NCBI GenBank assembly: GCA_021324535.1
Contig: JAJPIU010000106.1
Location: 3,961-67,960, forward strand
Reading direction: 5' to 3'
DNA length: 64,000 bases
Source of the DNA: Pseudomonadota bacterium
GTDB taxonomy: Bacteria; Chloroflexota; Ktedonobacteria; Ktedonobacterales; JADMIN01
Shown here: positions 1 to 64,000 of the stretch, piece after piece
Layout: each line of letters starts with the position of its first letter
How positions within the stretch are numbered: position 1 is the stretch's first letter
The notes under the pieces: model-generated
What the model saw: the letters and a program-made list of their open reading frames with translations, nothing else
Databases searched by the model: none
What the model was told of the DNA's origin: nothing
Position numbers and translations under genes: made by a program

Positions 1-546
1 CAGGGAACGGTACGCAAAGAACAGCGGAAGAACGGCGAGAACAAGCATGGCGTCGCCCGGTTGCCATCTCCAGGCGCTATAGAGCGCAACTCCAAGCGTG
101 CAGAGTTCAAGCGCGGTATAGAACCAGGGCGGCGCAAAGGGCAGCATGTGGCCGATGGAGAGCGCCACAAATCCCATCCCTGCGGGGAAAAACGGATCGC
201 TCATAGGCAGCCACAGACTCTGGAACCAGGCGCGCGGGTTGTTGATCAGAAACGGCAGGTTCGGAAGCACAAACGCGCCAAGCGCAAGGATAGCCCAAGA
301 CGTTGTCAGGAGTATTCCGCGCTGCCTGAGGATGTCGAGTACGAAGAAGGGGACGAAAAACCAGCCATACTGCTTGTACGCGCACGCCAGGCCAAGCAAC
401 ACCGCGCAGACAGGCAGCCTGCGTCGCCAATGCCAGGCGGCCAGCGTCAGTGCGACGCAGATCACGGCGTTGTCGTTAATCAGCGACGCGGCGACAGTGG
501 GCATGCCTGCCAGCGCAGCCAGCGCCCCCCAGTGACGCCATCCCAC
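1..546 (-). CDS. Polytopic integral membrane protein, 5' part only (gene continues past the left edge)
   Basis: Own translation of the minus strand; it is not in the ORF track because no stop lies inside the window. Sequence: ...VGWRHWGALAALAGMPTVAASLINDNAVICVALTLAAWHW...FVLPNLPFLINNPRAWFQSLWLPMSDPFFPAGMGFVALSIGHMLPF...LVLAVLPLFFAYRSL. It has several hydrophobic helices and G/C-rich third positions. The start is uncertain: GTG at 546, ATG at 504, or further upstream in another frame (see finding). Confidence 0.45.
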   Translation of the reverse strand, partial: MGWRHWGALAALAGMPTVAASLINDNAVICVALTLAAWHWRRRLPVCAVLLGLACAYKQYGWFFVPFFVLDILRQRGILLTTSWAILALGAFVLPNLPFLINNPRAWFQSLWLPMSDPFFPAGMGFVALSIGHMLPFAPPWFYTALELCTLGVALYSAWRWQPGDAMLVLAVLPLFFAYRSL

Positions 547-814
547 CGGAGCTAGCCAGACCAGCCAGGCGAAGAGATATTGACCAGCAGAATGTTGGGA
601 ACGCCCAGCCAGAGGGCAAGCGCGTAGATGAGAAACGAGAGCGCGGGATAACTGTGCAGCGTGCGTGGGTCAAACGCGCCCACAAGCTGCCCTGGCGCTC
701 TGCGGCGACTGGGCGGCTATGTCCTTGCGCGTAGCCACGGGTTTGTCCTCAACCGTCAGAAGTAAGTACATTTGCCTATCTGACAAGAAGGGATGCGCAA
801 GAATAGCGCCAGTC

Positions 815-1768
815 TCACTGGCGGTCGCCGTTGGCCGGTTCCGTATCGAGCAGCGTCAGAAAGGTGTTGAGCGCCTGGCTGGTTGGCCGTTCGGGCGCTT
901 GCACACGCCAGAGCGTGCGGCGTATCGTCAGTTCGGGTACATCGAGCGTTACGAGTCGCCCCAGCGCAAGCTCGGCGGAGATCGCGTGGCGCGAGATGAT
1001 AGCCAATCCCAGCCCTGCCCCCACCATCTGCTTGATGCCCTCGGCGTTGCTCACCTCCATCGCCACACGCAGCGTAATTCCCCGATTGGCGAGGTGATCG
1101 TCAATAATCTCGCGTGCGCCTGAGCCTGGCTCGCGTTGAATGAATGGCTCCGCGATGACATCCGCAAGGAAACGCTGCCTTATCTCAGTGGTGGGGACAC
1201 CTGCCCGACCGGAGCGCCGATTGGCCTGAGCCAACGCCAGCGGGTGATTCGCAGCCGCAATCACAACAAGCGTATCTTCCTGCCAGCGCGTCGCCGCGAT
1301 CTCCGTGTTCTCAACCACCCCTTCGACAAACGCACAATCGAGCGGGCTGCTGAGCAGGCGCTCAATCACCTCGCGGGTGGTTCCAATATCCAGGAACAGT
1401 TGAATATTCGGGTGGTCGCGATGAAACCTCCCCAGCAGATGAGGCAGCAGATAGACACCAATTGTTGCGCTTGCGCCAATGGAGAGGCGCCCGCGTTCGA
1501 GGTGGCGAAACTGTTCGAGGGCGATGCGTGCGGCGTCTTCGGCGGCGAAGATGCGCTGGGCGTAGTGAAAGAGCGTCTGTCCAACCTCGGTCAGTTGAAT
1601 GGCGCCGCGTGTGCGGTCGAAGAGCGTCATACCAAGTTCGTGTTCGAGTTCGCGCACACTCTTTGAGACGGCGGGCTGCGTGATGTCTAGTTCCAACGCC
1701 GCGCGGCTAAAGCTCTTCATGCGGGCCACCATCTCAAACGCGCGCAGATGATTGAGGTTCATAACCAA
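815..1768 (-). CDS. LysR-family transcriptional regulator
   Basis: 317 aa. The N-terminal wHTH is LNHLRAFEMVARMKSFSRAALELDITQPAVSKSVRELEHELGMTLFDR, followed by a LysR substrate-binding-type region. It is divergent from the DUF1634/TauE pair. Confidence 0.9.
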   Translation of the reverse strand: MVMNLNHLRAFEMVARMKSFSRAALELDITQPAVSKSVRELEHELGMTLFDRTRGAIQLTEVGQTLFHYAQRIFAAEDAARIALEQFRHLERGRLSIGASATIGVYLLPHLLGRFHRDHPNIQLFLDIGTTREVIERLLSSPLDCAFVEGVVENTEIAATRWQEDTLVVIAAANHPLALAQANRRSGRAGVPTTEIRQRFLADVIAEPFIQREPGSGAREIIDDHLANRGITLRVAMEVSNAEGIKQMVGAGLGLAIISRHAISAELALGRLVTLDVPELTIRRTLWRVQAPERPTSQALNTFLTLLDTEPANGDRQ

Positions 1769-1963
1769 TCCTCATAGATAAATAAAATGTATGTGTTGCG
1801 ATTATAGAACTGGAGCGGTATGCTAGGACAGAGCGTGACCGCGCATGGAAGCTCATGAGGGCTTCGCGCCGATATATAGCTGTTATGTCGCTGCTCTGTT
1901 CGCTTATCGTGACGAGCGAACGCCTGAGAATGCGCATCGCATAGGCAAAAGGATGGAGGCAGC

Positions 1964-2356
1964 ATGGCGCAGAGGCCAGAGAACAACGACGCGCTGGTAC
2001 GCCAGGCGGAGGTGGTGATCAGCTTTATTTTGCGCGCCGGTGTCGTCGTCAGTGGCGTCATCATCGCGCTTGGCTCTCTGCTCTACTTCATTGAAGCCGC
2101 ACGCCAGCCACACGGCCCACACGCCACATCGCATGAGCTGACCGCCATCGGCGGCATTGCGCATGCGCTATTGACCGGCGATCCGCTGGCGATCATTATG
2201 CTTGGGCTGATACTCCTCCTGCTGACGCCTGTCCTCCGTGTGATCGTCTCGATTGGCGCGTTCGCGCTCGAACGTGACTGGCGTTACGTGGCGATCACGT
2301 CACTTGTGCTGATCATCCTCATCATCAGCTTCCTGCTGGGCAAAGGAGGCGCCTGA
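1964..2356 (+). CDS. Small membrane protein, DUF1634-like
   Basis: 130 aa with 3-4 hydrophobic helices. It lies immediately upstream (3-nt gap) of a TauE/SafE permease, which is the usual DUF1634 pairing. Confidence 0.7.
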   Translation: MAQRPENNDALVRQAEVVISFILRAGVVVSGVIIALGSLLYFIEAARQPHGPHATSHELTAIGGIAHALLTGDPLAIIMLGLILLLLTPVLRVIVSIGAFALERDWRYVAITSLVLIILIISFLLGKGGA

Positions 2357-2359
2357 TTT

Positions 2360-3232
2360 ATGGTTGGGGCGCTGAGTGGATTGAATGAACATCAGGTGTT
2401 GTTCTTTGCCCTGGTATTTCTCGCGGGGCTGGTGGCCGGGCTGGTTGGGGCGCTGGTAGGCCTGGGCGGCGGCGTCTTTGTCGTGCCGATCCTGACGCTG
2501 GCGTTTGGCCTGCCCTTTCCGGTGGCGGCGGGCGCCTCGATTGTCTCGGTGATCGCCACATCGAGCGGCGCCGCTGCCGCCTATGTGCGCGACCACATCA
2601 CCAATCTGCGTGTCGGGATGTTTCTTGAGATTGCCACAACGATTGGGGCGCTCTGTGGGGCGACGCTTGTCGCGTTTCTGCCGACTGGTGTGTTGTTTCT
2701 GATGTTTGGCGCCGTGCTGCTGGTGTCGGGCGTCCCGCTGATCGTCAAGCATGCGGAAGAACTGCCAGTGGGCGTGCGCAACGACAGGCTCGCCACGACG
2801 CTCGCGCTGGCAGGATCGTATCCCGACGCGCAGTTGGGGAAAGAAGTACACTATCAGGTGACGCGCACCCCGTTGGGCTTCGCAATGATGTACCTGGCGG
2901 GCTTGATCTCCGGTCTGCTGGGGATTGGCAGCGGCGTCTTCAAGGTGCTGGCGCTCGATACGGCGATGCGCCTTCCGATGAAGGTCTCGACAACCACCAG
3001 CAACTTTATGATAGGTGTTACAGCGGCGGCCAGTGTCGGCGTCTATCTCGCGCGGGGGCAGATCGATCCGCTGGTGGCGGCGCCCGTCGCCCTGGGGGTG
3101 ACGCTGGGCGCGGCGCTTGGAGCCAAGACGCTGACGCGCCTCACGAACACAGCGATCCGTCGTATATTCGTTGTCGTGTTGCTGCTCGCCGCAGTAGAGA
3201 TGTTCCTGCATGGGCTGGGCGTAAAGTTGTAG
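2360..3232 (+). CDS. TauE/SafE-family anion (sulfite/organosulfonate) exporter
   Basis: 290 aa, polytopic and glycine-rich, with a duplicated 4-TM architecture (LVGALVGLGGGVFVVPIL ... LLGIGSGVFKVLAL) typical of TauE/SafE. Confidence 0.85.
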   Translation: MVGALSGLNEHQVLFFALVFLAGLVAGLVGALVGLGGGVFVVPILTLAFGLPFPVAAGASIVSVIATSSGAAAAYVRDHITNLRVGMFLEIATTIGALCGATLVAFLPTGVLFLMFGAVLLVSGVPLIVKHAEELPVGVRNDRLATTLALAGSYPDAQLGKEVHYQVTRTPLGFAMMYLAGLISGLLGIGSGVFKVLALDTAMRLPMKVSTTTSNFMIGVTAAASVGVYLARGQIDPLVAAPVALGVTLGAALGAKTLTRLTNTAIRRIFVVVLLLAAVEMFLHGLGVKL

Positions 3233-3470
3233 TCGTTCGGCGCCCGGCTCTCATACAGCGGCGCCACGCCACTTTCCTCCGTCTATCTCCTGTCTAGCCT
3301 CCGTCACGGCTATACGGCTTTCCCACTGGGCGCATTCGTGGTACACTGCCACACAGACGCAGACGCCTCTCGCATCACTTCTGTACAATCAGTACAAGAT
3401 GAAACGCCTACGATGGGGAAACGGGCGCGGTGTCTGGCGAGCAGGTTGGGGAAGACGAGGGTGGGTACGC

Positions 3471-5036
3471 ATGGCGGTCAGAATGGGCGAACTGGACGCC
3501 CGACAACTTGAGCGGGTGCGCGCGGAACTGGGAGAACTCATCCTGGGGCGGCTGGCGTATCCGCCGTTTTTCGACTTCCGCGCCAATCAACTGCGCATGC
3601 GCCCGCTCGACCAGGCCAAGCGCGATGAGGTTGCCCTGTTCGTCAACTCCATCAATTTCTCCCCGCTCGATTATACCGACGTCTCCTCCGCCGAGGTACG
3701 ACGATTCATCGAGCGGGCGCTGCTGCGCTATACCGAGATCAATCCCGCGCTGACGCAGGCCCACCAGGCGCGCCGGGCAACCGAGCTACGCGCGGCGATT
3801 CCGCAGCTTGCAGCGGAGTTTCAGCGCAGCATGCAGGCGTTTCTCAATGGCGCGGCTCCCTCGTTTGGCGGGCGTCGCCCCACACCGCTCTGGTCAACCG
3901 CCGTCGCGAACGATTCCCGCTTGCCGCCGGAAGAGCGGGTACACAATACCCGTGTGCTCGAAGCGATCCTCCTGCGGATGGATTCGCCTTCTGGCGCGCT
4001 GACGACCACGCCGGTCGCCGCTGCGGTAGGGATGAATTCTGGCGGACTGGCCTCTGCGGTTCCCACGCATGCACAGCATGGCGCGCTCCATGAGGCGTTG
4101 GCGCCGTTTGCCCGGCCAGACGCCAGCCAGCCGCCGGGAGTCGGGCGCGTGGTCAACGCCGCGCCTGCCCATGCTACGGCGGCCACGGGGGGCGCTCAGC
4201 CGATCTCCTCGTTGCCCACCGCGCCGCCAGCCATGCCAGCGCCACTGGCGCCGCTTCCCGATCAACCCACTGGCCCGCTACGCTCCGTTCGTCCAGGGGC
4301 GTCCGATGATTCATGGCTGCTGCAATCGGGGGCAGATCGCCGGGCGAACCACGCGCGGCAAGGGCAGAACGGCAACGGACGCGAACTGCCGTCCGATCTC
4401 TATCACCTCTATAGCGATTACCTGCTGGATATGCAGCCCGACGCGCCGCTCGTCGAATCACCTCTGGCGCCGAATCTGCCGCAGTTCCCACCGACCTCCG
4501 CCGGACGCATGGGAGCCGCAAGTCCGGCGCGCGAGGAGAGCGAGACGCCACCGCCTTTCTGGCGCGTTGGCGCGGGGTCTATGCCGCCAGCGAATCCTGC
4601 CCAGCAACCCACATCGGCGAAGCCTGCGTCTGGCGCGCTGCATACGCCTGTTGCGCCCGCTCAGCCTCCTGCGCCAGCGCCTCGTACAGCTCCCCAACCG
4701 CCTCCACCGATGTCGGCGCCCCAGGCGGCGCCCGCGCGAGACGCCGAGGCGGCGCGCAACGATCAGTTGATCTTCTGGCAACTGCGCTATCAGCTCGAGG
4801 CGTATGTGCGGCGGGCGGCGCATAGCTATGGCGTACAGCATGGTGGCGATGACCCGGCGAGCGTGCTCGATGCGTTGCGGCGCTCAGGCTTTGTGGATGA
4901 GGCCGACCTGCGTATCGCCGAGGGGATCTTTGCGCTGACCGACCGCGTGACAGCGCGCGGCTACGCCCGCATAGATGACTACCAGGAGGCGCTGATGCTC
5001 TACCTGCTCTATCATCGCAGCCATCTACGCAACTAA
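3471..5036 (+). CDS. Hypothetical protein with a Pro/Ala-rich centre and a conserved-looking C-terminal helical domain
   Basis: Track ORF 3399..5036. The first 24 codons (MKRLRWGNGRGVWRAGWGRRGWVR) look like non-coding read-through, so the start is re-set to ATG 3471 (or 3483). An extended -10 (TGTACAAT) lies near 3383-3390. I recognise no family. Confidence 0.5.
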   Translation: MAVRMGELDARQLERVRAELGELILGRLAYPPFFDFRANQLRMRPLDQAKRDEVALFVNSINFSPLDYTDVSSAEVRRFIERALLRYTEINPALTQAHQARRATELRAAIPQLAAEFQRSMQAFLNGAAPSFGGRRPTPLWSTAVANDSRLPPEERVHNTRVLEAILLRMDSPSGALTTTPVAAAVGMNSGGLASAVPTHAQHGALHEALAPFARPDASQPPGVGRVVNAAPAHATAATGGAQPISSLPTAPPAMPAPLAPLPDQPTGPLRSVRPGASDDSWLLQSGADRRANHARQGQNGNGRELPSDLYHLYSDYLLDMQPDAPLVESPLAPNLPQFPPTSAGRMGAASPAREESETPPPFWRVGAGSMPPANPAQQPTSAKPASGALHTPVAPAQPPAPAPRTAPQPPPPMSAPQAAPARDAEAARNDQLIFWQLRYQLEAYVRRAAHSYGVQHGGDDPASVLDALRRSGFVDEADLRIAEGIFALTDRVTARGYARIDDYQEALMLYLLYHRSHLRN

Positions 5037-5110
5037 GCAGGCAGATCATCCTCACCATCGCGAATGACACCCGATGAAACCCGAGGAAACCCGAGGTAGC
5101 CCATCAACGT

Positions 5111-5614
5111 ATGTTAGAGCAGCCAGAGATGACCACCCCAACCGGCCAGCGGTTGATCCTGCGGACGGATGGCGCCTCGCGCGGCAATCCGGGGCATGCT
5201 GCGGCTGGTGTGGTGATCGAGCGCACAGATGGTTCATCACTTGCCCAGGGCAAGCTCTATCTCGGCGTGCTGACGAATAATCAGGCGGAGTACCGCGCGC
5301 TGATTCTTGGTCTGAAGGCCGTCGCGCGCTATGCGCCATCTGCGGTGGCCGTCTATATGGATAGCGAACTGGTGGTACGCCAGATGACCGGCGCCTATAA
5401 GGTGAAAGATGGGGCGTTGCGCCCGCTGTATGATGAGGCGCGCGCATTGGTCGCGGAGCTGCCCAACGTCACCTTTACCCATGTGCTGCGCGGCAAGAAC
5501 GCTCTGGCCGACCGGCTGGCCAACGAGGCGCTCGACGCGCACGCCAGGCAGGCGGCGCAGACCAGACAGACCAGACAGACCAGACAGAGCAGACAGACCG
5601 GCCAGAACGACTAG
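5111..5614 (+). CDS. Ribonuclease H (RNase HI-like, type 1 fold)
   Basis: 167 aa. LILRTDGASRGNPGHAAAGVVI...NNQAEYRALILGLKAV...VYMDSELVVRQMTGAYKVK...NALADRLANEAL carries the D-E-D-D carboxylate pattern of RNase H. The C-terminus is a QTR repeat tail. Confidence 0.8.
   Translation: MLEQPEMTTPTGQRLILRTDGASRGNPGHAAAGVVIERTDGSSLAQGKLYLGVLTNNQAEYRALILGLKAVARYAPSAVAVYMDSELVVRQMTGAYKVKDGALRPLYDEARALVAELPNVTFTHVLRGKNALADRLANEALDAHARQAAQTRQTRQTRQSRQTGQND
5558..5602 (+). repeat. In-frame 9-bp tandem repeat (cagaccaga x3 plus 2 degenerate units)
   Basis: The units cagaccaga|cagaccaga|cagaccaga|cagagcaga|cagaccggc encode QTRQTRQTRQSRQTG at the RNase H C-terminus. Confidence 0.85.
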
Positions 5615-5769
5615 CAGCTAGACAGACGACCAGGCGGTCGTCTATCCTATGGCTATACCACGGCAAGATGGGGAGATTGGACGCAGGCTGAGGTTCCAGG
5701 CGCGCCCTATTTGGGCGACAGCCTCAGCGAGTGCGAATCCGTTGGAAAGCTGACGTGGAGGAGATGGCA

Positions 5770-7017
5770 ATGGCCTACGACATGGGAGCTGGCGACTCTA
5801 CCCGACAGCCGCAGGCGCCTCGTATTGGTAGGCAGACCAACAACTATGCGCAACCGAGCGATCCCACCCAGCCTGCCCGTACACGGGCCGCCGCTCCGGC
5901 CATCTGGCCCACCCCTGCGAAGACAAAGGAACGACGCTCAGGCGCGCGTTCTCCCCATGGGCCACAGAAACCACAGGGGCGCTTCTGGCGCGTCATGCGC
6001 TGGTTGGGGATCATCTCCGCAGTTATCATCATAGTGTGCGGGGCGGGCGCAGGCATTGCCTACTGGCGATTGAGCGCCACCGTGACAAATTATCCCGGCT
6101 CACACTTCAACCAGGGGCATAACGCCGTCTGGCTGGAACACGAATGGGCCGGGCAGGCGCATACCGACGCCGACTACGATGCGCTTGCGCAGCGGTTGCA
6201 GGCCGAGCAGATCACCTATGTCTTTGCGCATGTCGGCCCATTGCAAAGCGACGGAACCATCCCTGATAGCCTGGCGCCCAATGCCCAGACCTTCGCCAGC
6301 GCCATGCACACGCGCCTGCCGGGACTACGCATCCTCGCCTGGGTGGGGCAACTTGAAGCGGCAAGTGGCCAACCAGCCGATCAGGTGGTTGACCTGAGCC
6401 AGCCCCAGGTACGCCAGCAGATCGCCCAGACGGCGGCCCACTTCGTTACCGCCGATGGCTTCGACGGTGTGCATTACGACATCGAGCCAATCACCAACAA
6501 TAGTATCGCCTTCATCGAATTGCTCGATGAGACACACGCGTTGCTTCCATCGGGCGCCATCCTCTCGGTCTCCGGCGAAAAATGGGCGCCAAGCGCGCGT
6601 GTCGCCTCGCTGTTTTATCAGCAGGGGCGCGCGGGCGAATGGTGGACATCGTACTACTATGCCGAGGTCGCCGCGCATGTTGACCAGATCGCCGTCATGA
6701 GCTATGACACCGGCATGCCGACGAGCAGCCTCTATCAACTCTTCGTCAAGCAGGAGACGCAACACATTCTTGACGCCGCCCGCTCGGCGCGCCGTCCGCC
6801 GCAGGTCTTGATCGGCGCGCCAACGTATGAAGGCAATGACGCCTGGTTCCATTCCTCCGCCGAAAATATGCAGAGCGCGCTGCTCGGCGTGACGGCTGGC
6901 CTCAATAGTGGCGCCCAGACGCAGCCATTTGTTGGGGTGGCTATCTACCGTTACGGCGTGACGAGCAACTCCTCCTGGGCGACCTATGATCACCTCTGGC
7001 TGGGGAAGAACACATAG
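5770..7017 (+). CDS. Membrane-anchored glycoside-hydrolase-18-like TIM-barrel protein
   Basis: Start re-set to the ATG 6 nt after GGAGGAG. It has a disordered N-terminus and one TM helix (WLGIISAVIIIVCGAGAGIAYW). The segment ADGFDGVHYDIEP resembles the GH18 DGxDxDxE motif, but with H in place of the middle D. Confidence 0.55.
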   Translation: MAYDMGAGDSTRQPQAPRIGRQTNNYAQPSDPTQPARTRAAAPAIWPTPAKTKERRSGARSPHGPQKPQGRFWRVMRWLGIISAVIIIVCGAGAGIAYWRLSATVTNYPGSHFNQGHNAVWLEHEWAGQAHTDADYDALAQRLQAEQITYVFAHVGPLQSDGTIPDSLAPNAQTFASAMHTRLPGLRILAWVGQLEAASGQPADQVVDLSQPQVRQQIAQTAAHFVTADGFDGVHYDIEPITNNSIAFIELLDETHALLPSGAILSVSGEKWAPSARVASLFYQQGRAGEWWTSYYYAEVAAHVDQIAVMSYDTGMPTSSLYQLFVKQETQHILDAARSARRPPQVLIGAPTYEGNDAWFHSSAENMQSALLGVTAGLNSGAQTQPFVGVAIYRYGVTSNSSWATYDHLWLGKNT

Positions 7018-7339
7018 GGGCAGGCGGGCGAGCGCGTGAACGCGGGCGGAAGAGTATAGGGCAAGCGGGAGTGCGCGCATGGCGGCGTGGGAGCGGGCGT
7101 GTAAACGCGCGCCTCGAGGCTGCCAGGCGCCAAGGCCGCCTAGAGAGCGGACAGTGCGGCCTCACTCCCTGCTGAGCGGGATCGCTGACGGATAGGCGCA
7201 CAATCAGACAAGCAACAGGCGCCCAATGCGTAGCGCCGCGCTCCAGGGCGGCGCGTGTCCCTTGCCCTGCCCGTGCGCCATCGCCATACGCTCCCATCTT
7301 TTGATGTAGAACCCGTCGCTGCGTGAGATGCTCATCAGA

Positions 7340-8560
7340 CTATTCGTCTTCGTCCCAGTGCGCGGGAGGAGCCAGCCCTGCGTCATCGTCGGACACATCA
7401 TCGTGTGTATGTTCGCCGGAATTGGCGAAGCGGCCCTCAAGCTCTGGCAGGTGCGAGGTGACACGCAAGACCGTTGACTGCATCTCAAACTCGTGCTCTT
7501 CCGAAGCTGGCTGGTCAGATTGATCTGGCTGGCTGGGCTGGGCTGGCTCCGGCGCGCTATCTATTGGGGCAAGCTGGGGCAGGGGCGCCACCGGGCGGGG
7601 AGCCTGACGGGGCAATATCCAGCCGCCAGGCGTCATGGGCGGCTGGGCGGGTGATTGTTCCCGGCTCCAGCGAAGCGCCTGGGCAAACTCGGTCGCGTCG
7701 GCGAACCGTTCGTCAGGCTCACGCCGCAACGCCAGCAAGACCACCTCCTGCACAGGCAGGGGAATATCGCGCCGGTACGCGGTGAGCGGCGGCGGATCGG
7801 CCACCATGCGACGCGAGGCTGCGGCCAGCGGCGTATCGGCCTCGAAGGGTAGTCGCCCTGTCAGCAGCTCGAAGAGCACGACGCCAAGCGAATAGAGATC
7901 AGAAAGTGGACCACCTGGCTCGCCAAGCACCTGCTCCGGGGAGAGGTAATCGGGCGTGCCGATCACTTGGCCGGTGGCCGTCAATGTGGTAAGGTCAACG
8001 CCCACCTGTCGCGCAATGCCAAAGTCGGTCAGCTTGGCCAACAACTCCATGCGCGCATCGAGGATCATCACATTCTGCGGCTTCACATCGCGGTGGACGA
8101 TGCCTGTGGAATGGGCTGCGGCCAGCGCCGCGCAGAGTTGCTCGCCGATCTGCCAGACCCACGAAAACGGCAACGGCCCCAGCCGACGCACAAGCTCCTT
8201 GAGTGTGGCCCCAAAGACATACTCCATCGCCAGATAGGGAACCGGTTTATCGGGGTCTTCCGACCAGGGAACGCGCGTGTTGGTCGGTGGGGGATAGGTG
8301 TAGCCGTAATCGAGCACGCGCACGATGTTCGGGTGGGTCAGCGTGGAAGCCATCCGCGCCTCGCGCCTGAAGCGTTCAGCCGCCTCCGGGACGAGTGGCC
8401 CGTTGGTGCGCAGCACCTTCAGCGCGACGATATGCTCAGTGCGCAGGTCAACACAGCGATAGACAACCGCCGTACCGCCAATGCCTACCCGCGCCAGCGC
8501 GCGGTAGCGTTCGGCCAGCGGCGCCACACCACTGCCACTTGCGTTTGCTGCTGCTGTCAT
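7340..8560 (-). CDS. Ser/Thr protein kinase (Hanks type)
   Basis: 406 aa. Motifs: GIGGTAVVYRC...VALKVL, HRDVKPQNVMI, DFGIAR, GTPDYLSPEQ. AGGAGG lies 2-3 nt before the ATG. The C-terminus is Pro-rich and acidic. Confidence 0.9.
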   Translation of the reverse strand: MTAAANASGSGVAPLAERYRALARVGIGGTAVVYRCVDLRTEHIVALKVLRTNGPLVPEAAERFRREARMASTLTHPNIVRVLDYGYTYPPPTNTRVPWSEDPDKPVPYLAMEYVFGATLKELVRRLGPLPFSWVWQIGEQLCAALAAAHSTGIVHRDVKPQNVMILDARMELLAKLTDFGIARQVGVDLTTLTATGQVIGTPDYLSPEQVLGEPGGPLSDLYSLGVVLFELLTGRLPFEADTPLAAASRRMVADPPPLTAYRRDIPLPVQEVVLLALRREPDERFADATEFAQALRWSREQSPAQPPMTPGGWILPRQAPRPVAPLPQLAPIDSAPEPAQPSQPDQSDQPASEEHEFEMQSTVLRVTSHLPELEGRFANSGEHTHDDVSDDDAGLAPPAHWDEDE

Positions 8561-8623
8561 GACTCCTCCTAGAGATCTGTCCTAAACTTTCGCGTGAGCC
8601 AATCAAAGAAGGCGCGTTGATCG

Positions 8624-8960
8624 TCAAGCGTTGAGCATAGGTAGCCGCTTTTGGACATGGGTAGCAGAGACGATAAGCGTTACCCGGAGAGCGCGTTTGC
8701 CGCGAAGGGCAGAAAGAAGTGATGCGCCTATCTCTCTGGCGATGGGGGAGGGAGCGCATTGCCAATCTGGCGATATGCGGCGGTTTTTCCACCACTGAAC
8801 GTCCACTCATCAGGGAAGCCCTGAAGGCGCGCGGTCATTCGCAAGGTCAGGCGCAGGCGGCTTTATCGTTATCCACAGCGCCAACCGTAGCGAATCCTGC
8901 TTGCTCAAGGCCAAGCGCCTCACCACCTCCGCTTGAGCACAGAACAAGCGCCGTCAACAT
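8624..8960 (-). pseudogene. Remnant of a DNA (cytosine-5) methyltransferase, internally deleted and frameshifted
   Basis: Three minus-strand frames read in turn. (1) 8960->8850: MLTALVLCSSGGGEALGLEQAGFATVGAVDNDKAACA* (motif I region). (2) 8850->8731: LTLRMTARLQGFPDEWTFSGGKTAAYRQIGNALPPP (motifs IX-X). (3) a third frame: PIAREIGASLLSALRGK. The catalytic PC motif, ENV motif and target-recognition domain are all missing. Confidence 0.7.
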
Positions 8961-9558
8961 GCCATCGCCTCGTTCCAAGATCACTGCTCCCTCTTCTATA
9001 AGTATACTATATCTGACTATACATGGCTCGCTTCTCATTTGACCCATGTCCAGCCCTCATCTCTGTCCCCAATTGGGCTATCTCTACATTGGCGCAAGGG
9101 CGCCGTACCTTTTCGTGCGTCGGCTAATATTTTCGGCGTTTCAGCGATCAGCGCAGGGTGTGTGCCCCTCTGTAGGGGGCGAGTATAGGACTTTTGTCGC
9201 CCTGTGTGCTATACTTGCAACGAACTGAGAAGGTACCGTTGGGTCGGCAAGAATCAGACATGGGCAAAGAAGCAGCGACAGCAGAAGCGTGATGTCCACA
9301 GCGCCATCCAGTGCTTATGCGCAGGCGACGCCTGGTTTGCTCGAAAAGTAAGCGTCCTGCGTATTGGCGCCGAATTTGCGACGCCTATTCTGCGATTCGC
9401 TTACCATGCGCCTGGAAGCTGTCAGGTCGGAGCAAACGCGACAATTAACGTGTCAAACGGCAGAAGAGGGGACAGACGCATCTCTCATATTCGTTGGATC
9501 GCGTGCGGGCGCATGCCAGCGGTGGCCAGAGAGCGAGACGGCGAGAACAGGAGGCGAT

Positions 9559-9963
9559 ATGGGACGCGAAAAGACGGCGTCGGGGAGTTTAGCACGAAGG
9601 AAACGAAAGAAAACCATGACTAGCTTACGAGGAATGCTTTCGCTCATGGCAGGCGCGCACGGGGATAAGCCACCGTATCATTCGCCCGACGCCTGGCAGT
9701 TTACATCCGCCAACGCCGATGAAGATGAACATGATACCCATGGCGAGAGCGCCCATAACGATGCAGGTACGAGAGACCTTGCAGATGGCGCAAGCATTGA
9801 GATGACCCATGAGCGCGCTCGTGAACTGTTGCTCAGGCAATCGGGGGAATTGCTACCCGCCGCCGAAGCCAATGCGCTCGCCGATCATTTGCTGACGTGC
9901 GACGCCTGCTACCGCTTCGCGCAGGATGTCGCCGCGCGCCAACACCGCCAACCCACCCCCTGA
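9559..9963 (+). CDS. Small acidic protein with a C-terminal zf-HC2-like motif
   Basis: AGGAGG (9549-9554) lies 4 nt before ATG 9559. It is 134 aa and ends ...ANALADHLLTCDACYRFAQD (H-x3-C-x2-C, as in anti-sigma zinc fingers). There is no TM segment and no adjacent sigma gene. Confidence 0.45.
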   Translation: MGREKTASGSLARRKRKKTMTSLRGMLSLMAGAHGDKPPYHSPDAWQFTSANADEDEHDTHGESAHNDAGTRDLADGASIEMTHERARELLLRQSGELLPAAEANALADHLLTCDACYRFAQDVAARQHRQPTP

Positions 9964-10197
9964 GTCTCCTCTCCATCTTGATCTTGCTTGATATTGCGAA
10001 CCTCGCTTCTCACCGCCGCCGCCCGTCGCGCCAGTTGCGGCTCTGCGTTTGCATGCCGCACACTTCGCTTGCTTCATGCGCATTCATATCCCTCAGAAAC
10101 GAGCGGGCGGCGTGTCGTGCTATACTATTCAAAGAATGACATTCCCCGGCTGGCGCCCAACGCCAGCGCATTCCAGACATTCCAGAGGCATATCCCT

Positions 10198-10758
10198 ATG
10201 ATTTATAACGTTGCGCAGTTGATGAAGTCTGCCCCAGGAACCACCCTCGATGTGGAACTTGACAGCGACGATCAACTTGATTTTTCGGATGTGGAAGGCG
10301 ATGAGGCTGCGCCTGCCGGGCCAATCACCGGCCATGTGCGTTTGCATCGCACCAATCAGGGCATTTTTGCCGATGGAATCGTCTCGGTTCCCATGCGCTT
10401 GCAGTGCGCCCGTTGCCTGAAAGACTTCACAACAACACTCACCTTTTCCGTGCGCGAAGAGTTCTTCCCAACGATTGACGTAGTGACCGGCGCGCCAGTC
10501 TTCCCCCTGCACAGCGAAGAGGCGTTTCCGATTGACCGGCGACACCAGCTCGACCTGCGCGACGCCATTCGCCAGAATCTGACACTGGCGCTGCCCATTC
10601 GCGCGCTCTGCCGTGAAGAGTGCGCGGGACTCTGCCCGCAGTGTGGTCATGACCTTAACGATGGGCCGTGCGGCTGTGTGGTGGAGCAGGTGGACGAGCG
10701 ATTCAGCGCGTTGCGTGGCCTGCTCGATGATGCAGACGAATCCGAGCAGGTGGGATAG
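10198..10758 (+). CDS. yceD: YceD/DUF177-family protein
   Basis: Start re-set to MIYNVAQL. It has paired CxxC motifs (LQCARCLKDF and CAGLCPQCGHDLNDGPCGC) and a typical acidic tail. Confidence 0.8.
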   Translation: MIYNVAQLMKSAPGTTLDVELDSDDQLDFSDVEGDEAAPAGPITGHVRLHRTNQGIFADGIVSVPMRLQCARCLKDFTTTLTFSVREEFFPTIDVVTGAPVFPLHSEEAFPIDRRHQLDLRDAIRQNLTLALPIRALCREECAGLCPQCGHDLNDGPCGCVVEQVDERFSALRGLLDDADESEQVG

Positions 10759-10870
10759 AGCAGAGGCGCCGACATACGAGAGGGCGTTATTGCAACAGCG
10801 GATAGGACTTGCCGTATACAACAGTGGCAGAGACGCCACAAACGTGCTACACTTGGCGCAGCCTATGGCG

Positions 10871-10896
10871 ACGCTGGGTGACGCTGGGTGACGCTG
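10871..10896. repeat. 10-bp tandem repeat (acgctgggtg x2.6)
   Basis: acgctgggtg|acgctgggtg|acgctg lies in the intergenic region upstream of 10928. Confidence 0.8.
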
Positions 10897-10927
10897 ATAC
10901 CCGGAAACTCTGAAAGGCAGCAAAACT

Positions 10928-11287
10928 ATGGCGACAACATCAACAACTTCAGGGAGTCTGCTCTCTCACTTCTGGCGCGCGCTCTGGCGCGCGCTCGGCC
11001 ATGTTCTGCTTTGGTTTGCCATTGGCTTTGTCGTCGCGGCGATCATCGTCGAGGCGGTTGCGCTCATCTTCGCAGGCCCATCTCATATTGGTCTGCTGAC
11101 CCACCTGGCGGCGGCGGCGCTGGGGATAGCCTTTGGCTACGCTGCGGCGTTGACCGTGCTCGTGAGAGAGGTGATCGGTTTCCTGCTGAAGAGCCTGCAA
11201 GAGATCGAGCGGAGTGTGCAGGGGGACTTAACTGGCGGGTCGCGTATCGTTGAAGGGTTTGTTGAGAATATTGAGAAACGTTTATAG
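10928..11287 (+). CDS. Small membrane protein (2-3 TM), hypothetical
   Basis: 119 aa. Hydrophobic stretches: VLLWFAIGFVVAAIIVEAVALIFAG and LLTHLAAAALGIAFGYAAALTVLV. The stop is 2 nt before the kinase start at 11290. Confidence 0.55.
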   Translation: MATTSTTSGSLLSHFWRALWRALGHVLLWFAIGFVVAAIIVEAVALIFAGPSHIGLLTHLAAAALGIAFGYAAALTVLVREVIGFLLKSLQEIERSVQGDLTGGSRIVEGFVENIEKRL

Positions 11288-11289
11288 CT

Positions 11290-13083
11290 GTGATTCAGAG
11301 TTGGAAAGCGGAATCGCTCGTTGGCATGCGGCTTGGTTCCTGTACGCTGGAGCGCCCACTGGGCGTCGGCGGGATGGGCGCAGTGTTTCGCGCCCGGCAG
11401 GATCGCCCACGTCGGCAGGTGGCTGTCAAGGTGTTGCGCCCGCAGCTTGCCACTGACGCGCAAAACTGGCCGATCTTCATGGCGCGTTTTCAGCGTGAGG
11501 CCGACGCCACCGCTGCGCTCGAACATGCCAACATCGTGCCAATCTATGAGTTTGGCCAGGAACAAAATATCGCCTATCTGGTGATGCCCTATCTGCCCAA
11601 TGGCTCCCTCGCCGATCTGTTGGCCAGGAAGGGGCCACTTCCTGTTGAGCAGGCGCTCACCTTTCTCGATGGCGCCGCCGCCGCGCTTGATTATGCCCAT
11701 AGCAAGGGTATCATTCACCGAGATGTCAAGCCATCGAATCTGCTGATCCACTCCGATGGGCGCCTCATGCTTGGGGATTTTGGGATCGCGCGCCCGCTCG
11801 ATTTATATGAATTGCCGCCCACTCCTACCGGCGGAGTCAATCCGCAATTGACGCAGGCAGGTGTGGCGATGGGGACGCCGGAGTTTATGGCGCCCGAACA
11901 GATACGCGGTTCAGCCCTGAGCGCCCAGACCGACATCTATGGCCTGGGCATCGTCGCCTATACCATGCTGACCGGCCATACCCCATTCAGCGGAACCGAT
12001 GTGCCAACCACACTGGCGCGCCAGTTGAACGAGCCGCCGCAATCTATCCGCCGGTTTCGGCCTGATGTGCCGCTGGGGCTAGAGCAGGCGATCTTTCTTG
12101 CGCTAGCCAAAGACCCGGCTCAACGCCCAAAGTCGGCCACAGAGTTTGCGCAGATGGCGCGCAATGGCGCACGAGGCTTGCCGCTAACCCAGCCGGTTCA
12201 GCCTCAGCAGCCCTATGCTACCGTGCGGCTGCCGTTGCAGCGTACAGCGCCAGCCAGCCCGGTCGCCGCTCCGCCGATGATCGCTCCGCCCGTCGTCCTC
12301 CAGGCGCCTCCGCCTGTGGCGCCTGCGCCGATGGCTTTGGGGTTTGGGGCGCCACCGCCCAACACTGTTGCCATGCCGCCCGGTTCGCCAGCCCCAGGAG
12401 CCGCCACAACCTACGACGCGCAGCGTGTGGGCGGAGCGCCCTATACTGCCTACAGCGGTTCGGCGCTTGCGCCGGGCGCCCCTGGGAGCGCGCCTCCGCA
12501 ATGGCCTGTCCGGCAGGTCGCTCCGTCAGTTCCGCAGCGTGGAGGTGGCCTACGGCGATTTGCAATGGTGATAGTGTCAGTCATCGCCGTGCTGGCGCTG
12601 TTTTGTGTCGGCGCGCTCTTCCTCAACGCGCTCGGCCAGAAGAACACCACCGGGCCGACAGGTTCTCAGAGCAACCCAAGCGGGATAGCCACCACCAGGC
12701 CGTCTCCAACGCCTAGCCTATCGCCCAACCCTAGCCCCACAGCGACAACAGCGCCTGTGTCACTTGCCACCTCGACAAATAGTATCGTCCTGGGCTGCGC
12801 CGCCGACGGAGGAGGCGGCAGGCAAACATTTCAACTGACGAACACAGGCGCCCAGGATGTTCAGTGGACTGCCTCAGTTGTCGTGCAGGTTGGCAGCGCC
12901 CGCGCCATCAGTATCTTTCCCAAGAGTGGCTCCCTTGCCAGCGGAGAATCTACCACAATCACCGTCTATTATTTGATGCAAACGAAAGCTCAACAGGGGT
13001 TTATCAAGATACGACCCAACGATGATTCGGCGCACGCGGTGATGGTGCAGTATATCGCCAGTCCCTGCGGCTTGAGCGCCTGA
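11290..13083 (+). CDS. Ser/Thr protein kinase with a Pro-rich linker, one TM helix and an extracytoplasmic domain
   Basis: 597 aa. Motifs: GVGGMGAVFRA...VAVKVL, HRDVKPSNLLI, DFGIARP, GTPEFMAPEQ. The TM helix is FAMVIVSVIAVLALFCVGALFL. Confidence 0.9.
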   Translation: MIQSWKAESLVGMRLGSCTLERPLGVGGMGAVFRARQDRPRRQVAVKVLRPQLATDAQNWPIFMARFQREADATAALEHANIVPIYEFGQEQNIAYLVMPYLPNGSLADLLARKGPLPVEQALTFLDGAAAALDYAHSKGIIHRDVKPSNLLIHSDGRLMLGDFGIARPLDLYELPPTPTGGVNPQLTQAGVAMGTPEFMAPEQIRGSALSAQTDIYGLGIVAYTMLTGHTPFSGTDVPTTLARQLNEPPQSIRRFRPDVPLGLEQAIFLALAKDPAQRPKSATEFAQMARNGARGLPLTQPVQPQQPYATVRLPLQRTAPASPVAAPPMIAPPVVLQAPPPVAPAPMALGFGAPPPNTVAMPPGSPAPGAATTYDAQRVGGAPYTAYSGSALAPGAPGSAPPQWPVRQVAPSVPQRGGGLRRFAMVIVSVIAVLALFCVGALFLNALGQKNTTGPTGSQSNPSGIATTRPSPTPSLSPNPSPTATTAPVSLATSTNSIVLGCAADGGGGRQTFQLTNTGAQDVQWTASVVVQVGSARAISIFPKSGSLASGESTTITVYYLMQTKAQQGFIKIRPNDDSAHAVMVQYIASPCGLSA

Positions 13084-13210
13084 TTGCGAGCTAATTGCGC
13101 TCCAATTGGGGACAGACGCCGAATATTTCTTATAATCAAGATGTGATACCAACACTGCCAACACCATCGGCTCCCTGCCTGAGAGCCGGGCGAAGATTAA
13201 AGGTTGAGAC

Positions 13211-14434
13211 ATGAACTACTTTCTGACCGCGCGCCAGCGTGGGTTTCTGGCGCTGGCGGAGCCGCTGGCCGCGCGCTTCGCCGAGCGCGCCGAACGGCAC
13301 GACGCCGCAGCATCATTCCCCTTTGAGAACTTCGACGACCTGCGCCAGGCGGGACTCCTTGCGCTCACAGTTCCCACCAAAGATGGTGGCCTGGGCGCCG
13401 ACGAGTTGGATTATGCCCTCGTTCTCGAACGCCTTGCCTGGGGCGACGCCTCCACCGCGCTGGCGCTTGGCATGAGCCTGAGCAACATTGGCCAGCTTGT
13501 CGAGGGGAATCTCTGGCCGGAGCGCACGCCTGCCCTGCTGCGCGAGGTGGTGGAGCAGGGCGCGACCCTCAACGCTGCCCAGGCCGAGCCTGAGATGGGC
13601 AGTCCCAGCTACGGCGGATTGCCCGCCACTACAGCCCGACGCGATCCTACCACTAATGAATGGCGCATCGTAGGACGAAAAATCTACACAACAGGCGCGC
13701 CGGTTCTGCGCTACTTCCTGACGCTTGCCACTATCGAAGAGGGCGATCAGCCAGCCAAACTTGGCACATTTCTTGTCCCAAACGACGCCCCAGGTGTACG
13801 TATCGAACCGACATGGAATGGATTGGGGCTGCGCGCCAGCGGCAGTGACGATCTCGTGCTGGACGATGCGCGGCTGCCCGCAGACGCTCTGCTTGATGCG
13901 CGCCCCATTGGGTCGCCAGACCCGCGCGCCGTACTCGGCCTGCCCTGGGGAACGCTGACGCTGGCCGCCGTCTATACCGGCGTCGCCCAGGCCGCACGCG
14001 ACGCGGTTGCTCACTTCGCCGCCACGCGCGTCCCGACGGCGCTTGGCAAGCCGCTTGGCGAGCTTCCTTCCGTGCAGATGCGTCTGGGCGAGATCGAATC
14101 GTTGCTGTTAGTCTCGCAGCGTGTGATGTATGGGCTGGCAGCGGATTGGGTGAACTTGCCGGAAGAGGCGCGGTCAGCCCTGCGTCAGCAGTTGCCGCTG
14201 ATGAAGTCCATCACAACCAACAACGCCGTGCGTATCACCGATCTCGCCCTGCGCACGGCAGGCGGTTCGGGTCTGCAACGCGGGCGATTGGAGCGGCTCT
14301 TTCGCGACGCGCGCGCCGGATTGATCAACGCGCCTGTGGATGATGTCATCTTGCAGAATGCGGGCAAGGCGGCTGTGGCGCAGGCGCAGGCCAAAGCCCA
14401 CGCCGAGAACACCGAGGTTACGCCGTATGAGTGA
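13211..14434 (+). CDS. Acyl-CoA dehydrogenase-family protein
   Basis: 407 aa with the N/middle/C three-domain ACAD layout (FENFDDLRQAGLLALTVPTKDGGLG..., ...IYTTGAPVLRYF..., ...GGSGLQRGRLERLFRDARAG). Confidence 0.8.
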   Translation: MNYFLTARQRGFLALAEPLAARFAERAERHDAAASFPFENFDDLRQAGLLALTVPTKDGGLGADELDYALVLERLAWGDASTALALGMSLSNIGQLVEGNLWPERTPALLREVVEQGATLNAAQAEPEMGSPSYGGLPATTARRDPTTNEWRIVGRKIYTTGAPVLRYFLTLATIEEGDQPAKLGTFLVPNDAPGVRIEPTWNGLGLRASGSDDLVLDDARLPADALLDARPIGSPDPRAVLGLPWGTLTLAAVYTGVAQAARDAVAHFAATRVPTALGKPLGELPSVQMRLGEIESLLLVSQRVMYGLAADWVNLPEEARSALRQQLPLMKSITTNNAVRITDLALRTAGGSGLQRGRLERLFRDARAGLINAPVDDVILQNAGKAAVAQAQAKAHAENTEVTPYE

Positions 14435-15215
14435 AGAGCAAAATGCCAATGAGACCCAGGCGTCGACGCGCCAGTTTGCCCAGGCTGTAGAAATCACCAC
14501 CGCGACGTATGACCGCTTCGCACGCGACTATGCCGAGCGGCACGAAGATATGCCGCCACTGTGGGAGCGCCTGCTCGATACGTTCATTGACCGGCTGGAT
14601 GAAGAGGCTGCGGCGCATCCCATCCCTGAGCTTGGCCGCCCCGGCGACGACATTTCGCTTGAAGAGTATCTCAATTTTGCGCCTGTGCTCGATGCAGGCT
14701 GTGGCCCCGGACGTGACGCCCGTGCATTGGCCGCGCATGGCCTGCCTGTGCTAGGGATTGATCTTTCGCAGGGGATGCTCGATGAGGCACAGGAGCGCAC
14801 TGCGCGCCGCCTGCCACAGGGAAGCGTTCGCTACGCCATCATGGATCTGCGGCGACTGGATCTGCCGGACGCCTGTTGCCGAGGCGTGTGGTGCTCGGCC
14901 TCGCTGCTCCACCTGCCGCGCCATGTGGCGCCACGAGCCGTCGCCGAGCTGACCCGGGTCGCCCGCGCAGACGCGCCAGTGGTTGTCTTCCTCAAAGAAC
15001 AACAGTCGGGCGGAGCCAACCAACACTTCCTGCCCTACTTCAGAAGCGACGAGGCGTCTCCGCGTCGTTTCTTCACCTACTACACCGCCGACGAGGCGCG
15101 CATATTGCTCACCGGAGCCGGTCTGGTGGTGGATGACCTCAGCGCCGAACCCAATATGAGCGATCCTGGCGGCCCTGGCTGGCTGGCCCTGCTTGCGCGC
15201 AAACCTGAGGCATAG
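14427..15215 (+). CDS. Class I SAM-dependent methyltransferase
   Basis: The start ATG overlaps the upstream stop (ATGA). Motif I is VLDAGCGPGRDA. The track start at 14340 would overlap the ACAD gene by 95 nt. Confidence 0.8.
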   Translation: MSEEQNANETQASTRQFAQAVEITTATYDRFARDYAERHEDMPPLWERLLDTFIDRLDEEAAAHPIPELGRPGDDISLEEYLNFAPVLDAGCGPGRDARALAAHGLPVLGIDLSQGMLDEAQERTARRLPQGSVRYAIMDLRRLDLPDACCRGVWCSASLLHLPRHVAPRAVAELTRVARADAPVVVFLKEQQSGGANQHFLPYFRSDEASPRRFFTYYTADEARILLTGAGLVVDDLSAEPNMSDPGGPGWLALLARKPEA

Positions 15216-15232
15216 AAGGCAGCCGAAGTCCT

Positions 15233-15254
15233 CCCCTCCCATAAATGGGAGGGG
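15233..15254. terminator. GC-rich hairpin between convergent genes (CCCCTCCC-ATAAAT-GGGAGGGG)
   Basis: A perfect 8-bp stem lies between the stops at 15215 (+) and 15266 (-). There is no U-tract. It belongs to a recurring motif family (see finding). Confidence 0.5.
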
Positions 15255-15265
15255 CAGGGGGTAGG

Positions 15266-15577
15266 TTATCGCACGACAAACGACGCGAGCTTTGCCTCGA
15301 GTGCGGCGTTGGACGGCTCAACGAGGATTGATCCATCGGGGAAGAGGATTGTCGGCACGCGCTGCATGCCGTTGTTCAGGCGGCGCACGATCTCGGCGGC
15401 CTCAGGGTGTTGCTCGATGTCTATCTCGGTGTAGGGCACATCCAGCGCGGCGAACACCTTCTTCGAGCGGCGACAGTCGCCACACCAGGTCGTTGAATAC
15501 ATAATGATGCCCGTTTGCCGCTTTGGCGCTGAGGTTGTCTCGCTTGCCTCGTTCATGGGATAGGTGATCTCTGCCAT
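15266..15577 (-). CDS. Glutaredoxin/mycoredoxin/NrdH-like thiol-disulfide oxidoreductase
   Basis: 103 aa. IIMYSTTWCGDCRRSKKVF...VPTILFPDG shows a CxxC active site plus the cis-Pro region of the thioredoxin fold. Confidence 0.8.
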   Translation of the reverse strand: MAEITYPMNEASETTSAPKRQTGIIMYSTTWCGDCRRSKKVFAALDVPYTEIDIEQHPEAAEIVRRLNNGMQRVPTILFPDGSILVEPSNAALEAKLASFVVR

Positions 15578-15714
15578 TGGAAAAACGTCTCCTGTTGTTG
15601 AAGTGATATGATACGTGACGGCGCGTCAGCATGCCTGGCATGCCCGGCAATCGCCGAGAGCCCTCATGGCTCCTCGGGAGCGCCTCTCAACCTGCGCGTT
15701 GGCGTCAACGTAAT

Positions 15715-15731
15715 ACTATACAAAGTATAGT
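15715..15731. promoter_or_regulatory. AT-rich inverted repeat ACTATAC-AAA-GTATAGT in a divergent promoter region
   Basis: Perfect 7-bp arms. It contains -10-like hexamers on both strands (TATAGT on plus, TATACT on minus). Confidence 0.3.
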
Positions 15732-15927
15732 GTGGAAACGGCTGACAATGCAACAGCAACACAGCCAAACAGGCCAGGAGAGTGTACCTGAGACCGCCTC
15801 AGGCGGTATACTTAGCATATAAGGGTAAGACGTAACTTTCGCAGAGATATGCACAAATATTCGCCCGGAGATGTCCTCATGGCGCTGGCTGCTATCGCGC
15901 CGCCATGAGTTGCTATGGATGTAACCA

Positions 15928-17043
15928 ATGGAGCCACCTGTTCGTCCCTACAATCCGAATGGCCCTGGCGGCGCGCGTCCAAATGTCGCCAATCCGACCA
16001 AGCGGTCGCAGGAGGCTGATGCGCACGATCATCTCGCTGCGCCGCAGCTTGCGACACAGGCCGCGCCCAGCGTCGCAGCGCGTGTTCCCCGCGCGCCGCG
16101 CGCCTCTGTGGCAGGGGTGGTCAGCCAACCGGTGGCCCCGCCGGACGTAGCGCCTACAGCGCCAGCGCCCGGCGCGAAGCGCACAGCCAAAGGGCAGCCG
16201 CGTGGAGTGCGCCGCACAACGCAGGGCAAGGCCAAACGCGGCGCGGTGAAGGGTACGGATGGCGCAAAGACCGAACAGCAGGAGCCGCAGAGCGAGTCCG
16301 GTGAATACGCCGAGCGTGCGCAGGCCAGCGGCGCTGACCTGGTTGTGGCGCCACCGTCCGGGCCACTTGCTCCCGTTGATGCGGTTGATTCGTTGGAAGT
16401 AGTGGAGGCGACGCCAGAAGAAGGAGTGGGTGGAGCGGTCATTGGCGTCGCCGACTTTGAAGACATTTTCACGCGCTTTCAGACACCGCTCACGAACTTT
16501 GTCTTTCGGCTGGTGGGCAACCGTGAGCAAGCCTACGACCTGACGCAAGACGTGTTTGTGAAAGCGTATCGCGCGCTTTCCGGTGGCACGACGATCCAAG
16601 CCGCCGCGTTGTCGTCCTGGCTGTATCGCATCGCCTCGAACACGGCGACTGATGCGCTCAGGCGGCGGCGGTTGATCTCATGGTTGCCTCTCTCGCTCTT
16701 CAATGAAGATCGCGGGGTGGGCGCGGGCATGCCAGGCATGGAAACGCCCGGCCTACAGCAGGGGCAAGGCGAAGAAACGCTCGCCAGTGCGACAAGCGCG
16801 TTCGCAAGCGGATATGACGGTAGCAGATTTGAACAGCGGGTGGCCGACCGAGAGATCGTCCAGCGAGTGTTGGGACGTCTGCCCGAAAAATACCGGCAGT
16901 GTCTGCTGTTCTACGAATATGAAGGGTTCTCATGCGCGGAGATAGCCGATATGTTGAGCGTCAGCCCGTCAGCCGTAAAGATGCGGCTGATGCGCGCGCG
17001 CGAACGATTTATCACCCTCTATCAGGAAGAAGTCAACGGGTAG
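15928..17043 (+). CDS. ECF-type sigma-70 factor with a ~190-aa Pro/Ala/Lys-rich N-terminal extension
   Basis: Region 2: FTRFQTPLTNFVFRLVGNREQAYDLTQDVFVKAYRAL. Region 4: LPEKYRQCLLFYEYEGFSCAEIADMLSVSPSAVKMRLMRARERF. Confidence 0.85.
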   Translation: MEPPVRPYNPNGPGGARPNVANPTKRSQEADAHDHLAAPQLATQAAPSVAARVPRAPRASVAGVVSQPVAPPDVAPTAPAPGAKRTAKGQPRGVRRTTQGKAKRGAVKGTDGAKTEQQEPQSESGEYAERAQASGADLVVAPPSGPLAPVDAVDSLEVVEATPEEGVGGAVIGVADFEDIFTRFQTPLTNFVFRLVGNREQAYDLTQDVFVKAYRALSGGTTIQAAALSSWLYRIASNTATDALRRRRLISWLPLSLFNEDRGVGAGMPGMETPGLQQGQGEETLASATSAFASGYDGSRFEQRVADREIVQRVLGRLPEKYRQCLLFYEYEGFSCAEIADMLSVSPSAVKMRLMRARERFITLYQEEVNG

Positions 17044-18737
17044 GCGCCCAATGTTCCCGCGCACGCTCCCTGCTTGTTTTGCGTCGCGATGACGATCTGA
17101 GTCCGGCGGAATCGGCGTTCCTTGACGAGCATCTGTCCACCTGCGCAACCTGCCGCGAACGCGCTGAGGCGTATGAGTGGGTGGGCGCCGCAGTGCGCAG
17201 CCTTCCACAGGAAAAGCCGCCTGCCTCGTTCCGCGCCGCTGTCTTTGCACAGATCGCTGCGCTCGCCAATAAAGACGCCAACACCCGAAGCGCAAAGCGT
17301 GGCGCAACGGCCACCATTGCTGCGTTGAGCCGCGCCGATACCCTCCCGGAGATACCTACGCTGGCGCCGCAGACGTTCGCCGCGCGCCAGGGGCGCGTTG
17401 GCGCAACGCCGGGCGGCCCGATTGTGCGGCTGCCGCTTTCCACATCCTCCGCGCTCGACCATCGAAGGATAACCCTGGGTCGGACGGTACGGATGGTGGC
17501 CGGGCTGGCGGCGGTGTTCCTGGTGGCGCTCATGCTGGCGCAGTTCATGCGCGGTGTCTACTCGTTTGGCGAGATTGCTTCCAATCTCTTCGGCGGCATC
17601 CATTCGCAGACGTCGCCAGACGTGCAGAAGTACCTCCCCGACGGGCGATATGATCTGGTGACGGCGGCGCTTGCTTCCACCGGTTGGCTGGTCTATAGCG
17701 CGGTTGATTCATCGGGCGAGGCGATGCTCTTTGGTGAGAACCGCCAGGCGCAACAAAGCTCGCCGTTGCTGGCGCGCCCCGCGCACACTGAGATTACCCT
17801 TTATACCCTGACCACTCATTGGATCATCTGGAGCGTCGGACGCGCAGCCGATTCGCTGCTGGCGCAGTCGCCCGCCCAAGATACGCCCTGGGCGTTGTAC
17901 ATCACGCTTCTGCCATTGGGCGCCAACCTGGCTCACCTTTCCGATGGGGCGCGCGCAGGACTGACACACACACTCATTGCGAGCGATTCGAGCCGCGCCA
18001 CGCTCGATGGCGTTTGGGCGGATGACACCATGGCGCTGGTCGCCGTTGAACAGGCGAACGGGGAAAGCGTCCTCGAACGCATGACGCTGACCAACAGTAC
18101 GATAACGCACGCACAGGTAGTGTACCGGGCAAACAAGGGCCATCGCGTCATGGAGCCTTCAGCCGACGGCGGCGTGATCTACTGGGCGGATGTGTGGGCT
18201 GACAGCGGCCATACGCTTCATAGCGCTGTCTGGCGGCAGGGAGCCGATGGACAGGCGCGTCCGGCGTTCGCCGACGACGACAACGCCTTCTATCCAGTTG
18301 CGACACATGGTGTGCTGCTCTGGGTCAGCGCACAGGCGCCGGTCGCTGCGTCGCCAGCTATGTTTGCCGCTGCGTCATCTGCTGACGCGCCTCTGTTCGA
18401 CACGCTGAGCGCGTTTGATCCAACGGCGACCGCCAGTGTTTCGACCTCGCCGCTGGTCACCCTCACCGGGATCGCGCAGGCCGAGCGCCTGAGTACTCAT
18501 CAGCAGTGGATCGTCGCCCAAGGCGTGACGGCCCACTCGTTGCAGGCGGCAGGCGATGATGCTCTGTGGCGCTCGGATGGGCAGGCCCATACGTATGATC
18601 TGCGGTCACATGCGCCATGCCAGGTGGAGAGCCAGATCGACACCGCGCCGATCACCGGGCTGACCTCCTCCTCGCTGACCTGGGCGGAGAGCGACACTGG
18701 CCCCATCTACGTCTATAACCTTCCGGCTGCGGCATAA
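16932..18737 (+). CDS. Anti-sigma factor (zf-HC2, one TM helix, large extracytoplasmic domain)
   Basis: CSRARSLLVLRRDDDLSPAESAFLDEHLSTCATCRERAE is the zf-HC2 signature. The TM helix is MVAGLAAVFLVALMLAQF. The only canonical in-frame start is ATG 16932, which overlaps the sigma gene by 112 nt, so the true start is uncertain. Confidence 0.7.
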   Translation: MRGDSRYVERQPVSRKDAADARARTIYHPLSGRSQRVGAQCSRARSLLVLRRDDDLSPAESAFLDEHLSTCATCRERAEAYEWVGAAVRSLPQEKPPASFRAAVFAQIAALANKDANTRSAKRGATATIAALSRADTLPEIPTLAPQTFAARQGRVGATPGGPIVRLPLSTSSALDHRRITLGRTVRMVAGLAAVFLVALMLAQFMRGVYSFGEIASNLFGGIHSQTSPDVQKYLPDGRYDLVTAALASTGWLVYSAVDSSGEAMLFGENRQAQQSSPLLARPAHTEITLYTLTTHWIIWSVGRAADSLLAQSPAQDTPWALYITLLPLGANLAHLSDGARAGLTHTLIASDSSRATLDGVWADDTMALVAVEQANGESVLERMTLTNSTITHAQVVYRANKGHRVMEPSADGGVIYWADVWADSGHTLHSAVWRQGADGQARPAFADDDNAFYPVATHGVLLWVSAQAPVAASPAMFAAASSADAPLFDTLSAFDPTATASVSTSPLVTLTGIAQAERLSTHQQWIVAQGVTAHSLQAAGDDALWRSDGQAHTYDLRSHAPCQVESQIDTAPITGLTSSSLTWAESDTGPIYVYNLPAAA

Positions 18738-18765
18738 CGGCTGGCGGGTTCCAAAAGAGGAAAAA

Positions 18766-18802
18766 GGATACGACTACATGCGTAGTGGTCGTATCCTTTT
18801 TT
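18766..18802 (+). terminator. Rho-independent terminator
   Basis: GGATACGACTAC-ATGC-GTAGTGGTCGTATCC is followed by TTTTTT and preceded by an A-run. It lies 29 nt after the stop at 18737. Confidence 0.8.
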
Positions 18803-19005
18803 GGTTATCCTCCCAGGAGCGAGATCGTCTTGCCGCACATCGCCACGGCCAGCAGAGACGCCTCCCAGGAGCGCGACGCTACGGGCGGGCGCTCCCTTCC
18901 CGACTGCTGTTCAACAGGGAGTAGGTGACGCCCGCTCGCTAGGCGGCCTCGGCGCCTTAGCCCTTAGCTTCTAGGCGCGACTTCAGCCGTCGGCTATGGG
19001 ATTGC

Positions 19006-19308
19006 CTACAAATAGGGCAGGAAGTAGAGCGCGCCGCAGATCGCTATCGCCAGCATCATCAGCACGAAGAGGCAGCCGAACGTGGTACACCCGTTGACGC
19101 CGCCGCTCTGGAGCCGGATGCGCTCGTTGATGACGCTTTCCGGCTCCGGGGGAATGGGCGCCTCAGGCGGAGAGAATATCGCCTCATCGTCGGTAAAACG
19201 GTTTAGCTGGCGCCCCGTGTCGGCGCGCTTCTGTGCGTCCGCGCCAGCGTCAGCCTCCCAAACGGTGTAGGACGACCCATCATCTCGCTCTATATGGCGA
19301 TATGGCAT
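19006..19308 (-). CDS. Hypothetical small protein with a C-terminal TM helix
   Basis: 100 aa with an acidic N-terminus. The C-terminal helix is TTFGCLFVLMMLAIAICGALYFLPYL. Confidence 0.45.
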   Translation of the reverse strand: MPYRHIERDDGSSYTVWEADAGADAQKRADTGRQLNRFTDDEAIFSPPEAPIPPEPESVINERIRLQSGGVNGCTTFGCLFVLMMLAIAICGALYFLPYL

Positions 19309-19450
19309 ATGCTTACCGCTCGCTTCCCGCCAATGCCTCGGCCAGTGGACGCCAAGCTATGAAGGATCAGGCGAAGACATTTTCGCCTGCCCTGCTCTCG
19401 CTCTCTCTACATGCGCATACGCACATGACACGCCAACTGGATGATCGCGC

Positions 19451-19470
19451 TCCCTCAGAACGCTGAGGGA
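19451..19470 (-). terminator. Hairpin just downstream of the yebC-family stop
   Basis: TCCCTCAG-AACG-CTGAGGGA forms an 8-bp stem. There is no clear U-tract. Confidence 0.4.
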
Positions 19471-19476
19471 GGGACG

Positions 19477-20241
19477 CTAGCTGGCGGCGTACTTCTCAGC
19501 GTACTCGTCGGCGATCTCGGCGTTCGTGTAGACGTTTTGCACGTCGTCGAGGTCTTCGAGCTTCTCGATCAGGCGCAGCGTCTGGAGCGATTCTTTCTCG
19601 CCTAGATCAATCTTTGTCTTGGGTACCATCGTCACCTCGGCGCGCGCCACAGTGAGGCTCTGTTTTTCGAGCGCATCGCGCGCCTCGGCCAGACGCGACG
19701 GCTCGGTATAGATCACCAGCGTCTCGTCATCCTCGCCGGGCGTATCCACATCTTCGGCGCCCGCATCGAGCGCGGCAAGCGTCAACTCGTCAATATCGCG
19801 CCCTTCGATGGCTACCTCGATCACGCCGCGCTGCTCAAAAATCCAGTCTACACAACCAGCCTCACCCAGGTTGCCGCCGTTCTTGCTAAACGTGCTGCGT
19901 ACCTCGGCGGCTGTGCGGTTGCGGTTATCGGTAACGGTCTGCACCATCAGCGCCGCGCCGCCCGGCGCATAGCCCTCATACGTGATCTCTTCAAGCGAAG
20001 CGCCTTCGCCGCCGCCCGCCGCGCGCTTGATCGTGCGCTCGATGTTATCCATCGGCATATTCGCGTCGCGCGCCCGCTGGATCGCCATGCGCAGGCGGAA
20101 GTTTGCGTCGGGGTCGGGGCCGCCACCCTCGCGGACTGCGACAACCAGTTCACGTCCTAGCCGGGTGAAAAGCTGCCCGCGTCTGGCGTCGTTGACACCT
20201 TTCTGCCGTCGTATCTGATGCCATTTTGAGTGACCGGACAT
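19477..20241 (-). CDS. yebC: YebC/PmpR-family DNA-binding regulator
   Basis: Start re-set to MSGHSKWHQIRRQKGVNDARRGQLFTRLGRE..., the canonical family N-terminus. The track ORF adds 49 spurious codons. Confidence 0.9.
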   Translation of the reverse strand: MSGHSKWHQIRRQKGVNDARRGQLFTRLGRELVVAVREGGGPDPDANFRLRMAIQRARDANMPMDNIERTIKRAAGGGEGASLEEITYEGYAPGGAALMVQTVTDNRNRTAAEVRSTFSKNGGNLGEAGCVDWIFEQRGVIEVAIEGRDIDELTLAALDAGAEDVDTPGEDDETLVIYTEPSRLAEARDALEKQSLTVARAEVTMVPKTKIDLGEKESLQTLRLIEKLEDLDDVQNVYTNAEIADEYAEKYAAS

Positions 20242-20284
20242 AGTAGTCTGCCCCCTTCGCAATCGTATGGAAACACCTGCACAG

Positions 20285-20316
20285 CCAACAACCAACAACC
20301 AACAACCAACAACCAA
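20285..20316. repeat. 7-bp tandem repeat (ccaacaa x4.5) in the yebC leader
   Basis: ccaacaa|ccaacaa|ccaacaa|ccaacaa|ccaa reads (UUGGUUG)n on the transcribed minus strand. It lies 44-75 nt upstream of the ATG. Confidence 0.85.
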
Positions 20317-20446
20317 GGCGCCCTCTAGCGAGAAGGCGCGCAAAGTGGTTTGCCCACGGAGACCGCCTGTTTCCCTGTAAAACCACATCTAAGCGCGTCT
20401 AGCATTGTATCACAGGATGGCGCCGGGAACGCAAGCGTCAGTGTCA

Positions 20447-22861
20447 CTATTCGAGCGCGTAGGTATAGAAAGCTGTCTGCCCTTGCGCCCCAGTGTGCGC
20501 CGCGAAGACGCCCGGCGGCAACCCTCCATGTGTCTGGAGCAGCGTTTGGAATGAGCCAAGTTGACTGAGAGTAATCACGATGAGAATAGGATGCGTTTGA
20601 GACGTGTGTATGCGCAGGAGGGCAATGATCTCTTGTTGCAAGGTTGCGGGATCGGTGGCGCGTTCGCCCTGCATCTGCGGCTCCAAGAACTGGAAGGTGG
20701 AGTACGTCCAGATCACGCTGTCATCGGTATAGAGTATCACAAATGTCTGTTGGGGCCGGGTCGCCAGGTAGCGCCCAATGTCGGTATATTGCGTGCGCCA
20801 GGTCGCCGTGACCTCGGTAGGATACTCATGGAAATACGCATACCCGCTCCACCCGCCGCTATACACCAACACGGCCAGCGCGCCAAGCCAGAGCGCGCCC
20901 GCGCGGATTATGCGTGCGCGTTCGCCCTCCCAGCGCACCGGCTTTGCCTCAGGATGAAACGCCGCCGTCAGATAGCGCCGCCACATGCGCTCGATCCGCC
21001 ACGATTGGATGACACCGCTGCCAGCCCGCACGACCAGCCGCAGCGTCGCATCGAGCGCAAGCGCCGCCAGCAGGCAGAACGCCGGAACGCCCGCCAGCAG
21101 ACGCGGCCACCAGGGCATATCAATTGTCAGTGCGCCGCCTGCTGTCACCACGCCCACCGTCCAGATCACCAGCAGCAGGCAGAGCGGACGCGAGAGCCGC
21201 AGCAACGCATACCAGAAGCCGATCAATACCAGCGAGGCGACCAGCGTATCGAACATCGGGTAGAGCGGGCCGTATTGCAGGCTCTGGTCGGTCAGGCCAC
21301 CGGGAATCAAGGGGATGGCGGCGAACTGGCGCATGAGGATGTTTGTCATGTTCGTCGTGCCAAACATGCCGATGACGTGCTGGTGTGTCCAGGGGTCGCC
21401 GGTATAGATCAACACTTCGACGGCGCGGCTCTTGAGCGCGTCCTGGTCTTTGTAGAAATAGATGGCCAGCGGGCCAATCGCCACGAGGCTGCTCAGGATC
21501 ATCCAGCCTATCGCGCCGAGCCGCCCTTTGAGCGCGCTGCGGTTGAACACGGCCAGCCCCAGCAGAAAGACTGGAACGATCAGTAGGATGATCCGCGCGC
21601 TGAAGTAGACCTGGAGCGAGAGGCTCAGTCCCACGCCCACCAGCGTCGCGCTGATCAGGCTATTCGTGCGCAACGCGCGTGTCAACGCCCAGAGCGTCAG
21701 CAGGATCACCACGGGCGCATGAATATAATGGATGCCCATGCGGCTGAAGTGGATGGCGATGGTGGAGACGGCGAAGAGCGCGCTGGCAAAAAACGCCGCA
21801 CGTCGCTCGACATACTCACGCGCGAAGCCATAGAGTAGCAGCACAGCCAGCGTCCCCAGGATGACAGACGAGAGACGCAGGCCATACAAACCGGGGCCGG
21901 TGAACAGCATCACCAGCGCAGGCAAGCCGTAGCCCGCGACGGGCAGGCCATACCAGCCGACGGAGAGCAGCGACGGCACACCGCCCTGTAGCCAGCGCAG
22001 CGCCTCGAGTCCGCAGGCCGCCTCGTCGCCATGCACCACATAGGGGATAGCAGTCAGATTGGGCAAACGAAGCGCCAGCGCGCCCACCGTCAGAATGACA
22101 AGCGCCAGGAGATCGGGCGCCCAATCGAACAAAGGAGCACGCACAGCGGAAAGCCAGCGTTGTGGTCGCCAGTGTGTGAAGCCAGGCCAGGGAAGTGAAC
22201 GGGGGCCAATCAGCCAGGCGAGCATGAAAAGGAGCGCGACGCTGCCGATCCAGAGCCACTGCGCAAAAGGGCGCATGGGAGGGTAGAGCGTGTAGATGTC
22301 GGTCAGCAACGAGACGATAAGCACGCCAAGCACGCCAAGCAGCATGAGATACTGGCGAGTGGAAATCTGCTCCCACCAGTTGCCCCTCCCCCGCCAGCGG
22401 GAGAGGGGAAGTTTTGCGGGATCGATACGTTTGGCGCGCCAAAGTTCTTTCCAGCGAGAGCGCCAGGACAATCCGCGCAGGCGACGTAGCGCACGCAGCA
22501 GATCGTCGCCGCCAAGCAACAGCGCCGCGCCAAAGCTGGCGACAAGCGAGATGGCGACGATCAAGGGAGGCGCGCTGACATTCGCCGCGCCGCCACCTGT
22601 GGCCGAATAGGCGCTCAGCCTGACCTGTGTGAAGACAGTGACGCCAAGCAGCGCCAGCCCAAGCGCCGCCATCTCCAGGCGGATCACCCAGGCGGGCGGG
22701 CTACGTCGTCCTTCTTGCTCATCTCGCTCATCGAAAGCGATGGAAAGATCGGGACGCTGCGCCGCGCCTGTTTGCCTGTCCTCCCGCCGGATCGTCGTCA
22801 TAACGCTCCCCGCTTCCCGATCCACAACAAATTGTCCACAGAGAGAAAGACGCCGCATCAT
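20447..22861 (-). CDS. Glycosyltransferase family 39-like (ArnT/PMT-type) polytopic membrane protein
   Basis: 804 aa with more than 10 TM helices. The N-proximal loop is YVVHGDEAACGLEALRWL..., followed by a large C-terminal soluble domain. The start is not resolved (22861 or the internal MTTIRRED). Confidence 0.7.
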   Translation of the reverse strand: MMRRLSLCGQFVVDREAGSVMTTIRREDRQTGAAQRPDLSIAFDERDEQEGRRSPPAWVIRLEMAALGLALLGVTVFTQVRLSAYSATGGGAANVSAPPLIVAISLVASFGAALLLGGDDLLRALRRLRGLSWRSRWKELWRAKRIDPAKLPLSRWRGRGNWWEQISTRQYLMLLGVLGVLIVSLLTDIYTLYPPMRPFAQWLWIGSVALLFMLAWLIGPRSLPWPGFTHWRPQRWLSAVRAPLFDWAPDLLALVILTVGALALRLPNLTAIPYVVHGDEAACGLEALRWLQGGVPSLLSVGWYGLPVAGYGLPALVMLFTGPGLYGLRLSSVILGTLAVLLLYGFAREYVERRAAFFASALFAVSTIAIHFSRMGIHYIHAPVVILLTLWALTRALRTNSLISATLVGVGLSLSLQVYFSARIILLIVPVFLLGLAVFNRSALKGRLGAIGWMILSSLVAIGPLAIYFYKDQDALKSRAVEVLIYTGDPWTHQHVIGMFGTTNMTNILMRQFAAIPLIPGGLTDQSLQYGPLYPMFDTLVASLVLIGFWYALLRLSRPLCLLLVIWTVGVVTAGGALTIDMPWWPRLLAGVPAFCLLAALALDATLRLVVRAGSGVIQSWRIERMWRRYLTAAFHPEAKPVRWEGERARIIRAGALWLGALAVLVYSGGWSGYAYFHEYPTEVTATWRTQYTDIGRYLATRPQQTFVILYTDDSVIWTYSTFQFLEPQMQGERATDPATLQQEIIALLRIHTSQTHPILIVITLSQLGSFQTLLQTHGGLPPGVFAAHTGAQGQTAFYTYALE

Positions 22862-23193
22862 GCCAGCGTGTTCTACGCACTATCATATCATGCGCGGAAA
22901 CAAGCGATGGAACACATCAACCGAGACCGACGGCGGTACTCTAGCGGCTTCAGCAAATTATGCTGCATATCGGTCGCGGTTGGCAGGCAATGCCACGCTT
23001 GTGCCAGAATCGCAGCATGCCAAGTTGCGCACTATGTCCTTCCGGTTCGCCCCGTACGCTTCTCCCTCATAAGGTGCTCCAAACCACGATGGCGCTGGGT
23101 GGGGGGAACGTTCGTATGGAAATCAAGATTAAAGAGTTTCACTATCCGATTGTGTGATTCTGTGGGTCAGCTCGGCGCTGTCCCCTTTTCTAT

Positions 23194-23988
23194 TTAGGCG
23201 GCCAAGCGACGTGTATGCGTGCGCTGATACCAGAAGATGCCGCCGTCCACCGCGAGGAAGAGCGCCGCGATGACGATTGGGATGATGAGGCTGGGGCCGG
23301 GAAGCGCATTGAGGTAGGGGCCGACCTGCTTATCGTGCAGGAACATATTGCCCGCCGTCCACGCCAGCACTAGCGCCGCCACATCCAGCAGCCACGGCAG
23401 ACGATCCATCAGCAGTGCGACGAGCGCGCTGCCTGCCAGCACAATCGCGATGCTGAGCAACAGGCCAATCACCAGCGAGATAATCGCGTTCGTCTCATTG
23501 GCGGTCGAGGTCGCCAGCGCGCCAATCGCCAGGATGTTGTCGAGGCTCATCGTCACATCGGCTACCACAATCGTCAGCAGCGCGCCACGCAGGGTTGTTC
23601 GCGCGCTGGGCGCTTTGTTCTTTTTGCGGCGCTGAGTATGCTCTGATTCTGCCTGCCCTGTTTGTCCTGTCACCTCAGTGGCTTCATCTTTGGCATACTT
23701 CTCTTCTTTTTTGCGGTCGAGCAGCAGCCGCACCGCAATGAAGAGCAGCACGGCGCCGCCGATGGCCTGCAAAAACGGCAGTTGCAGCAGGAAGGTAGCC
23801 AGGATCGCGAAGAGAATGCGTAGAATAATGGCCGCCGCCCCGCCCATCAGGATCGCCGTGCGCCGTTGCGCGCCAGGAAGCGCGGCGGCGGCCACGCCGA
23901 TCACCAGCGCGTTATCGCCACTCAACGCCAGGTCAACCAGTACAATGCCAACAATGGCTCCCAGCAACGTCAACAGTTCACTTGACAT
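23194..23988 (-). CDS. TerC/YjbE-family integral membrane protein
   Basis: Duplicated signature: VDLALSGDNALVIGVAAA and ADVTMSLDNILAIGALA. Start re-set to MSSELLTLLG (the track start 24027 adds 13 codons). Confidence 0.85.
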   Translation of the reverse strand: MSSELLTLLGAIVGIVLVDLALSGDNALVIGVAAAALPGAQRRTAILMGGAAAIILRILFAILATFLLQLPFLQAIGGAVLLFIAVRLLLDRKKEEKYAKDEATEVTGQTGQAESEHTQRRKKNKAPSARTTLRGALLTIVVADVTMSLDNILAIGALATSTANETNAIISLVIGLLLSIAIVLAGSALVALLMDRLPWLLDVAALVLAWTAGNMFLHDKQVGPYLNALPGPSLIIPIVIAALFLAVDGGIFWYQRTHTRRLAA

Positions 23989-24339
23989 GGAATACGCGCT
24001 GCTCTCTCTCTGATGATGGGCAAGCATCTCGCCCGGTGTTTATGCGACAAGAAGTGTACTCGCTGAACTCTTCCGGTCTACGCATTGTACGCTTACGGTT
24101 TGGCTGGGGTTGGAGGCGTGATCGCGCTGCCGTGTGCGCCGCTTACCCCCTCATGTCTCCTCATACAAAGTATATACCAGTTCACCAGTGGCATTTTTGG
24201 AACGGCAATCGCTAGGAGGAGGTAGCGTCAAAGCGGTGTTACAGTGCGTTACGCTATGGTATGCTATGCGCAGCCAGCCGCACGAAGAACATAACACACC
24301 AATGTTGAGGGTTTCGTCAGAGAGGATGGTTCCCCGCCT

Positions 24340-26694
24340 ATGAGTACATCGCCATCGGGCCAGAGCGCCACAGGCATAACGCCCACCTCAAAAGACTTCC
24401 GCCCCCTGGGGAATGACACGTTTGAGGCCGATCTGCGTGTTTCCGAGCCGGATACCGCCGCCGAACGCCTGCAACGTGTTGTCTTTGGGAACCCCATCCC
24501 CGAGAATCTTGCCGGAAACGAGCAGCTCGACCGCATACGCGCGCTGGCGATCCTCTCGTCCGATGCGCTCTCGTCGGTGGCCTATGGCACAGAGGCGTCG
24601 CTTGCTGTGTTGGTGGTGGCCGGGGCGGCGGCGTTGAGCGCGAATCTTGGCATCGGGCTGGTGACGGCGTTCTTGATGCTGATCGTCGGCGCGTCGTATC
24701 AGCAGACCATCCATGCCTATCCCAGCGGAGGTGGTAGCTATATCGTTGCGCGGGCCAACATCGGCGCCATCGCCGGACTGATTGCCGCCGCCGCGCTGCT
24801 GGTGGACTATTTGCTGACCGTCTCGGTGAGTGTCGCGGCGGGCATTGACGCCATCGCCTCAGCGCTTCCCGTACTCACTCCCTACACGCTCTGGCTCGAC
24901 ATCGGCGCCATTGTCTTCATCACCCTCATCAACCTGCGTGGCCTGCGTGAGTCGGGAACTGTCTTCGCCCTGCCTACCTACCTCTTTCTGTTCAGCTTTG
25001 GGCTGATGTTAGTGTTGGGCATTATCCATGCGTTCCAGGGAGGGCTGGCGACGCCTGTTCACCCGTCGGCGCATGCGATCTTGCTCTTCCCAGGCGCGGG
25101 GCAATCGATCTCGCTGCTGCTGATTCTGACGGCGTTCGCATCGGGCTGTTCGGCGATGACGGGTGTAGAGGCGATCTCCAATGGTGTGCCCGTCTTCAAG
25201 GGGGAACAACCCCAGGAACGCTCACGCAACGCCGCCAGCACATTAGCAGTGATGATCGTGTTACTGGCCAGCTTCTTCCTGGGAACCACCTACCTCGCAT
25301 GGCGATTTGGCGCCATTCCCTCGCCAACCGGCAGCCCCACCGTCACCGCGCAGATCGCCAGCGCCGTCTTTACTGGCCCGTTCTCGTGGCTATTCTACAT
25401 TGTCCAGGCGGCGACGCTGCTGATTCTAGTCTTCGCCGCAAACACCTCCTTTGCTGACTTTCCGCGCTTGCTCTCTATTCTGGCGCGAGATAGCTTTGCT
25501 CCCGCGCTTTTCTCCTATCGCGGTGAGCGGTTGGCGTTCACGGCGGGTATCTGCGTGCTGGGCGTGTTGAGCGCGGGCTTGCTTTGGATCTTCCGGGGCG
25601 ACGTAACGAATCTGATCAACCTGTATGCGCTTGGCGTGTTCACGGCGTTCACGCTCTCGCAGACCGGGATGGTGCTCCATTGGTGGCGACGCAGGAACGA
25701 GGCGAAATGGCGCAGGCGCATCGCCATCAACAGTCTTGGCGCGTTCATGACGGGCGTAGTAACTGTGGTGATCGCCGTGGCGAAGTTCGACCGTGGCGCC
25801 TGGGTGACGGTGATCATCATTCCTACGTTGGTGTTTCTTTTCCTGGCGACACGCCGCTACTATGAGCGCCCTCGCAGCGTTCACCTCGACGCCGCAACGC
25901 GCGCACGCCGCGCCGAGATCGCGCTTGTCCCTATCTTCTCCCATCAACCGTTGCCTGTCTCCCCACGAGAGTTTGCTGCGGTTCAACGCATGGTTAGTGG
26001 CGATCATCGGGCGCGCCAGACAGGAACACAAATCCCGCCGAGTGGAGATGAAACGCAATCGGTCGTCCGCTCCGCCGGAGAGCAAGCGGCAGAGCATACC
26101 AACCCACATCGGCTCACCTGGCCGCAGGTGGTGGAGCAAGAGCTTGATTATGCGCTGGATGTGGCTCCGAAGGTAATCGTGTTGCATGTGGTGGAGAACG
26201 AGCATGAAGGGAAGCTGTTCCGCATCGCATGGCAGCATTACCTGGCGAGCCAGCGGCGGGAGCATCCGCAGCGCGCGAAACAGTTGGGGCGCGTAGATAT
26301 TGAGATTCTCGTCGCGCCGTATCGCACCATCGTTCTGCCATTGGTCAATTTCATCCGCTGGCGCTGCCACGATGTCTATAAGGGGAGGCGTGTGGCCGTG
26401 CTGTTGCCTCGCCAGATCAACCGCAAGTGGTGGGAATGGCCGTTGCAGCGGCGTGTGGCGCGACGAGTGCGCCGCGCCTTGCAGGCGGATGGCGACATCA
26501 AGGTGATTGACGTGCCCTATACGCTAGGCAAGTGGGGCAAGGATGGGCCAGCCGGCCAGCGGGTGAACGACGGGCCAACTGACAATCCCGCGCAGGACGC
26601 CGCTCTAGGACAAACGCAAGCGGACGGCAGTAGCCAGGGTTCCGGCGATGGGGGTGCGGAAACCAATGACGCAGGGGAAACGATTGGGGAGTGA
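24340..26694 (+). CDS. KimA-like APC-superfamily K+/H+ symporter with a long cytoplasmic C-terminal domain
   Basis: 784 aa. ALAILSSDALSSVAYGTEASLAVL, AYPSGGGSYIVA, LLVDYLLTVSVSVAAG and FASGCSAMTGVEAISNGVP match the KimA (YdaO) pattern as I remember it. The tail is acidic and Gly-rich. Confidence 0.75.
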   Translation: MSTSPSGQSATGITPTSKDFRPLGNDTFEADLRVSEPDTAAERLQRVVFGNPIPENLAGNEQLDRIRALAILSSDALSSVAYGTEASLAVLVVAGAAALSANLGIGLVTAFLMLIVGASYQQTIHAYPSGGGSYIVARANIGAIAGLIAAAALLVDYLLTVSVSVAAGIDAIASALPVLTPYTLWLDIGAIVFITLINLRGLRESGTVFALPTYLFLFSFGLMLVLGIIHAFQGGLATPVHPSAHAILLFPGAGQSISLLLILTAFASGCSAMTGVEAISNGVPVFKGEQPQERSRNAASTLAVMIVLLASFFLGTTYLAWRFGAIPSPTGSPTVTAQIASAVFTGPFSWLFYIVQAATLLILVFAANTSFADFPRLLSILARDSFAPALFSYRGERLAFTAGICVLGVLSAGLLWIFRGDVTNLINLYALGVFTAFTLSQTGMVLHWWRRRNEAKWRRRIAINSLGAFMTGVVTVVIAVAKFDRGAWVTVIIIPTLVFLFLATRRYYERPRSVHLDAATRARRAEIALVPIFSHQPLPVSPREFAAVQRMVSGDHRARQTGTQIPPSGDETQSVVRSAGEQAAEHTNPHRLTWPQVVEQELDYALDVAPKVIVLHVVENEHEGKLFRIAWQHYLASQRREHPQRAKQLGRVDIEILVAPYRTIVLPLVNFIRWRCHDVYKGRRVAVLLPRQINRKWWEWPLQRRVARRVRRALQADGDIKVIDVPYTLGKWGKDGPAGQRVNDGPTDNPAQDAALGQTQADGSSQGSGDGGAETNDAGETIGE

Positions 26695-26900
26695 GCAAGT
26701 GGGCGCATGAACGTGCGCCTGGAGGCGGCGCTACAAAGTCTGCCTGATACGTACGCTGCACTCCTGGGTGGCAGAGGTGTTAGGGTTGGCATGCGTGAGT
26801 GTGGAGCGCAACGATGAGTATCACGAACTGAGCCGAACATCAATACCCAGGCTCGTGGCGCTAGCCGATTTTCAAGGCGAATGTACCCGACTTTGGCTAC

Positions 26901-27660
26901 TCAGCTTTCCTGGCTCAGGGGAGCCAGTTCTAACAGGTCGTAGGTATTGCGATGCACTCCTATTCCATGCTCGACAAGAAGAGCTACCAATTGCTTACCA
27001 TTCATAAGCGCCACCGGGACAGCATCCCCTCGCTCAGCCTCAACTCGCGCCCCAGAACTAAAATCGCTGGTGGTGATGATGAGTCCTTGCTCATGTGTTC
27101 CTAATGCGCCGCGTACTTGCTGTATCGTTGGAGCCTGGACATTGGTTTTCCATCGCTTCACTTGCACAGCCATACGTGTACGAATGACATCGCCTACAAC
27201 GAGTGTTCCGCGTACATCAATGCCACCATCCCCCGACCAGTTTGTAACCTCAACCTTCTCAAATCCAATAGTCGCAAGCATCTCGCCAATCAGTGACTCG
27301 AATTGGTCAGGAGGCATTGAGGTAAGTTGTGTAAGCATCTGTAAGTGAACGCTTGCATTATGGCGTTCGATTTGCGCAGCCAGTCCTTGATCTTCCTGCC
27401 AACGGCTCAAGCCGAGAAAGCCGCACCCTAGCTTGACAAAGCGTGGCGAAACACCACGCTTGTTTCTTCTTGCAATTTCTTCCAGTACAGAGGCATAGAG
27501 GGTAGCTTCGGGGGTTCTGCCATTTGTCTCAATAAGACCAAGCGAGAATGCCTGCTGCGTAATATCACGGTAATGGAGCGGCTGCTGCTTTCCGGAAAAT
27601 TTCCAACACTTGCTCAGCGGCATCGGTAAACGAGAGTACGTACTCGTGAGCTAGAGCCAA
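26901..27660 (-). pseudogene. Mrr-like type IV restriction endonuclease (HARE-HTH plus Mrr_cat), interrupted by a 1-nt frameshift
   Basis: The track ORF (26901..27623) carries the Mrr_cat core (WSGDGGIDVRGTLVV...MAVQVKRW...GLIITTSDFSSGA). The true N-terminus, ALAHEYVLSFTDAAEQVLEIF, is in another frame and stops 9 codons after the A4/T4 run at 27596-27602. The local GC is low (27/60 at 27241-27300). Confidence 0.7.
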
Positions 27661-27843
27661 TGCACAGGCGTCTTGAATGATATGTGTAACACGCCTCGTT
27701 GTACAATATGGCATAAGCCCTCACTTTGGCGTCTTCGTCGCGTATGACGCCGCGCTCTCGTAATAATCCTGTTATGCGCGATTGATACGCTATCTATTGC
27801 CTGATCAGGCGCGGGCCTTGCCGCCCGCAGGAGGAGTACACCG

Positions 27844-29502
27844 ATGGCCCAGCAAGAGCAAACGGCTCCCGCAGCCACCGCACAGCCCACAGCGTCTGCG
27901 CAGCCAGCCGAGCTCACGCCCTATAACGCGGCGAGTGTCTTTGTGGATGGCGCGCTGACGAAGGGATGGGGTGAGCGCGTCGCCATTCGCTTCGGCGCCG
28001 ACAACTGGACATACGCGCGGCTGGCGGCGGAGGTCAACCGCGTAGGCAATACGCTTCGCGCGCTTGGCGTTGACATGGAACAGCGCGTAGGCATTCTCCT
28101 CTATGACTCGCCGGAGTTCGCTGCGAGCTTCTTCGGCGCGATGAAGATCGGCGCGGTCGCCGTCCCCATGAATACGGCGATGCGCCCACAGGACTATGCC
28201 TACCTCTTGCAGGATAGCCGGGCGTGTGCGCTGGTGGTGGAGGCCGACCTCTGGCCACAGATCGCCGATCTGCGCGATCAGCTACCCTTCCTACGCCAGG
28301 TGATCCTTGTGCGGCGTGGCGCGACTGCCGATGGAGCCAGTGGAGCGGATGGCGCGAACAGTGGACAAGGCATCGGCGACTATGTGACGCTGGTGGGCCA
28401 GGCGTCGGCTGGCCTTGCGGCTGCTCCCACTGTGCGCGACGACTCCGCCTTCTGGCTGTATAGCTCCGGCAGCACAGGCTTCCCCAAAGGCTGTGTCCAT
28501 CGCCACCAGGATATGGCGGTGTGCAGCGAACGCTATGCGCAACCCATACTGGGCATCCGTCCCGACGACATTACGTTCTCCGCTGCCAAGCTCTACTTCG
28601 CGTATGGCCTGGGTAACGGGCTATACTTCCCGCTGGCGGTGGGCGCAAGCGCGGTTCACGCTCCCGCGCGTATGACGGCGGAGGTCGCCTTCCAGGTGAT
28701 CAATGAGCAGCGTCCGACGATCTTCTTCGGTTCACCAGCGCTCTTCGCGGGCATGCTGGCCTATCCCGATAGCGGACGATTCGATATGTCGTCGCTGCGG
28801 CTCTGCGTCTCGGCGGGCGAATCGCTCCCGGCGGACATCTTCACTCGCTGGAAGGATCGCTTCGGTGTCGAGATTCTCGATGGCATCGGCAGCACCGAGG
28901 TCTTGCACATCTTCATCTCCAACCGCGCGGGCGCCGTCAAGCCGGGCAGCACCGGGCAACTCGTGCCAGGCTATCAGGCGCTGATCGCCGACGAGCAAGG
29001 CCAGCCCGTGCCGCAAGGGGAGATCGGCAACCTCTTAATTGCGGGCGATAGCACCTGCACGCAATACTGGAACAAGTACGACCGCACTCGTAACACCATC
29101 CTTGGCCCATGGATCAAGACCGGGGACAAGTATTACCAGGATCAGGAGGGCTATTTCTGGTACTGCGGGCGCTCGGACGACATGCTGAAGGTCAGTGGGC
29201 AGTGGGTCTCGCCCGTCGAGGTGGAGGCTGCGCTGATCAGTCGCCCGGAGGTGTTGCAGGCTGCCGTAGTGGGCTATGAAGACGCCGACGGCCTGACCAA
29301 ACCCTATGCGTTCGTCGTGCTGAAAGAGGGTGTGACGCCGGGGCCGGAGATGGAAGACGCCCTGAAGCAGCATGTGAAGACGACGCTGCTGCCCTATAAA
29401 TACCCCCGTTGGATCGAGTTCGTCCCATCGCTACCCATGACTGCGACCGGCAAAATCCAGCGGTACAAGCTACGCGAGATGCTGGCCGAGCGCCAGGGGT
29501 AA
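27844..29502 (+). CDS. Benzoate-CoA-ligase-family adenylate-forming enzyme
   Basis: 552 aa. AMP-binding motif: FWLYSSGSTGFPKGCVHRH. C-terminal region: GDKYYQDQEGYFWYCGRSDDMLKVSGQWVSPVEVE...TATGKIQR. AGGAGG lies upstream. Confidence 0.85.
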   Translation: MAQQEQTAPAATAQPTASAQPAELTPYNAASVFVDGALTKGWGERVAIRFGADNWTYARLAAEVNRVGNTLRALGVDMEQRVGILLYDSPEFAASFFGAMKIGAVAVPMNTAMRPQDYAYLLQDSRACALVVEADLWPQIADLRDQLPFLRQVILVRRGATADGASGADGANSGQGIGDYVTLVGQASAGLAAAPTVRDDSAFWLYSSGSTGFPKGCVHRHQDMAVCSERYAQPILGIRPDDITFSAAKLYFAYGLGNGLYFPLAVGASAVHAPARMTAEVAFQVINEQRPTIFFGSPALFAGMLAYPDSGRFDMSSLRLCVSAGESLPADIFTRWKDRFGVEILDGIGSTEVLHIFISNRAGAVKPGSTGQLVPGYQALIADEQGQPVPQGEIGNLLIAGDSTCTQYWNKYDRTRNTILGPWIKTGDKYYQDQEGYFWYCGRSDDMLKVSGQWVSPVEVEAALISRPEVLQAAVVGYEDADGLTKPYAFVVLKEGVTPGPEMEDALKQHVKTTLLPYKYPRWIEFVPSLPMTATGKIQRYKLREMLAERQG

Positions 29503-29512
29503 AAATATAGGC

Positions 29513-29538
29513 GCTCCCATCTCACAGAGGATGGGAGC
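29513..29538 (-). terminator. Terminator of the low-GC cassette
   Basis: GCTCCCATC-N8-GATGGGAGC forms a 9-bp stem. On the minus strand it is followed by TATATTTTTA. Confidence 0.6.
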
Positions 29539-29609
29539 AGGAGCCGAAGCGGCGCGCTGGGCGTCTTCTGATGCTTCAACTCGTCAAAACTCGTCAAGCA
29601 TCGAGGCGC

Positions 29610-31055
29610 TCAGCTCTGCTCAGTGAGCAGCTTGAAGAGCAGGGAGGCCAATAACGCGAGGAGAACATAGCCGGTAACACTCGTGAGGACGAGGAGAACC
29701 TGTGTACTGAAACCTCCACAATAGGCAGCCAGTGAGGAATTGGAGCCAAGCGCCGTGAGATTTGTGACGGCAATGTAGAGATAATGCACGAAAATCTGCA
29801 CGTAATCAAACCAGGAGGTAGGATGCGGACGCTCCGCAGGACAAAAGAGTGTTCCATGCCAAACCGCCGGAACTCCTGGATTGAGCAGGTCGTTGAGAAA
29901 GAAAAGCGCCGTGTCCACCCCTATGACGGTTAGCACGGTACGGACATAATTGGCTGGCCGTGTGCCATAGCCAGTGGTGACTTTCAGTAGCCATAGCGTT
30001 GCAGCTTGAAGCCGAAATTGAAGGCGCCGCCAAAACTGAGGATGAGGCTGAGACCGACATCTCCAGAGTTCCCGGACAATCTCGTCACGTAGTTGATAGC
30101 GCAACTCGGATTGCGCGTCTTCAGCCTGCGAGAGCCAGCCGACCTCTTCGGGAGCAGCTTCGCCAAATTGCTTGATCAGACGACGAAACTGTTCCGAGTC
30201 GAGAAAACCGGTCAGAAAGTAGTGCCGATTCGTCAGTTGGTACAATTCCCTGTCCCATTCCCGAAGGCGAGTAAGATACTTGCGAACATCATCTCTTATC
30301 GGTGCGCGCGTGGGATTATCTTTTCCGAAGCCACTACCGCTCATCTGTCGCCCTAAAAAATTCGCCGACGCGCGTTTTTGATACAAAGACGCCTCAAGCC
30401 AGAGCAACCAGATTTGATGCGCTCTTGCAGTCGTCAAACCAATCTCACTAAGTCTGGCCTCATCAGCGCGGATTTTTCGGCTCTCCTGTGGATCATCCCG
30501 AAGAAACTCATTTCTCCAAAGACGTTCAGCCGCTCCACCAATATCGCTGATGAGATCGCCCCATAATTCGTCAGCCTTTGTCGCATCTACGGGATCTGGC
30601 TCACTTGTATCAGCAGATGAATCTTGAGTAGCCCCAGCGGCGCTTTGCATGCTATCTTTTGGGTCACTCTTTTGGCCGGGATAAAGCGCCTTTGCGATAA
30701 GGTGATCTATTTGCTGTTCAAAGTAGCTGAAAAGCTCGTCTCTGGCGCCAAGATCTCCCATTCGTTGCCGGGTCAAATAGCCAATCACCTCTTCGCAGGT
30801 AATAGGGCCAGCATCATCGAACATCCCAGTAGCCCGTGCCAACAAGTGATTGTACAGGTGGTGAAGGGCATCATGATTGCCCGCTTCCGCCTGTTGGAAT
30901 TGCTTCTCTCGCTCAGCGTTGATCGCAATTCCCCTGCTACCCAGATAGGTGCGGTATTTCCCGGAGAATGTTGGCGCATCTCCTTTTTCGGCGGTAGTGA
31001 TCAAGGCGCGTATCTCAGGCGTGCGTAGTTTCGGTGGTACTGCGGTGTCGAGCAT
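29610..31055 (-). CDS. Unknown ~350-aa cytoplasmic helical domain fused to a C-terminal 2-TM K+-channel-like pore domain with a degenerate filter
   Basis: 481 aa, with GGAGGGA 7 nt before the ATG. C-terminus: LLKVTTGYGTRPANYVRTVLTVIGVDTALFFL (TM1, the GYGxRP motif seen in Ion_trans_2-type proteins) ... FVHYLYIAVTNLTALGSNS (a pore-helix/filter-like segment; canonical is T-[VL]-G-Y-G-D) ... VLLVLTSVTGYVLLALLASLLFKLL (TM2). GC is about 52-55%. Confidence 0.7.
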   Translation of the reverse strand: MLDTAVPPKLRTPEIRALITTAEKGDAPTFSGKYRTYLGSRGIAINAEREKQFQQAEAGNHDALHHLYNHLLARATGMFDDAGPITCEEVIGYLTRQRMGDLGARDELFSYFEQQIDHLIAKALYPGQKSDPKDSMQSAAGATQDSSADTSEPDPVDATKADELWGDLISDIGGAAERLWRNEFLRDDPQESRKIRADEARLSEIGLTTARAHQIWLLWLEASLYQKRASANFLGRQMSGSGFGKDNPTRAPIRDDVRKYLTRLREWDRELYQLTNRHYFLTGFLDSEQFRRLIKQFGEAAPEEVGWLSQAEDAQSELRYQLRDEIVRELWRCRSQPHPQFWRRLQFRLQAATLWLLKVTTGYGTRPANYVRTVLTVIGVDTALFFLNDLLNPGVPAVWHGTLFCPAERPHPTSWFDYVQIFVHYLYIAVTNLTALGSNSSLAAYCGGFSTQVLLVLTSVTGYVLLALLASLLFKLLTEQS

Positions 31056-31086
31056 CTCATGCTCCCTCCAGCAACTCTTCGCGACT

Positions 31087-31141
31087 TTTCAGAGCATTTC
31101 AGAGTAGTTTCAGAGTAGTTTCAGGGTAGTTTCAGGGTGTT
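31087..31141. repeat. 11-bp tandem repeat x5 (TTTCAGRGTAG) between the receiver-like and channel-like genes
   Basis: ttttcagagca|tttcagagtag|tttcagagtag|tttcagggtag|tttcagggtgt. On the minus strand this reads (CYCTGAAAnnn)5. The last unit contains the TGA stop of the receiver-like gene. Confidence 0.9.
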
Positions 31142-31593
31142 CTCTGGTGTAGCCAGTCCCGAACGGCCTTTTTCAGGTCTTCATTCTTGTCTTTTCCACG
31201 AAAGATAATTTGGCTGAGAACAACACGATGCGGGTGTTTTGGTAGCTTGGAGAGCTCGTCGAAATCATTTTCCGATGCTGTAAAGACAATGATGTGCGTC
31301 CTTCCCCACCAGTCTGTTGAGGGTTTGTTCCAGACGTGAACAAGAAATGGCCGCATGTTTTCGATCTCGCTTGACACACCACGATCCAGTGAGACATCGC
31401 AAATGAGCAGGATGCGTTCATCTCGCGTTGCCTGGTTGTCCTGCAATTCCAGCACAATCTGATCGAGGTCTTCTTTGGTTCTGGCTTCGCGAATTGTACA
31501 GGAAATCTCCTCTTGTGAAAGCAGCCTCATGAGCATGCTCTTCCGCTTGGCCAGCGAAAGGGGTACATTTTCCAAGAGTATGAGCACCGCCAT
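31132..31593 (-). CDS. Stand-alone receiver (REC)-like protein with an atypical acidic pocket
   Basis: 153 aa, with GAGGAGG 5 nt before the ATG. It shows a flavodoxin-like alternation: AVLILLENVP (E-N where DD is usual), ERILLICDVSLD (candidate phospho-Asp), HIIVFTASEN (conserved T), and IIFRGKD (candidate K). It has no output domain. Confidence 0.65.
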   Translation of the reverse strand: MAVLILLENVPLSLAKRKSMLMRLLSQEEISCTIREARTKEDLDQIVLELQDNQATRDERILLICDVSLDRGVSSEIENMRPFLVHVWNKPSTDWWGRTHIIVFTASENDFDELSKLPKHPHRVVLSQIIFRGKDKNEDLKKAVRDWLHQRTP

Positions 31594-31632
31594 TGGAGCC
31601 TCCTCACATCGAGTACACCATCATACTGACGT

Positions 31633-34600
31633 CTAGGCTGATGTCACAGCTGGCAGGGCCAGGCAGAACACATTTTGCAGGGTCGGAGTATCGGCATCGG
31701 GCCGGTAATATGCCCTCCCGCCCAGCCGCTTCGCGATACTGCGTACCTGGAAAAGTCCAAGCCCACCACTATTGAGCAATTTTCGCAACTGCCGCCGTTG
31801 TATTTCGTTGCCCTGCCCAGCGTCATGCGGCGTTTGTCGGTCGCCTTCACTAGGCGCTGAAAGGGCGAGCGCGCTCAGCCGAAGCTGCCGCGCCGCCTCA
31901 CCCTGCACATTCGGCCGGAAGATGCGTTCCCGGTCTCGTTCGGGGATGGGAAGACCGGCGCTCGCCACCTCAAAGATGACCTGATTGGCCTCTTGCTTGA
32001 GTCTGATCAAGATCGGCGAGTCCGGATCAGCGTACTTGATCGCGTTGTCTATATACTGGAACAACGCCGCACGAATGAGCCGCCCTCGCTCTGCGCCAGC
32101 CTCCAGATAGATTGGTTGCAGCTTCTCATTTGGAACATTCCATTGGAGTGTCTTTGCGAACGCGGAGGCGAAGGTATGAATCGGCGCCCTGAACACTTGG
32201 AGGATAGTCTGGGCGGTTTGCCTCTCGTACGCCGCCGTGTTGTTGGTAGTCACAGGTGGCTGCAGCTCATCGTTCGACAGATCGAGGAACCAGGTAGACA
32301 GGTCGCTGATGAGCTTTATCAGGTCTCCAATGTCCTCAGTAAGTTGCTGTGCCTCATCGAGACCCATGCGCCGTTCGGCAATATCATTGGCGCGTTCGAT
32401 CTTCTCCCAGATGTCGTTTGCGCCATCAAGTTCATCTCCCAATGGAGAGAGCGCAATTGCGATGTCATGGCGCATCTGGCGAATCAGATCGTTGCGCGCC
32501 TGAATCAGCGCAACGGCGTTGATGCCCCCAACCAGTGTTTCGGCGAACATCGTCAGGATTTCTTTATCGAAGTCGCTGAACTCGGCCACATTGGGGTGAG
32601 CCAGCGCAAGCACGCCGAACGACTCGATCTCCCCTTCCGCGCCGCCTTCGACCGGGCGCAGCAAGGGAACACATACGAGCGAGCGAGCCTCTATGGGCCA
32701 GGGTTCTCCCTCTCGCTCTCTTATTGGCTCATCCGTTCGATCCAAGATCAATACCGGCTGCTGCGAACGGAGCGCCTCCAGGAAAAGCGGATACACGACG
32801 GGAAGAGGCGTATCATCGTACACATATTCGCGAAACGACTCTTCACCGCTTTTGTTATACGCCCGCCAGTACAGTTTCTCTACAAAGGGCTTATCATCTT
32901 GAGCAGCCCAGGTGAGCATCACGGTTCCCCAGCCCGCCTGAATATCTGAAAGCTCGGCGGCGTCCTGAAGCGCCCGGCGCATAAAATCACCGAGGTTGGC
33001 CGATTGCGTTTGCAGGATGGTTGTCTCGAAATCGCGGAGCTTCTCGCGCAGCACGGCAAGAACCTTCAGGCGCGTTGCAGTCATCATCTTAGAGATCAGA
33101 TCGGCTGCCGTTTGGCAGGCATGTTTGACATCCTCTGTGAAAGTGCCCTCGACCCCACCCTCTAGATTGAGCACGCCAACTACCTGTGTTCCTTCCGCAA
33201 CCGGCAGAAAGATGCCTGACAGGCTTTGTCGGGTCGGGTCGCTATCGAACCAACTTGTCTGATCGCGTGTCTCTTTGTCGTTGAATACAATTATCCGCCG
33301 TTCGAGAAAAGCGGCGCTCGAGACACCCTTATCGAAGGAAAACGTATGTTCCTCGCGACTTGTAATCTCATCGGGTGTCTCCCTGTGATCGGTGGAAACC
33401 AGATAAGACAAACGACCACGCTCACGGTCTACGGCCCCGGAAGCCGTATAGGCGTTGAGCGCAACCGTAAACCGCCCAACCCAGCACCCAATCAGATCGT
33501 TCATTTGCTCAATGATACTTAGGATGGTTGCGTTGCGCTTCTTGCGCAGCAAAGTAAAGTCGCTGAGAGCATCTAGCTCTCGGATGCTGCGATCCACCTC
33601 ATTGGACAGTTCGGCCAACGTCATCTCGATGGACGTTTTCACGGCGCGATCAATCACCGAGAGAGCGAACGCCGCCAGTTGTGCCAGAAACTCGATCCAA
33701 TCAATGTAGTCGGAGGTAAAGTGATGGACGGTGTTGGATTCCACATCCAGCACACCAAGCGCGGTCTGGCCGATCGAGAGCGGCGCTGCAACTTCGCTTC
33801 GGGCGGCGGGGAAGTAGGGAAGGTATTCTCGTCCTTCAAGGAGCTTGGAAATGTCTTGAATGGGTTTTGTTTCACGATCAGTATAGGCAGAGCCGGACAC
33901 ACCCTCAGTTGCAAGCCAGCGTGTGCCAACTGCCGTGTTCACTGGCGCGTTCGTCATCTGATCACGCATCACCAGATAGGTTTGCTGACCCTCCGTGACT
34001 TCCGCCAAAGCAAATGCGCCATGTTCGGCATGGGTATACGTCGTCGCCCAGCCAAGAATCTTTTCGCCTACTACTGCCCGTATCTGCTGGATGAGGTCGC
34101 GCTTGACCGACTTGCCATCGCTGGGAAACAAAGGGGCAAGCAATGCCTGCAATTCGAGCGAGCAGGCAAGCTCGTCAGCAAGGCGACGATCCCGCGCATA
34201 CTCTATGCTGCGGCTGATCGCATACACCGCAATGTCCGCCACCTGTTGCAGGGCAGGCAAATCAGCGTTTCTACTGAACGCTCTGATGCCAGGGGCGACC
34301 AGCCCAATCACGCCCAACGAGCCACCAGGGCCGATCAACGGGACAATCAATTCAGATGTTTCGCCGAGCGTTGTGCCTGAGTCGCGGTAATCTTTGTCTT
34401 CTTGGGCGTGATCGATCACTTCACCCTGCTGATTGGCATAGATTCTCCACGCGATGCTGTCTCCCTGCTTCCATTCCCACTCAGGCTCGGAATTGAAGGA
34501 GCCGATACGTCCCGCGCGCACGGCGAAGAGCTTGCGCTCACTCCCAGAAAGATTATGCTCCTCTCTGCGCACAAGGATCAGCCCACCTGAGACCTGAGTT

Positions 34601-35310
34601 GGCCCGACAACGGAGGCGGCGACACGCAGAATCTGGTAGCAGGTCTCCGTAAGATCGTCCTGAGCGATTGCGAACGCGATCCTTGCGCGCATCTTCGTCA
34701 GGAGGTCTTCCACAATCGCCTGTTCGGACATTGGTTCAAAACGAATCGTCCGCATTTCATTGTGGAGTTCCTGCGCGATACCACTGTGCTGTAGACGCGC
34801 AATAGCATCGGCAGGGAAGGCGTTCTCCTTGCTGCTTTCAATGTTGAGGACGCCGATGATGTCATTATCGCTGCGCAGAGGATATGCTAACACAGAGCGT
34901 GTGGAGAACAGTGTGGTCTGTTCGCTGGTATCCATGGCACGCGACCGTGGGTTACGCTCCTCAATCGCGGCGATCACAGGCGTGCCGGAAGCGTAAGCGC
35001 GCCAGACAACGCTGTTTCCTGAGCGAATACGGCTAATCAACGCCACTGAGGTCTCAGGTTGGATTTCCGACGCAATGAGTTGGCGTGTTCCCGGAGTACA
35101 AATGAGCGCCTCGGCCATTCCTTCATCGCTCAGCCCGAATACTTCCAGCGCGCGAACCAGCAACGCTTTCAGCTTATTTGTCCACCGATAGGAAGGCTGA
35201 TTGGTCTCTACGCCAATCGCCTCCGCTTCACTAATACCTGCTGGCGCCGGAGGGCTTGCGATTTCTTTGTCTTTCCCGCGACCAAACCTAATCCAATCTC
35301 TCATAGGCAT
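31633..35310 (-). CDS. Cytoplasmic sensor histidine kinase with five GAF-like modules
   Basis: Start re-set to MPMRDW (GGGGAGG lies 8 nt upstream; track start 35433 lies at or above the predicted TSS). Five recurring GAF C-terminal signatures: IIGVLNIESSKENAFPADA, SLGVIGLVAPGIRAFSRNA, ALGVLDVESNTVHHFTSDY, VVGVLNLEGGVEGTFTEDV, SFGVLALAHPNVAEFSDFD. H-box: LIRQMRHDIAIALSPL. N-box: YIDNAIKYA. G2: GGLGLFQVRSIAKRLGG. There is no TM segment. Confidence 0.85.
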   Translation of the reverse strand: MPMRDWIRFGRGKDKEIASPPAPAGISEAEAIGVETNQPSYRWTNKLKALLVRALEVFGLSDEGMAEALICTPGTRQLIASEIQPETSVALISRIRSGNSVVWRAYASGTPVIAAIEERNPRSRAMDTSEQTTLFSTRSVLAYPLRSDNDIIGVLNIESSKENAFPADAIARLQHSGIAQELHNEMRTIRFEPMSEQAIVEDLLTKMRARIAFAIAQDDLTETCYQILRVAASVVGPTQVSGGLILVRREEHNLSGSERKLFAVRAGRIGSFNSEPEWEWKQGDSIAWRIYANQQGEVIDHAQEDKDYRDSGTTLGETSELIVPLIGPGGSLGVIGLVAPGIRAFSRNADLPALQQVADIAVYAISRSIEYARDRRLADELACSLELQALLAPLFPSDGKSVKRDLIQQIRAVVGEKILGWATTYTHAEHGAFALAEVTEGQQTYLVMRDQMTNAPVNTAVGTRWLATEGVSGSAYTDRETKPIQDISKLLEGREYLPYFPAARSEVAAPLSIGQTALGVLDVESNTVHHFTSDYIDWIEFLAQLAAFALSVIDRAVKTSIEMTLAELSNEVDRSIRELDALSDFTLLRKKRNATILSIIEQMNDLIGCWVGRFTVALNAYTASGAVDRERGRLSYLVSTDHRETPDEITSREEHTFSFDKGVSSAAFLERRIIVFNDKETRDQTSWFDSDPTRQSLSGIFLPVAEGTQVVGVLNLEGGVEGTFTEDVKHACQTAADLISKMMTATRLKVLAVLREKLRDFETTILQTQSANLGDFMRRALQDAAELSDIQAGWGTVMLTWAAQDDKPFVEKLYWRAYNKSGEESFREYVYDDTPLPVVYPLFLEALRSQQPVLILDRTDEPIREREGEPWPIEARSLVCVPLLRPVEGGAEGEIESFGVLALAHPNVAEFSDFDKEILTMFAETLVGGINAVALIQARNDLIRQMRHDIAIALSPLGDELDGANDIWEKIERANDIAERRMGLDEAQQLTEDIGDLIKLISDLSTWFLDLSNDELQPPVTTNNTAAYERQTAQTILQVFRAPIHTFASAFAKTLQWNVPNEKLQPIYLEAGAERGRLIRAALFQYIDNAIKYADPDSPILIRLKQEANQVIFEVASAGLPIPERDRERIFRPNVQGEAARQLRLSALALSAPSEGDRQTPHDAGQGNEIQRRQLRKLLNSGGLGLFQVRSIAKRLGGRAYYRPDADTPTLQNVFCLALPAVTSA

Positions 35311-35436
35311 AGGGCATACCTCCCCGGCGCCAACGTTTGCCAATGCCCTTGGATGAGGTGAATATACCTCTCTCGCACGAACAGGCTTATGAGCGGAGTG
35401 AAGCACAAAGGCATAGAATAGCGCCTCTTGCATCTC

Positions 35437-35445
35437 ACTATAGCA
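35437..35445 (-). promoter_or_regulatory. Candidate extended -10 promoter (TGCTATAGT) of the low-GC cassette
   Basis: The minus strand reads ...aaaatatGCTATAGTgagatg. It sits in an AT-rich 60-bp gap after the upstream response-regulator stop. The -35 element is weak. Confidence 0.35.
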
Positions 35446-35496
35446 TATTTTATACGTTTGTGTACGAGAAGTGGTTCAGTCGAAGAATTCTCCGAT

Positions 35497-36192
35497 TCAT
35501 AGTTGCACCAAGCCTTGTTGAGCGGCCAGCGCCACCGCTTCCGTGCGGTTGCCTGCGCCCAGCTTACGCAACACCGCGCCTACATGGTATTTCACCGTGC
35601 GCTCGGTGATGCCCAATTCATGCGCAATCTCTTTGTTTTGCAGGCCACGCGCCAACAGATTGAGCGTTGTGCGTTCGCGCGGGGTCAGTGTCGGCGGCGC
35701 TCCGGTCTTACCCTCGTGTGGGCGCTCCATCGCCCGGAGCAACTTTGAAGCAACCAGCGGCGTCAATAGCGAACCGCCCTGGTGCGCCACCCGCACCGCC
35801 CGAAAGACCTCCTCACGCGGCGCGCCTTTCAGCAGATAGCCCTGCGCGCCTGCCCGCACGGCAGCCATAATACGTTCGTCGGTGTCGTAGGCCGTGAAGA
35901 CGATGGCGTTGACGGTGATCCCTTCCGCACGCAAACGTTCGAGCGCGCCAACGCCATCCAGCACTGGCATCGCGAGATCCAGCAGCAACACATCCGGGCG
36001 CAGCTTGCGTACCAGCGCCACCACTTCCTCGCCGTTGGCTGCCTCGCCCACCACTGTGAAGTCACGCTGCCCGCTCAGGATCGCCACGAGGCCATCGCGC
36101 ACGATGGGATGATCGTCGGCGACGAGAATGCGAATTGGCTGTTGCCCTGCCAGAGTCGCATTTCTCGTATTGCTCGCATTGCTTGCGTTCAT
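35497..36192 (-). CDS. NarL/LuxR-family response regulator
   Basis: 231 aa. REC: ILVADDHPIVRDGL...DVLLLDLAMPVLDG...VFTAYD...GYLLKG. LuxR HTH: LTPRERTTLNLLARGLQNKEIAHELGITERTVKYHV. Confidence 0.9.
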   Translation of the reverse strand: MNASNASNTRNATLAGQQPIRILVADDHPIVRDGLVAILSGQRDFTVVGEAANGEEVVALVRKLRPDVLLLDLAMPVLDGVGALERLRAEGITVNAIVFTAYDTDERIMAAVRAGAQGYLLKGAPREEVFRAVRVAHQGGSLLTPLVASKLLRAMERPHEGKTGAPPTLTPRERTTLNLLARGLQNKEIAHELGITERTVKYHVGAVLRKLGAGNRTEAVALAAQQGLVQL

Positions 36193-36208
36193 ATGGGCTG
36201 CCTCACCT

Positions 36209-37489
36209 TCAGGAGTGCTCTTGAGTATCTGCCTCGGTGGATAGTCTGCCTTCCAGCGGGATCACCACGCGAAAGCGTGTTCCTCGTTGGGGCGCGCTGG
36301 CAAGCGACGCCACGCCGCCAAGCAGCTTCGCGCGCTCGTTCAGGCCAATCAAGCCATAGCGCCCCGGCTCGACCTGCGACATCTCGAAACCCTGGCCGTT
36401 GTCGGTGATCGTCAGCGTGACGCGACGCTCTTCGCTGGCCAATCGTATGGTGATGCGCGTCGCGTTGGCGTGTTGCACGCTGTTGGCCACCGCCTCCTGC
36501 GCCATGCGATACAGCCCTACCTCGATGCGTGTCGGCAAAGGACGCGCGCCGCCCGTCACCCGTAGCTTGATGTCAACCCCGCTGCTGGCTGCCTTGTCAT
36601 GCGCCAGCGCACTGAGCGCCTGGGCCAGCGTGCGCCCTTCCAGTGGGGCGGCGCGCAAGTCGAGGACGGAACGGCGCGCTTCTTCGAGCGTGGCGCGTGT
36701 CAGGGTGAGCGCCTGATGGATGGCGCGGCGCGCCTGCGCCGTGCGTTGCGCGTCTGCTTCTACGGCGCTTGACTGGCTTGAGGCGTCAGAGGCGTCAGAG
36801 GCGTCAGAGGTGTCAGAGGTGTCAGGCAATTCGAGCGATTCGAGCAGCGCGTCGGCTGATTCGAGCTGCAAGGCGACACCAGCCATGCCCTGCGCCAGCG
36901 TATCGTGAATCTCGCGGGCCAGCCGGTTGCGTTCCTCTGTGGCTCCTGCCTCGGCGCTGCGCGCGAAGAGCCGCGCCCGTTCGATGGCCACGCCCAGCAT
37001 ATCGCCAATCGTATGCAACAGTCGCAGGTCATCAGGCGAGAGTTCGCGCCAGTCGGGGCTGGCGACGTTCATCACACCGAGCCGCTGCTCGTTGGCGTAG
37101 AGCGGAACGCTGGCGTGGTAGCGCAGCCCGTTCGCGCCGTCCACCAGCTTTTTCAGCCGCGAACAGGTGACGACGTTGACATTGGCCGCGCCCGCTAGGT
37201 CGCCCGCAACAAAGGTTTCCAGGCAGTAGCACCAGCCCTCCATGCGGTCGGGATGACGCGCCAGCGCAGGAGGCAAGTGGAGCGACGCTGCAAGGTATGG
37301 CTCGCCGTCATCTTCACGCAACAGCCAGACCCAGCCAGTGTGCATGCCAAATACCCTGGCGACCTGCGCAAGCGTTGTGCGCAGCGCCTCGCCAAGGTCG
37401 GTGACGCTGTTGAGCGTCGCGGCGATCTCGTTGAGGATCACCAGATCGCGCTGGCGACGCCGGTTGTTGGGCGATGGTGTCTCAGACAT
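36209..37489 (-). CDS. GAF-containing HisKA_3 (NarX/DegS-type) sensor histidine kinase, cytoplasmic
   Basis: Start re-set to MSETPSP (an alternative in-frame ATG lies at 37534). GAF: ARVFGMHTGWVWLL...LGVMNVASPD. H-box: ERNRLAREIHDTLAQGMAGV. HATPase: AVANSVQHANATRITI...DNGQGF...GLIGLNERAKLLGG. Confidence 0.85.
   Translation of the reverse strand: MSETPSPNNRRRQRDLVILNEIAATLNSVTDLGEALRTTLAQVARVFGMHTGWVWLLREDDGEPYLAASLHLPPALARHPDRMEGWCYCLETFVAGDLAGAANVNVVTCSRLKKLVDGANGLRYHASVPLYANEQRLGVMNVASPDWRELSPDDLRLLHTIGDMLGVAIERARLFARSAEAGATEERNRLAREIHDTLAQGMAGVALQLESADALLESLELPDTSDTSDASDASDASSQSSAVEADAQRTAQARRAIHQALTLTRATLEEARRSVLDLRAAPLEGRTLAQALSALAHDKAASSGVDIKLRVTGGARPLPTRIEVGLYRMAQEAVANSVQHANATRITIRLASEERRVTLTITDNGQGFEMSQVEPGRYGLIGLNERAKLLGGVASLASAPQRGTRFRVVIPLEGRLSTEADTQEHS
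36781..36825. repeat. In-frame 9-bp tandem repeat (aggcgtcag x3, aggtgtcag x2) inside the kinase gene
   Basis: It encodes PDTSDTSDASDASDAS in the loop between the two DHp helices. Confidence 0.85.
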
Positions 37490-37532
37490 GGCAAACGGTA
37501 TAATTTCTGTGATGAAGAAAGGAGTCTCTCTC

Positions 37533-38318
37533 ATGCAGTATACTCCATCCCCCACGACGTCTGCCGGAGACGCTTCTCTCGCGCGTCCACTTGTTCCCGC
37601 CGCAGAGAGGCCGACGAAAGCGCCCACTAATATGCGATTACGCCTCACCGCGCTCGATGGGGCAATACTGCTCTCGTTTGGCCTCTTGGTTGCTTGCGAT
37701 GCGACTGCGGCGGTGACGCACGCGGGCTGGTTTTCATCTATGTTGATCACGCTGGGGGAGTCATTGCTGCTAGCGGGGTATATGCTGCGGCGAGCGTGGC
37801 GTCCAATAGTGGGACGGCTGCTGCTCTTTGGTCTGATTGCCGGTATTCTGGAACTGGGAACCGACGCGGCTGGCGAGATTGTCGCCCACTCGCTGAGCTA
37901 TCCACCGAACGAGCCGATGCTCTGGCGTTCGCCGTTGTATATGCCGTTCTCGTGGATGATGGTGCTGACGCAGATCGGCTATCTGGCGTGGCGGCTCTGT
38001 GCCGCGCGTCCGCTTGGGCTTGGCTGGCCGCGCTGGGGCGCCATGCTGATACTCTTCGCATGGGGCGCGCTCAACATCCCGCTCTACGAAGAGTTCGCTT
38101 ATTATGCAGGTTGGTGGCGTTATACCGCGACGAGGCTGCATATCGGGCATACGCCACTGTACGTCTCCCTCTTCGAGGGATTGGTGGTCGCCGCGCTGCC
38201 GTTGCTGCTGGGCAGGCTTTCACAGCTTCGCTGGTGTGGGGTGGCCTGGCGCGCAGTTGCGCTTGGCCTGTGGATACCCTGGGCGGCGCTCTTCGCGTGG
38301 CTGCTCGTCGGGCGCTAG
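37533..38318 (+). CDS. Polytopic membrane protein, hypothetical
   Basis: AAAGGAG lies 8 nt before ATG 37533. It is 261 aa with 6-7 hydrophobic helices (LLLFGLIAGILELGTDAAG..., MPFSWMMVLTQIGYLAW..., LYVSLFEGLVVAALPLLLG). Confidence 0.6.
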   Translation: MQYTPSPTTSAGDASLARPLVPAAERPTKAPTNMRLRLTALDGAILLSFGLLVACDATAAVTHAGWFSSMLITLGESLLLAGYMLRRAWRPIVGRLLLFGLIAGILELGTDAAGEIVAHSLSYPPNEPMLWRSPLYMPFSWMMVLTQIGYLAWRLCAARPLGLGWPRWGAMLILFAWGALNIPLYEEFAYYAGWWRYTATRLHIGHTPLYVSLFEGLVVAALPLLLGRLSQLRWCGVAWRAVALGLWIPWAALFAWLLVGR

Positions 38319-38393
38319 CCAAGTACCGACAATATAAACGTTGAGATGTGAATGCGATGTGTTGACGTGTTCTAGAAGGCGGCGGAGGCATAA

Positions 38394-40118
38394 GTGACCA
38401 AGAGCGAGAGCGAGGCCAGCGCCAAGCTGGCGCATAAGCGCACCCCTGAGGAAATCTCAGAGATTATGCGGCGCGTGCAGAGCAGCGATACCGCTCCTGA
38501 GGCGCGGCTGCGCGCGGCGCTGGCGGACTGCGGGCTGACTTCACCTGATCCTACCGCTAGCGCAACGCTCTCCGGCAAGCCCGATCTTGTGTTTGCTGAG
38601 GCGCGGCTGGCTGTCTTTGTGGATGGCGACCTCTGGCACGGCAATCAGTGGTGGCGGCGTGGTCTGACCTCGCTCGAAGAACAGTTCCGCGAGACGCCCT
38701 CGAAGGCGTATTGGCTGCGCAAGATCAGGCGCAATATGCAGCGCGACAGCGCCGCCACCGCCGCGCTGCTCGATGACGGTTGGGCGGTGTTGCGCCTGTG
38801 GGAGAGCCAGATCAACGTCGACCTTGCGGGCTGCGTCGCCCTGATCGCCAGCGCGCTCGCATCCACTGGCAAGCGCCAACCCCCAACTGCGACGATCAAC
38901 GAGCGCGGCGCAGAGTATGACGTTGCGCGTGTTGCATCTTCGGCTGACGAGGCGCGGGCGCGGCTGGCGCGCAAGACATGCGCCGAGTTTTTCGCAGGCA
39001 TTGGGTTGATGCGCATGGGGCTTGAGCGCGACGGCTGGTCGGTCGCCTTCGCCAACGATTACGATGAACGCAAGGCGGCGATATATCGCGGCCACTTTGG
39101 GGCGGATGATCGCTTCCATCTGGGCGACATCCATGCTTTGTCGGTTACAGACATCCCCAATGTGACGCTGGCGACCGCCTCGTTTCCCTGCAACGACCTC
39201 TCGCTGGCGGGCGCGCGTCAGGGTTTGGCGGGCAAACAGTCGTCAGCGTTCTGGGGCTTCACACGCATCCTCACCGAGCTTGGCGCGCGCAAGCCGCCGC
39301 TGATCCTGCTCGAAAACGTCGTCGGCTTCCTCACCTCGCATGGCGGCGAAGATTTGACCCAGGCGTTGCGCACGCTAAACAATCTTGGCTACGCAATGGA
39401 TATGTTCCAGCTCGACGCCGCCCACTTCACCCCGCAGAGCCGCCAGCGCCTCTTCCTGCTTGGCATGCGCGCCGATCTGCTGACGCCAGCCGAAACCGAT
39501 CAAACGGATGTCGCGTCCTTCGCCTGCGATGCGCGCCCGCCTGCTGTACTGGCCGCCATCGGGCGTCGCCCGGATATTCTCTGGCGTCTGCGCCGCTTAC
39601 CTCCATTACCCACCCTTGCGCAACGCCTGCCCGACATCCTCGATGACTTGCCGGAGGATGCGCCGGAGTGGTGGAGCACGGCGCGCACGCAACGCCTGCT
39701 CGACCAGATGAGTCCACGCCACCGCGCGCTGGCCGAGCGGCTGATGGCTGGCGAGACATGGAGCTATGGCACAATCTTCCGCCGCACACGCAACGGCACG
39801 CCGATGGCGGAGCTACGCGCGGATGGCATCGCAGGTTGCCTGCGCACACCACGCGGGGGCAGCGCACGTCAGATTCTCTTCAAGGCAGGCTACGGTCAGG
39901 CGCGAGCGCGGCTGCTCACCGGACGCGAGGCGGCGCGGCTGATGGGCGCCGATGACTATACCCTTCCTAAGACGCTCTCGCTGAACGACGTGCTGTTTGG
40001 CTTTGGCGACGCCGTATGTGTGCCTGCCACCGCCTGGATCGCGACGTACTATCTCAACCCACTGGTCAACGAGTTGCTGCGGGGGCATGTGTTGCAGGCG
40101 CCAGCTATGCGCGTGTAG
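38394..40118 (+). CDS. Fusion protein: Vsr-like very-short-patch-repair endonuclease domain plus DNA (cytosine-5) methyltransferase
   Basis: 574 aa with a GTG start 5 nt after GGAGGC. Vsr part: ISEIMRRVQSSDTAPEARLRAAL...KPDLVFAEARLAVFVDGDLWHG...YWLRKIRRNMQRD...GWAVLRLWESQI. C5-MTase part: EFFAGIGLMRMG (motif I), SFPCNDLSLAG (motif IV), LLENVVGF (motif VI), FGDAVCVP (motif X). Confidence 0.85.
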   Translation: MTKSESEASAKLAHKRTPEEISEIMRRVQSSDTAPEARLRAALADCGLTSPDPTASATLSGKPDLVFAEARLAVFVDGDLWHGNQWWRRGLTSLEEQFRETPSKAYWLRKIRRNMQRDSAATAALLDDGWAVLRLWESQINVDLAGCVALIASALASTGKRQPPTATINERGAEYDVARVASSADEARARLARKTCAEFFAGIGLMRMGLERDGWSVAFANDYDERKAAIYRGHFGADDRFHLGDIHALSVTDIPNVTLATASFPCNDLSLAGARQGLAGKQSSAFWGFTRILTELGARKPPLILLENVVGFLTSHGGEDLTQALRTLNNLGYAMDMFQLDAAHFTPQSRQRLFLLGMRADLLTPAETDQTDVASFACDARPPAVLAAIGRRPDILWRLRRLPPLPTLAQRLPDILDDLPEDAPEWWSTARTQRLLDQMSPRHRALAERLMAGETWSYGTIFRRTRNGTPMAELRADGIAGCLRTPRGGSARQILFKAGYGQARARLLTGREAARLMGADDYTLPKTLSLNDVLFGFGDAVCVPATAWIATYYLNPLVNELLRGHVLQAPAMRV

Positions 40119-41337
40119 CTTGCACGCAGAGCATGGGGATCGTCATCGTCAGGTCGCCGCCCTGCGCCTGGGCGCGTGTGGCAAGCCGCCGCTCCACCTC
40201 GTTGAAAACCAGCCGCCGGATGGTGAGGTCAGGGATGATGTCGCGCCAGCGCATCAGGCCAGCGTACAGGATCACTGGTGAGGAGAGGAAAGCGCGCGGC
40301 GTGGGGAAATGCAGTGTAAAGTTTTCCACCACGAAGCGGCGCGCCTCAAAGCCTGCCGTCTCAAGCAGCCGCCGCACGTCATCCTTGGTGGGCTGTTTGG
40401 CGATCATCTCGCTGAACACGCGCTGGTAGTTACTGAGTTTGAGGTCACGCAGTGTCAGGTAGTAGGTATCGAGAAACTCGCGCATGGCCGATTGCAGCGG
40501 CGTCGTCAGCAGGGCATTTCCACCAGGACGCAGCAACCGCCATATGCCATCCAACGCCGCAGCCGGATCGTCAAAACTGGATAGGCCAAGATTACAGGTG
40601 ATGGCGTCGAGCGTGCCCTCTGGTAGGCCGCTGTCGGCGACATCCGCCGTGAGGAAGGTGACGTTACGCAGCCACTCGTCGGCGGCTTTGCGCCGCGCCA
40701 GCAGGATCGCCTCCTCCCAGATGTCAATCCCGCCGAGATCGCAGTCCTGCCCCAGGTAGCGCGCAAGCTCCAATGTGGGATAGCCGCAGCCACAGGCGAC
40801 ATCCAGCGCCATCCATCCTCGGTCGCGCTGGAGGGTGAGAAACAGGCTGAGGAGCAGCCTGCCAAACGGCGCCGACCACTGTGGGGCAATCACTGCGTCA
40901 TAGAACTCAGCAAATCCCGGCTCGTTTTGATCGTAGCTGACGGTGAGGTAATCGGTGGTTTCGGCGCGCGCGCTGATCGCCAGCGCCGCCGGACTCAGTT
41001 GTGGCGCGCCGGGACGGCGCGCCAGAGAGGGCAGAGGCAGATCGAGCGCGGCGTCGCGCGCGGCCTCAGTTGTGCGAGGCGCCAACCGCGAGAGCACCTG
41101 ATCGCCAAGTGGCGGAAGCGCAGGCATATAGCCGGTGTAGCCCTGGCGCGCCTGCGAGGGATCCCACACGTTGCTATCCTCGCCAGCGTTTCCCACATTG
41201 CCGCTCGTGTTCCCTGCGCCAGGGCGACTGAATCCGTAGGGGAGTCCACTTTGCTGCCCCTGCTCGTTCCCGCTCCCCTGGCCGCCGGATTGCCCAAACG
41301 GGTCACGCGGAGAGAACGGATCGTCGAAGCCGCGCAT
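40105..41337 (-). CDS. Class I SAM-dependent methyltransferase with a Gly/Gln/Asn-rich disordered N-terminus
   Basis: 410 aa. Motif I: ALDVACGCGYPTLELA. Motif post-II/III: LLRPGGNALLTTP. Its 3' end overlaps the convergent Vsr-Dcm gene by 14 nt. Confidence 0.75.
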   Translation of the reverse strand: MRGFDDPFSPRDPFGQSGGQGSGNEQGQQSGLPYGFSRPGAGNTSGNVGNAGEDSNVWDPSQARQGYTGYMPALPPLGDQVLSRLAPRTTEAARDAALDLPLPSLARRPGAPQLSPAALAISARAETTDYLTVSYDQNEPGFAEFYDAVIAPQWSAPFGRLLLSLFLTLQRDRGWMALDVACGCGYPTLELARYLGQDCDLGGIDIWEEAILLARRKAADEWLRNVTFLTADVADSGLPEGTLDAITCNLGLSSFDDPAAALDGIWRLLRPGGNALLTTPLQSAMREFLDTYYLTLRDLKLSNYQRVFSEMIAKQPTKDDVRRLLETAGFEARRFVVENFTLHFPTPRAFLSSPVILYAGLMRWRDIIPDLTIRRLVFNEVERRLATRAQAQGGDLTMTIPMLCVQATRA

Positions 41338-41363
41338 ACGTCCCCTCCTTACCTACCCCCCTG

Positions 41364-41389
41364 CCCCCTTCCCAGTGATGGGAAGGGGG
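41364..41389. terminator. GC-rich hairpin CCCCCTTCCCA-GTGA-TGGGAAGGGGG
   Basis: A perfect 11-bp stem lies in the gap between two minus-strand genes. Confidence 0.5.
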
Positions 41390-41417
41390 TATGTTGTACG
41401 CCTTGCAAAGCCTTGTT

Positions 41418-41440
41418 CCCCTCCCCGTTCGGGGGAGGGG
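41418..41440. terminator. GC-rich hairpin CCCCTCCCC-GTTCG-GGGGAGGGG
   Basis: A perfect 9-bp stem lies 13 nt downstream of the stop of the 41453..42730 gene. Confidence 0.5.
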
Positions 41441-41452
41441 TAAGGGGTGAGG

Positions 41453-42730
41453 TCAGTCCGCCCCCTCTTCCCGCCACGCCGCAGGCGGAACAAGCGCGCC
41501 GGTTGGCGAAGCCGCAGGTGTTGTGTTCGGATTTGGCGTGTTTGCAGGCGGCGCGGTCGGCGTCACATTCTGTGGATAGACGCCGAAGTAGATGGTCTGC
41601 GCCAGATGCGGATCGGTGGGCGATGTGCTTTGATCGTTTGGGCTATCCCAGTAGACACGCGCAGCGCCTTCGCCCGCCTGTGGGTAGGAGATGTGATCTT
41701 TTACCACGCTCCCTGGTGGCCCAAACGCTTGCCGCTCTGTAGAGCCTTGCTTGACTCCAGCATCAATCCCGTTGATGAACCACTGGATGGACACCGTGTG
41801 AATAGCATTATCCGAGGCCAGCACACGAACTGTGAGATAGATCGTCTGACCAACGGTAAAATGCGAGGTAGGATCGGTGGGATTGCCCGCCGCGTCAAGG
41901 CCAGTCGAAGTCATGGCCGACTTGATGTAGGTCGCGGCAGGCCCAGCCGTGGCTACTGGCGTGACGGGCACATGGGAATAATTGTAGACTGGTGGAGTAA
42001 CTACCGTCTTGATCGGGCCAAAGAACAACTTGGTGATCTGCTTCTGGCCGACGAAGCCCGCGACGCCACAACTGGCCACACAGACCAATATCACCGAGAG
42101 CACGCCGCTGACTACTCGCCACGAACTGACCTTGCGCTTGCGCTTTTCGTCGGTCGCAGGGATATAGACCGGGCGACGAATGCCAAGCGCGCGCTCCTCT
42201 TCCTCCGTTAGCGGCATGCCTGGCAGCGCCGCGTTCATCGAAGGATCGAGCGGTAGCATATCGTTCTGCCGGGGAGCCAGCGCGCGCTCCGCGCCAATCT
42301 CCTGGTAGTCACCATCGCCATTGCCGGGCGAGCTTGGCATGGATCGGCGATTGCGTGCGCCGGAGTTCCCTGGGCTGGAGTTGCGCGGATTGGAGCGCGA
42401 CGGCGGGGGCACGGTGTAGGCGTCCTCCTCGTCATCCCAGCTATTGTTGCGCCGCCAGTTCGCGCCGGAGTTTCCCCCGCCCATACCTCGCCCTGGCATG
42501 CTACGGTTGCGCGCGCCAGAGTTCCCCGGCGAAGAGGTTCCCCAGTTTGCGCCGGAGTTCCCTGCGCCCGACCGCCGTGCGCCGCTGGCCCCTTGGCCTG
42601 ATGGATTCGACGCCGAGCGGTTTGGCCCCTTCCACTGCTGCGCGGCATATCTATCGGGAGGAGGAGCGCCACACTCCGGGCATGGCCCCGTGCGTGGGCG
42701 GCGCGCCCCGCATTCATCGCATGTGATCAC
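41453..42730 (-). CDS. Zinc-ribbon protein with a low-complexity linker, one TM helix and an extracytoplasmic domain
   Basis: 425 aa. MITCDECGARRPRTGPCPECG carries two CxxC pairs. Repeated GNSGANW / SPGNSGARNRSMP units follow. The TM helix is WRVVSGVLSVILVCVASCGVAGFVG. Confidence 0.6.
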   Translation of the reverse strand: MITCDECGARRPRTGPCPECGAPPPDRYAAQQWKGPNRSASNPSGQGASGARRSGAGNSGANWGTSSPGNSGARNRSMPGRGMGGGNSGANWRRNNSWDDEEDAYTVPPPSRSNPRNSSPGNSGARNRRSMPSSPGNGDGDYQEIGAERALAPRQNDMLPLDPSMNAALPGMPLTEEEERALGIRRPVYIPATDEKRKRKVSSWRVVSGVLSVILVCVASCGVAGFVGQKQITKLFFGPIKTVVTPPVYNYSHVPVTPVATAGPAATYIKSAMTSTGLDAAGNPTDPTSHFTVGQTIYLTVRVLASDNAIHTVSIQWFINGIDAGVKQGSTERQAFGPPGSVVKDHISYPQAGEGAARVYWDSPNDQSTSPTDPHLAQTIYFGVYPQNVTPTAPPANTPNPNTTPAASPTGALVPPAAWREEGAD

Positions 42731-43109
42731 GGCATAAACCTCCAGGTCTTCTTTGCTTCACCAGAACAAACATACCCCTCAATGCGGGTATGGTCAAGAA
42801 AATGCTGACAAAATAGCTACTCTATCCCGCCATCACCCGTAACTGCTATGTTGTTGCTGCTTCGTAGCCTGGTTCTTGTAAGATCGTTTGAGCAGATATG
42901 AAGGTGTGGCATGGCTCCAGAATATGCGCTACAATCTGATGCTGTCCTTGCACAGGGCAACCGAACACAAAACAACCAAGTGGCATCCAGACAAAACGCG
43001 CTGACGCACATGAACAACTGCCCAAGGAGACGGCGCAAAGAATAGCCTGGGAGGCGCACTACCATACATTGGCATGTGGTGTGGCAGTAGTGGGGAAAGA
43101 AGACTGGCT

Positions 43110-43352
43110 ATGGGCGAAAACACTTGGCTGGAGCAACAAGCCATCGAGCGGCTTGCCCAGCATATTCCATTTGAAACCGATCCGCGCACCAAAGCCGAGT
43201 TGATCGAGATGCTCCGGGGCCTGGTGCTACGGGTGGGACGGCAGGTAGATCGTGCGGCGTTTGGCTTCGAGGCCAGCCTTGAACTCAAACGCCTGGGTCT
43301 GTGGGATCGCCTGGGCGGCGAGACTAACGCCCCTCCATGGGACGCCAGATAG
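43110..43352 (+). CDS. Hypothetical small protein (80 aa)
   Basis: MGENTWLEQQAIERLAQHIPFETDPRTKAELIEMLRGL... I recognise no family, and the support is weak. Confidence 0.3.
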   Translation: MGENTWLEQQAIERLAQHIPFETDPRTKAELIEMLRGLVLRVGRQVDRAAFGFEASLELKRLGLWDRLGGETNAPPWDAR

Positions 43353-43374
43353 CCAGATAGATCGTGCGGCGAGA

Positions 43375-43830
43375 CTAACGACCTTCCACCTGCAGAATCG
43401 CCTGCTCCGGCGAGATCGAGGCGTAGACCAGGCTGGCGAAGCCCGGATAGTAGCGATCCGCTGTCGAAAGGTTGGTGTACACCAGTTGCTTGATCAAAGC
43501 AGAGGTCAGTTGCGCCCCCTCGACATCAATGCTGGTTTTGTAGCGTACCTCGCCGTCGCTCATATCAAGCTCAAGGTTGCCGATCACCAAACCATAATTG
43601 GCGCGCGTGACATACTCTGCCGCAAGGAAACGTTTTTCAATTGGCGCCTTTACCGGATAGACCGAATAGAAAAGAAACTGCTCCTGCTCTTCGCGCGCCT
43701 TCGCGTAGCACACAAAGTTGGCGTTTTTGCCGGTCACGCTCATCAACAGCGAGGGCTGGCCTTCGAGCGGCATGAATTTCCAGTTATCTTCACGGAAGAA
43801 CGACACCATCGCGTCATAAATCCGTCCCAT
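43375..43830 (-). CDS. YbjN-domain protein (putative sensory/chaperone-like)
   Basis: 151 aa. MGRIYDAMVSFFREDNWKF...SLLMSVTGKNANFVCYAKAREEQEQFLFYSVYP...NYGLVIGNLELDMSDGEVRYKTS matches the YbjN/T3SS-chaperone-like pattern. Confidence 0.7.
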   Translation of the reverse strand: MGRIYDAMVSFFREDNWKFMPLEGQPSLLMSVTGKNANFVCYAKAREEQEQFLFYSVYPVKAPIEKRFLAAEYVTRANYGLVIGNLELDMSDGEVRYKTSIDVEGAQLTSALIKQLVYTNLSTADRYYPGFASLVYASISPEQAILQVEGR

Positions 43831-44162
43831 GAGCTACCTCACAACCTTAAACAACGTACATGGGCGCGATTCCGCGATCCCACCGGTTAGTGTAGTGTAG
43901 CACATTGCCCCTCTCTCACGCTGCACGGTCAGGCGCCTATCCGAATCAAGTTCCATCAGGCGAACTATGCAATAAAGCGTGAGGCATTTTCCAGAATGCG
44001 AAAATTGGCCCGCGTCATGCTATTTACCATTGGCGGAAGATAAGTTTCTTCCAGGTGGGCGATGTGAGTTCTGGGTTCACCCATCGGGCCGATGGGCAGA
44101 CAGATCGGTACGTCTGCCAGCATGGCGATGATCACATTCGACCGCTCGTTAAGGAGGATAGC

Positions 44163-44594
44163 ATGCTCGCACAACGAAGTACGCATTACTGGCTGTGGTT
44201 CATTCTGTTTGGTGTCATCTCGGCGCTGGTCAACTTCTTCAACCACACGGCTCCAACCTACGAAACGTGGTGGCTGCTTGTCACTGGTCTGATTGGTGTG
44301 GTGCTGGGTATTGGGTTGTTTTCCTCCATCGCTCGTCCATATGACATCATCATTGGCATTCTGTTCACCGGTGTGGGACTGTTGGGCGTTCTGCACAATT
44401 TTGATGTCAATATTGTGACAAGCAACCCAACAGTTGCAGGCCATGTTGACAGTACGAATATCCTGGGGTTGAGCTTTGCCCTCCCCTATGCGCTGATTCA
44501 CACGCTGCTGGGATTGACTTCGCTCAATACCGGTCTGAACCGGCGCGCTTCGGCCTCGCCCTCGGTGGTGGTTGAGCCACGCGCCGCCGCGTAA
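44163..44594 (+). CDS. Small 4-TM membrane protein (DUF4383-like, tentative)
   Basis: AAGGAGG lies 6 nt before ATG 44163. It is 143 aa. The upstream part of the track ORF is non-coding-like. Confidence 0.55.
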   Translation: MLAQRSTHYWLWFILFGVISALVNFFNHTAPTYETWWLLVTGLIGVVLGIGLFSSIARPYDIIIGILFTGVGLLGVLHNFDVNIVTSNPTVAGHVDSTNILGLSFALPYALIHTLLGLTSLNTGLNRRASASPSVVVEPRAAA

Positions 44595-44741
44595 CCTCAC
44601 CTACCCACGTTGCCAACGAAGTAGCACGAAACATCTAGAACTCTCAGGCGCTCCCATCACACAGGAGCGCCTACTTTCTTTGTCCGATTTGGCGCCGGAT
44701 GTGCTAGTGGCGTAGGGATAGTTCTGGAAAGGAACCGTGCT

Positions 44742-45146
44742 ATGGCGCATGTGTTAGTGGTAGATGACGACGCCGCGATCCGCGAGACATTGCGTCTGCT
44801 GCTCGAAACAGGTGGCTATACCGTCAGCGAAAGCGCGGATGGGTTGGCCGGGCTGGCGGCCCTCCGTGTAACATCCACCCCGACGGTGGCGATCATTGAC
44901 CTGATGATGCCGCGCATGGATGGCCCTGCCTTGCTGCGGGTCATTGCCGGCGATCCCATCCTGCGGACACGCCATGCGTATATCCTGCTGACAGCCAATA
45001 CCGCACTGATACTCCCTACGATAGAAAGTCTTCCCCAAGATTTCGCACAGTCGCTGACGCTGCTGCATAAGCCCTATGAGAGCGATCTCTTGCTGCTAAT
45101 TGTGGATCAGGTGGCGCAGAAGCTGACGGAGCATGTGTCGCCTTAA
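44742..45146 (+). CDS. Single-domain response regulator (CheY-like)
   Basis: 134 aa. VLVVDDDAAIRETL...VAIIDLMMPRMDG...ILLTAN...LLHKPY. Confidence 0.85.
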   Translation: MAHVLVVDDDAAIRETLRLLLETGGYTVSESADGLAGLAALRVTSTPTVAIIDLMMPRMDGPALLRVIAGDPILRTRHAYILLTANTALILPTIESLPQDFAQSLTLLHKPYESDLLLLIVDQVAQKLTEHVSP

Positions 45147-46624
45147 ACTATCCGGTGAAATATCCGGCGAGAGAGGTTTGTTTGCAACAGCGTGTCAGGA
45201 TCGTAGCGCGCCTTGAGCGCATGGAAGCGCGCCAACGTCTCTGGAGCATACATCCGCTGTGCCTGTTCCGCCGTGAGCGTATCATCCTTCGCGAGATAGA
45301 TGCGTCCACCGTGATCCAGCGTGATGGCGTTGAGGTCGCGCAGGAGGGCCAGCGTTTGCGCCTCGTGCCCGCGCCGCACGGGATAGTCGAGCGCCAGTGA
45401 GTAGCCATCTACCAGGTAGTTCAGCAAAAATGCGCTCAACCGCTGCTTTTTCAGCACGGCCAGCGATGGAACAATCCCTGCCTCATGCGACCGCTCGATC
45501 AATTGACGGAAGGCGCTGGCAGCCGCCTCGCGTGGGATGAAACTCTGCTGCTGGATCAACCCTCCTGGTTTATAGGCATCGCGCCAGTTGGGGATGGCGT
45601 CGAGCGTGAAGTTTGCTGCGACGTAGGACATCAGGCGAGGATGTATGGGCGGCTGGCGCAGATCGGGCAGCCGCCGGGCGCGCAGTGAGCCGAGCGTCCA
45701 TTGCGCGCGGTTGGCCAGCGCCACGCCCCACGGCGACGCCAGCGGACGCGCCAGCCACGGTAGCCAGCTATCCGGCAGCGTCCGCGCCAGACGAAGCACG
45801 CCCAAGCTGCGATCCTGCCAGTCGGGCGAGCGCGTGCGCTCCGGTTGCGGGTCTTCGCCTGGGGCGAGATCGCGTATGGCGTTGAGCAGGCCGCGCCCAA
45901 GTGAGGCTCCACGCGCGCTGGTATCCAGCCAGGTCACGAGGTCGTCGGCCCAGGCGCTCGCCTCTTCCAGCGCAGCGATCAGCGCATCGAGCGAGCCATG
46001 CGCCGTCTGTGTGGCGACCACCAGTCCGGAGGAAACACGCCGCGCCTGCAACGTCAGCGAGGTGAAACAGCCAAACAATCCCATGCCGCCGATGGCAGCA
46101 GAAAAGAGGTCGGCGTTCTCTGTGCGCGAACAGGTCAGGCGTTCGCCGGAAGAGAGCATGATGTCGAAGCGCAGGATATGATCACCAAAGCAGCCGACGC
46201 GCCAGTTGCTCTTACCGTGCACGTTGGCCGCAGCAGCGCCGCCCACCGTGACCACGCTTGTCCCAGGGACGACTACAGGCAGCCAGCCCTGCGGCAACAG
46301 GAAGCGCCACAACTGCGAGATAGTGACACCCGGCTCGACGGTGATCGTCCCACGCTCTGCGTCCCATGCCAGGATGCGATCCATCCCCGACGTGTCAACT
46401 ACCAGCGCATCCGCATTGATCGCCGCGTCGCCATAGCTATTGCCACCGCCGCGCAGCCCAACGCTGATCCCTGCCTCCCACGCTGCCTGGAAGGCTATCA
46501 CAATATCAGCCTCATTCAGTGGCCGCGCAACCAGGCAACGCGCCTGATCGCGCAATCCCCAGCCGGAGAGCGTTGCAGGTTGTGCGCCTGGAATGGTGGG
46601 GATGCTGGTGGATGGTAAACCCAT
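45143..46624 (-). CDS. FAD-binding (PCMH/FAD_binding_4) oxidoreductase, DprE1/ALO-like
   Basis: Start re-set to MGLPSTS (AAGGAG lies 7 nt upstream; the track ORF adds 90 codons). Motifs: GLRGGGNSYGDAAIN...VTVEPGVTISQL...VPGTSVVTVGGAAAANVHGKS. Confidence 0.8.
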   Translation of the reverse strand: MGLPSTSIPTIPGAQPATLSGWGLRDQARCLVARPLNEADIVIAFQAAWEAGISVGLRGGGNSYGDAAINADALVVDTSGMDRILAWDAERGTITVEPGVTISQLWRFLLPQGWLPVVVPGTSVVTVGGAAAANVHGKSNWRVGCFGDHILRFDIMLSSGERLTCSRTENADLFSAAIGGMGLFGCFTSLTLQARRVSSGLVVATQTAHGSLDALIAALEEASAWADDLVTWLDTSARGASLGRGLLNAIRDLAPGEDPQPERTRSPDWQDRSLGVLRLARTLPDSWLPWLARPLASPWGVALANRAQWTLGSLRARRLPDLRQPPIHPRLMSYVAANFTLDAIPNWRDAYKPGGLIQQQSFIPREAAASAFRQLIERSHEAGIVPSLAVLKKQRLSAFLLNYLVDGYSLALDYPVRRGHEAQTLALLRDLNAITLDHGGRIYLAKDDTLTAEQAQRMYAPETLARFHALKARYDPDTLLQTNLSRRIFHRIV

Positions 46625-46930
46625 GCCCCTTGCTCCTTGGTATACCCGCTCCTGACGAAACTCGCTGCCATCCCTGGCGGCGCTATTCCTCCGAGTGTGA
46701 ATCTGGCCGCAAGGGAGCGCCTGCTCATAGCGCCACGCGCCGCCCAGGAGCGCGGCGCTACGCAGAGACGCGGAGCCGAGCTTACAACACTCTAGGCCAC
46801 GCAGGTGGCCTTCGTGGCTGAAAGCCCCTAGGCATGCGTTGACGCGCCCGCCCCCTGCGCATTCGCAAATCCGCTTGCCCCACCAAAGCGTCACCCCTCT
46901 CCCATCAGGGGAGGAGGCCGGGGGTGGCGG

Positions 46931-47923
46931 CTACCCTGGCCAGCGCAACTGGGGCAGCACCGAGCGGCTGTATGCCTCGATGAACTCCTGCTGGTTGCGT
47001 CCAACGTTATGCACATAGACCTCGCCGAAGCCAAGATCAATGAAATGCTGGATGTGCGCTGCGTGCTCATCCAGATCGGGCGACATGAAGACACGCCCCT
47101 CATAGTGTTCCGGGCGCACCAGCTTTGCCATTGCCTCGAAGTCTTCAGGGTTGCGAATGTCGGCCTTGGGGAAGTTCATCCCGCCGTTGGGCCACTCGCG
47201 CACGGCCTGCTCCACGGCCGCCTCGTGGCTCTCCGCCCAAGAGACGTGCAGTTGCATGATGCGCGGCATCGTGGCAGGGTCTTTGCCCGCCTCGCGCGCG
47301 CCCTTCTCGAAGCGCGCCATCAGGTTCTTGATCTTTTCATCTGCGGCGCCCACCGTAATGATGCCGTCGGCGATGCGCCCGGTGCGCTCGCTCATCACAG
47401 GCCCTGACGTAGCGATATAGATCGGCGGCGGCGTCGGCGGTAGGGTATAGAGCCGGGCGTTTTCCAGCGTGACATGCTGGCCGTGAAACTTGGTCGCTTT
47501 GCCGGTGAGGAGTTTGCGGATCACCTCAACCGATTCGGCAAGCAGATCGAGCCGCGTGGGCGCCTCAGGCCAGTATTTGCCGACGATATGCTCGTTCAGC
47601 GCCTCGCCCGCGCCAATCCCCAACCAGAAGCGGCCCGGAAACATTGCGGCGAGGGTGGCCGACGCCTGCGCCAGAATGGCAGGATGGTAGCGATACCCAG
47701 GCGCGGTGACGCCCGGCCCGAAGCGCACGCGGCTGGTGGAAGCGCCGAGCGCGCCCATCCATGCCCAGGCAAACCCCGCCTGCCCCTGTGAGGGCGTCCA
47801 CGGGTGAAAGTGATCAGAGGCCATCACGGCTCCAAATCCTGCGTCTTCGGCCTGACGCGACCACTTCAGCAAGTCCGTCGGATGGAACTGCTCAAACATC
47901 GCCGCGTATCCCAGCGTTCCCAT
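46931..47923 (-). CDS. F420-dependent LLM-class oxidoreductase (G6PD-family type)
   Basis: 330 aa. GYAAMFEQFHPTDLL...ASDHFHPW...GPGVTAPGYRYHPAILAQASATLAAMFPGRFWLGIGAGEALNEH. Confidence 0.8.
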   Translation of the reverse strand: MGTLGYAAMFEQFHPTDLLKWSRQAEDAGFGAVMASDHFHPWTPSQGQAGFAWAWMGALGASTSRVRFGPGVTAPGYRYHPAILAQASATLAAMFPGRFWLGIGAGEALNEHIVGKYWPEAPTRLDLLAESVEVIRKLLTGKATKFHGQHVTLENARLYTLPPTPPPIYIATSGPVMSERTGRIADGIITVGAADEKIKNLMARFEKGAREAGKDPATMPRIMQLHVSWAESHEAAVEQAVREWPNGGMNFPKADIRNPEDFEAMAKLVRPEHYEGRVFMSPDLDEHAAHIQHFIDLGFGEVYVHNVGRNQQEFIEAYSRSVLPQLRWPG

Positions 47924-47985
47924 TGTCTTGCTCCTTTGCTCTACGTATTTCCCCCTCCTCCTCAGGGGAGGGGCAAGAGTGGGGG

Positions 47986-50775
47986 TTATTTTTTCTTCTT
48001 CTGCTGCGCCAGCGCAGCGCGTAGCTCGGCCACCTGAGGCAAGCCGGGCTGCATGCGGTCAATCTCGTCGAGCTGCCGCGACGCCTCTTGTGTGCGACCC
48101 AGATTGGCATAGCACGCGGCCAGGTTCAGGCGATAGGGGATGGCGCTGGACTGCAACTGCACGGCTTTTTCGAGCAGCGGCGCCGCCTCTTGTGGCTTGC
48201 CGCGCGAAAGATAGAGCGATCCCAGCATATAGTGCGCTGCGTCGTCGGCAGGATCGCGCCGTATCGCCTCCTCGTAGGAGATGATCGCGTCGTCGTACTG
48301 ATCGAGCGCCTGGTAGATCGCGCCCATGCGGGTGAACAACCGGGGGATGTTCTTGTCTATCTTCGAGGCGTCGCGCAGGGCATTGAGAGCCTGACGCGCC
48401 ACATCTTTGCGCTCGTCATCGGAGAGCGGGAGGGCCTCATCGAGGTTTTCGCTGCCCGCGCGACCCATCAGCGCCTCCGCTAGGTCAATATAGAGGGTAG
48501 CGTTGTTGGGATCAACCGCGATAGCCTCGCGCAGCCGTGTTTCGGCCTGGCTGAAGTGACCCTGATGCGAGAGCAGTTCGGCCAGCCCTTGCAGGTGTTG
48601 CGCGGTGGGATCGTCGGTGGCTACCTGTGTCATGGTGGCGATGGCACGATTCAGCCAGGCGTTGTGCGCTTCCGGCTGCCCTTGCTGTGAGTATTGCTCA
48701 GCGGTCAGATATTGCTCGATGCCCAGTTCGAAGCGTGTCTGCGCGTCGTCTGCGAAGCGCCCCTGCATGCGTTCGAGCAAGGCCGCCGCGCGCTCGTGGG
48801 AGTTGAGCGTACGCGCATCCTGCACGGCGGCTTTGTAGGCAGCCTCGTCCAGCGGCAGCCGGGCGATTAGCGCGTCTTCGTAGTGCAGGGCGGTGGTGAG
48901 CGCGCCCGTCACGTTGCGCACTGCCTCCACCATCGTGCGGTTGTTCGCCGGGTTGGCCTCTGGCGTGGCGCTCGCCAGCTTTTCAGCCGTCTCGCGCGCC
49001 TCGGTGATGCGCTTTTGTAGCTCCTCCACCGTCAAGCCCTGACTGGCAGCTCCCTCGTCGCGCTGGCTGACGATTAGCCAATCGGCGGTGGCGCGGTCGC
49101 GCTGCATTGTGTAGGCCGTCCAGTACCAGTGGCGGCTCGTCTCCTTGCTGATCAGCGTGCCCATTGGCAGTTCATCGAGCTGGCCGCCGATGGGCGAGTC
49201 GTTGACGATCAGTGACCAGAACGCCTCCATCTCTTTGCGTCCGCTCAGATTGGGGCCTCCTGCCGCAGTGGGTGTCCAGAGGGCGCTGGCGCGGCGCTCC
49301 TGCTCACGAATCAGTGTGAGGCGCAGCGAGGCGGGTTTGGCTTCGTCGGCCCACTGGCGGCGCACGGCGATATAGTCCGCGCGCGTTTCTTTGCGGCGCA
49401 TGGGATTATCGGCGGCGAGCAGGTCATACGCCAACCCATAGTCACCGAAGCTCCATGCGCCAAGCCAGTTGGCAAGCATCTCGTCGGCCTCCAGGTTCGG
49501 CGTGACAAAGATACGATCTCCTTCTCGCTGAAGGCGTTCCCGTTCGTCAGCGATGGCGGCGCGTCGCTCGTCGTCGGCTGGCTCTTCCAGCAGGCGCGCC
49601 TCGAAGAGCGAGCGGCGACGGGTGAACTCCACGGCAGGCTCGGTCTTGCGCCAGGCGTTCACATCCAGCGCATCGAGGATGAAGCGACGCGCCTGCGCCC
49701 AATTCACCTTGACCGGCGCGATCTTGTCTTCCGTGCGCATCTTTTCGACCACATCGCGCTGGAAGGCTCCCGTCGTCATGGCCCGTGTGATCACGCAGCT
49801 TTGCACTCCGTTTTGCCAGAAGTCGAGATCGAGGATGTAGCCACGCACCAGGTCGGGATCGGCTCCCTCCTGCCAGGCCATCGCCAGCGAGAGGCCGCCG
49901 CTTTCGCGTGTGCGGCTGGCATAGGCTTCGATCAACCGATGCTGGCGAGCGTCGCGTGCGAAGATGATCTCCGGCCCAGCATCGTCGGCAATGTCCTCCT
50001 GAAGCATCTCATCATCTAGCCCGCCGTCCTCGTCAGCCTCATCATCCACGTCGTGGTCATGATCCTCATCCTCATCCTCATTCTCCTCGCCGTCATGCTC
50101 GTGGTCATGTGTGTGAGCATAGCCGTGGGGATGAATGTGGATTGTGCGTGCGCCGCTGGCGACCGAGGGCGTGCCCGCCAGACTAACGGTTTGTGGCGCG
50201 GGCAGAGGGATGGTCAGTTGCGGTTTGGCGCCCGTCGAACGCAGACGATTCATTGAGCGCCGGGCTTCACGGCCCACCGCATGGCGTTGATCGAGTGAGC
50301 CAACCGCCTGAGCGATTTCTATGGCGTCGGGTGCGACAGGGCCACGCGCCTCGCCTAGCCGCGCGGCGAAGACCTGGGCGACCGCCTCCTCAGCCGCCGT
50401 CACGCCTGCCAATTGGGCGACGATCTCTTCGCGTGGTTTGCCCACCATCCCACGCAGATTCGCTGCAAGCGTGGGAATCTGCGCCAGCAGCGCCTTGACG
50501 GCCTCGGTCTGCGCCTCGTTGAGGGTAGGGAGCGCGGCGCGGTCGCGCTGGCTGGCCTTTGCCCCTTTGGCGCGCTGTTGGCTGGCCCGCGCGCTCATGC
50601 CCTTGCTATTGTGTTCACGCTTTGCCTCGCGTTGCTCGGTTTTCTTATCACGCTTGCCTGTATCGCCCTGCGCCGCGCCCTGCCCTAGTTGCTGTTGCTG
50701 GCGTGCGCCGCGCGCCGTGGTTTGCTGTGCTGGATGTTGTGAGCCAGGGCCGTTGCTCCGGTCTCCCCGCGCCAT
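47986..50775 (-). CDS. TPR-repeat protein with a basic N-terminus and a His/Asp/Glu-rich tract
   Basis: Start re-set to MARGDRS (AAGGAG lies 6 nt upstream). It has C-terminal TPR units (YIDLAEALMGRAG..., YQALDQYDDAIISYEEAIRRDP..., YMLGSLYLSRGKPQEA..., LNLAACYANLGRTQEA). It ends in KKKK. Confidence 0.7.
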   Translation of the reverse strand: MARGDRSNGPGSQHPAQQTTARGARQQQQLGQGAAQGDTGKRDKKTEQREAKREHNSKGMSARASQQRAKGAKASQRDRAALPTLNEAQTEAVKALLAQIPTLAANLRGMVGKPREEIVAQLAGVTAAEEAVAQVFAARLGEARGPVAPDAIEIAQAVGSLDQRHAVGREARRSMNRLRSTGAKPQLTIPLPAPQTVSLAGTPSVASGARTIHIHPHGYAHTHDHEHDGEENEDEDEDHDHDVDDEADEDGGLDDEMLQEDIADDAGPEIIFARDARQHRLIEAYASRTRESGGLSLAMAWQEGADPDLVRGYILDLDFWQNGVQSCVITRAMTTGAFQRDVVEKMRTEDKIAPVKVNWAQARRFILDALDVNAWRKTEPAVEFTRRRSLFEARLLEEPADDERRAAIADERERLQREGDRIFVTPNLEADEMLANWLGAWSFGDYGLAYDLLAADNPMRRKETRADYIAVRRQWADEAKPASLRLTLIREQERRASALWTPTAAGGPNLSGRKEMEAFWSLIVNDSPIGGQLDELPMGTLISKETSRHWYWTAYTMQRDRATADWLIVSQRDEGAASQGLTVEELQKRITEARETAEKLASATPEANPANNRTMVEAVRNVTGALTTALHYEDALIARLPLDEAAYKAAVQDARTLNSHERAAALLERMQGRFADDAQTRFELGIEQYLTAEQYSQQGQPEAHNAWLNRAIATMTQVATDDPTAQHLQGLAELLSHQGHFSQAETRLREAIAVDPNNATLYIDLAEALMGRAGSENLDEALPLSDDERKDVARQALNALRDASKIDKNIPRLFTRMGAIYQALDQYDDAIISYEEAIRRDPADDAAHYMLGSLYLSRGKPQEAAPLLEKAVQLQSSAIPYRLNLAACYANLGRTQEASRQLDEIDRMQPGLPQVAELRAALAQQKKKK

Positions 50776-50907
50776 TGGTTTGCTCCTTCTCATGGCGTAT
50801 CATGCTTGCCTGCCTGGCCGCCGAAGACGCCCTGGCGTTCTCGGTTGTTTGGGAAGGGATGACGCGCCATCGCACAATATCTCATGCTACATTGTAGCAC
50901 GCCTGTG

Positions 50908-50916
50908 TGGTATAAT
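50908..50916 (+). promoter_or_regulatory. Extended -10 promoter TGGTATAAT
   Basis: A consensus TATAAT with an upstream TG. It is preceded by the palindrome GCTACATTGTAGC (50885-50897), and lies upstream of the small ORF and prfA. Confidence 0.4.
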
Positions 50917-50985
50917 GAGGGAGAGCGTTTTAGCGATACGCGCCTCTTTTGGGCAAGAACGACACGACGAAAGATACCGCTATCT

Positions 50986-51162
50986 ATGGATAAGAATAGA
51001 CGCATCCGGCTGAGCACGATGGAGATCGTGTTGCTTGTTGTGCTGGCCGCCTCACTGGCGCTGGGGCTGCTGCAAGCCTACCAGCAGTCCCGGCTCGACG
51101 ACGCTCGCGAACGCTTGTTGCGCGCGGCTGACCAGACGGATAATATAACCGGCGAACAGTAG
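50986..51162 (+). CDS. Hypothetical 58-aa single-TM protein
   Basis: MDKNRRIRLSTMEIVLLVVLAASLALGLLQAY... It is short and unsupported by homology. Confidence 0.3.
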   Translation: MDKNRRIRLSTMEIVLLVVLAASLALGLLQAYQQSRLDDARERLLRAADQTDNITGEQ

Positions 51163-51329
51163 CTACCCTGCGATCAGCGCCCCATTCTCACACAACGATG
51201 CCCGGCGATGAGATATACTTTGCCGCCCGGCGGGTGATGGATGGGGCGTCAGTATGCCTTGCTGAGGGGAAGACACCAGATATAGCGGCGCTTCCCGAAT
51301 GTTTGAGATCGCAGAGGAGACTGATTATC

Positions 51330-52424
51330 ATGCCGACGATGAATACAACCGACTTGAACCGCAAGCTGGCCACATTAGAAGACCGCTTCAACGAGTTGCA
51401 GACCTTGATGGCGCAGCCCGAGACAGCAACCGATCCCGAATTGTTGCAACGCTACGGGCGCGAATATGCCAGCCTGGAAGATGTCGTGTTGGCGTATCAG
51501 CAATTGCGCGAAACGCAGCGCCAACTCGCCGAGGCGCAGGCGATGCTCGACGACGGTGACGCCGAACTCCAGGCGATGGCGCGCGACGAGATCGAGAGTT
51601 TGTGTGTGCGCGAAGAGGAGTTGCTTGGCAAGGTGCAGGTGGCGCTCCTGCCAAAGGATATTATGGATGACCGCGATGCGATTGTGACGATCCAGGCAGG
51701 CGCGGGCGGCGACGAGGCGGGCCTGTTCGCCGCAGACCTCTACCGAATGTATCTGCGCTACGCCGACGCGCATCGCTGGTCGGTGGAGCTATTGGATGAA
51801 AACGAGAGCGGCATCGGCGGCTACCGTGAAGTCGTCTTTCAAGTACACGGGCGGGGCGCCTACGCGCGGATGAAATACGAGGGGGGTACCCATCGTGTAC
51901 AGCGTGTGCCCGCCACGGAGTCGCAGGGACGCATCCACACCTCCACGGCAAAGGTAATCGTCTTGCCGGAGGCCGAAGAGGTGGAGATCGAGATTCGCCC
52001 CGAGGACATTCGCGTGGATGTCTATCGTTCGACGGGCCACGGCGGCCAGAGCGTGAACACGACGGACTCCGCCGTGCGTATTACGCATTTGCCAACCGGG
52101 CTAGTGGTGACGTGCCAGGACGAAAAGTCACAGATCAAGAACAAGGCAAAGGCGCTTGGAGTCTTGCGTTCGCGCCTGTGGGACTTGGAGCAGCAGAAGC
52201 GCGCGGCGGAGCTTGGCGCGGCGCGGCGTTCGCAGGTGCAGATGGGCGACCGCAGCGAGAAGATTCGCACGTATAACTTCCCACAGGATCGCGTGACCGA
52301 CCACCGCATCAATATGACGCTCCACAACCTGCCGCGTGTGCTGGATGGCGACCTCGATCCGCTGATTGACGCGCTGATCACCTCCGACCAGGCTGAGAAG
52401 CTGGCCGCCTCGATGGAGGCATGA
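51330..52424 (+). CDS. prfA: Peptide chain release factor 1
   Basis: Start re-set (AGAGGAG lies upstream). RVQRVPATESQGRIHTS carries the RF1 PxT tripeptide (PAT), and STGHGGQSVNTTDSAVRITHLPTG carries the GGQ motif. Confidence 0.92.
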   Translation: MPTMNTTDLNRKLATLEDRFNELQTLMAQPETATDPELLQRYGREYASLEDVVLAYQQLRETQRQLAEAQAMLDDGDAELQAMARDEIESLCVREEELLGKVQVALLPKDIMDDRDAIVTIQAGAGGDEAGLFAADLYRMYLRYADAHRWSVELLDENESGIGGYREVVFQVHGRGAYARMKYEGGTHRVQRVPATESQGRIHTSTAKVIVLPEAEEVEIEIRPEDIRVDVYRSTGHGGQSVNTTDSAVRITHLPTGLVVTCQDEKSQIKNKAKALGVLRSRLWDLEQQKRAAELGAARRSQVQMGDRSEKIRTYNFPQDRVTDHRINMTLHNLPRVLDGDLDPLIDALITSDQAEKLAASMEA

Positions 52425-52431
52425 GGTTCGC

Positions 52432-53169
52432 ATGAAACTCGCCCAGCCGCAATCTATCCGCGCGGTCTTCTTCGATGTGGGGTTCACCCTGCTGGATATT
52501 CACCCCTCCATCCCTGAGATCGTCGCAGCCGTCGCGGCGCGCCATGAGCGGCGCATTCCCCTGGCGCGGCTCGAGGCGGCGCTTCCCGTGGCTGAAACTC
52601 ACTTCGCCGAGTTAGCGCAGGCGCGGCCCGATACCTGGAGCGACGATGCGGCGATCAACCGCTTCTGGCAGGACTACTATGCTGTGTTGCTGCGTGAAAG
52701 CCTGCCCGATGCGCCCGACGGCGAGATAGTCATGCTGGCGCGTGAGGCGCAGCTTGCCTTTGATAGCGGCGAAAGCTACGCGCTCTTCCCCGATGTCATC
52801 CCCACGCTCGACACGCTCAAAACGCATGGATTAACCCTTGGCATCGTCTCGGATTGGGGGCTGAGCCTGGGGATGATCATGCGCCACCATGACCTCACAC
52901 CCTACTTTGACTTCGCGGTGGTCTCGGCGGCGACCCGGCGCGCCAAGCCCGATCCCGCGCTCTATCAGCTTGCGCTCGAACGCGCCAACGCCATCCCAGA
53001 TTACGCAATCCACATCGGCGATTCGTATGTGCGCGATGTGCTGGGCGCGCGGGCAGCCGGGGTAACGGGCGTGCTGCTGGATCGCACACGCACGGTCACG
53101 CCCGCCCAGGTGGATTGCCTGTTGATATATGATCTGCGCGAGGTATTGACGCTGCTGGAGATTGGGTGA
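52432..53169 (+). CDS. HAD-superfamily hydrolase
   Basis: 245 aa. Motif I: VFFDVGFTLL. Motif II: GIVSDW. Motif IV: HIGDSYVRDVLGARAAG. Confidence 0.8.
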   Translation: MKLAQPQSIRAVFFDVGFTLLDIHPSIPEIVAAVAARHERRIPLARLEAALPVAETHFAELAQARPDTWSDDAAINRFWQDYYAVLLRESLPDAPDGEIVMLAREAQLAFDSGESYALFPDVIPTLDTLKTHGLTLGIVSDWGLSLGMIMRHHDLTPYFDFAVVSAATRRAKPDPALYQLALERANAIPDYAIHIGDSYVRDVLGARAAGVTGVLLDRTRTVTPAQVDCLLIYDLREVLTLLEIG

Positions 53170-53349
53170 TTGTCGGCGCACGGTATGTAGCGCGCTGGCG
53201 GGTTCGTGCGTCTAACACAACAGAACACCCCAGCCTATCTATCTTCGCTCTCTCTGCTCAGGCTTCGGAAAGAGAGATTGATCGCGCTGGCGGAGGGTTC
53301 ACCTGTCGCCGTTGTGGGGCGGCGGGTCAGGCGTGTGGAGGGAGTATTC

Positions 53350-54090
53350 GTGGCGCGTCAACCAACACTCATCGAGCGTTCTCTTGCGGAACTGATCGGT
53401 ACATTCTTACTCGTCTTCGTAGGCGGTGGGGCCGCAGCGGCAGCGGCGGTTCTCGCGGCGCACAACAAGCAGCCCATCACGCTGGCGGATGTGCTGGCGG
53501 TGGCGCTGGCGCATGGCTTGATCCTCTTTATCATTGTTGCGGCGCTGGGGCGTGTCTCAGGCGCGCATGTCAACCCCGCCGTGACGCTTGGGCTGGCGAG
53601 CGTCGGGCGTTTTCCCTGGGAGGAAGTCGCGGCGTATCTCATCGGCCAGATGGTGGGCGCGCTGCTGGGCGCTGCGGCCATCCTGATCGTGTTTGGCTCA
53701 CAGGCGGCCACCATTGGCCATCTGGGCGGCCCTGCACTGGCGCCCCATACGAACATCATACAGGGGGCGATTGCCGAGGCGCTTGGCGCTTTTGTGCTGA
53801 TGCTGGCGATCATCAGCACGGCGGCGGATAGCCGCGCGCCCGCCGGCTGGGCCGCGCTGACGATTGGCATGGCGCTGGCTGCGGTGATCATCTTCATTGG
53901 CCCGGCGACCGGCGCAACCGTCAACCCGGCCCGCGCGCTTGGCCCCGATCTGATCGCCCTCTTCTACAAGGTCAGTTTTGATGGCGTGGCGTATGTTGTC
54001 AGCTATCTGATTGGCCCCATCGTTGGCGCGGTCGCCGCGTGTTTCCTGTATCAGTACGTCTCGCGGATGCCTCGCCCCAAGGCGCGCTAG
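53350..54090 (+). CDS. MIP-family channel (aquaporin/glycerol facilitator)
   Basis: It has two NPA boxes (SGAHVNPAVTLG and TGATVNPARALGP). Start re-set to a GTG after GGAGGGA, which gives the usual short N-terminus (...SLAELIGTFLLVFVGGG). Confidence 0.88.
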   Translation: MARQPTLIERSLAELIGTFLLVFVGGGAAAAAAVLAAHNKQPITLADVLAVALAHGLILFIIVAALGRVSGAHVNPAVTLGLASVGRFPWEEVAAYLIGQMVGALLGAAAILIVFGSQAATIGHLGGPALAPHTNIIQGAIAEALGAFVLMLAIISTAADSRAPAGWAALTIGMALAAVIIFIGPATGATVNPARALGPDLIALFYKVSFDGVAYVVSYLIGPIVGAVAACFLYQYVSRMPRPKAR

Positions 54091-54159
54091 ACAAAAAACC
54101 AGATCCCTGGCCCTTCCACCTATTGTGCATCGTTGCAGAGGAGGAGGGCCAGAGTTGTT

Positions 54160-55779
54160 TTAGTACGCCTTCGCGAAGACAGCCCACGCCGCGCCCGGTC
54201 GCCCGCAGTGGACGCACGCGCCATGCTTACCCGTCGGCTGATCGAGCGGCATATTGCGGATGGTCGCCTGTGTCTCGGCTTTGATCTCCGCCTCGCAGGT
54301 CGCGTCGCCGCACCACCATGCCTCCACAAAGCCCAGCCGCGCGCGGTCAGCCATCAGCGCCTTGAACTCCTCGTAGTCGCTGGCCTGATAGGTGCGGCTC
54401 TTGAGGAACGCCAGCGCCTGCTCATAGAGCATCGTCTGGATGGATTCCAGCAACGCCTGCACGCGCGCCGTCACGCCAGCCGTAGCAATTGTCTCCTTTG
54501 CCGTGCGATCCGTGCGCGGGACGAGCGTCACCTGACCGTTGGCCGCGTCGCGCGGGCCGATCTCGATACGCACCGGCACGCCGCGTAGCTCCCAGTCGTT
54601 GAACTTGAAGCCCGGCCGCTCCTCGCGCCAGTCCGCGCGCACACGCACGCCCGCCGCCCGCAACGATTGCTCCACCTCGCTCACCAGCGCCGCAACGGCC
54701 TCGCGTTCGTCGTCTTTGCGCCAGATCGGCACGATCACCGCCTGGATCGGCGCGAGGCGCGGCGGCATCCGTAGACCCGATGCGTCGCCATGCCCCATGA
54801 TTAGCGCGCCGATCAGCCGTGTGCTGACGCCCCAACTGGTGGTCCAGGCGAGCTTGACCTGCCCATCGGCGTCCTGGAAGGAGATGTCGAAGCTGCGTGC
54901 GAAGTTCTGACCGAGGTTGTGCGAGGTGCCTGCCTGCAAGGCTTTCCCGTCGCCCATCATCGCCTCGATGCTATACGTGCGTAGCGCCCCAGCGAACTTC
55001 TCGCTCTCACTCTTGCGCCCACGGATCACCGGCAGCGCCATCTCGCGCTCCACAAAATCGGCGTAGACCTTATCGAGGATCAGCAGCGTCTCCGCTTCGG
55101 CCTCCTCCTCGTTGCGATGCACGGTATGCCCCTCCTGCCACAGAAACTCGGTGGTGCGGAGGAAGGGTCGCGTGCGTTTCTCCCAGCGCACCACGTTGGC
55201 CCACTGGTTATAGAGCAGCGGCAGATCGCGGTAGCTCTGCACCCACTGGGCGTACATATGCCCGATGATCGTCTCGGAGGTCGGGCGCACCACCAGCGGC
55301 TCCTCAAGCTCCTCGCCGCCCGCGCGTGTCACCATCGCCACCTCCGGCGCGAAGCCCTCCACATGCTCGGCCTCGCGCATCAGGAAGCTATACGGGATGA
55401 AGAGCGGAAAGTACAGGTTCTCATGCCCCGTCGCCTTGATGCGCTCGTCAATCGCACGCTGCATATGCTCCCACAGGGCGTAGCCATACGGCTTGATGAC
55501 CATACAGCCCCGCACCGGCGAGAGATCGGCCAGATCGGCCTTGTAGACGACATCGAGATACCAGCGCGAATAGTCGTCGAGGTCAGAAAGCTCCTGAACG
55601 AAGCGATTCTCCGTCTGCGCGCTTGCAGCCTGCTTCGCCTGTCCGGCGCCGTCTTGTTTCGCTTTGGATGCGCCTTTCTTCTCGGCGCTCTGTTTTGTGG
55701 CGGCGCTTGTCTCGTGCGCGGTCGCCTCGGCGTCTGCGCTGGCCCCGTCCGTCTTGCTGGCTTTTGTTTTCCCGGCCAT
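54160..55779 (-). CDS. proS: Prolyl-tRNA synthetase (archaeal/eukaryote-like class IIa type) with a Lys/Ala-rich N-terminal extension
   Basis: 539 aa. YSRWYLDVVYKADLADLSPVRGCMVIKPYGYALWE...VRPTSETIIGHMYAQWVQSYRDLPLLYNQWANVVRWE...FLWQEGHTVH...GTSHNLGQNFA. Confidence 0.92.
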   Translation of the reverse strand: MAGKTKASKTDGASADAEATAHETSAATKQSAEKKGASKAKQDGAGQAKQAASAQTENRFVQELSDLDDYSRWYLDVVYKADLADLSPVRGCMVIKPYGYALWEHMQRAIDERIKATGHENLYFPLFIPYSFLMREAEHVEGFAPEVAMVTRAGGEELEEPLVVRPTSETIIGHMYAQWVQSYRDLPLLYNQWANVVRWEKRTRPFLRTTEFLWQEGHTVHRNEEEAEAETLLILDKVYADFVEREMALPVIRGRKSESEKFAGALRTYSIEAMMGDGKALQAGTSHNLGQNFARSFDISFQDADGQVKLAWTTSWGVSTRLIGALIMGHGDASGLRMPPRLAPIQAVIVPIWRKDDEREAVAALVSEVEQSLRAAGVRVRADWREERPGFKFNDWELRGVPVRIEIGPRDAANGQVTLVPRTDRTAKETIATAGVTARVQALLESIQTMLYEQALAFLKSRTYQASDYEEFKALMADRARLGFVEAWWCGDATCEAEIKAETQATIRNMPLDQPTGKHGACVHCGRPGAAWAVFAKAY

Positions 55780-55888
55780 GCTCTGCTCGCTTTCGTTTCA
55801 CTGCGCGCTCTCCTCCACGGTGGGAGAGAAACGCTCTTTTCACATCCAACACATCCAACACATACAAATGACCCAACACATGCCCAAC

Positions 55889-55932
55889 AAAAAACGCCTG
55901 CCCTCGAATCATCTGACTCAAGAGGGCAGGCG
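55889..55932 (-). terminator. Intrinsic terminator of the T-box leader
   Basis: On the minus strand, CGCCTGCCCTC-N16-GAGGGCAGGCG is followed by TTTTTT. Confidence 0.8.
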
Positions 55933-56080
55933 TTGATCCTGCGGTACCACCTCACGTTGGATGCTTTCCCTCTCCGGCTCATCATGCCAGTACGATCGCT
56001 ATGGCATGCGGCGCGTACCCATAAGGGCGCATCCTCTCTGCCCGCGCGCTCACTTTCTCTGTGAGAAACGCGGCGTCCGA
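55889..56080 (-). promoter_or_regulatory. T-box riboswitch leader upstream of proS
   Basis: The minus strand carries the T-box sequence GAGGUGGUACCGCAGGA (forward 55941-55951 = gcggtaccacc). Its 3' half overlaps the 5' arm of the terminator, giving the antiterminator/terminator alternative. Upstream are AGAGA-type elements and hairpins (CTCAC-AGAGAAA-GTGAG, CATGCCA-N12-TGGCATG). The 5' boundary and specifier codon are not resolved. Confidence 0.75.
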
Positions 56081-56519
56081 TGGTAACGGCGGACTTCCGG
56101 CGACCTTAGCTTTTGGCAATAAACTTGCGGCAAGCTTTCGGCGCGCTGCTGGCGGGCGGGTTCCGCGTGGCCTCCACACCGACTTTCACTGGCTCGGCTC
56201 GCTGCTGTGGCTGGTAGCGCGCGTACTATTCCCGGTCTGCGCAATCAACCCTGATGGGCTGTCTTCCGGCTACAGTGTACGCCATGGGGCGCTGGCGTGT
56301 CAAGTGGCCAACTCAACACCCCCATACGTCACAAGTGGGATGCTGAGTGGTGTTACAATACCTTAAAACACCACACAATCCACCATATCCATTGCCCCCG
56401 CAGATGTCAGGGAGAGACGTGGCCACCTCAGGATTGATCGCGCCCCTCGCACCGCATGGGCGGGTGGCTGCGATATGTTGTCGTGTCCGTCGAAAAACAG
56501 GTCAGGGAGCAGATTCAGC

Positions 56520-59500
56520 ATGGCGACGAAGAGAACCTCACAGACGAGCCTCAGCACGAAGACCCAAATGGAAGCGCAGGCGGGTCAAGACGGACACGTC
56601 GGCGGCGCGCTTCTTCCTCAGCCCCCCACAAGCGAACCGCTCAATGGACATGCTGAGGAGTCATCCAACGAGCTATCGAGCAGACAGACGCGGGCTATCC
56701 TCTCCGCATTGCAGGCGATGCAAAGTGGCGATTTTTCCGTGCGGCTCCCTGGCGATTGGGTTGGACTGGAAGGCAAGATCGCCGATACCTTCAATGAGAT
56801 CGTCTCTGCCAACCAGCAGATGGCGCATGAACTCGAACGGGTGGGGCATGTTGTTGGCAAGCAGGGCAAGACGCGCGAACGCATCCATGTCGCGCAATCG
56901 TGGGGCGCCTGGGGTGAGATGGAGGTCTCTGTCAATACGCTGATCGAAGACCTGCTGCGCCCCACGACGGAGGTGACACGCGCTGTGGCGGCTGTCGCGC
57001 AGGGCGATCTGCGCCAGACCGTCCGCCTCGATGTTGATGGGCGCCCGCTGGAAGGTGAGTTCCTGCGGTCGGCGACGATCATCAATACGATGATCCAGCA
57101 ACTTGGGGTCTTTACGTCTGAAGTGACGCGCGTGGCCCGCGAGGTGGGCACCGAAGGCAAGCTCGGCGGCCAGGCGCAGGTGCCGGAGGTCAGCGGAGTC
57201 TGGAAAGACCTGACAGATAGCGTCAACTTCATGGCTGGCAACCTCACCGAGCAGGTGCGCAACATCGCCGAGGTGACGATTGCCGTCGCCAATGGCGACC
57301 TCTCGAAGAAGATCACCGTGGACGTGCGCGGCGAGATTCTGCTGCTCAAAGACGCCATCAACACAATGGTAGACCAGTTGCGCTCGTTTGCCTCAGAAGT
57401 CACCCGCGTGGCCCGCGAAGTGGGCACGGAAGGCAAGCTCGGCGGGCAGGCGGTCGTGCCGGGCGTGGCGGGCACCTGGAAAGACCTCACCGACAGCGTG
57501 AACGCGATGGCGGGCAACCTGACCGCCCAGGTGCGCAACATCGCTGAGGTCACAACGGCGGTGGCGCGCGGCGACCTCTCGCGCAAGATCACCGTCAACG
57601 TCAGCGGCGAAATCCTTGAACTGAAGGAAACCATCAATACGATGGTAGACCAGTTGAACGCCTTCGCCGGCGAGGTGACGCGCGTGGCCCGTGAAGTGGG
57701 CACCGAAGGTAAGCTGGGCGGCCAGGCGGTCGTCCCTGGCGTGGCGGGCACGTGGAAGGGCCTGACCGATAACGTCAACTCGATGGCGAACAACCTGACG
57801 GCGCAGGTGCGCAACATCGCTGAGGTGGCGACCGCCATCGCAGGTGGCGACCTCTCGCGCAAGATCACCGTCAACGTCAGCGGCGAAATCCTCCAACTCA
57901 AAGAGACGATCAACACGATGGTAGACCAGTTGAACGCCTTCGCGGGTGAGGTGACGCGCGTGGCCCGCGAAGTGGGCACGGAAGGTAAGCTGGGCGGGCA
58001 GGCGCAGGTGTTGGGCGTGGCAGGCACCTGGAAAGACCTCACCGACAGCGTCAACTCGATGGCAAGCAACCTGACAGCACAGGTGCGCAATATCGCTGAC
58101 GTGACAACGGCGGTGGCGCGCGGCGACCTCTCGCGCAAGATTACTGTGGACGTGAAGGGCGAGATTCTCTTCCTCAAAGAGACGATCAACACGATGGTAG
58201 ACCAGTTGAACGCCTTCGCGGGTGAGGTGACGCGCGTGGCCCGTGAAGTGGGCACGGAAGGTAAGCTGGGCGGTCAGGCGGTCGTCCCCGGCGTGGCAGG
58301 CACCTGGAAAGACCTGACCGATAGCGTCAACTTCATGGCGGGGAATCTGACGGCGCAGGTGCGCAACATCGCCGAGGTGGCGACCGCTATCGCAGGCGGC
58401 GACCTGTCGAAGAAGATCACTGTGGATGTGCGCGGCGAGATTCTGGAACTCAAAGAGACGCTGAACACAATGGTGGAGCAGTTGCGCTCGTTCGCTTCTG
58501 AAGTCACCCGTGTCGCCCGTGAAGTGGGCACGGAAGGCAAGCTCGGCGGGCAGGCGGTCGTCCCTGGGGTCGCCGGAACGTGGAAAGACCTGACCGATAG
58601 CGTGAACGCGATGGCGGGCAACCTCACTGCCCAGGTACGCAACATCGCCGAGGTGACGATTGCCGTCGCCAATGGCGACCTCTCACGCAAGATTACGGTG
58701 AATGTGAGCGGCGAGATTCTCCAATTGAAGGAAACCATCAACACGATGGTAGACCAGTTGAATGCTTTCGCGGCTGAGGTGACGCGCGTGGCGCGCGAGG
58801 TGGGCACCGAAGGCAAGCTCGGCGGCCAGGCGGTCGTCCCTGGCGTGGCGGGCACGTGGAAAGACCTGACCGACAATGTGAACGTGATGGCGAACAACCT
58901 GACGGAGCAGGTGCGCAATATCGTCAAGGTGGTGACTGCCGTGGCTGACGGCGACCTGACGCAAAAGCTGACGGTCAACGCGAAGGGCGAGGTTGCGGCG
59001 CTTGCCGAGACGATCAACAACATGACGGATACGCTGGCGACCTTCGCCGACCAGGTGACGAGCGTGGCGCGCGAGGTGGGTGTGGAGGGACGGCTTGGCG
59101 GGCAGGCGAACGTGCCTGGCGCCGCCGGTACCTGGAAAGACCTCACCGGCAACGTCAACCTGCTGGCGGCCAACCTCACCAACCAGGTGCGCGCCATCGC
59201 CGAGGTGGCGACCGCCGTCACCCAGGGTGACCTTACCCGCTCCATTCAGGTAGAGGCGCGTGGCGAGGTGGCCGAACTCAAAGACAACATCAACACGATG
59301 ATCGATAACCTGCGCCTGACGACGGATCGCAACACCGAACAGGACTGGCTGAAGACCAATCTCGCCCGCTTCACGGGCATGTTGCAGGGCCAGCGCGATC
59401 TCTCCACCGTTGGGCGGCTGCTGCTTTCGGAGCTGGCCCCGCTGGTCAACGCCCATCAGGGGGTCATCTATCAGATGGCCGTCGAGGATGAAGAGCCGCA

Positions 59501-62105
59501 TCTGCGGCTGCTTTCGGCGTTCGCCGATGATGGAGCAGTCGGACATCAGGCGAAACTGCGGCTTGGCGATGGCCTGTTGGGGCAGGCGGCGCTGGAGAAA
59601 CGCAGTATGTTGATCACCGACCTTCCCCCAACGACCGTGCCGATCCGCTCAGGGCTGTTCCAGAGCGTGCCGCGCAACGTTATCGTGCTGCCAGTGCTCT
59701 TCGAGGATCACGTCAAGGCGGTGATTGAACTCTCCTCCTTGAATGAGTTTACCGCCTCTCACCTGGTGTTCCTCGAACAACTGACAGCAAACATCGGCAT
59801 CGTGCTCAACAGCATCGAGGCCACCATGCAGACGGAGGGCCTGCTCAAACAGTCGCAGCAACTGGCCGCAGAGTTGCAGACACAGCAGCGCGAACTGCAA
59901 CAGACAAATGAGCAGCTTGCCCAGAAGGCGCAACAACTGGCTGAGCGCAACGTGGAGGTGGAGCGTAAGAACCAGGAGATCGAGCAGGCCCGCCGCGCGC
60001 TGGAAGAGAAGGCGGCTGAACTGGCGCTTACCTCGAAGTATAAATCGGAGTTCCTGGCGAATATGTCGCATGAACTGCGTACGCCGCTGAACAGCATCCT
60101 GATTCTCGGCCAGCAGCTTGGCGATAACCCAGACGGCAACCTGACGCCAAAACAGGTGGAGTTTGCCAGGACGATTCATGGCGCGGGAACCGATCTGCTC
60201 AATCTGATCACCGATATTCTCGATCTGTCCAAGATCGAATCTGGCACGGTCTCGGTGGAGGTTGGGGAGATTCCCATCAATGACGTGCTGGATATGGTGG
60301 CGCGCCCGTTCCGCCACGAGGCCGAGAACCGACGGCTCTTCTTTGATGTGCAGTTGGCTGAGCGCCCCGGACAAACCATCGTCACTGACTCGAAGCGCCT
60401 ACAGCAGGTGCTCAAAAATCTGCTGTCAAACGCCTTCAAGTTCACCGAGCAGGGCGGCGTGCGCTTGAGCGTTTCGGCGGCCAGCAGTGGGTGGAGCGCC
60501 GACCATCCTGTGCTGAACGGCGCGGCGCACGTCATCGCGTTTGAGGTCTCCGATACGGGTATCGGCATCCCGCCGGAGAAGCAAAAGATCATCTTCGAGG
60601 CGTTCCAGCAGGCGGACGCAAGCACAAGCCGCCGGTTTGGTGGCACCGGGCTGGGGCTTGCCATCAGCCGCGAGCTTGCCAATCTGCTTGGCGGCGAGCT
60701 CCAACTCCATAGCGTTCCTGGCAAGGGCAGCACATTTACCCTATACGTGCCGCAAACCTACGTCGGCGCGCCGTTCTCAGGCGCCACGACCATAGCGACG
60801 ACGCCGGATCAGGCTGAGGGGCAGCGCCAGACGCGGCTCACTTCGCCATCAGCGCCGCCAGCCATCCGACTGGGAGAGCGGGCAAGCGACCTCATCGCCA
60901 TCTCGGATGACCGAGACGTTCTCTACCCCGACGACGCAGTGTTGCTCATCGTCGAGGATGATCCTTACTATGCCCGCATCCTGCTCGACCTCGCCCATGA
61001 CAACGGGTTCAAGGCGATTGTCGCCTCACGCGGCCTCGATGCGCTGACACTGGCCCGCCGCTTCCATCCGAAGGCCATCTCGCTCGATGTCTTCCTTCCC
61101 GATATGCTTGGATGGACGGTGCTGAGCCAGTTGAAGCAAGACCCCGCCATGCGCCACATTCCCATCCAGATGATCACACTGGATGAAGACCGACAGCATG
61201 GCCTGGCGCGCGGCGCCTTCGACTTCGTGACCAAGCCGACCTCCGCTGACGCCCTGGCTGCGGCGCTCGCGCGCATCAAGCAGTATGCCGAGCCGCGCAA
61301 GAAACGGCTGCTGATCGTGGAGGATAACGCCGCCGAGCAGTTGAGCGTGACCGAGTTGCTTGGCCACGACGACATCGAGATCGTCGGCGTCAACAGTGGC
61401 GCCGAAGCCCTTGCCGCGCTTCACGAGCAGGCGTTTGATTGTGTCGTGCTCGATTTGCGCCTGCCCGATATGTCGGGCTTCGAGGTGCTCGAACACATCA
61501 GAGACGACGCAGCGATACAGAATACGCCAGTGGTGGTGTTCACCGGAAAACAACTCTCGCCGGAGGAGGATGCGCAGCTTCATCTGCTGGCGCGCAGTGT
61601 CGTCGTCAAGGGAGTTGAATCGCCTGAGCGCTTGCTTGATGAGACGGCGTTGTTCCTGCATCGGGTGGTCGCCGACCTGCCCATGGAAAAGCAGCATATG
61701 CTGGAGCGGCTGCATAGCTCAGATGACGACCTGGTGGGCAAGAAAGTGTTGGTCGTTGACGACGACGTGCGCAACATTTTCGCCCTCAGCAGCGTATTGG
61801 AACGACGTGGGATGAGTGTGCTGACGGCAGGCACAGGGCGCGAGGCGATCACCACCCTCGAATCAACACCGGATGTGGCAATCGTGCTGATGGACATCAT
61901 GATGCCGGAGATGGACGGGTATGAGACGATGCAGGTCATCCGGCAAAATCCGGCCTTCCTGCGGCTCCCCATCATCGCACTCACAGCGAAAGCGATGAAA
62001 GGGGATCGCGAGAAATGCCTGGAAGCAGGCGCCTCGGACTATCTGGCGAAGCCGGTCAACACCGAGCAACTGCTTTCGGCGCTGCGCATGTGGCTACACA
62101 GGTGA
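56520..62105 (+). CDS. Giant hybrid sensor histidine kinase: poly-HAMP array, GAF, HisKA, HATPase_c, three receiver domains
   Basis: About 1860 aa. It has 9-10 HAMP-type units of ~92 aa (…[76 protein letters not shown]…). GAF: [11 protein letters not shown]-box: [18 protein letters not shown]. ATPase: DTGIGIP...[22 protein letters not shown] domains: LLIVEDDP.../LLIVEDNA.../VLVVDDDV... The start is ATG 56520 or GTG 56475. Confidence 0.9.
57120..59051 (+). repeat. Seven phase-locked 276-bp tandem units (coding, poly-HAMP array)
   Basis: The motif GA(A/G)GT(G/C)AC(G/C)CG(C/T)GTGGC recurs at 57120, 57396, 57672, 57948, 58224, 58500, 58776 and 59052, an exact 276-bp period. Some units share more than 60 nt of identity (e.g. 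57896-57965 versus 58172-58241). Confidence 0.9.
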
Positions 62106-62127
62106 TCACAAAGACACGCGGAGGAAT

Positions 62128-63441
62128 GTGGAGCAACATATGGAGACAGACGGACAGGTGAATATCCTCATGGTAGATGATCAGCCAGCGAAGCTACTAA
62201 GCTATGAGGCGATTCTTACCGGCTTGGGGCTACATCTGATCAAGGCGACATCGGCCCGCGAGGCGCTGGAACATCTCCTGAAAACGGAGATCGCCGTCGT
62301 CTTGATGGATGTGAACATGCCAGAGATTGACGGCTTCGAACTGGCCGCCCTCATCAGGCAGCATCCCCGCTACCAGAAAACGGCGATCATCTTCATCTCG
62401 GCCGTTCACCTGACCGATCTCGACCGGCTCAAAGGCTACGAGATTGGCGCGGTTGACTATATCCAGGTGCCCGTGGCGCCTGAAATTTTGCGCGCCAAGG
62501 TGAGCGTATTCGCCGATTTGTTCCGCAAGACACGGGCGCTCGAAGAGTTCAACCGCGAACTGGAACAGCGTGTCGAGGAGCGCACAGCCGCTTTGGCCGA
62601 GGCGACCGAGCGCGAACGCGAGGCGCGCTTGACGGCTGAACGGGCGTTGCAGGCGCGCGATGTGTTTCTTTCCATCGCGGCGCACGAACTCAAGACGCCG
62701 CTCACCAGCCTCAAGGCAAGCGCGCAGGTGCTTACGCTCAAGCTCCAAAAAGGCGACGCCGAATATCCTGAGTGGCTGACCAACGGCTTGCGTATCGTTG
62801 ATCAGCAGTCGGCGCGGCTTGCCCGCCTGATCGAGCAACTCCTCGACGTGTCGCGGCTCGACCAGAACAAACAATCGGTGGAACGGCGAGAGACCGATCT
62901 GGCCGAGCTTGTTGAACGACTGGTGGCCGCGTTTCAGATGCGAACACATCAGCATACGCTCGCGCTCACGGCTGATTCCCCGCTCATCGCCAACATTGAT
63001 CCCGACGCCATCGAGCAGGTGATGAGCAACCTACTCGACAACGCCATCAAATACAGCCCCGATGGCGGACAGATTGACATCGAGGCGCGCAAGAGCGCCG
63101 ACGGGTATGCGCTTCTCTCCGTCAGGGATCGCGGGCTTGGCATTCCGCCCGAAAAGCAGGCGGACATCTTCGAGCGATTCTATCAGGCGCACGCGGATGA
63201 TCACCGTTCGGGCCTAGGGCTTGGCCTCTATATCAGCAAGCAGATTGTGCAGCTTCACGGTGGAAACATCGCTGTGGAGTACCCCCCTGATAGGGGCACG
63301 CGCTTTATCGTACGGCTGCCGGTGAACGCACAGGCCAGCCAGCCACAGGGCGAAGCTACCCCTTCGCCCCCACAGGCGCATGGCAGCGCGGCTGCCCTGG
63401 GCGTGGGCGCAAAGACACGGTTTGCCCGCAAGGAGAGCTAG
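62128..63441 (+). CDS. Response-regulator/histidine-kinase hybrid (REC, coiled coil, HisKA, HATPase_c)
   Basis: 437 aa. REC: ILMVDDQPAKLL...VVLMDVNMPEIDGF...IFISAV...DYIQVPV. H-box: FLSIAAHELKTPLTSL. ATPase: LLDNAIKYSP...RDRGLGIP...GLGLGLYISKQIVQLHGG. Confidence 0.88.
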   Translation: MEQHMETDGQVNILMVDDQPAKLLSYEAILTGLGLHLIKATSAREALEHLLKTEIAVVLMDVNMPEIDGFELAALIRQHPRYQKTAIIFISAVHLTDLDRLKGYEIGAVDYIQVPVAPEILRAKVSVFADLFRKTRALEEFNRELEQRVEERTAALAEATEREREARLTAERALQARDVFLSIAAHELKTPLTSLKASAQVLTLKLQKGDAEYPEWLTNGLRIVDQQSARLARLIEQLLDVSRLDQNKQSVERRETDLAELVERLVAAFQMRTHQHTLALTADSPLIANIDPDAIEQVMSNLLDNAIKYSPDGGQIDIEARKSADGYALLSVRDRGLGIPPEKQADIFERFYQAHADDHRSGLGLGLYISKQIVQLHGGNIAVEYPPDRGTRFIVRLPVNAQASQPQGEATPSPPQAHGSAAALGVGAKTRFARKES

Positions 63442-63548
63442 CGGTGGCGCTGCCACACTGGTGGATGCGAAAAGAGAACGATGGACCGCTCTCATTGTTT
63501 CTTCATTGCAGGGATGCACAATGTGCTGTATGATACAGAACGATGGCA

Positions 63549-63576
63549 ATAACGATATAGCGCGTTATATCGTTAT
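63549..63576. other. AT-rich perfect inverted repeat ATAACGATATA-GCGCGT-TATATCGTTAT
   Basis: It has 11-bp perfect arms and a 6-nt spacer. It lies 108 nt after the kinase stop and about 180 nt before the next candidate start. No U-tract follows it. Confidence 0.6.
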
Positions 63577-63700
63577 CTGTCACCCACAGGCCATCTCGCA
63601 CGTACACTCTGGCAGAACCATCCGCATAGCTATCGCACCCACTGAGCGCACGCTTGCGGATGGCGTGGACGTATGGCGCGAGACCGTCTGAGATCGCGCG

Positions 63701-63724
63701 GAGCGTATGAGCGTATGAGCGTAT
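63701..63724. repeat. 8-bp tandem repeat (gagcgtat x3)
   Basis: gagcgtat|gagcgtat|gagcgtat lies 33 nt upstream of the candidate ATG at 63757. Confidence 0.85.
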
Positions 63725-63756
63725 GCAGGCGCGCCAAGCCAAACGGAGCAACGAAG

Positions 63757-64000
63757 ATGGAGCCTGAACTATCCGAACCACCCAAACCACCCGAAACGTC
63801 CCAACCATCTGAGACCAGCGCCTCCACCGGAACAACACACCAGGGCGGAACCTCTGGCGCGCCGGGCGCTCCCTCAGCCTTGACCTCCCAGGGGCCTCTC
63901 ATCCTGCCGAGCCTCCCCGCGGCTGCCTCTGCCTCTGACGATGAGGAGCGGCAAACGTTGCTGGCTGCCCTGGCGGCCAGCCGTGAACTTGGCCCGGAGA
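63757..64000 (+). CDS. Hypothetical protein, 5' part only (open to the right edge)
   Basis: Own translation: MEPELSEPPKPPETSQPSETSASTGTTHQGGTSGAPGAPSALTSQGPLILPSLPAAASASDDEERQTLLAALAASRELGPE... GGAG lies 8 nt upstream, and no stop occurs before the window end. It is low-complexity, so the call is tentative. Confidence 0.35.
   Translation, partial: MEPELSEPPKPPETSQPSETSASTGTTHQGGTSGAPGAPSALTSQGPLILPSLPAAASASDDEERQTLLAALAASRELGPE

Follow-up and report, generated by a model that had tools for sequence, protein, structure and literature searches.

What kind of output does a multi-GAF histidine kinase serve when its gene is followed, on the same strand, only by genes for a small protein and a membrane protein? 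The question is raised by a three-gene block in the window, i.e. the whole stretch of 64,000 nucleotides analysed here. A sequence-only reading had described three co-directional minus-strand genes with strong Shine-Dalgarno motifs, and had proposed a phosphorelay that ends at a membrane pore. We found the ORFs (1225, 153 and 481 aa) exactly where that reading had placed them, with the motifs GGGGAGG, GAGGAGG and GGAGGGA located 8, 5 and 7 nt before the ATG of the kinase, receiver and membrane protein genes, and Pfam searches agree that the two smaller proteins contain no DNA-binding or enzymatic domain. The block comprises the following features:

31633 to 35310, minus strand: cytoplasmic 5xGAF sensor histidine kinase, 1225 aa (Pfam and alignment)
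31132 to 31593, minus strand: stand-alone divergent REC-like protein, 153 aa
31055 to 29610, minus strand: gene of the 481-aa membrane protein
35437 to 35464, minus strand: promoter-like site with a weak -35 TACACA, a 16-nt spacer and an extended -10 TGcTATAGT
29512 to 29539, minus strand: intrinsic-terminator-like hairpin with a 10-bp stem (6 GC pairs), followed by CCTATATTTT
31087 to 31135, minus strand: 11-bp tandem repeat (4.5 copies), from the final codons of the receiver gene into the spacer (TRF and sequence)

An alternative in-frame ATG of the kinase at 35433 (giving 1266 aa) is disfavoured with respect to 35310, because 4 nt separate it from the putative -10 and the homologous kinases begin near a conserved 'RFGR'. 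The extended -10 (TGCTATAGT, 35445-35437) and the downstream hairpin with its T-tract, both reported earlier, were recovered by our signal scan; the promoter-like site is no more than a consensus match (9/12 plus TG), and the hairpin is situated between the convergent 481-aa gene and an AMP-binding gene, with the T-tract oriented as expected for the minus strand. Since promoter-like sites (4 in the region vs 3.2 in shuffles) and terminator-like sites (8 vs 5.8) show no excess, we regard both as plausible candidate signals rather than proven ones. The 11-bp repeat fills most of the 76-nt spacer ahead of the membrane protein gene, and is specific to the window, as the corresponding spacers in other loci span only 1-43 nt.

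In the kinase, the following elements can be delineated:

32521 to 35133, minus strand: sensor region with five GAF domains, approximately residues 60-930, boundaries approximate (Pfam GAF_2 and GAF, five stretches each)
32467 to 32469, minus strand: His948, predicted phospho-accepting histidine of the H-box (IRQMRHDIAIALSPL)
31636 to 32079, minus strand: HATPase_c catalytic domain, with N-box DNAIKY, variant G1 VASAG and G2 GGLGLFQ
32044 to 32046, minus strand: Asn1089 of the N-box
31747 to 31767, minus strand: G2 motif
31768 to 31887, minus strand: ATP-lid stretch of 40 residues, 1142-1181 (alignment of 5-9 kinases)

The earlier assignment of this protein as a 5xGAF histidine kinase is supported by Pfam matches to GAF_2 (7e-46, five stretches), GAF (1.6e-29) and HATPase_c (2.5e-8, 34.7 bits with a cut-off of 26.4), and by histidine kinases from the PDB that match its C-terminus. 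The Pfam HisKA model gave no match, and, apart from the GAF cores, hydropathy analysis revealed no TM helix. Kinases of the syntenic loci exhibit 35-41% identity to it over ~1155 columns and likewise contain five GAF stretches; the H-box His, the N-box and G2 are conserved in seven kinases, and the Asp of G1 is replaced by Ser or Asn across the family, being also missing from the solved kinases 9m08 and 8dx0. About 34 residues of the ATP-lid stretch form an insertion found only in the window's kinase, which accounts for the Pfam match to HATPase_c being truncated (profile 5-78 of 111). As neither an Hpt domain nor a second His domain was found in the cassette, the term "phosphorelay" is a misnomer, and two-component transfer is the appropriate description.

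The second protein has no match in Pfam, NCBIfam or PADLOC, and Pfam models recognised none of five members of its family at E<=10. Its AF2 model is poor (pLDDT 61), and a Foldseek search of the PDB with this model returned nothing significant. Its receiver-like character, proposed before, is nevertheless supported, by profile-profile comparison only: hhalign aligned it with six real REC domains at 93.9% (E 1.6e-7, score 47.8), compared with scores of at most 16.8 for reversed and shuffled controls. The alignment points to these residues:

31396 to 31398, minus strand: Asp66, predicted phospho-acceptor, aligned with the REC acceptor Asp
31567 to 31572, minus strand: E8-N9, in register with the REC acidic pair
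31279 to 31281, minus strand: T105, in register with the conserved Thr of REC

Asp66 is invariant in all nine stand-alone homologues. The REC Lys is aligned in the family consensus and corresponds to Ser127 in the window's copy; with this substitution, Asn9 for Asp, the variant G1 and the ATP-lid insertion, the cassette of the window is the least canonical one, and it could be attenuated.

Homologous cassettes were found in approximately 12 loci (20-40% identity), the named genomes being Ktedonobacterales MAGs (soil Chloroflexi). The three genes are indeed syntenic in other genomes, and their order is the same in every locus with enough sequence: kinase, small protein and membrane protein follow each other in the window, L001, L005, L009, L011, L014, L017, L023 and two JGI contigs, and L007/L008 and L012 have the small and membrane protein genes at contig ends. 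The small-protein gene is always upstream of the membrane protein gene, the flanks differ between loci, and the spacings between the genes, from -11 to 43 nt, point to translational coupling. The membrane protein family has a rare and patchy distribution (77 representatives among 1.84 billion). Some relatives carry the receiver as an N-terminal fusion to the membrane protein: P0071 comprises a receiver (ED..D..S), the helical domain and the TM module (88.9%, E 2.4e-6), and in six more representatives a homologue of the small protein that lacks the Asp is fused in this way (84.9%, E 6.4e-6, 131 columns). These fusions support a direct functional link between the two proteins.

The catalytic residues of the two signalling partners were lost together. 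All seven Asp-bearing receivers are paired with motif-intact kinases, in which the counterpart of His948 is kept (7/7), while the multi-GAF partners of the Asp-less fusions (L019, L020, L022) lack the His, N-box and G2 in 3/3 cases, with T, A or Y in the position of the His; in L018, the kinase fragment upstream of an Asp-bearing fusion retains G2. This concerted loss in the sister branch supports genuine His-Asp chemistry in the branch of the window.

The third protein is composed of two parts:

30045 to 31055, minus strand: all-helical cytoplasmic N-terminal domain, residues 1-337 (AF2 and conservation)
29613 to 30044, minus strand: C-terminal channel-like module, residues 338-481 (hydropathy, AF2 and conservation), with TTGYGTRP, TM1 (368-387), NDLLNPG, Cys405, a re-entrant helix and filter-like loop (415-440, YLYIAVTNLTALGSNS), YCGG and TM2 (449-477), in this order

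The N-terminal domain, modelled by AF2 as all-helical (pLDDT 78), is present in 71 of the 77 representatives, and neither Foldseek against the PDB nor profile searches of PDB sequences linked it significantly to a known family. Its invariant residues include W165, E177, W180, R228, W267, G306, W307 and E317-R319-Y320. The C-terminal module, for which AF2 predicts helices 367-391, 415-434 and 449-479, shows the highest conservation within the protein (column identity 57% vs 39%). A Foldseek search of the PDB with the AF2 model of the membrane protein gave nothing significant, and Pfam, including Ion_trans_2, did not recognise the module in the window's protein. In a library-wide search, the module profile matched pentapeptide-repeat proteins over its full length at E<1e-3, and these pass Pfam Ion_trans_2 (30.2 and 43.6 bits vs a cut-off of 22.5). 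In hhalign the family module matched these proteins at 96.5% (E 7e-10, score 66.1; controls <=21.6), and still at 95.0% with only 10 close family members, and they in turn matched K channels at 90.6%. The direct comparison of the family with K channels, whose sequences were entered by hand, scored 29.1 (controls <=19.6) with a probability of only 16%, the pore helix, filter and TM2 being in register. The earlier suggestion of a two-TM pore-like domain is thereby supported as distant homology to P-loop (Ion_trans_2) pores, linked to K+ channels via the pentapeptide proteins.

Our preferred interpretation, to which we give an even chance of being right, is that the block constitutes a self-contained non-transcriptional two-component module whose receiver acts on a P-loop-related membrane protein, with ion permeability as the output. 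The soluble kinase with its five GAF sensors would autophosphorylate on His948 and pass the phosphate to Asp66 of its dedicated divergent stand-alone receiver, which may directly contact the membrane protein at its large helical cytoplasmic domain. The TM1/re-entrant helix/loop/TM2 region, as a divergent Ion_trans_2 relative with a non-K+ filter T-x-L-G-S-N, would then most likely change the ion permeability of the membrane. Such a channel is probably oligomeric, by analogy with tetrameric P-loop channels, and probably non-selective for cations. If this is true, a kinase-receiver pair would lead to ion flux instead of gene regulation.

The signal could also run in the opposite direction, starting at disulfide-braced outer loops that detect a membrane cue or an extracytoplasmic one and passing via the helical domain and a receiver-like adaptor to the soluble kinase, with the output elsewhere, e.g. 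in the LuxR-type regulator upstream. The kinase has no TM segment of its own, and the outer loops are highly conserved, with a co-varying Cys pair (co-occurrence 67/5/1). In the window a complete GAF-HisKA_3 kinase/LuxR regulator pair directly precedes the cassette, and in L001 a KdpD/OmpR-type pair, but such an upstream pair is not conserved across the other loci examined, nor is any DNA-binding regulator conserved with the cassette among the loci. Moreover, with five GAF domains the kinase is already well equipped for cytoplasmic input, and the N-terminal position of the fused receiver corresponds to the standard order of response regulators, receiver followed by output. From this fusion order and from analogy, we infer that the membrane protein is the output, and consider the reverse direction unlikely.

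A membrane protein acting as output might nonetheless be a non-conducting device for anchoring or oligomerisation, derived from a channel ancestor, with the helical domain as a tethered scaffold that binds its partner under the control of the receiver. The K+ selectivity signature, the carbonyl-cage GYG, is absent from the filter, hence conduction is not to be assumed; the missing Ion_trans_2 match, the weak direct similarity to K channels and the many invariant aromatic and charged residues of the helical domain could be read in the same way. We nevertheless judge this quite improbable: the loop in the filter position, with its Gly retained in 70 of 73 sequences, and the outer loops seem too constrained for a mere anchor.

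The block is compositionally deviant, as noticed before: its GC content is 54.6% compared with 61.1% in the window, GC3 of the three genes (0.52-0.62 vs a median of 0.72) is among the eight lowest of 39 ORFs in the window, and in a scan of the 64 kb the 3-kb tile 30001-33000 has the top tetranucleotide deviation (28.1; mean 16.5, sd 4.0). The GC content of the cassette is below that of its flanks in 9/9 loci examined, so that recent import into the window's genome need not be invoked. Mrr and Vsr-Dcm genes are located within 3 kb of the cassette in the window, and the Mrr gene (26901-27623), earlier called decayed, is an intact ORF of 240 aa. Neighbours elsewhere are mostly housekeeping genes (NADH dehydrogenase, luciferase-like, MacB/FtsX, amidase, MscL) or transposases; in four loci, transposases lie close to the cassette. 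A conflict or abortive-infection role, in which the kinase would detect infection and trigger a lethal membrane pore, might fit the low GC, the transposases, the Mrr and Vsr-Dcm genes and the patchy distribution, but it is very improbable, as PADLOC detected only a generic ATPase fold, PHROG had no match for the small or membrane protein, 2.9 million viral contigs contained no relative, the cassette has housekeeping genes beside it in other loci, and a stable pseudo-kinase/pseudo-receiver branch better fits a physiological regulator than a suicide trigger. For the two-component module proposed here, neighbours such as MscL and KdpDE/Na-Ca exchanger in two loci tip the balance slightly towards ionic or osmotic adaptation. 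Overall, the sequence-only reading is partly supported.

With two-TM pore effectors of abortive-infection systems, such as those of SLATT and CBASS type, the cassette shares a C-terminal two-TM module beside a sensor or signalling enzyme in a compositionally deviant cassette, but it has no PADLOC or Pfam SLATT match, contains a P-loop-type re-entrant pore helix and lacks a nucleotide-second-messenger enzyme. Pseudo-kinases and pseudo-receivers are exemplified by DivL and by the pseudo-receiver domains of KaiA and plant PRRs. The sister branch (L019, L020, L022) resembles them in keeping both parts without the His, ATP-binding motifs and Asp, which implies allosteric rather than phosphoryl signalling; unlike in those examples, degeneration has affected both partners jointly, and the receiver has ended up in a fusion with its target. 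The likeness is limited to that branch, the motifs of the window's cassette being intact.

Among recognisable relatives, those closest to the TM module are uncharacterised pentapeptide-repeat proteins that end in an Ion_trans_2 module (e.g. P0087, P0089), which share with it xTGYGxxxxRP before TM1, the filter region Y..S/A-h-T-x-h-T-S-L-G and E/Q-x-h-x-G-Y/h in TM2. Their cytoplasmic part is a pentapeptide-repeat beta-helix instead of the helical domain, and they pass Pfam Ion_trans_2, unlike the window's protein. In the prokaryotic P-loop channels MthK (RCK, Ca2+), MlotiK1 (CNBD, cAMP) and NaK, a cytoplasmic regulatory domain controls gating. These channels have the same order of TM1, pore helix, filter loop and TM2 next to a large cytoplasmic regulatory part, and the filter length of the cassette protein is similar to that of the non-selective NaK type. 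Its filter differs from TVGYG/TVGDG of that class, its regulatory domain lies at the N-terminus, is all-helical and belongs to no known family, it has an invariant TTGYGxxP on the cytoplasmic side before TM1, the homology is only transitive, and gating is proposed to depend on a phosphorylated receiver, not on a small ligand.

In terms of signalling logic, the counterparts are CheA-CheY acting on FliM and DivJ/PleC-DivK, which likewise combine a kinase with H, N and G2 boxes and a single-domain receiver with an acceptor Asp, and whose output is non-transcriptional, exerted via binding of a target protein. The cassette departs from them in a receiver too divergent for Pfam Response_reg, in a kinase that carries five GAF domains and lacks a Pfam HisKA match, and in a target that is channel-like, conserved, co-transcribed and sometimes fused to the receiver.

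The three minus-strand reading frames of the cassette lie where the sequence-only reading had placed them, and the purine-rich Shine-Dalgarno motif claimed for each is indeed found 5-8 nt ahead of its ATG:

35310-31633, minus strand, 1225-aa histidine kinase with five GAF domains
31593-31132, minus strand, 153-aa receiver-like protein
31055-29610, minus strand, 481-aa membrane protein

Both signals from which a self-contained transcription unit had been proposed could be located by a scan: an extended -10 (TGCTATAGT) at 35445-35437, accompanied by a weak -35, and a hairpin with a 10-bp stem at 29539-29512, followed by a T-rich tail. Since promoter- and terminator-like consensus sites are no more numerous in the cassette region than in shuffled sequence, these sites are plausible but unproven candidate signals. 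The start at 35310 is preferred to an alternative in-frame ATG of the kinase at 35433, because the latter is just 4 nt away from the -10 and because homologs of the kinase begin near the same "RFGR" motif. The genes are separated by 39 and 76 nt, while the spacings in other loci range from -11 to 43 nt. Most of the 76-nt spacer is occupied by 4.5 tandem copies of an 11-bp unit resembling CTGAAACTACT (92% matches; 31087-31135, minus strand), the array beginning in the final codons of the 153-aa gene. The spacer before the membrane protein gene in homologous loci is only 1-43 nt and has no space for such a repeat; it could have arisen by slippage, or it may be a genome-specific element with a regulatory or attenuating role. 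At 29578-29597, between the stop codon of the 481-aa gene and the terminator-like hairpin, a 10-bp direct repeat occurs in two perfect copies on the plus strand (AACTCGTCAA).

The cassette had been described as compositionally foreign, and within the 64-kb window it is clearly deviant: its GC content is 54.6% compared to 61.1% for the window, its GC3 is 0.52-0.62 compared to a median of 0.72 for the window ORFs, and the tile 30001-33000 has the highest tetranucleotide distance among the 3-kb tiles (28.1; mean 16.5, sd 4.0). The cassette has lower GC than its own flanks in all nine loci measured, however, so low GC is a property of the cassette as such, which alone does not date its transfer into this genome. 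The tile 57001-60000 ranks second in the window for tetranucleotide distance (27.9), with a normal GC content (62.7%) and a strongly positive AT skew. Another compositionally deviant region, 43252-44600, contains two divergent ORFs of ~210 aa with GC3 values of 0.56-0.57, where GC is 56% over 2 kb.

Relatives of the cassette are rare: a word-indexed search of 5.8 billion proteins returned only ten clusters, the only named genomes with the cassette are two Ktedonobacterales MAGs, and the three proteins are unannotated or "hypothetical" in public data. The expectation that the three genes would be syntenic elsewhere is borne out, as the order multi-GAF kinase, ~150-180-aa protein, membrane protein is found in every locus that reaches far enough:

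L001, L005/6, L009/10 and two JGI contigs (without DNA), full order
L011 (a Ktedonobacterales MAG), L014 and L017, full order
L023, representing an intermediate subfamily, full order

In loci that end at a contig edge (L007/8, L012) the small gene is still upstream of the membrane protein gene. The flanks vary from locus to locus and include a KdpD/OmpR-type pair with a Na/Ca exchanger, enoyl-CoA hydratase, four transposase families, MscL, AraC and an amidase. In L017 the MscL gene (8286-8774) is convergent and immediately downstream of the cassette; together with the KdpD/KdpE-type pair and Na/Ca exchanger of L001, it provides an anecdotal hint at ionic homeostasis. An AMP-binding gene adjoins the cassette both in the window and in L023, and was rejected as shared synteny on finding that the two proteins are only 25% identical.

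The neighborhood of the cassette in the window comprises the following genes:

26901-27623, Mrr_cat/NA-iREase1 protein, 240 aa, with a weak HARE-HTH match and the lowest GC3 of the window (0.48)
35497-36192, minus strand, LuxR/GerE-type response regulator
36209-37750, minus strand, complete GAF-HisKA_3 histidine kinase
38394-40118, Vsr-Dcm fusion, 574 aa, intact, of normal GC content

The Mrr and Vsr-Dcm genes flank the cassette on either side at 2-3 kb. The Mrr locus had been called decayed, but its reading frame is intact and exhibits no visible decay. The kinase and response regulator adjoin the upstream side of the cassette in the same orientation, and within this kinase is a short acidic repeat, rich in Ser and Asp (DTSDTSDASDASDAS). 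L001 also has its KdpD/OmpR-type pair directly upstream, but a two-component neighbor is not conserved in other loci.

Analysis of the 1225-aa protein with Pfam reveals five GAF stretches and a HATPase_c domain (34.7 bits, cut-off 26.4), its C-terminus is matched by solved histidine kinases in the PDB, and hydropathy analysis reveals no TM segment outside the GAF cores. It is 35-41% identical to the kinases of the syntenic loci over ~1155 columns. None of the HisKA-type Pfam models matches it; an H-box-like motif, RHDxxxALxPL, with the predicted phospho-acceptor His948, is nevertheless kept in 7/7 active-type homologs and lost in 3/3 pseudo-kinases. The N-box (DNAIKY) and the G2 box (GGLGLFQ; GSGxGLFQ in the family alignment) are conserved. 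The Asp of the G1 box is replaced by Ser or Asn throughout the family (Ser in the window); we rejected the possibility of a dead kinase on this ground, given that conservation extends to the other boxes and that solved kinases (9m08 and 8dx0) have a similar variant. We also considered GAF domains of the bilin or cGMP type; inspection of the kinase sequence by eye revealed no Cys-His or NKFDE motifs. The window kinase alone possesses an insertion of ~34 residues in the ATP lid of HATPase_c (31768-31887, residues 1142-1181), which is absent from eight homologs. The term "phosphorelay", used initially, has to be given up: Pfam finds neither an Hpt domain nor a second REC domain in the three proteins, and without an Hpt domain this is a plain two-component arrangement.

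The receiver-like character of the 153-aa protein is not evident from simple searches. The word-indexed homology search retrieves only the query itself, or three proteins with the alignment as a query; Pfam, NCBIfam, PADLOC and PHROGs give zero matches for it, as for the 481-aa protein; none of five family members matches Pfam Response_reg at E<=10, and a profile search of PDB sequences with the family alignment finds only designed Rossmann 2x2 proteins. Profile-profile comparison with hhalign, however, aligns the family (six members) with six genuine REC domains over 119 columns (93.9%, E 1.6e-7, score 47.8; 12.6 for the reversed control and at most 16.8 for 30 column shuffles), and the probability is 84.8%, 92.5% and 91.5% with five, eight and nine small-protein sequences, respectively. 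In this alignment E8-N9 of the window protein correspond to the acidic pair, Asp66 is in register with the phospho-acceptor and Thr105 with the conserved Thr, while the position of the conserved Lys, kept in most homologs, is occupied by Ser127. The Asp is invariant across nine stand-alone homologs; among eight aligned ones the Asp is present in 8/8, Thr/Ser in about 6/8 and Lys in 5/8. All seven full-length stand-alone receivers have the acidic pair (E-N in the window), and L023 has the full quintet. The AlphaFold2 model, of low confidence (pLDDT 61), comprises four strands alternating with helices; a Foldseek search of the PDB with it yields no significant match (E<=0.001), with the REC domains 2vui, 4xlt and 3hv2 among the matches at E~1. 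We conclude that the 153-aa protein is most probably a very divergent receiver domain, as had been suspected, and that the window copy is somewhat atypical. Considering Asn9, Ser127 and the ATP-lid insertion of the kinase, the window carries the least canonical of the active-type cassettes.

Relationships between the three proteins are illuminated by gene fusions. When 1.84 billion representatives were searched exhaustively with HMMER, using a profile of the C-terminal membrane module of the 481-aa protein (residues 338-481), 77 proteins were identified, 28 of them at E<=1e-30, and 71 of the 77 also contain the N-terminal helical domain (residues 1-337). One, P0071, begins with a receiver (IVED...IIFD...IIYSA) related to the small-protein family (88.9%, E 2.4e-6), and six others have a homologous N-terminal domain (84.9%, E 6.4e-6, 131 columns) without the acidic pocket and the Asp. 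These seven proteins are Rosetta-stone fusions of the second and third genes, with the receiver ahead of the output, the order that response regulators typically show. An alternative, that the membrane protein serves as a sensor input to the pathway, can be set beside this order and appears unlikely. Direct coupling of the receiver to the membrane protein is likely.

Three of the Asp-less fusions form a sister branch of two-gene loci, in each of which a putative pseudo-kinase is followed by a fusion of a pseudo-receiver, helical domain and channel-like module:

L019, 249-5221
L020, 358-5440
L022, 218-5167

The upstream proteins are multi-GAF proteins of 1154-1191 aa whose homology with the window kinase extends across ~1100 columns. 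They have T, A or Y in place of the H-box His, ASASAA, AAATSA or FSAYE as the N-box, and PERRLIE, PERRLVE or AEQYF as the G2 box. A kinase fragment upstream of an Asp-bearing fusion (L018) retains G2. Thus, 7/7 stand-alone Asp-bearing receivers examined partner motif-intact kinases, and 3/3 Asp-less ones partner pseudo-kinases. Such a correlated loss of catalytic residues is expected if His-to-Asp transfer between exactly these partners is the function of the intact branch, and we regard phosphotransfer from kinase to receiver as highly probable. The pattern also shows that the three proteins presumably constitute one machine even where the phosphoryl chemistry has been abandoned, and the sister branch is a putative natural example of a two-component pathway turned into a phosphorylation-independent complex.

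In an AlphaFold2 model of the 481-aa protein, calculated with ten homologs (pLDDT 78), the first ~340 residues form a cytoplasmic domain made entirely of helices. After it come an interfacial helix, an invariant TTGYGTRP, TM1 (368-387), an outer loop in which one Cys is invariant, a re-entrant helix of 20 residues that ends in a conserved loop (T-N-L-T-S/A-L-G-S-N), YCGG, and TM2 (449-477). Hydropathy places the TM segments at 373-391 and 448-479, and the helices of the modeled module span 367-391, 415-434 and 449-479, with the loop at 435-448; the predicted topology is TM1, re-entrant pore helix, filter loop, TM2. The module is the best-conserved part of the protein (mean column identity 57% vs 39%). 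Because neither Foldseek against the PDB with the full model (nothing at E<=0.001) nor PDB sequence-profile searches (no meaningful matches for the full-length protein or the TM module) yield anything significant, the helical domain is without a known relative.

Direct tests lend the pore-like domain postulated earlier little weight. A direct match to Pfam Ion_trans_2 is lacking: the window protein has none at E<=1, one of ten close members reaches E 0.63, and for distant members that carry the helical domain E goes no lower than 0.07-0.2. A first hhalign comparison of a 10-sequence module alignment with K channels was insignificant (0.4%). A signal toward K channels emerges only with a deeper alignment and with pentapeptide-repeat proteins as intermediates. 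The family profile matches two of these, P0087 and P0089, at E 5e-4 and 1e-3 (1.84 billion sequences) with the full module aligned, and their C-termini, at 30.2 and 43.6 bits, exceed the gathering cut-off of Ion_trans_2 (22.5).

hhalign comparisons of the module (probability, E-value, score)
Family (73 modules, pentapeptide proteins excluded) vs pentapeptide modules: 96.5%, 7e-10, 66.1 (reversed 14.0, shuffled <=21.6)
Ten close members alone vs pentapeptide modules: 95.0%, 3.6e-8, 49.1
Pentapeptide modules vs five K channels (approximate sequences): 90.6%, 1.3e-6, 39.9
Family vs five K channels directly (approximate sequences): 16.4%, 1.5e-3, 29.1 (controls <=19.6)

The direct K-channel comparison places YLYVAVTNLTSLGSN on the pore helix and filter of KcsA and TM2 on the inner helix. 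The K+ signature T-V/I-G-Y/F-G is absent from the filter position, which instead has T-A-L-G-S-N (family consensus T-S-L-G-S-N); the TTGYG string lies on the cytoplasmic side, before TM1. Of the 73 modules, 70 keep the Gly at the filter position. The two outer-loop Cys residues are both present in 67 modules, both absent in five and split in one, which is consistent with a disulfide. The Ion_trans_2 modules of P0087 and P0089 share the xTGYGxxxxRP motif before TM1 with the 481-aa family, and the two seem to represent a class of channel-like proteins that has yet to be characterized. We conclude that the module is a predicted divergent P-loop pore domain with a non-K+ filter. Its P-loop ancestry is very likely, while regulated ion conduction as the output of the cassette is possible, at somewhat less than even chances. 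That the module is a non-conducting anchor seems rather improbable.

A role in conflict or abortive infection, with the cassette forming a suicidal pore, had also been put forward and is the least credible of the alternatives: it finds no support in the defense database, phage families or viral contigs, and housekeeping genes adjoin the cassette in several loci. In PADLOC-DB 2.0 the kinase is matched through its generic ATPase region alone (PDC-M43B, E 6.6e-9, 66 residues), the other two proteins have no match there or in PHROGs, and a scan of viral contigs found no cassette relatives.

In the model that has the best support, a cytoplasmic signal sensed by the GAF domains would lead to phosphorylation of His948, the phosphoryl group would pass to Asp66 of the receiver, and the phospho-receiver would act on the helical domain to change the state of the pore. 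A bolder reading, rather less likely than not, is that this His-Asp pathway directly gates an ion-conducting P-loop pore, as a fast, non-transcriptional "kinase-to-membrane-potential" switch. The loci would then represent a series from a separate receiver, through a receiver fused to the channel, to a pseudo-kinase with a pseudo-receiver fused to the channel; in the final stage the five-GAF sensor would be coupled to the channel allosterically, in place of phosphoryl signaling.

The paired loss of catalytic residues in kinase and receiver provides a clean natural experiment on how phosphotransfer pathways become allosteric complexes. All three parts come from known superfamilies, and the receiver and membrane protein represent undescribed families; if the model holds, the latter would be a new small channel-like family, distinguished by its novel cytoplasmic domain and by an unusual filter. 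Searches of the full-text literature and a census paper revealed no described case of a receiver domain regulating a P-loop channel, and we know of none. The catalogued outputs of response regulators are mainly DNA-binding, enzymatic or protein-binding domains, to which the model, if correct, would add ion flux.

Follow-up and report, generated by a model that had tools for sequence, protein, structure and literature searches.

A tight, self-contained operon lies on the minus strand of the window, as we call the whole stretch of 64,000 nucleotides that was analysed. Its genes are ordered multi-GAF kinase-like gene, receiver-like gene and pore-protein gene, the latter being the last one. The genes, the segments of the pore protein and a downstream hairpin are the following:

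31633–35433, minus strand: first gene of the operon, coding for a cytoplasmic kinase-like protein of about 1225–1266 aa, in which five GAF stretches were matched and the C-terminus resembles a histidine kinase.
31132–31593, minus strand: middle gene, coding for a 153-aa divergent receiver (REC)-like protein, assigned by synteny and hhalign.
29610–31055, minus strand: pore-protein gene, coding for a 481-aa protein whose N-terminal part is a helical cytoplasmic domain and whose C-terminal part is a P-loop pore domain with two TM helices.
30036–31055, minus strand: residues 1–340, all-helical, TM-free cytoplasmic domain (DSSP of the AF2 model, pLDDT mostly 80–94).
29973–30035, minus strand: residues 341–361, basic amphipathic helix before TM1 (AF2 helix 341–361).
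29955–29978, minus strand: residues 360–367, TTGYGTRP, a G-Y-G-x-x-P motif where TM1 begins on the cytoplasmic side (3.08 bits per column).
29880–29954, minus strand: residues 368–392, TM1 or outer helix (hydropathy, AF2 helix 367–391, conservation).
29814–29879, minus strand: residues 393–414, variable external turret (0.92 bits, the lowest conservation of the domain).
29757–29813, minus strand: residues 415–433, pore helix FDYVQIFVHYLYIAVTNL (AF2 helix 415–434).
29736–29756, minus strand: residues 434–440, T-A-L-G-S-N-S, degenerate selectivity-filter position (register from hhalign and hmmsearch alignments).
29712–29735, minus strand: residues 441–448, post-filter loop with Y-C446-G-G (C446 in 92% and G448 in 95% of members).
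29619–29711, minus strand: residues 449–479, TM2 or inner helix, with G462-Y-[FV]-L-L (hydropathy, AF2 helix 449–479).
29512–29539, minus strand: terminator-like hairpin with a 10-bp stem and a T-rich tail, about 70 nucleotides past the stop codon of the pore gene.

The 481-aa open reading frame at 29610–31055 was judged real on the basis of its N-terminus, M-[LI]-D-x-A..P, which is shared by the homologues, and of its place in a conserved operon. The gene is present in a single copy in the window, an identical protein sequence was found in public assemblies, and nine homologues share 32–40% identity with it. Comparison of the full protein with Pfam, NCBIfam and PADLOC showed that no curated model matches. 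The AF2 monomer model, based on an alignment of only 10 sequences, had a mean pLDDT of 78 (73 for the C-terminus alone, and ~60–67 near the filter). The hairpin falls in the gap before a convergent AMP-binding gene and is a consensus match only, the regional total of such sites being not above the shuffled expectation.

The initial annotation had described the ~350 residues that precede the pore domain as helical, TM-free and unrecognisable, and the AF2 model, hydropathy analysis and database searches all agreed with this description. The Kyte-Doolittle maximum of residues 1–340 is 0.66. For this domain there were zero Pfam, NCBIfam, PADLOC, PDB-sequence or Foldseek matches, and comparison of the full-length model to the PDB with Foldseek returned non-significant helical-repeat noise only. 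The domain nonetheless has conserved motifs, including AAERLWRDxFL, LWLEASLYRxRA and ELRYQ. A resemblance of residues ~54–95 to sigma-70 region 2, proposed at the same time and already distrusted by its proponent, was discarded: no Sigma70 match was found in the protein (no family at E ≤ 1) or in 64 relatives (none at E ≤ 0.1), and the segment is missing from homologues P0002, P0004 and P0007.

The interval 29610–30005 corresponds to residues 351–481 and includes, in order, the GYGxxP motif, TM1, the Cys-bearing turret, the pore helix, T434-A-L-G-S-N-S440, a second Cys and TM2. Kyte-Doolittle analysis identified two strongly hydrophobic segments (369–392 and 440–481) with a weaker amphipathic segment (418–437) between them. 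In the AF2 model TM1 is helix 367–391, the pore helix spans residues 415–434 and is followed by a loop with L-G-S-N-S, and TM2 is helix 449–479. Hydropathy, the AF2 model and the register alignments therefore upheld the order TM1, pore-helix-like segment and TM2 that had been read from the sequence, the pore-helix-like segment being HYLYIAVTNLTALGSNS, residues 424–440 (29736–29786). In the predicted topology both termini are cytoplasmic and two TM helices surround a re-entrant pore helix; residues 341–368 include 5 K+R and 0 D+E, versus 1 K+R in the loop (positive-inside 5 vs 1). Helix 341–361 is possibly an interfacial element resembling a slide helix.

Conservation across the domain is uneven, with 2.5 bits in the filter region, 3.1 bits in GYGxxP and G462 present in 97% of the members, versus 0.9 bits in the turret. 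No element of the pore domain is better conserved than the GYGxxP motif, whose residues G362, G364 and P367 are each found in 94–96% of 78 members. TM1 ends in a conserved FFLND, with D389 in 92%. The pore helix 415–433 aligns with those of KcsA, KirBac3.1 and the Ion_trans_2 bridge proteins described below, and G462 is in register with the Gly in the inner helix of KirBac3.1 (LEALCGMLGL). Within the turret, Cys405 is conserved at 94%. This residue and the post-filter C446 are both present in 73 members and both absent in 5, while no member has only one of them. Because of this perfect co-occurrence, C405 and C446 are predicted to form an extracytoplasmic disulfide that probably braces the outer mouth. 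An extracellular disulfide between Cys122 and Cys154 is needed for folding of Kir2.1 (PMC10274791).

The initial annotation had suggested an alignment to Pfam Ion_trans_2 and a Foldseek search. The first one was unsuccessful when done directly. Ion_trans_2 (PF07885) had no match at E ≤ 1 in the full protein, which did not reach the 22.5-bit gathering threshold; it matched one of 10 C-terminal domains with a non-significant E = 6.8, and two of 64 wider-family members with E ≥ 0.02. The C-terminus alone had 0 matches among PDB sequences, and a 10-sequence C-terminal profile found no channel in the PDB and returned only noise, LDH and complement C5 among it. Since the direct search fails, the link to Ion_trans_2 depends on profile–profile or bridging evidence, and there the connection was found. 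The family C-terminal profile, run against 1.84 billion protein representatives, identified 77 proteins. The tail of this search includes three pentapeptide-repeat proteins (P0080, P0081 and P0082; library-wide E = 4.8e-4 to 9.6e-4) that exceed the Ion_trans_2 gathering threshold (30–44 bits vs 22.5). When the 78-member family was compared by hhalign to an Ion_trans_2 alignment made of these three and related proteins, the probability was 98.1% and E was 6e-14, with 114 aligned columns that run from TM1 to TM2; this E-value is inflated, as the bridge proteins had been picked from the last matches of the search with the family profile itself. The close clade alone reached 97.3%. P0080 and P0082 carry TGYGDR and TGYGESP, in agreement with the earlier suggestion that the GYGTRP-type motif is associated with Ion_trans_2-type channels fused to soluble domains.

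Other searches pointed in the same direction. The best PDB match of a 64-member full-length profile was KirBac3.1 (E = 0.009–0.012), spanning TM1 to TM2 with the filter in register; this borderline match emerged with no smaller profile. NaK was among the weak PDB matches in the same register. The bridge protein P0082 matched 166 distinct PDB sequences, and all 60 listed were K+ channels (Kv1.3 at 1.3e-4). Comparison by hhalign with single sequences of KcsA, NaK and MthK gave weak scores in the right register; the close-clade profile, when compared to single K+ channels, spuriously aligned the cytoplasmic TTGYGT with TVGYGD. The best 50 PDB matches of the C-terminal AF2 monomer model in Foldseek were all P-loop channel pores, including those of MlotiK1, KirBac, KcsA, Kir, HCN, AKT1 and iGluR, with individual E-values of 0.8–5 and TM-scores of 0.36–0.59. 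Against viral structures the same model found only holin-type noise with a TM-score of ~0.2. The two TM helices and the re-entrant loop were thus predicted, and no profile search placed the C-terminus in a non-channel family, so neither of the outcomes that the initial annotation had named as refuting was observed. It is essentially established that the C-terminal 135 residues are a genuine, highly diverged tetrameric P-loop cation-channel pore fold.

The residues T434-A-L-G437-S-N-S are in register with T74-T-V-G77-Y-G-D of KcsA, FTTIGYaN of a bridge protein and TIGYG of KirBac3.1. In the filter columns G is present in 75 and L in 62 of 79 aligned sequences, the family consensus is [TS]-[ST]-L-G-S-[ND]-x, and none of 78 members has a GYG or GFG signature (T-x-G-[YF]-G). 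Only T-x-G of TxGYG is kept, and the Y and second G are replaced family-wide by Ser and Asn/Asp. These column statistics confirmed the initial proposal that the K+ filter residues are replaced. The TxGYG sequence is required for the four K+ sites, and a single Y-to-D change has already rendered NaK non-selective: this channel (TVGDGN) keeps sites S3 and S4 only and lets both Na+ and K+ pass (PMC9822992). NirBac1.1 and NirBac1.2, which have non-canonical P-loops, were non-selective in liposome flux assays (PMC4607889). Given the family-wide replacement of the Y and of the second G, K+ selectivity is unlikely by analogy with NaK and NirBac, as had been anticipated, and the pore is probably a non-selective cation pore. 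If it forms the usual tetramer, at most the inner ion sites would be kept, and monovalent cations would be conducted without K+ selectivity.

The conserved operon was not seen by the initial annotation, and it is the most informative clue to function. A multi-GAF gene was found upstream of the pore gene in all eight loci with readable upstream sequence, and a gene for ~135–190 aa lies between them in seven of the eight. The loci with a multi-GAF (+HATPase_c) gene upstream are those of the window, P0009, P0003 (cut), P0006, P0007, L007, P0044 and P0042 (cut; GAF + HATPase_c). Each of these loci has a middle gene for 135–190 aa, and the intergenic gaps in these operons range from −11 to +76 bp. 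The sequence of the middle gene was readable in six loci, and all six are receiver-like. At the locus of a distant relative, P0065, the gene next to the pore gene on its upstream side codes for a 914-aa GAF protein in which HATPase_c was not detected, and the middle gene is missing. Because of this locus, the conserved core may be a GAF protein plus a pore and not a phosphorelay.

The kinase-like protein matched Pfam GAF_2 (8.8e-46, five stretches) and HATPase_c (34.6 bits vs a cut-off of 26.4), and no Pfam HisKA model. Gene callers place its start 41 codons later. An invariant His occurs in xxH[DNA]xxxALxPL in five orthologues, and the protein has an N box and a G2 box. The G1 box does not follow D-x-G-x-G: the window copy reads V-A-S-A-G-L-P, and only the distant L011 has the Asp, four orthologues of the close clade having Ser or Asn instead, so that ATP binding may be atypical. 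The middle-gene protein did not match Pfam Response_reg, a word-based homologue search with its 153 aa returned only itself, and a PDB profile search returned Rcp1 only (E = 0.6). Comparison by hhalign of six orthologues, taken from syntenic loci, to a REC alignment resulted in a probability of 93.5% and E = 2e-7 over 110 columns. D66 was aligned to CheY D57, and the beta4 Thr is found in IIVFTA. The window copy has E8-N9 in place of the D-D acidic pair and Gln at the conserved Lys position.

The pore-protein family is rare, with 74 representatives, and is known from metagenomes only, including Ktedonobacterales-type MAGs. A GTDB scan with patterns specific to the close clade found two loci, both in Ktedonobacterales. 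The GC content of the operon is 54.6% vs 61.8% in the rest of the window. An Mrr-type restriction endonuclease gene lies ~2 kb from the operon, with the convergent AMP-binding-enzyme gene between them, and it is absent from every other locus examined. Flanking genes differ at every locus, and in three other loci the module has transposase genes beside it; as its flanking genes are never conserved, it behaves as a cassette. PADLOC returned 0 families at E ≤ 1 for the pore and receiver-like proteins, and a generic HATPase match only for the kinase. No description of the pore-protein family or of receiver-gated channels was found in the literature searched.

Taking these data together, we propose with middling confidence that the protein is a non-selective cation pore that acts as the output of a GAF-kinase/receiver-like phosphorelay, its helical domain transmitting the signal to the gate. 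The GAF domains would sense a cytoplasmic ligand, the kinase would modify the receiver-like protein, and the latter, or the kinase directly, would bind residues 1–340 of the pore protein. Movement of this helical domain would reach the gate in the inner helix, at G462, through the invariant GYGxxP junction, a route that we read solely from the gene order. More tentatively, as a scheme somewhat more apt to be wrong than right, the system could be a His-Asp phosphorelay with a dedicated ion-channel output, in which a multi-GAF kinase and a stand-alone receiver-like protein would gate a disulfide-braced, non-selective P-loop pore.

Gene order cannot tell the output from the input of signalling, and the 2-TM module could be channel-derived and non-conducting: an anchor, an oligomerisation scaffold or an extracytoplasmic or membrane sensor that regulates or recruits the GAF kinase as an input or localisation factor. 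The loss of Y and the second G from the filter would fit such a role. So would a kinase with no TM segment (GAF and HATPase_c only in Pfam), which a membrane partner could localise or signal to, and an external loop with a predicted disulfide brace, which could be a redox or ligand sensor. However, a pure anchor would not require a conserved pore helix, T/S-L-G core and inner-helix Gly, and the comparably degenerate filters of NaK (PMC9822992) and NirBac (PMC4607889) conduct. Furthermore, by the logic of two-component systems, the five-GAF kinase already holds the sensory input, and the receiver-like protein requires a target. We regard the non-conducting role as rather unlikely. A resemblance by chance, in which the hydrophobic hairpin belongs to an unrelated 2-TM family, would explain why the protein and its nine closest homologues had no direct Pfam, NCBIfam or PDB sequence match and why Foldseek E-values exceeded 0.8, but it is scarcely credible when four independent lines (library-corrected Ion_trans_2 matches, hhalign at 97–98%, KirBac3.1 and a P-loop-only Foldseek list) agree on one register.

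The lower GC content, the nearby Mrr-type endonuclease, the transposases at three other loci and the cassette-like behaviour could suggest a conflict system, that is, a mobile stress or anti-phage cassette whose sensor triggers a toxin-like, depolarising pore (abortive infection). This reading is improbable: the pore and receiver-like proteins have no PADLOC model, Mrr is not conserved elsewhere, and viral structural relatives were not found. To our knowledge, multi-GAF histidine kinases are not typical defence sensors. Still less probable is a K+-selective channel with an unconventional filter. The family does keep the T/S-L-G core and the aromatic residues of the pore helix, and locus L003 adjoins a KdpD/KdpE-like pair and an Na_Ca_ex gene, but this is the sole locus with such surroundings, no member out of 78 restores GYG or GFG, and one Y-to-D change sufficed to make NaK non-selective (PMC9822992).

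The pore-protein family extends the range of P-loop pores to a clade that curated models do not recognise. Its conserved [TS]-[ST]-L-G-S-[ND] filter and Kir-like cysteine brace are a natural experiment on how much loss of TxGYG a pore tolerates, and the strict operon linkage leads to a hypothesis open to testing, namely that phosphorelays of bacteria can have ion channels as direct targets. Electrical signalling in bacteria is under active study, and few of the inputs that regulate it are known; we know of no response regulator reported to gate a P-loop channel. If the phosphorelay-gated pore proposed here is correct, metabolic or second-messenger sensing would be converted into a change in membrane potential or ion flux in filamentous Chloroflexota; this would be a new class of two-component output and a new gating mode for the tetrameric cation-channel superfamily. 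The immediate reach is modest because the family is rare and known from metagenomes only.

By sequence, the closest relatives that could be detected for the pore domain are the uncharacterised pentapeptide-repeat + Ion_trans_2 proteins P0080 and P0082. Like the window protein, they have TGYGxxP before TM1 and a 2-TM, P-loop region C-terminal to a soluble cytoplasmic domain, which in their case is a pentapeptide-repeat beta-helix instead of an all-helical domain. Their filters (TSLGYSN, TTIGYAN) already lack the second Gly but, unlike that of the window protein, keep the Tyr; they also lack the turret/post-filter Cys pair and pass the Ion_trans_2 threshold, which the window protein does not. 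KirBac3.1 (PDB 1xl4, 7adi), a borderline match at E ~0.01, shares the helix before TM1, the pore helix and the inner-helix Gly, and the Cys122–Cys154 pair of Kir2.1 parallels the Cys pair that brackets the P-loop. However, Kir and KirBac have a beta-rich C-terminal cytoplasmic domain in place of the N-terminal helical one, and the KirBac3.1 filter is TIGYG vs TALGSNS. NaK (TVGDGN) and NirBac (TTGTD in NirBac2.1) have in common with the window protein the fold, the T-x-G core and the loss of the outer sites of GYG. The second Gly, lost from this family, is still present in NaK, and the post-filter sequence SNS..A.YCGG (xPxPCGP in the wider clade) is unique when compared to NaK and NirBac.

Similarities extend to the proposed signalling partners. 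Like the CheY-type single-domain regulators, the middle-gene protein is a stand-alone receiver-like domain with a conserved acceptor Asp and beta4 Thr/Ser, and its gene lies between that of a histidine-kinase-like protein and that of a candidate target that does not bind DNA. Unlike them, it does not match Pfam Response_reg, and in the window copy the conserved Lys and one residue of the acidic pair are missing. MlotiK1 and other ligand-gated prokaryotic channels (PDB 3beh, 2zd9), which head the Foldseek list (TM-scores of up to 0.51, with an rmsd of 3.3 Å over 114 columns), share with the proposed system the concept of a pore under the control of a cytoplasmic module that senses a ligand. While in MlotiK1 the CNBD sensor is fused C-terminally to a 6-TM channel, the window protein has a 2-TM pore, and the candidate GAF sensors are part of a separate protein.

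The minus-strand ORF 29610..31055 codes for a protein of 481 aa, the pore protein. The interval 29610-30005, read in the initial annotation as a K+-channel-like pore with the non-canonical filter TALGSNS, corresponds to residues 351-481, i.e., the 3′ end, and the annotated motifs occupy the same places in the ORF. Kyte-Doolittle analysis (19-residue window) identified strong hydrophobic segments at 369-392 and 440-481, plus a weaker one (418-437); hydropathy never exceeded 0.66 in residues 1-340. This pattern recurred in 9 homologues. A full-length AF2 model (10-sequence alignment as input; mean pLDDT 78) showed the following layout, which was also obtained when the C-terminus was modelled on its own (pLDDT 73).

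Residues 1-340: all helical
Residues 341-361: helix, then GYGTRP turn
Residues 367-391: TM1
After TM1: poorly ordered turret
Residues 415-434: pore-helix segment terminating in ...VTNLTA, then loop L-G-S-N-S
Residues 449-479: TM2

Five Lys or Arg residues are found ahead of TM1 versus one within the 56-residue loop, a charge distribution that supports an N-in/C-in topology with the loop external. Hydrophobic segments, AF2 helices and charges thus bore out the annotated 2-TM layout with a pore-helix-like segment. The N-terminal part was, as described, helical, TM-free and unrecognizable, residues 1-340 having no match by sequence or fold. Its loose resemblance to sigma-70 region 2 did not hold: there was no Sigma70 match, and the segment is absent from several homologues.

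Searches of Pfam, NCBIfam and PADLOC with the full pore protein returned zero matches, and no channel was among the PDB sequence matches of a single C-terminus or of a 10-sequence profile. The suggested relationship to Pfam Ion_trans_2 failed in the direct comparison, where the sole contact among ten isolated C-terminal domains was one domain at E = 6.8, but was recovered through intermediate proteins. A C-terminal-domain profile run exhaustively on 1.84 billion representative proteins (E <= 1e-3) recovered 77, 74 of them the family proper and three forming a tail (P0080-82; E = 4.8e-4 to 9.6e-4 after correction for the entire library). These three bridge proteins are pentapeptide-repeat or short proteins scoring above the Ion_trans_2 gathering threshold (30-44 bits vs 22.5), with TGYGDR/TGYGESP before TM1 and filters TSLGYSN/TTIGYAN. 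The C-terminus of P0082 matched 166 distinct PDB sequences, and all 60 matches listed are K+ channels (Kv1.3 at 1.3e-4). When P0080-82 and six more Ion_trans_2 relatives of P0082 were aligned and compared by hhalign with the 78-member family, the probability was 98.1% across 114 columns (TM1 to TM2), LTSLGS lying over FTTIGY (97.3% for the close clade only). The accompanying E = 6e-14 is optimistic because the bridge proteins were drawn from the family's own search, a problem that does not affect their library-corrected E-values.

KirBac3.1 was the top PDB match of a 64-member full-length profile (E = 0.009-0.012), in an alignment spanning TM1 to TM2 that sets tnLtslGs against qTMaTIGY and pairs the inner-helix Gly; NaK was a weaker match. 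With the C-terminal model as the Foldseek query, the best 50 PDB matches were all P-loop channel pores (MlotiK1, KirBac, KcsA, Kir2.2, AKT1, HCN, SK, hERG and iGluR), with TM-scores up to 0.59 and single E-values of 0.8-5. Since the viral library yielded only holin-type noise (TM ~0.2), TM hairpins do not in general produce such an all-channel list. The proposed filter register was exactly reproduced against KcsA, T434-A-L-G437-S-N-S lying over T74-T-V-G77-Y-G-D. The exhaustive profile search, hhalign, the full-length profile against PDB and Foldseek thus converge, as four lines of evidence, on a pore domain. We are highly confident that the C-terminal domain is homologous to the P-loop pore fold, and a chance resemblance is scarcely credible. 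The domain lies outside Ion_trans_2 by Pfam's own criterion and is a remote homologue of it.

Word-based searching yielded just 9 relatives (32-40% identity) among 5.8 billion clusters. The exhaustive search separated a close clade (28 representatives, E < 1e-30, motif NLTSLGSNS..A.YCGG) from a wider clade, in which the turret is shorter and the motif reads NLTSLGSxPxPCGP. The family filter columns are [T]-N-L-[TS]-[ST]-L-G-S-[ND], with the filter Gly kept in 75 of 79 sequences. Conservation was 3.1 bits per column at the GYGxxP junction, 2.5 in both the filter and TM2, and 0.9 in the turret; G462 (97%), Y463 (94%) and D389 (92%) stand out. The P-loop fold with a degenerate filter and N-in topology is well supported, as is constraint on filter, junction and hinge.

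The cytoplasmic pre-TM1 stretch T-T-G-Y-G-T (residues 360-367, 29955-29978) resembles a K+ filter signature. Its hhalign pairing with TVGYGD of KcsA and MthK is spurious. No other element of the pore domain is as conserved as this region, which is common to the pentapeptide-Ion_trans_2 proteins and may serve as a gate junction or be a relic.

C405 lies in the turret and C446 nine residues beyond the filter Gly. Both are present in 73 family members, neither in 5, and a single one in none; this joint retention or loss argues for a disulfide, which would place the loop in an oxidising, extracytoplasmic compartment. The pair parallels the Cys122-Cys154 bond of Kir2.1, needed for folding (PMC10274791).

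The pore gene is the last of a tight minus-strand operon.

31633..35433, minus strand: kinase gene, multi-GAF with histidine-kinase-like C-terminus
31132..31593, minus strand: middle gene, 153 aa; 39-bp gap to the kinase gene, 76-bp gap to the pore gene
29539..29512: terminator-like hairpin after the pore gene

The same order recurs in all 7 tabulated loci with enough upstream sequence.

Kinase-like, middle and pore proteins in the other loci
P0009: 1322 aa; 150 aa; 388 aa
P0003: gene cut; 175 aa; 410 aa
P0006: 1231 aa; 152 aa; 466 aa
P0007: 1187 aa; 167 aa; 385 aa
L007 (Ktedonobacterales MAG): 1189 aa; 150 aa; 453 aa
P0044 (wider clade): 1107 aa; 135 aa; 392 aa
P0042 (wider clade): gene cut, GAF + HATPase_c; 190 aa; 481 aa

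The exception is a distant relative, P0065 (JGI 3300047160), where the gene for a 508-aa pore protein comes straight after that for a 914-aa multi-GAF protein in which HATPase_c was not detected; the receiver-like gene is missing. This two-gene variant is a hint of possible direct contact between the GAF and pore proteins. For the pore gene, an obligatory place in an operon with a GAF kinase-like gene, in most cases together with a receiver-like gene, is well supported.

An invariant His, in xxH[DNA]xxxALxPL, is found in the kinase along with N and G2 boxes; close-clade copies have Ser or Asn instead of the G1 Asp (Ser in the window copy). Within its C-terminal ~110 residues, in the ATP-lid region, the window's kinase has an insertion of ~35 residues (…LSALALSAPSEGDRQTPHDAGQGNEIQRRQLRKLLN…) separating the G1 box from the G2 box, which is missing from four orthologues. 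Its catalytic competence is uncertain. A 318-aa antisense ORF (31993-32949, plus strand) wholly within this gene most likely exists only because the sequence is rich in GC. The receiver-like middle protein had no Pfam match, and six orthologues compared by hhalign with a small receiver-domain alignment gave a probability of 93.5% (E = 2e-7, 110 columns), with D66 over CheY D57 and a Thr within IIVFTA. In the window copy, E-N replaces the acidic pair and Gln the conserved Lys.

With patterns specific to the close clade, only two matches were found in GTDB species representatives, both Ktedonobacterales MAGs. The flanking genes vary in every locus and include transposases in three, and the operon (29610-35433) has a GC content of 54.6% (receiver-like gene 49%), the remainder of the window 61.8%. 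In these respects the module behaves like a self-contained cassette, and its low GC together with the transposases elsewhere suggests horizontal transfer. Directly upstream, on the same strand, lies a canonical two-component pair (35497-37750, minus strand; GAF-HisKA_3-HATPase_c kinase and Response_reg-GerE regulator); locus L003 has a KdpD-like kinase and an OmpR-type regulator at the equivalent position. From this gene order, such pairs may reflect transcriptional control of the cassette. The window also encodes a 240-aa HARE-HTH + Mrr_cat restriction-endonuclease-like protein (26901-27623, minus strand; PADLOC PDC-S02/type IV methyl-directed REase models), whose gene has a GC content of 51%, low like the operon. 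In a 574-aa ORF (38394-40118, plus strand), a Vsr very-short-patch-repair endonuclease domain and a C-5 cytosine DNA methylase domain are joined in one protein; as a rule the two are encoded by separate adjacent genes.

We hypothesized that the pore protein is a tetrameric pore, conducting monovalent cations non-selectively as the output of a phosphorelay, a reading we regard as evenly balanced. The T/S-L-G core could retain inner ion sites, as in NaK, whose filter TVGDGN leaves S3/S4 only (PMC9822992), and flux assays showed NirBac1.1 and 1.2, with non-canonical P-loops, to be non-selective (PMC4607889). Either the receiver-like protein or the kinase would dock on the cytoplasmic helical domain and thereby reach the gate via the GYGxxP junction. 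It is rather unlikely that the protein does not conduct and instead serves as an anchor or sensor, localising the kinase or feeding into it; a simple anchor accounts for the conservation pattern less well than a pore or gate under constraint. An effector of a conflict system is most unlikely, as PADLOC gives no support and the Mrr neighbour is not beside the operon in other loci. That the protein is a K+-selective channel after all is highly improbable; the annotated replacement of K+-filter residues extends across the family, no member of which has a GYG or GFG filter.

The operon leads to a concrete, unusual hypothesis, though the family is rare and all functional steps are putative. In the searchable literature we found neither an account of this family nor any report of a P-loop channel gated by a receiver. 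Four features are new: the signature of the filter and post-filter region, a cysteine brace in a 2-TM pore from a prokaryote, the helical domain at the N-terminus, and conserved coupling to a receiver-like protein and a multi-GAF kinase. By sequence, the pore domain is closest to the uncharacterised Ion_trans_2 proteins with pentapeptide repeats and, among solved structures, to KirBac3.1; its nearest functional analogies are NaK and NirBac.
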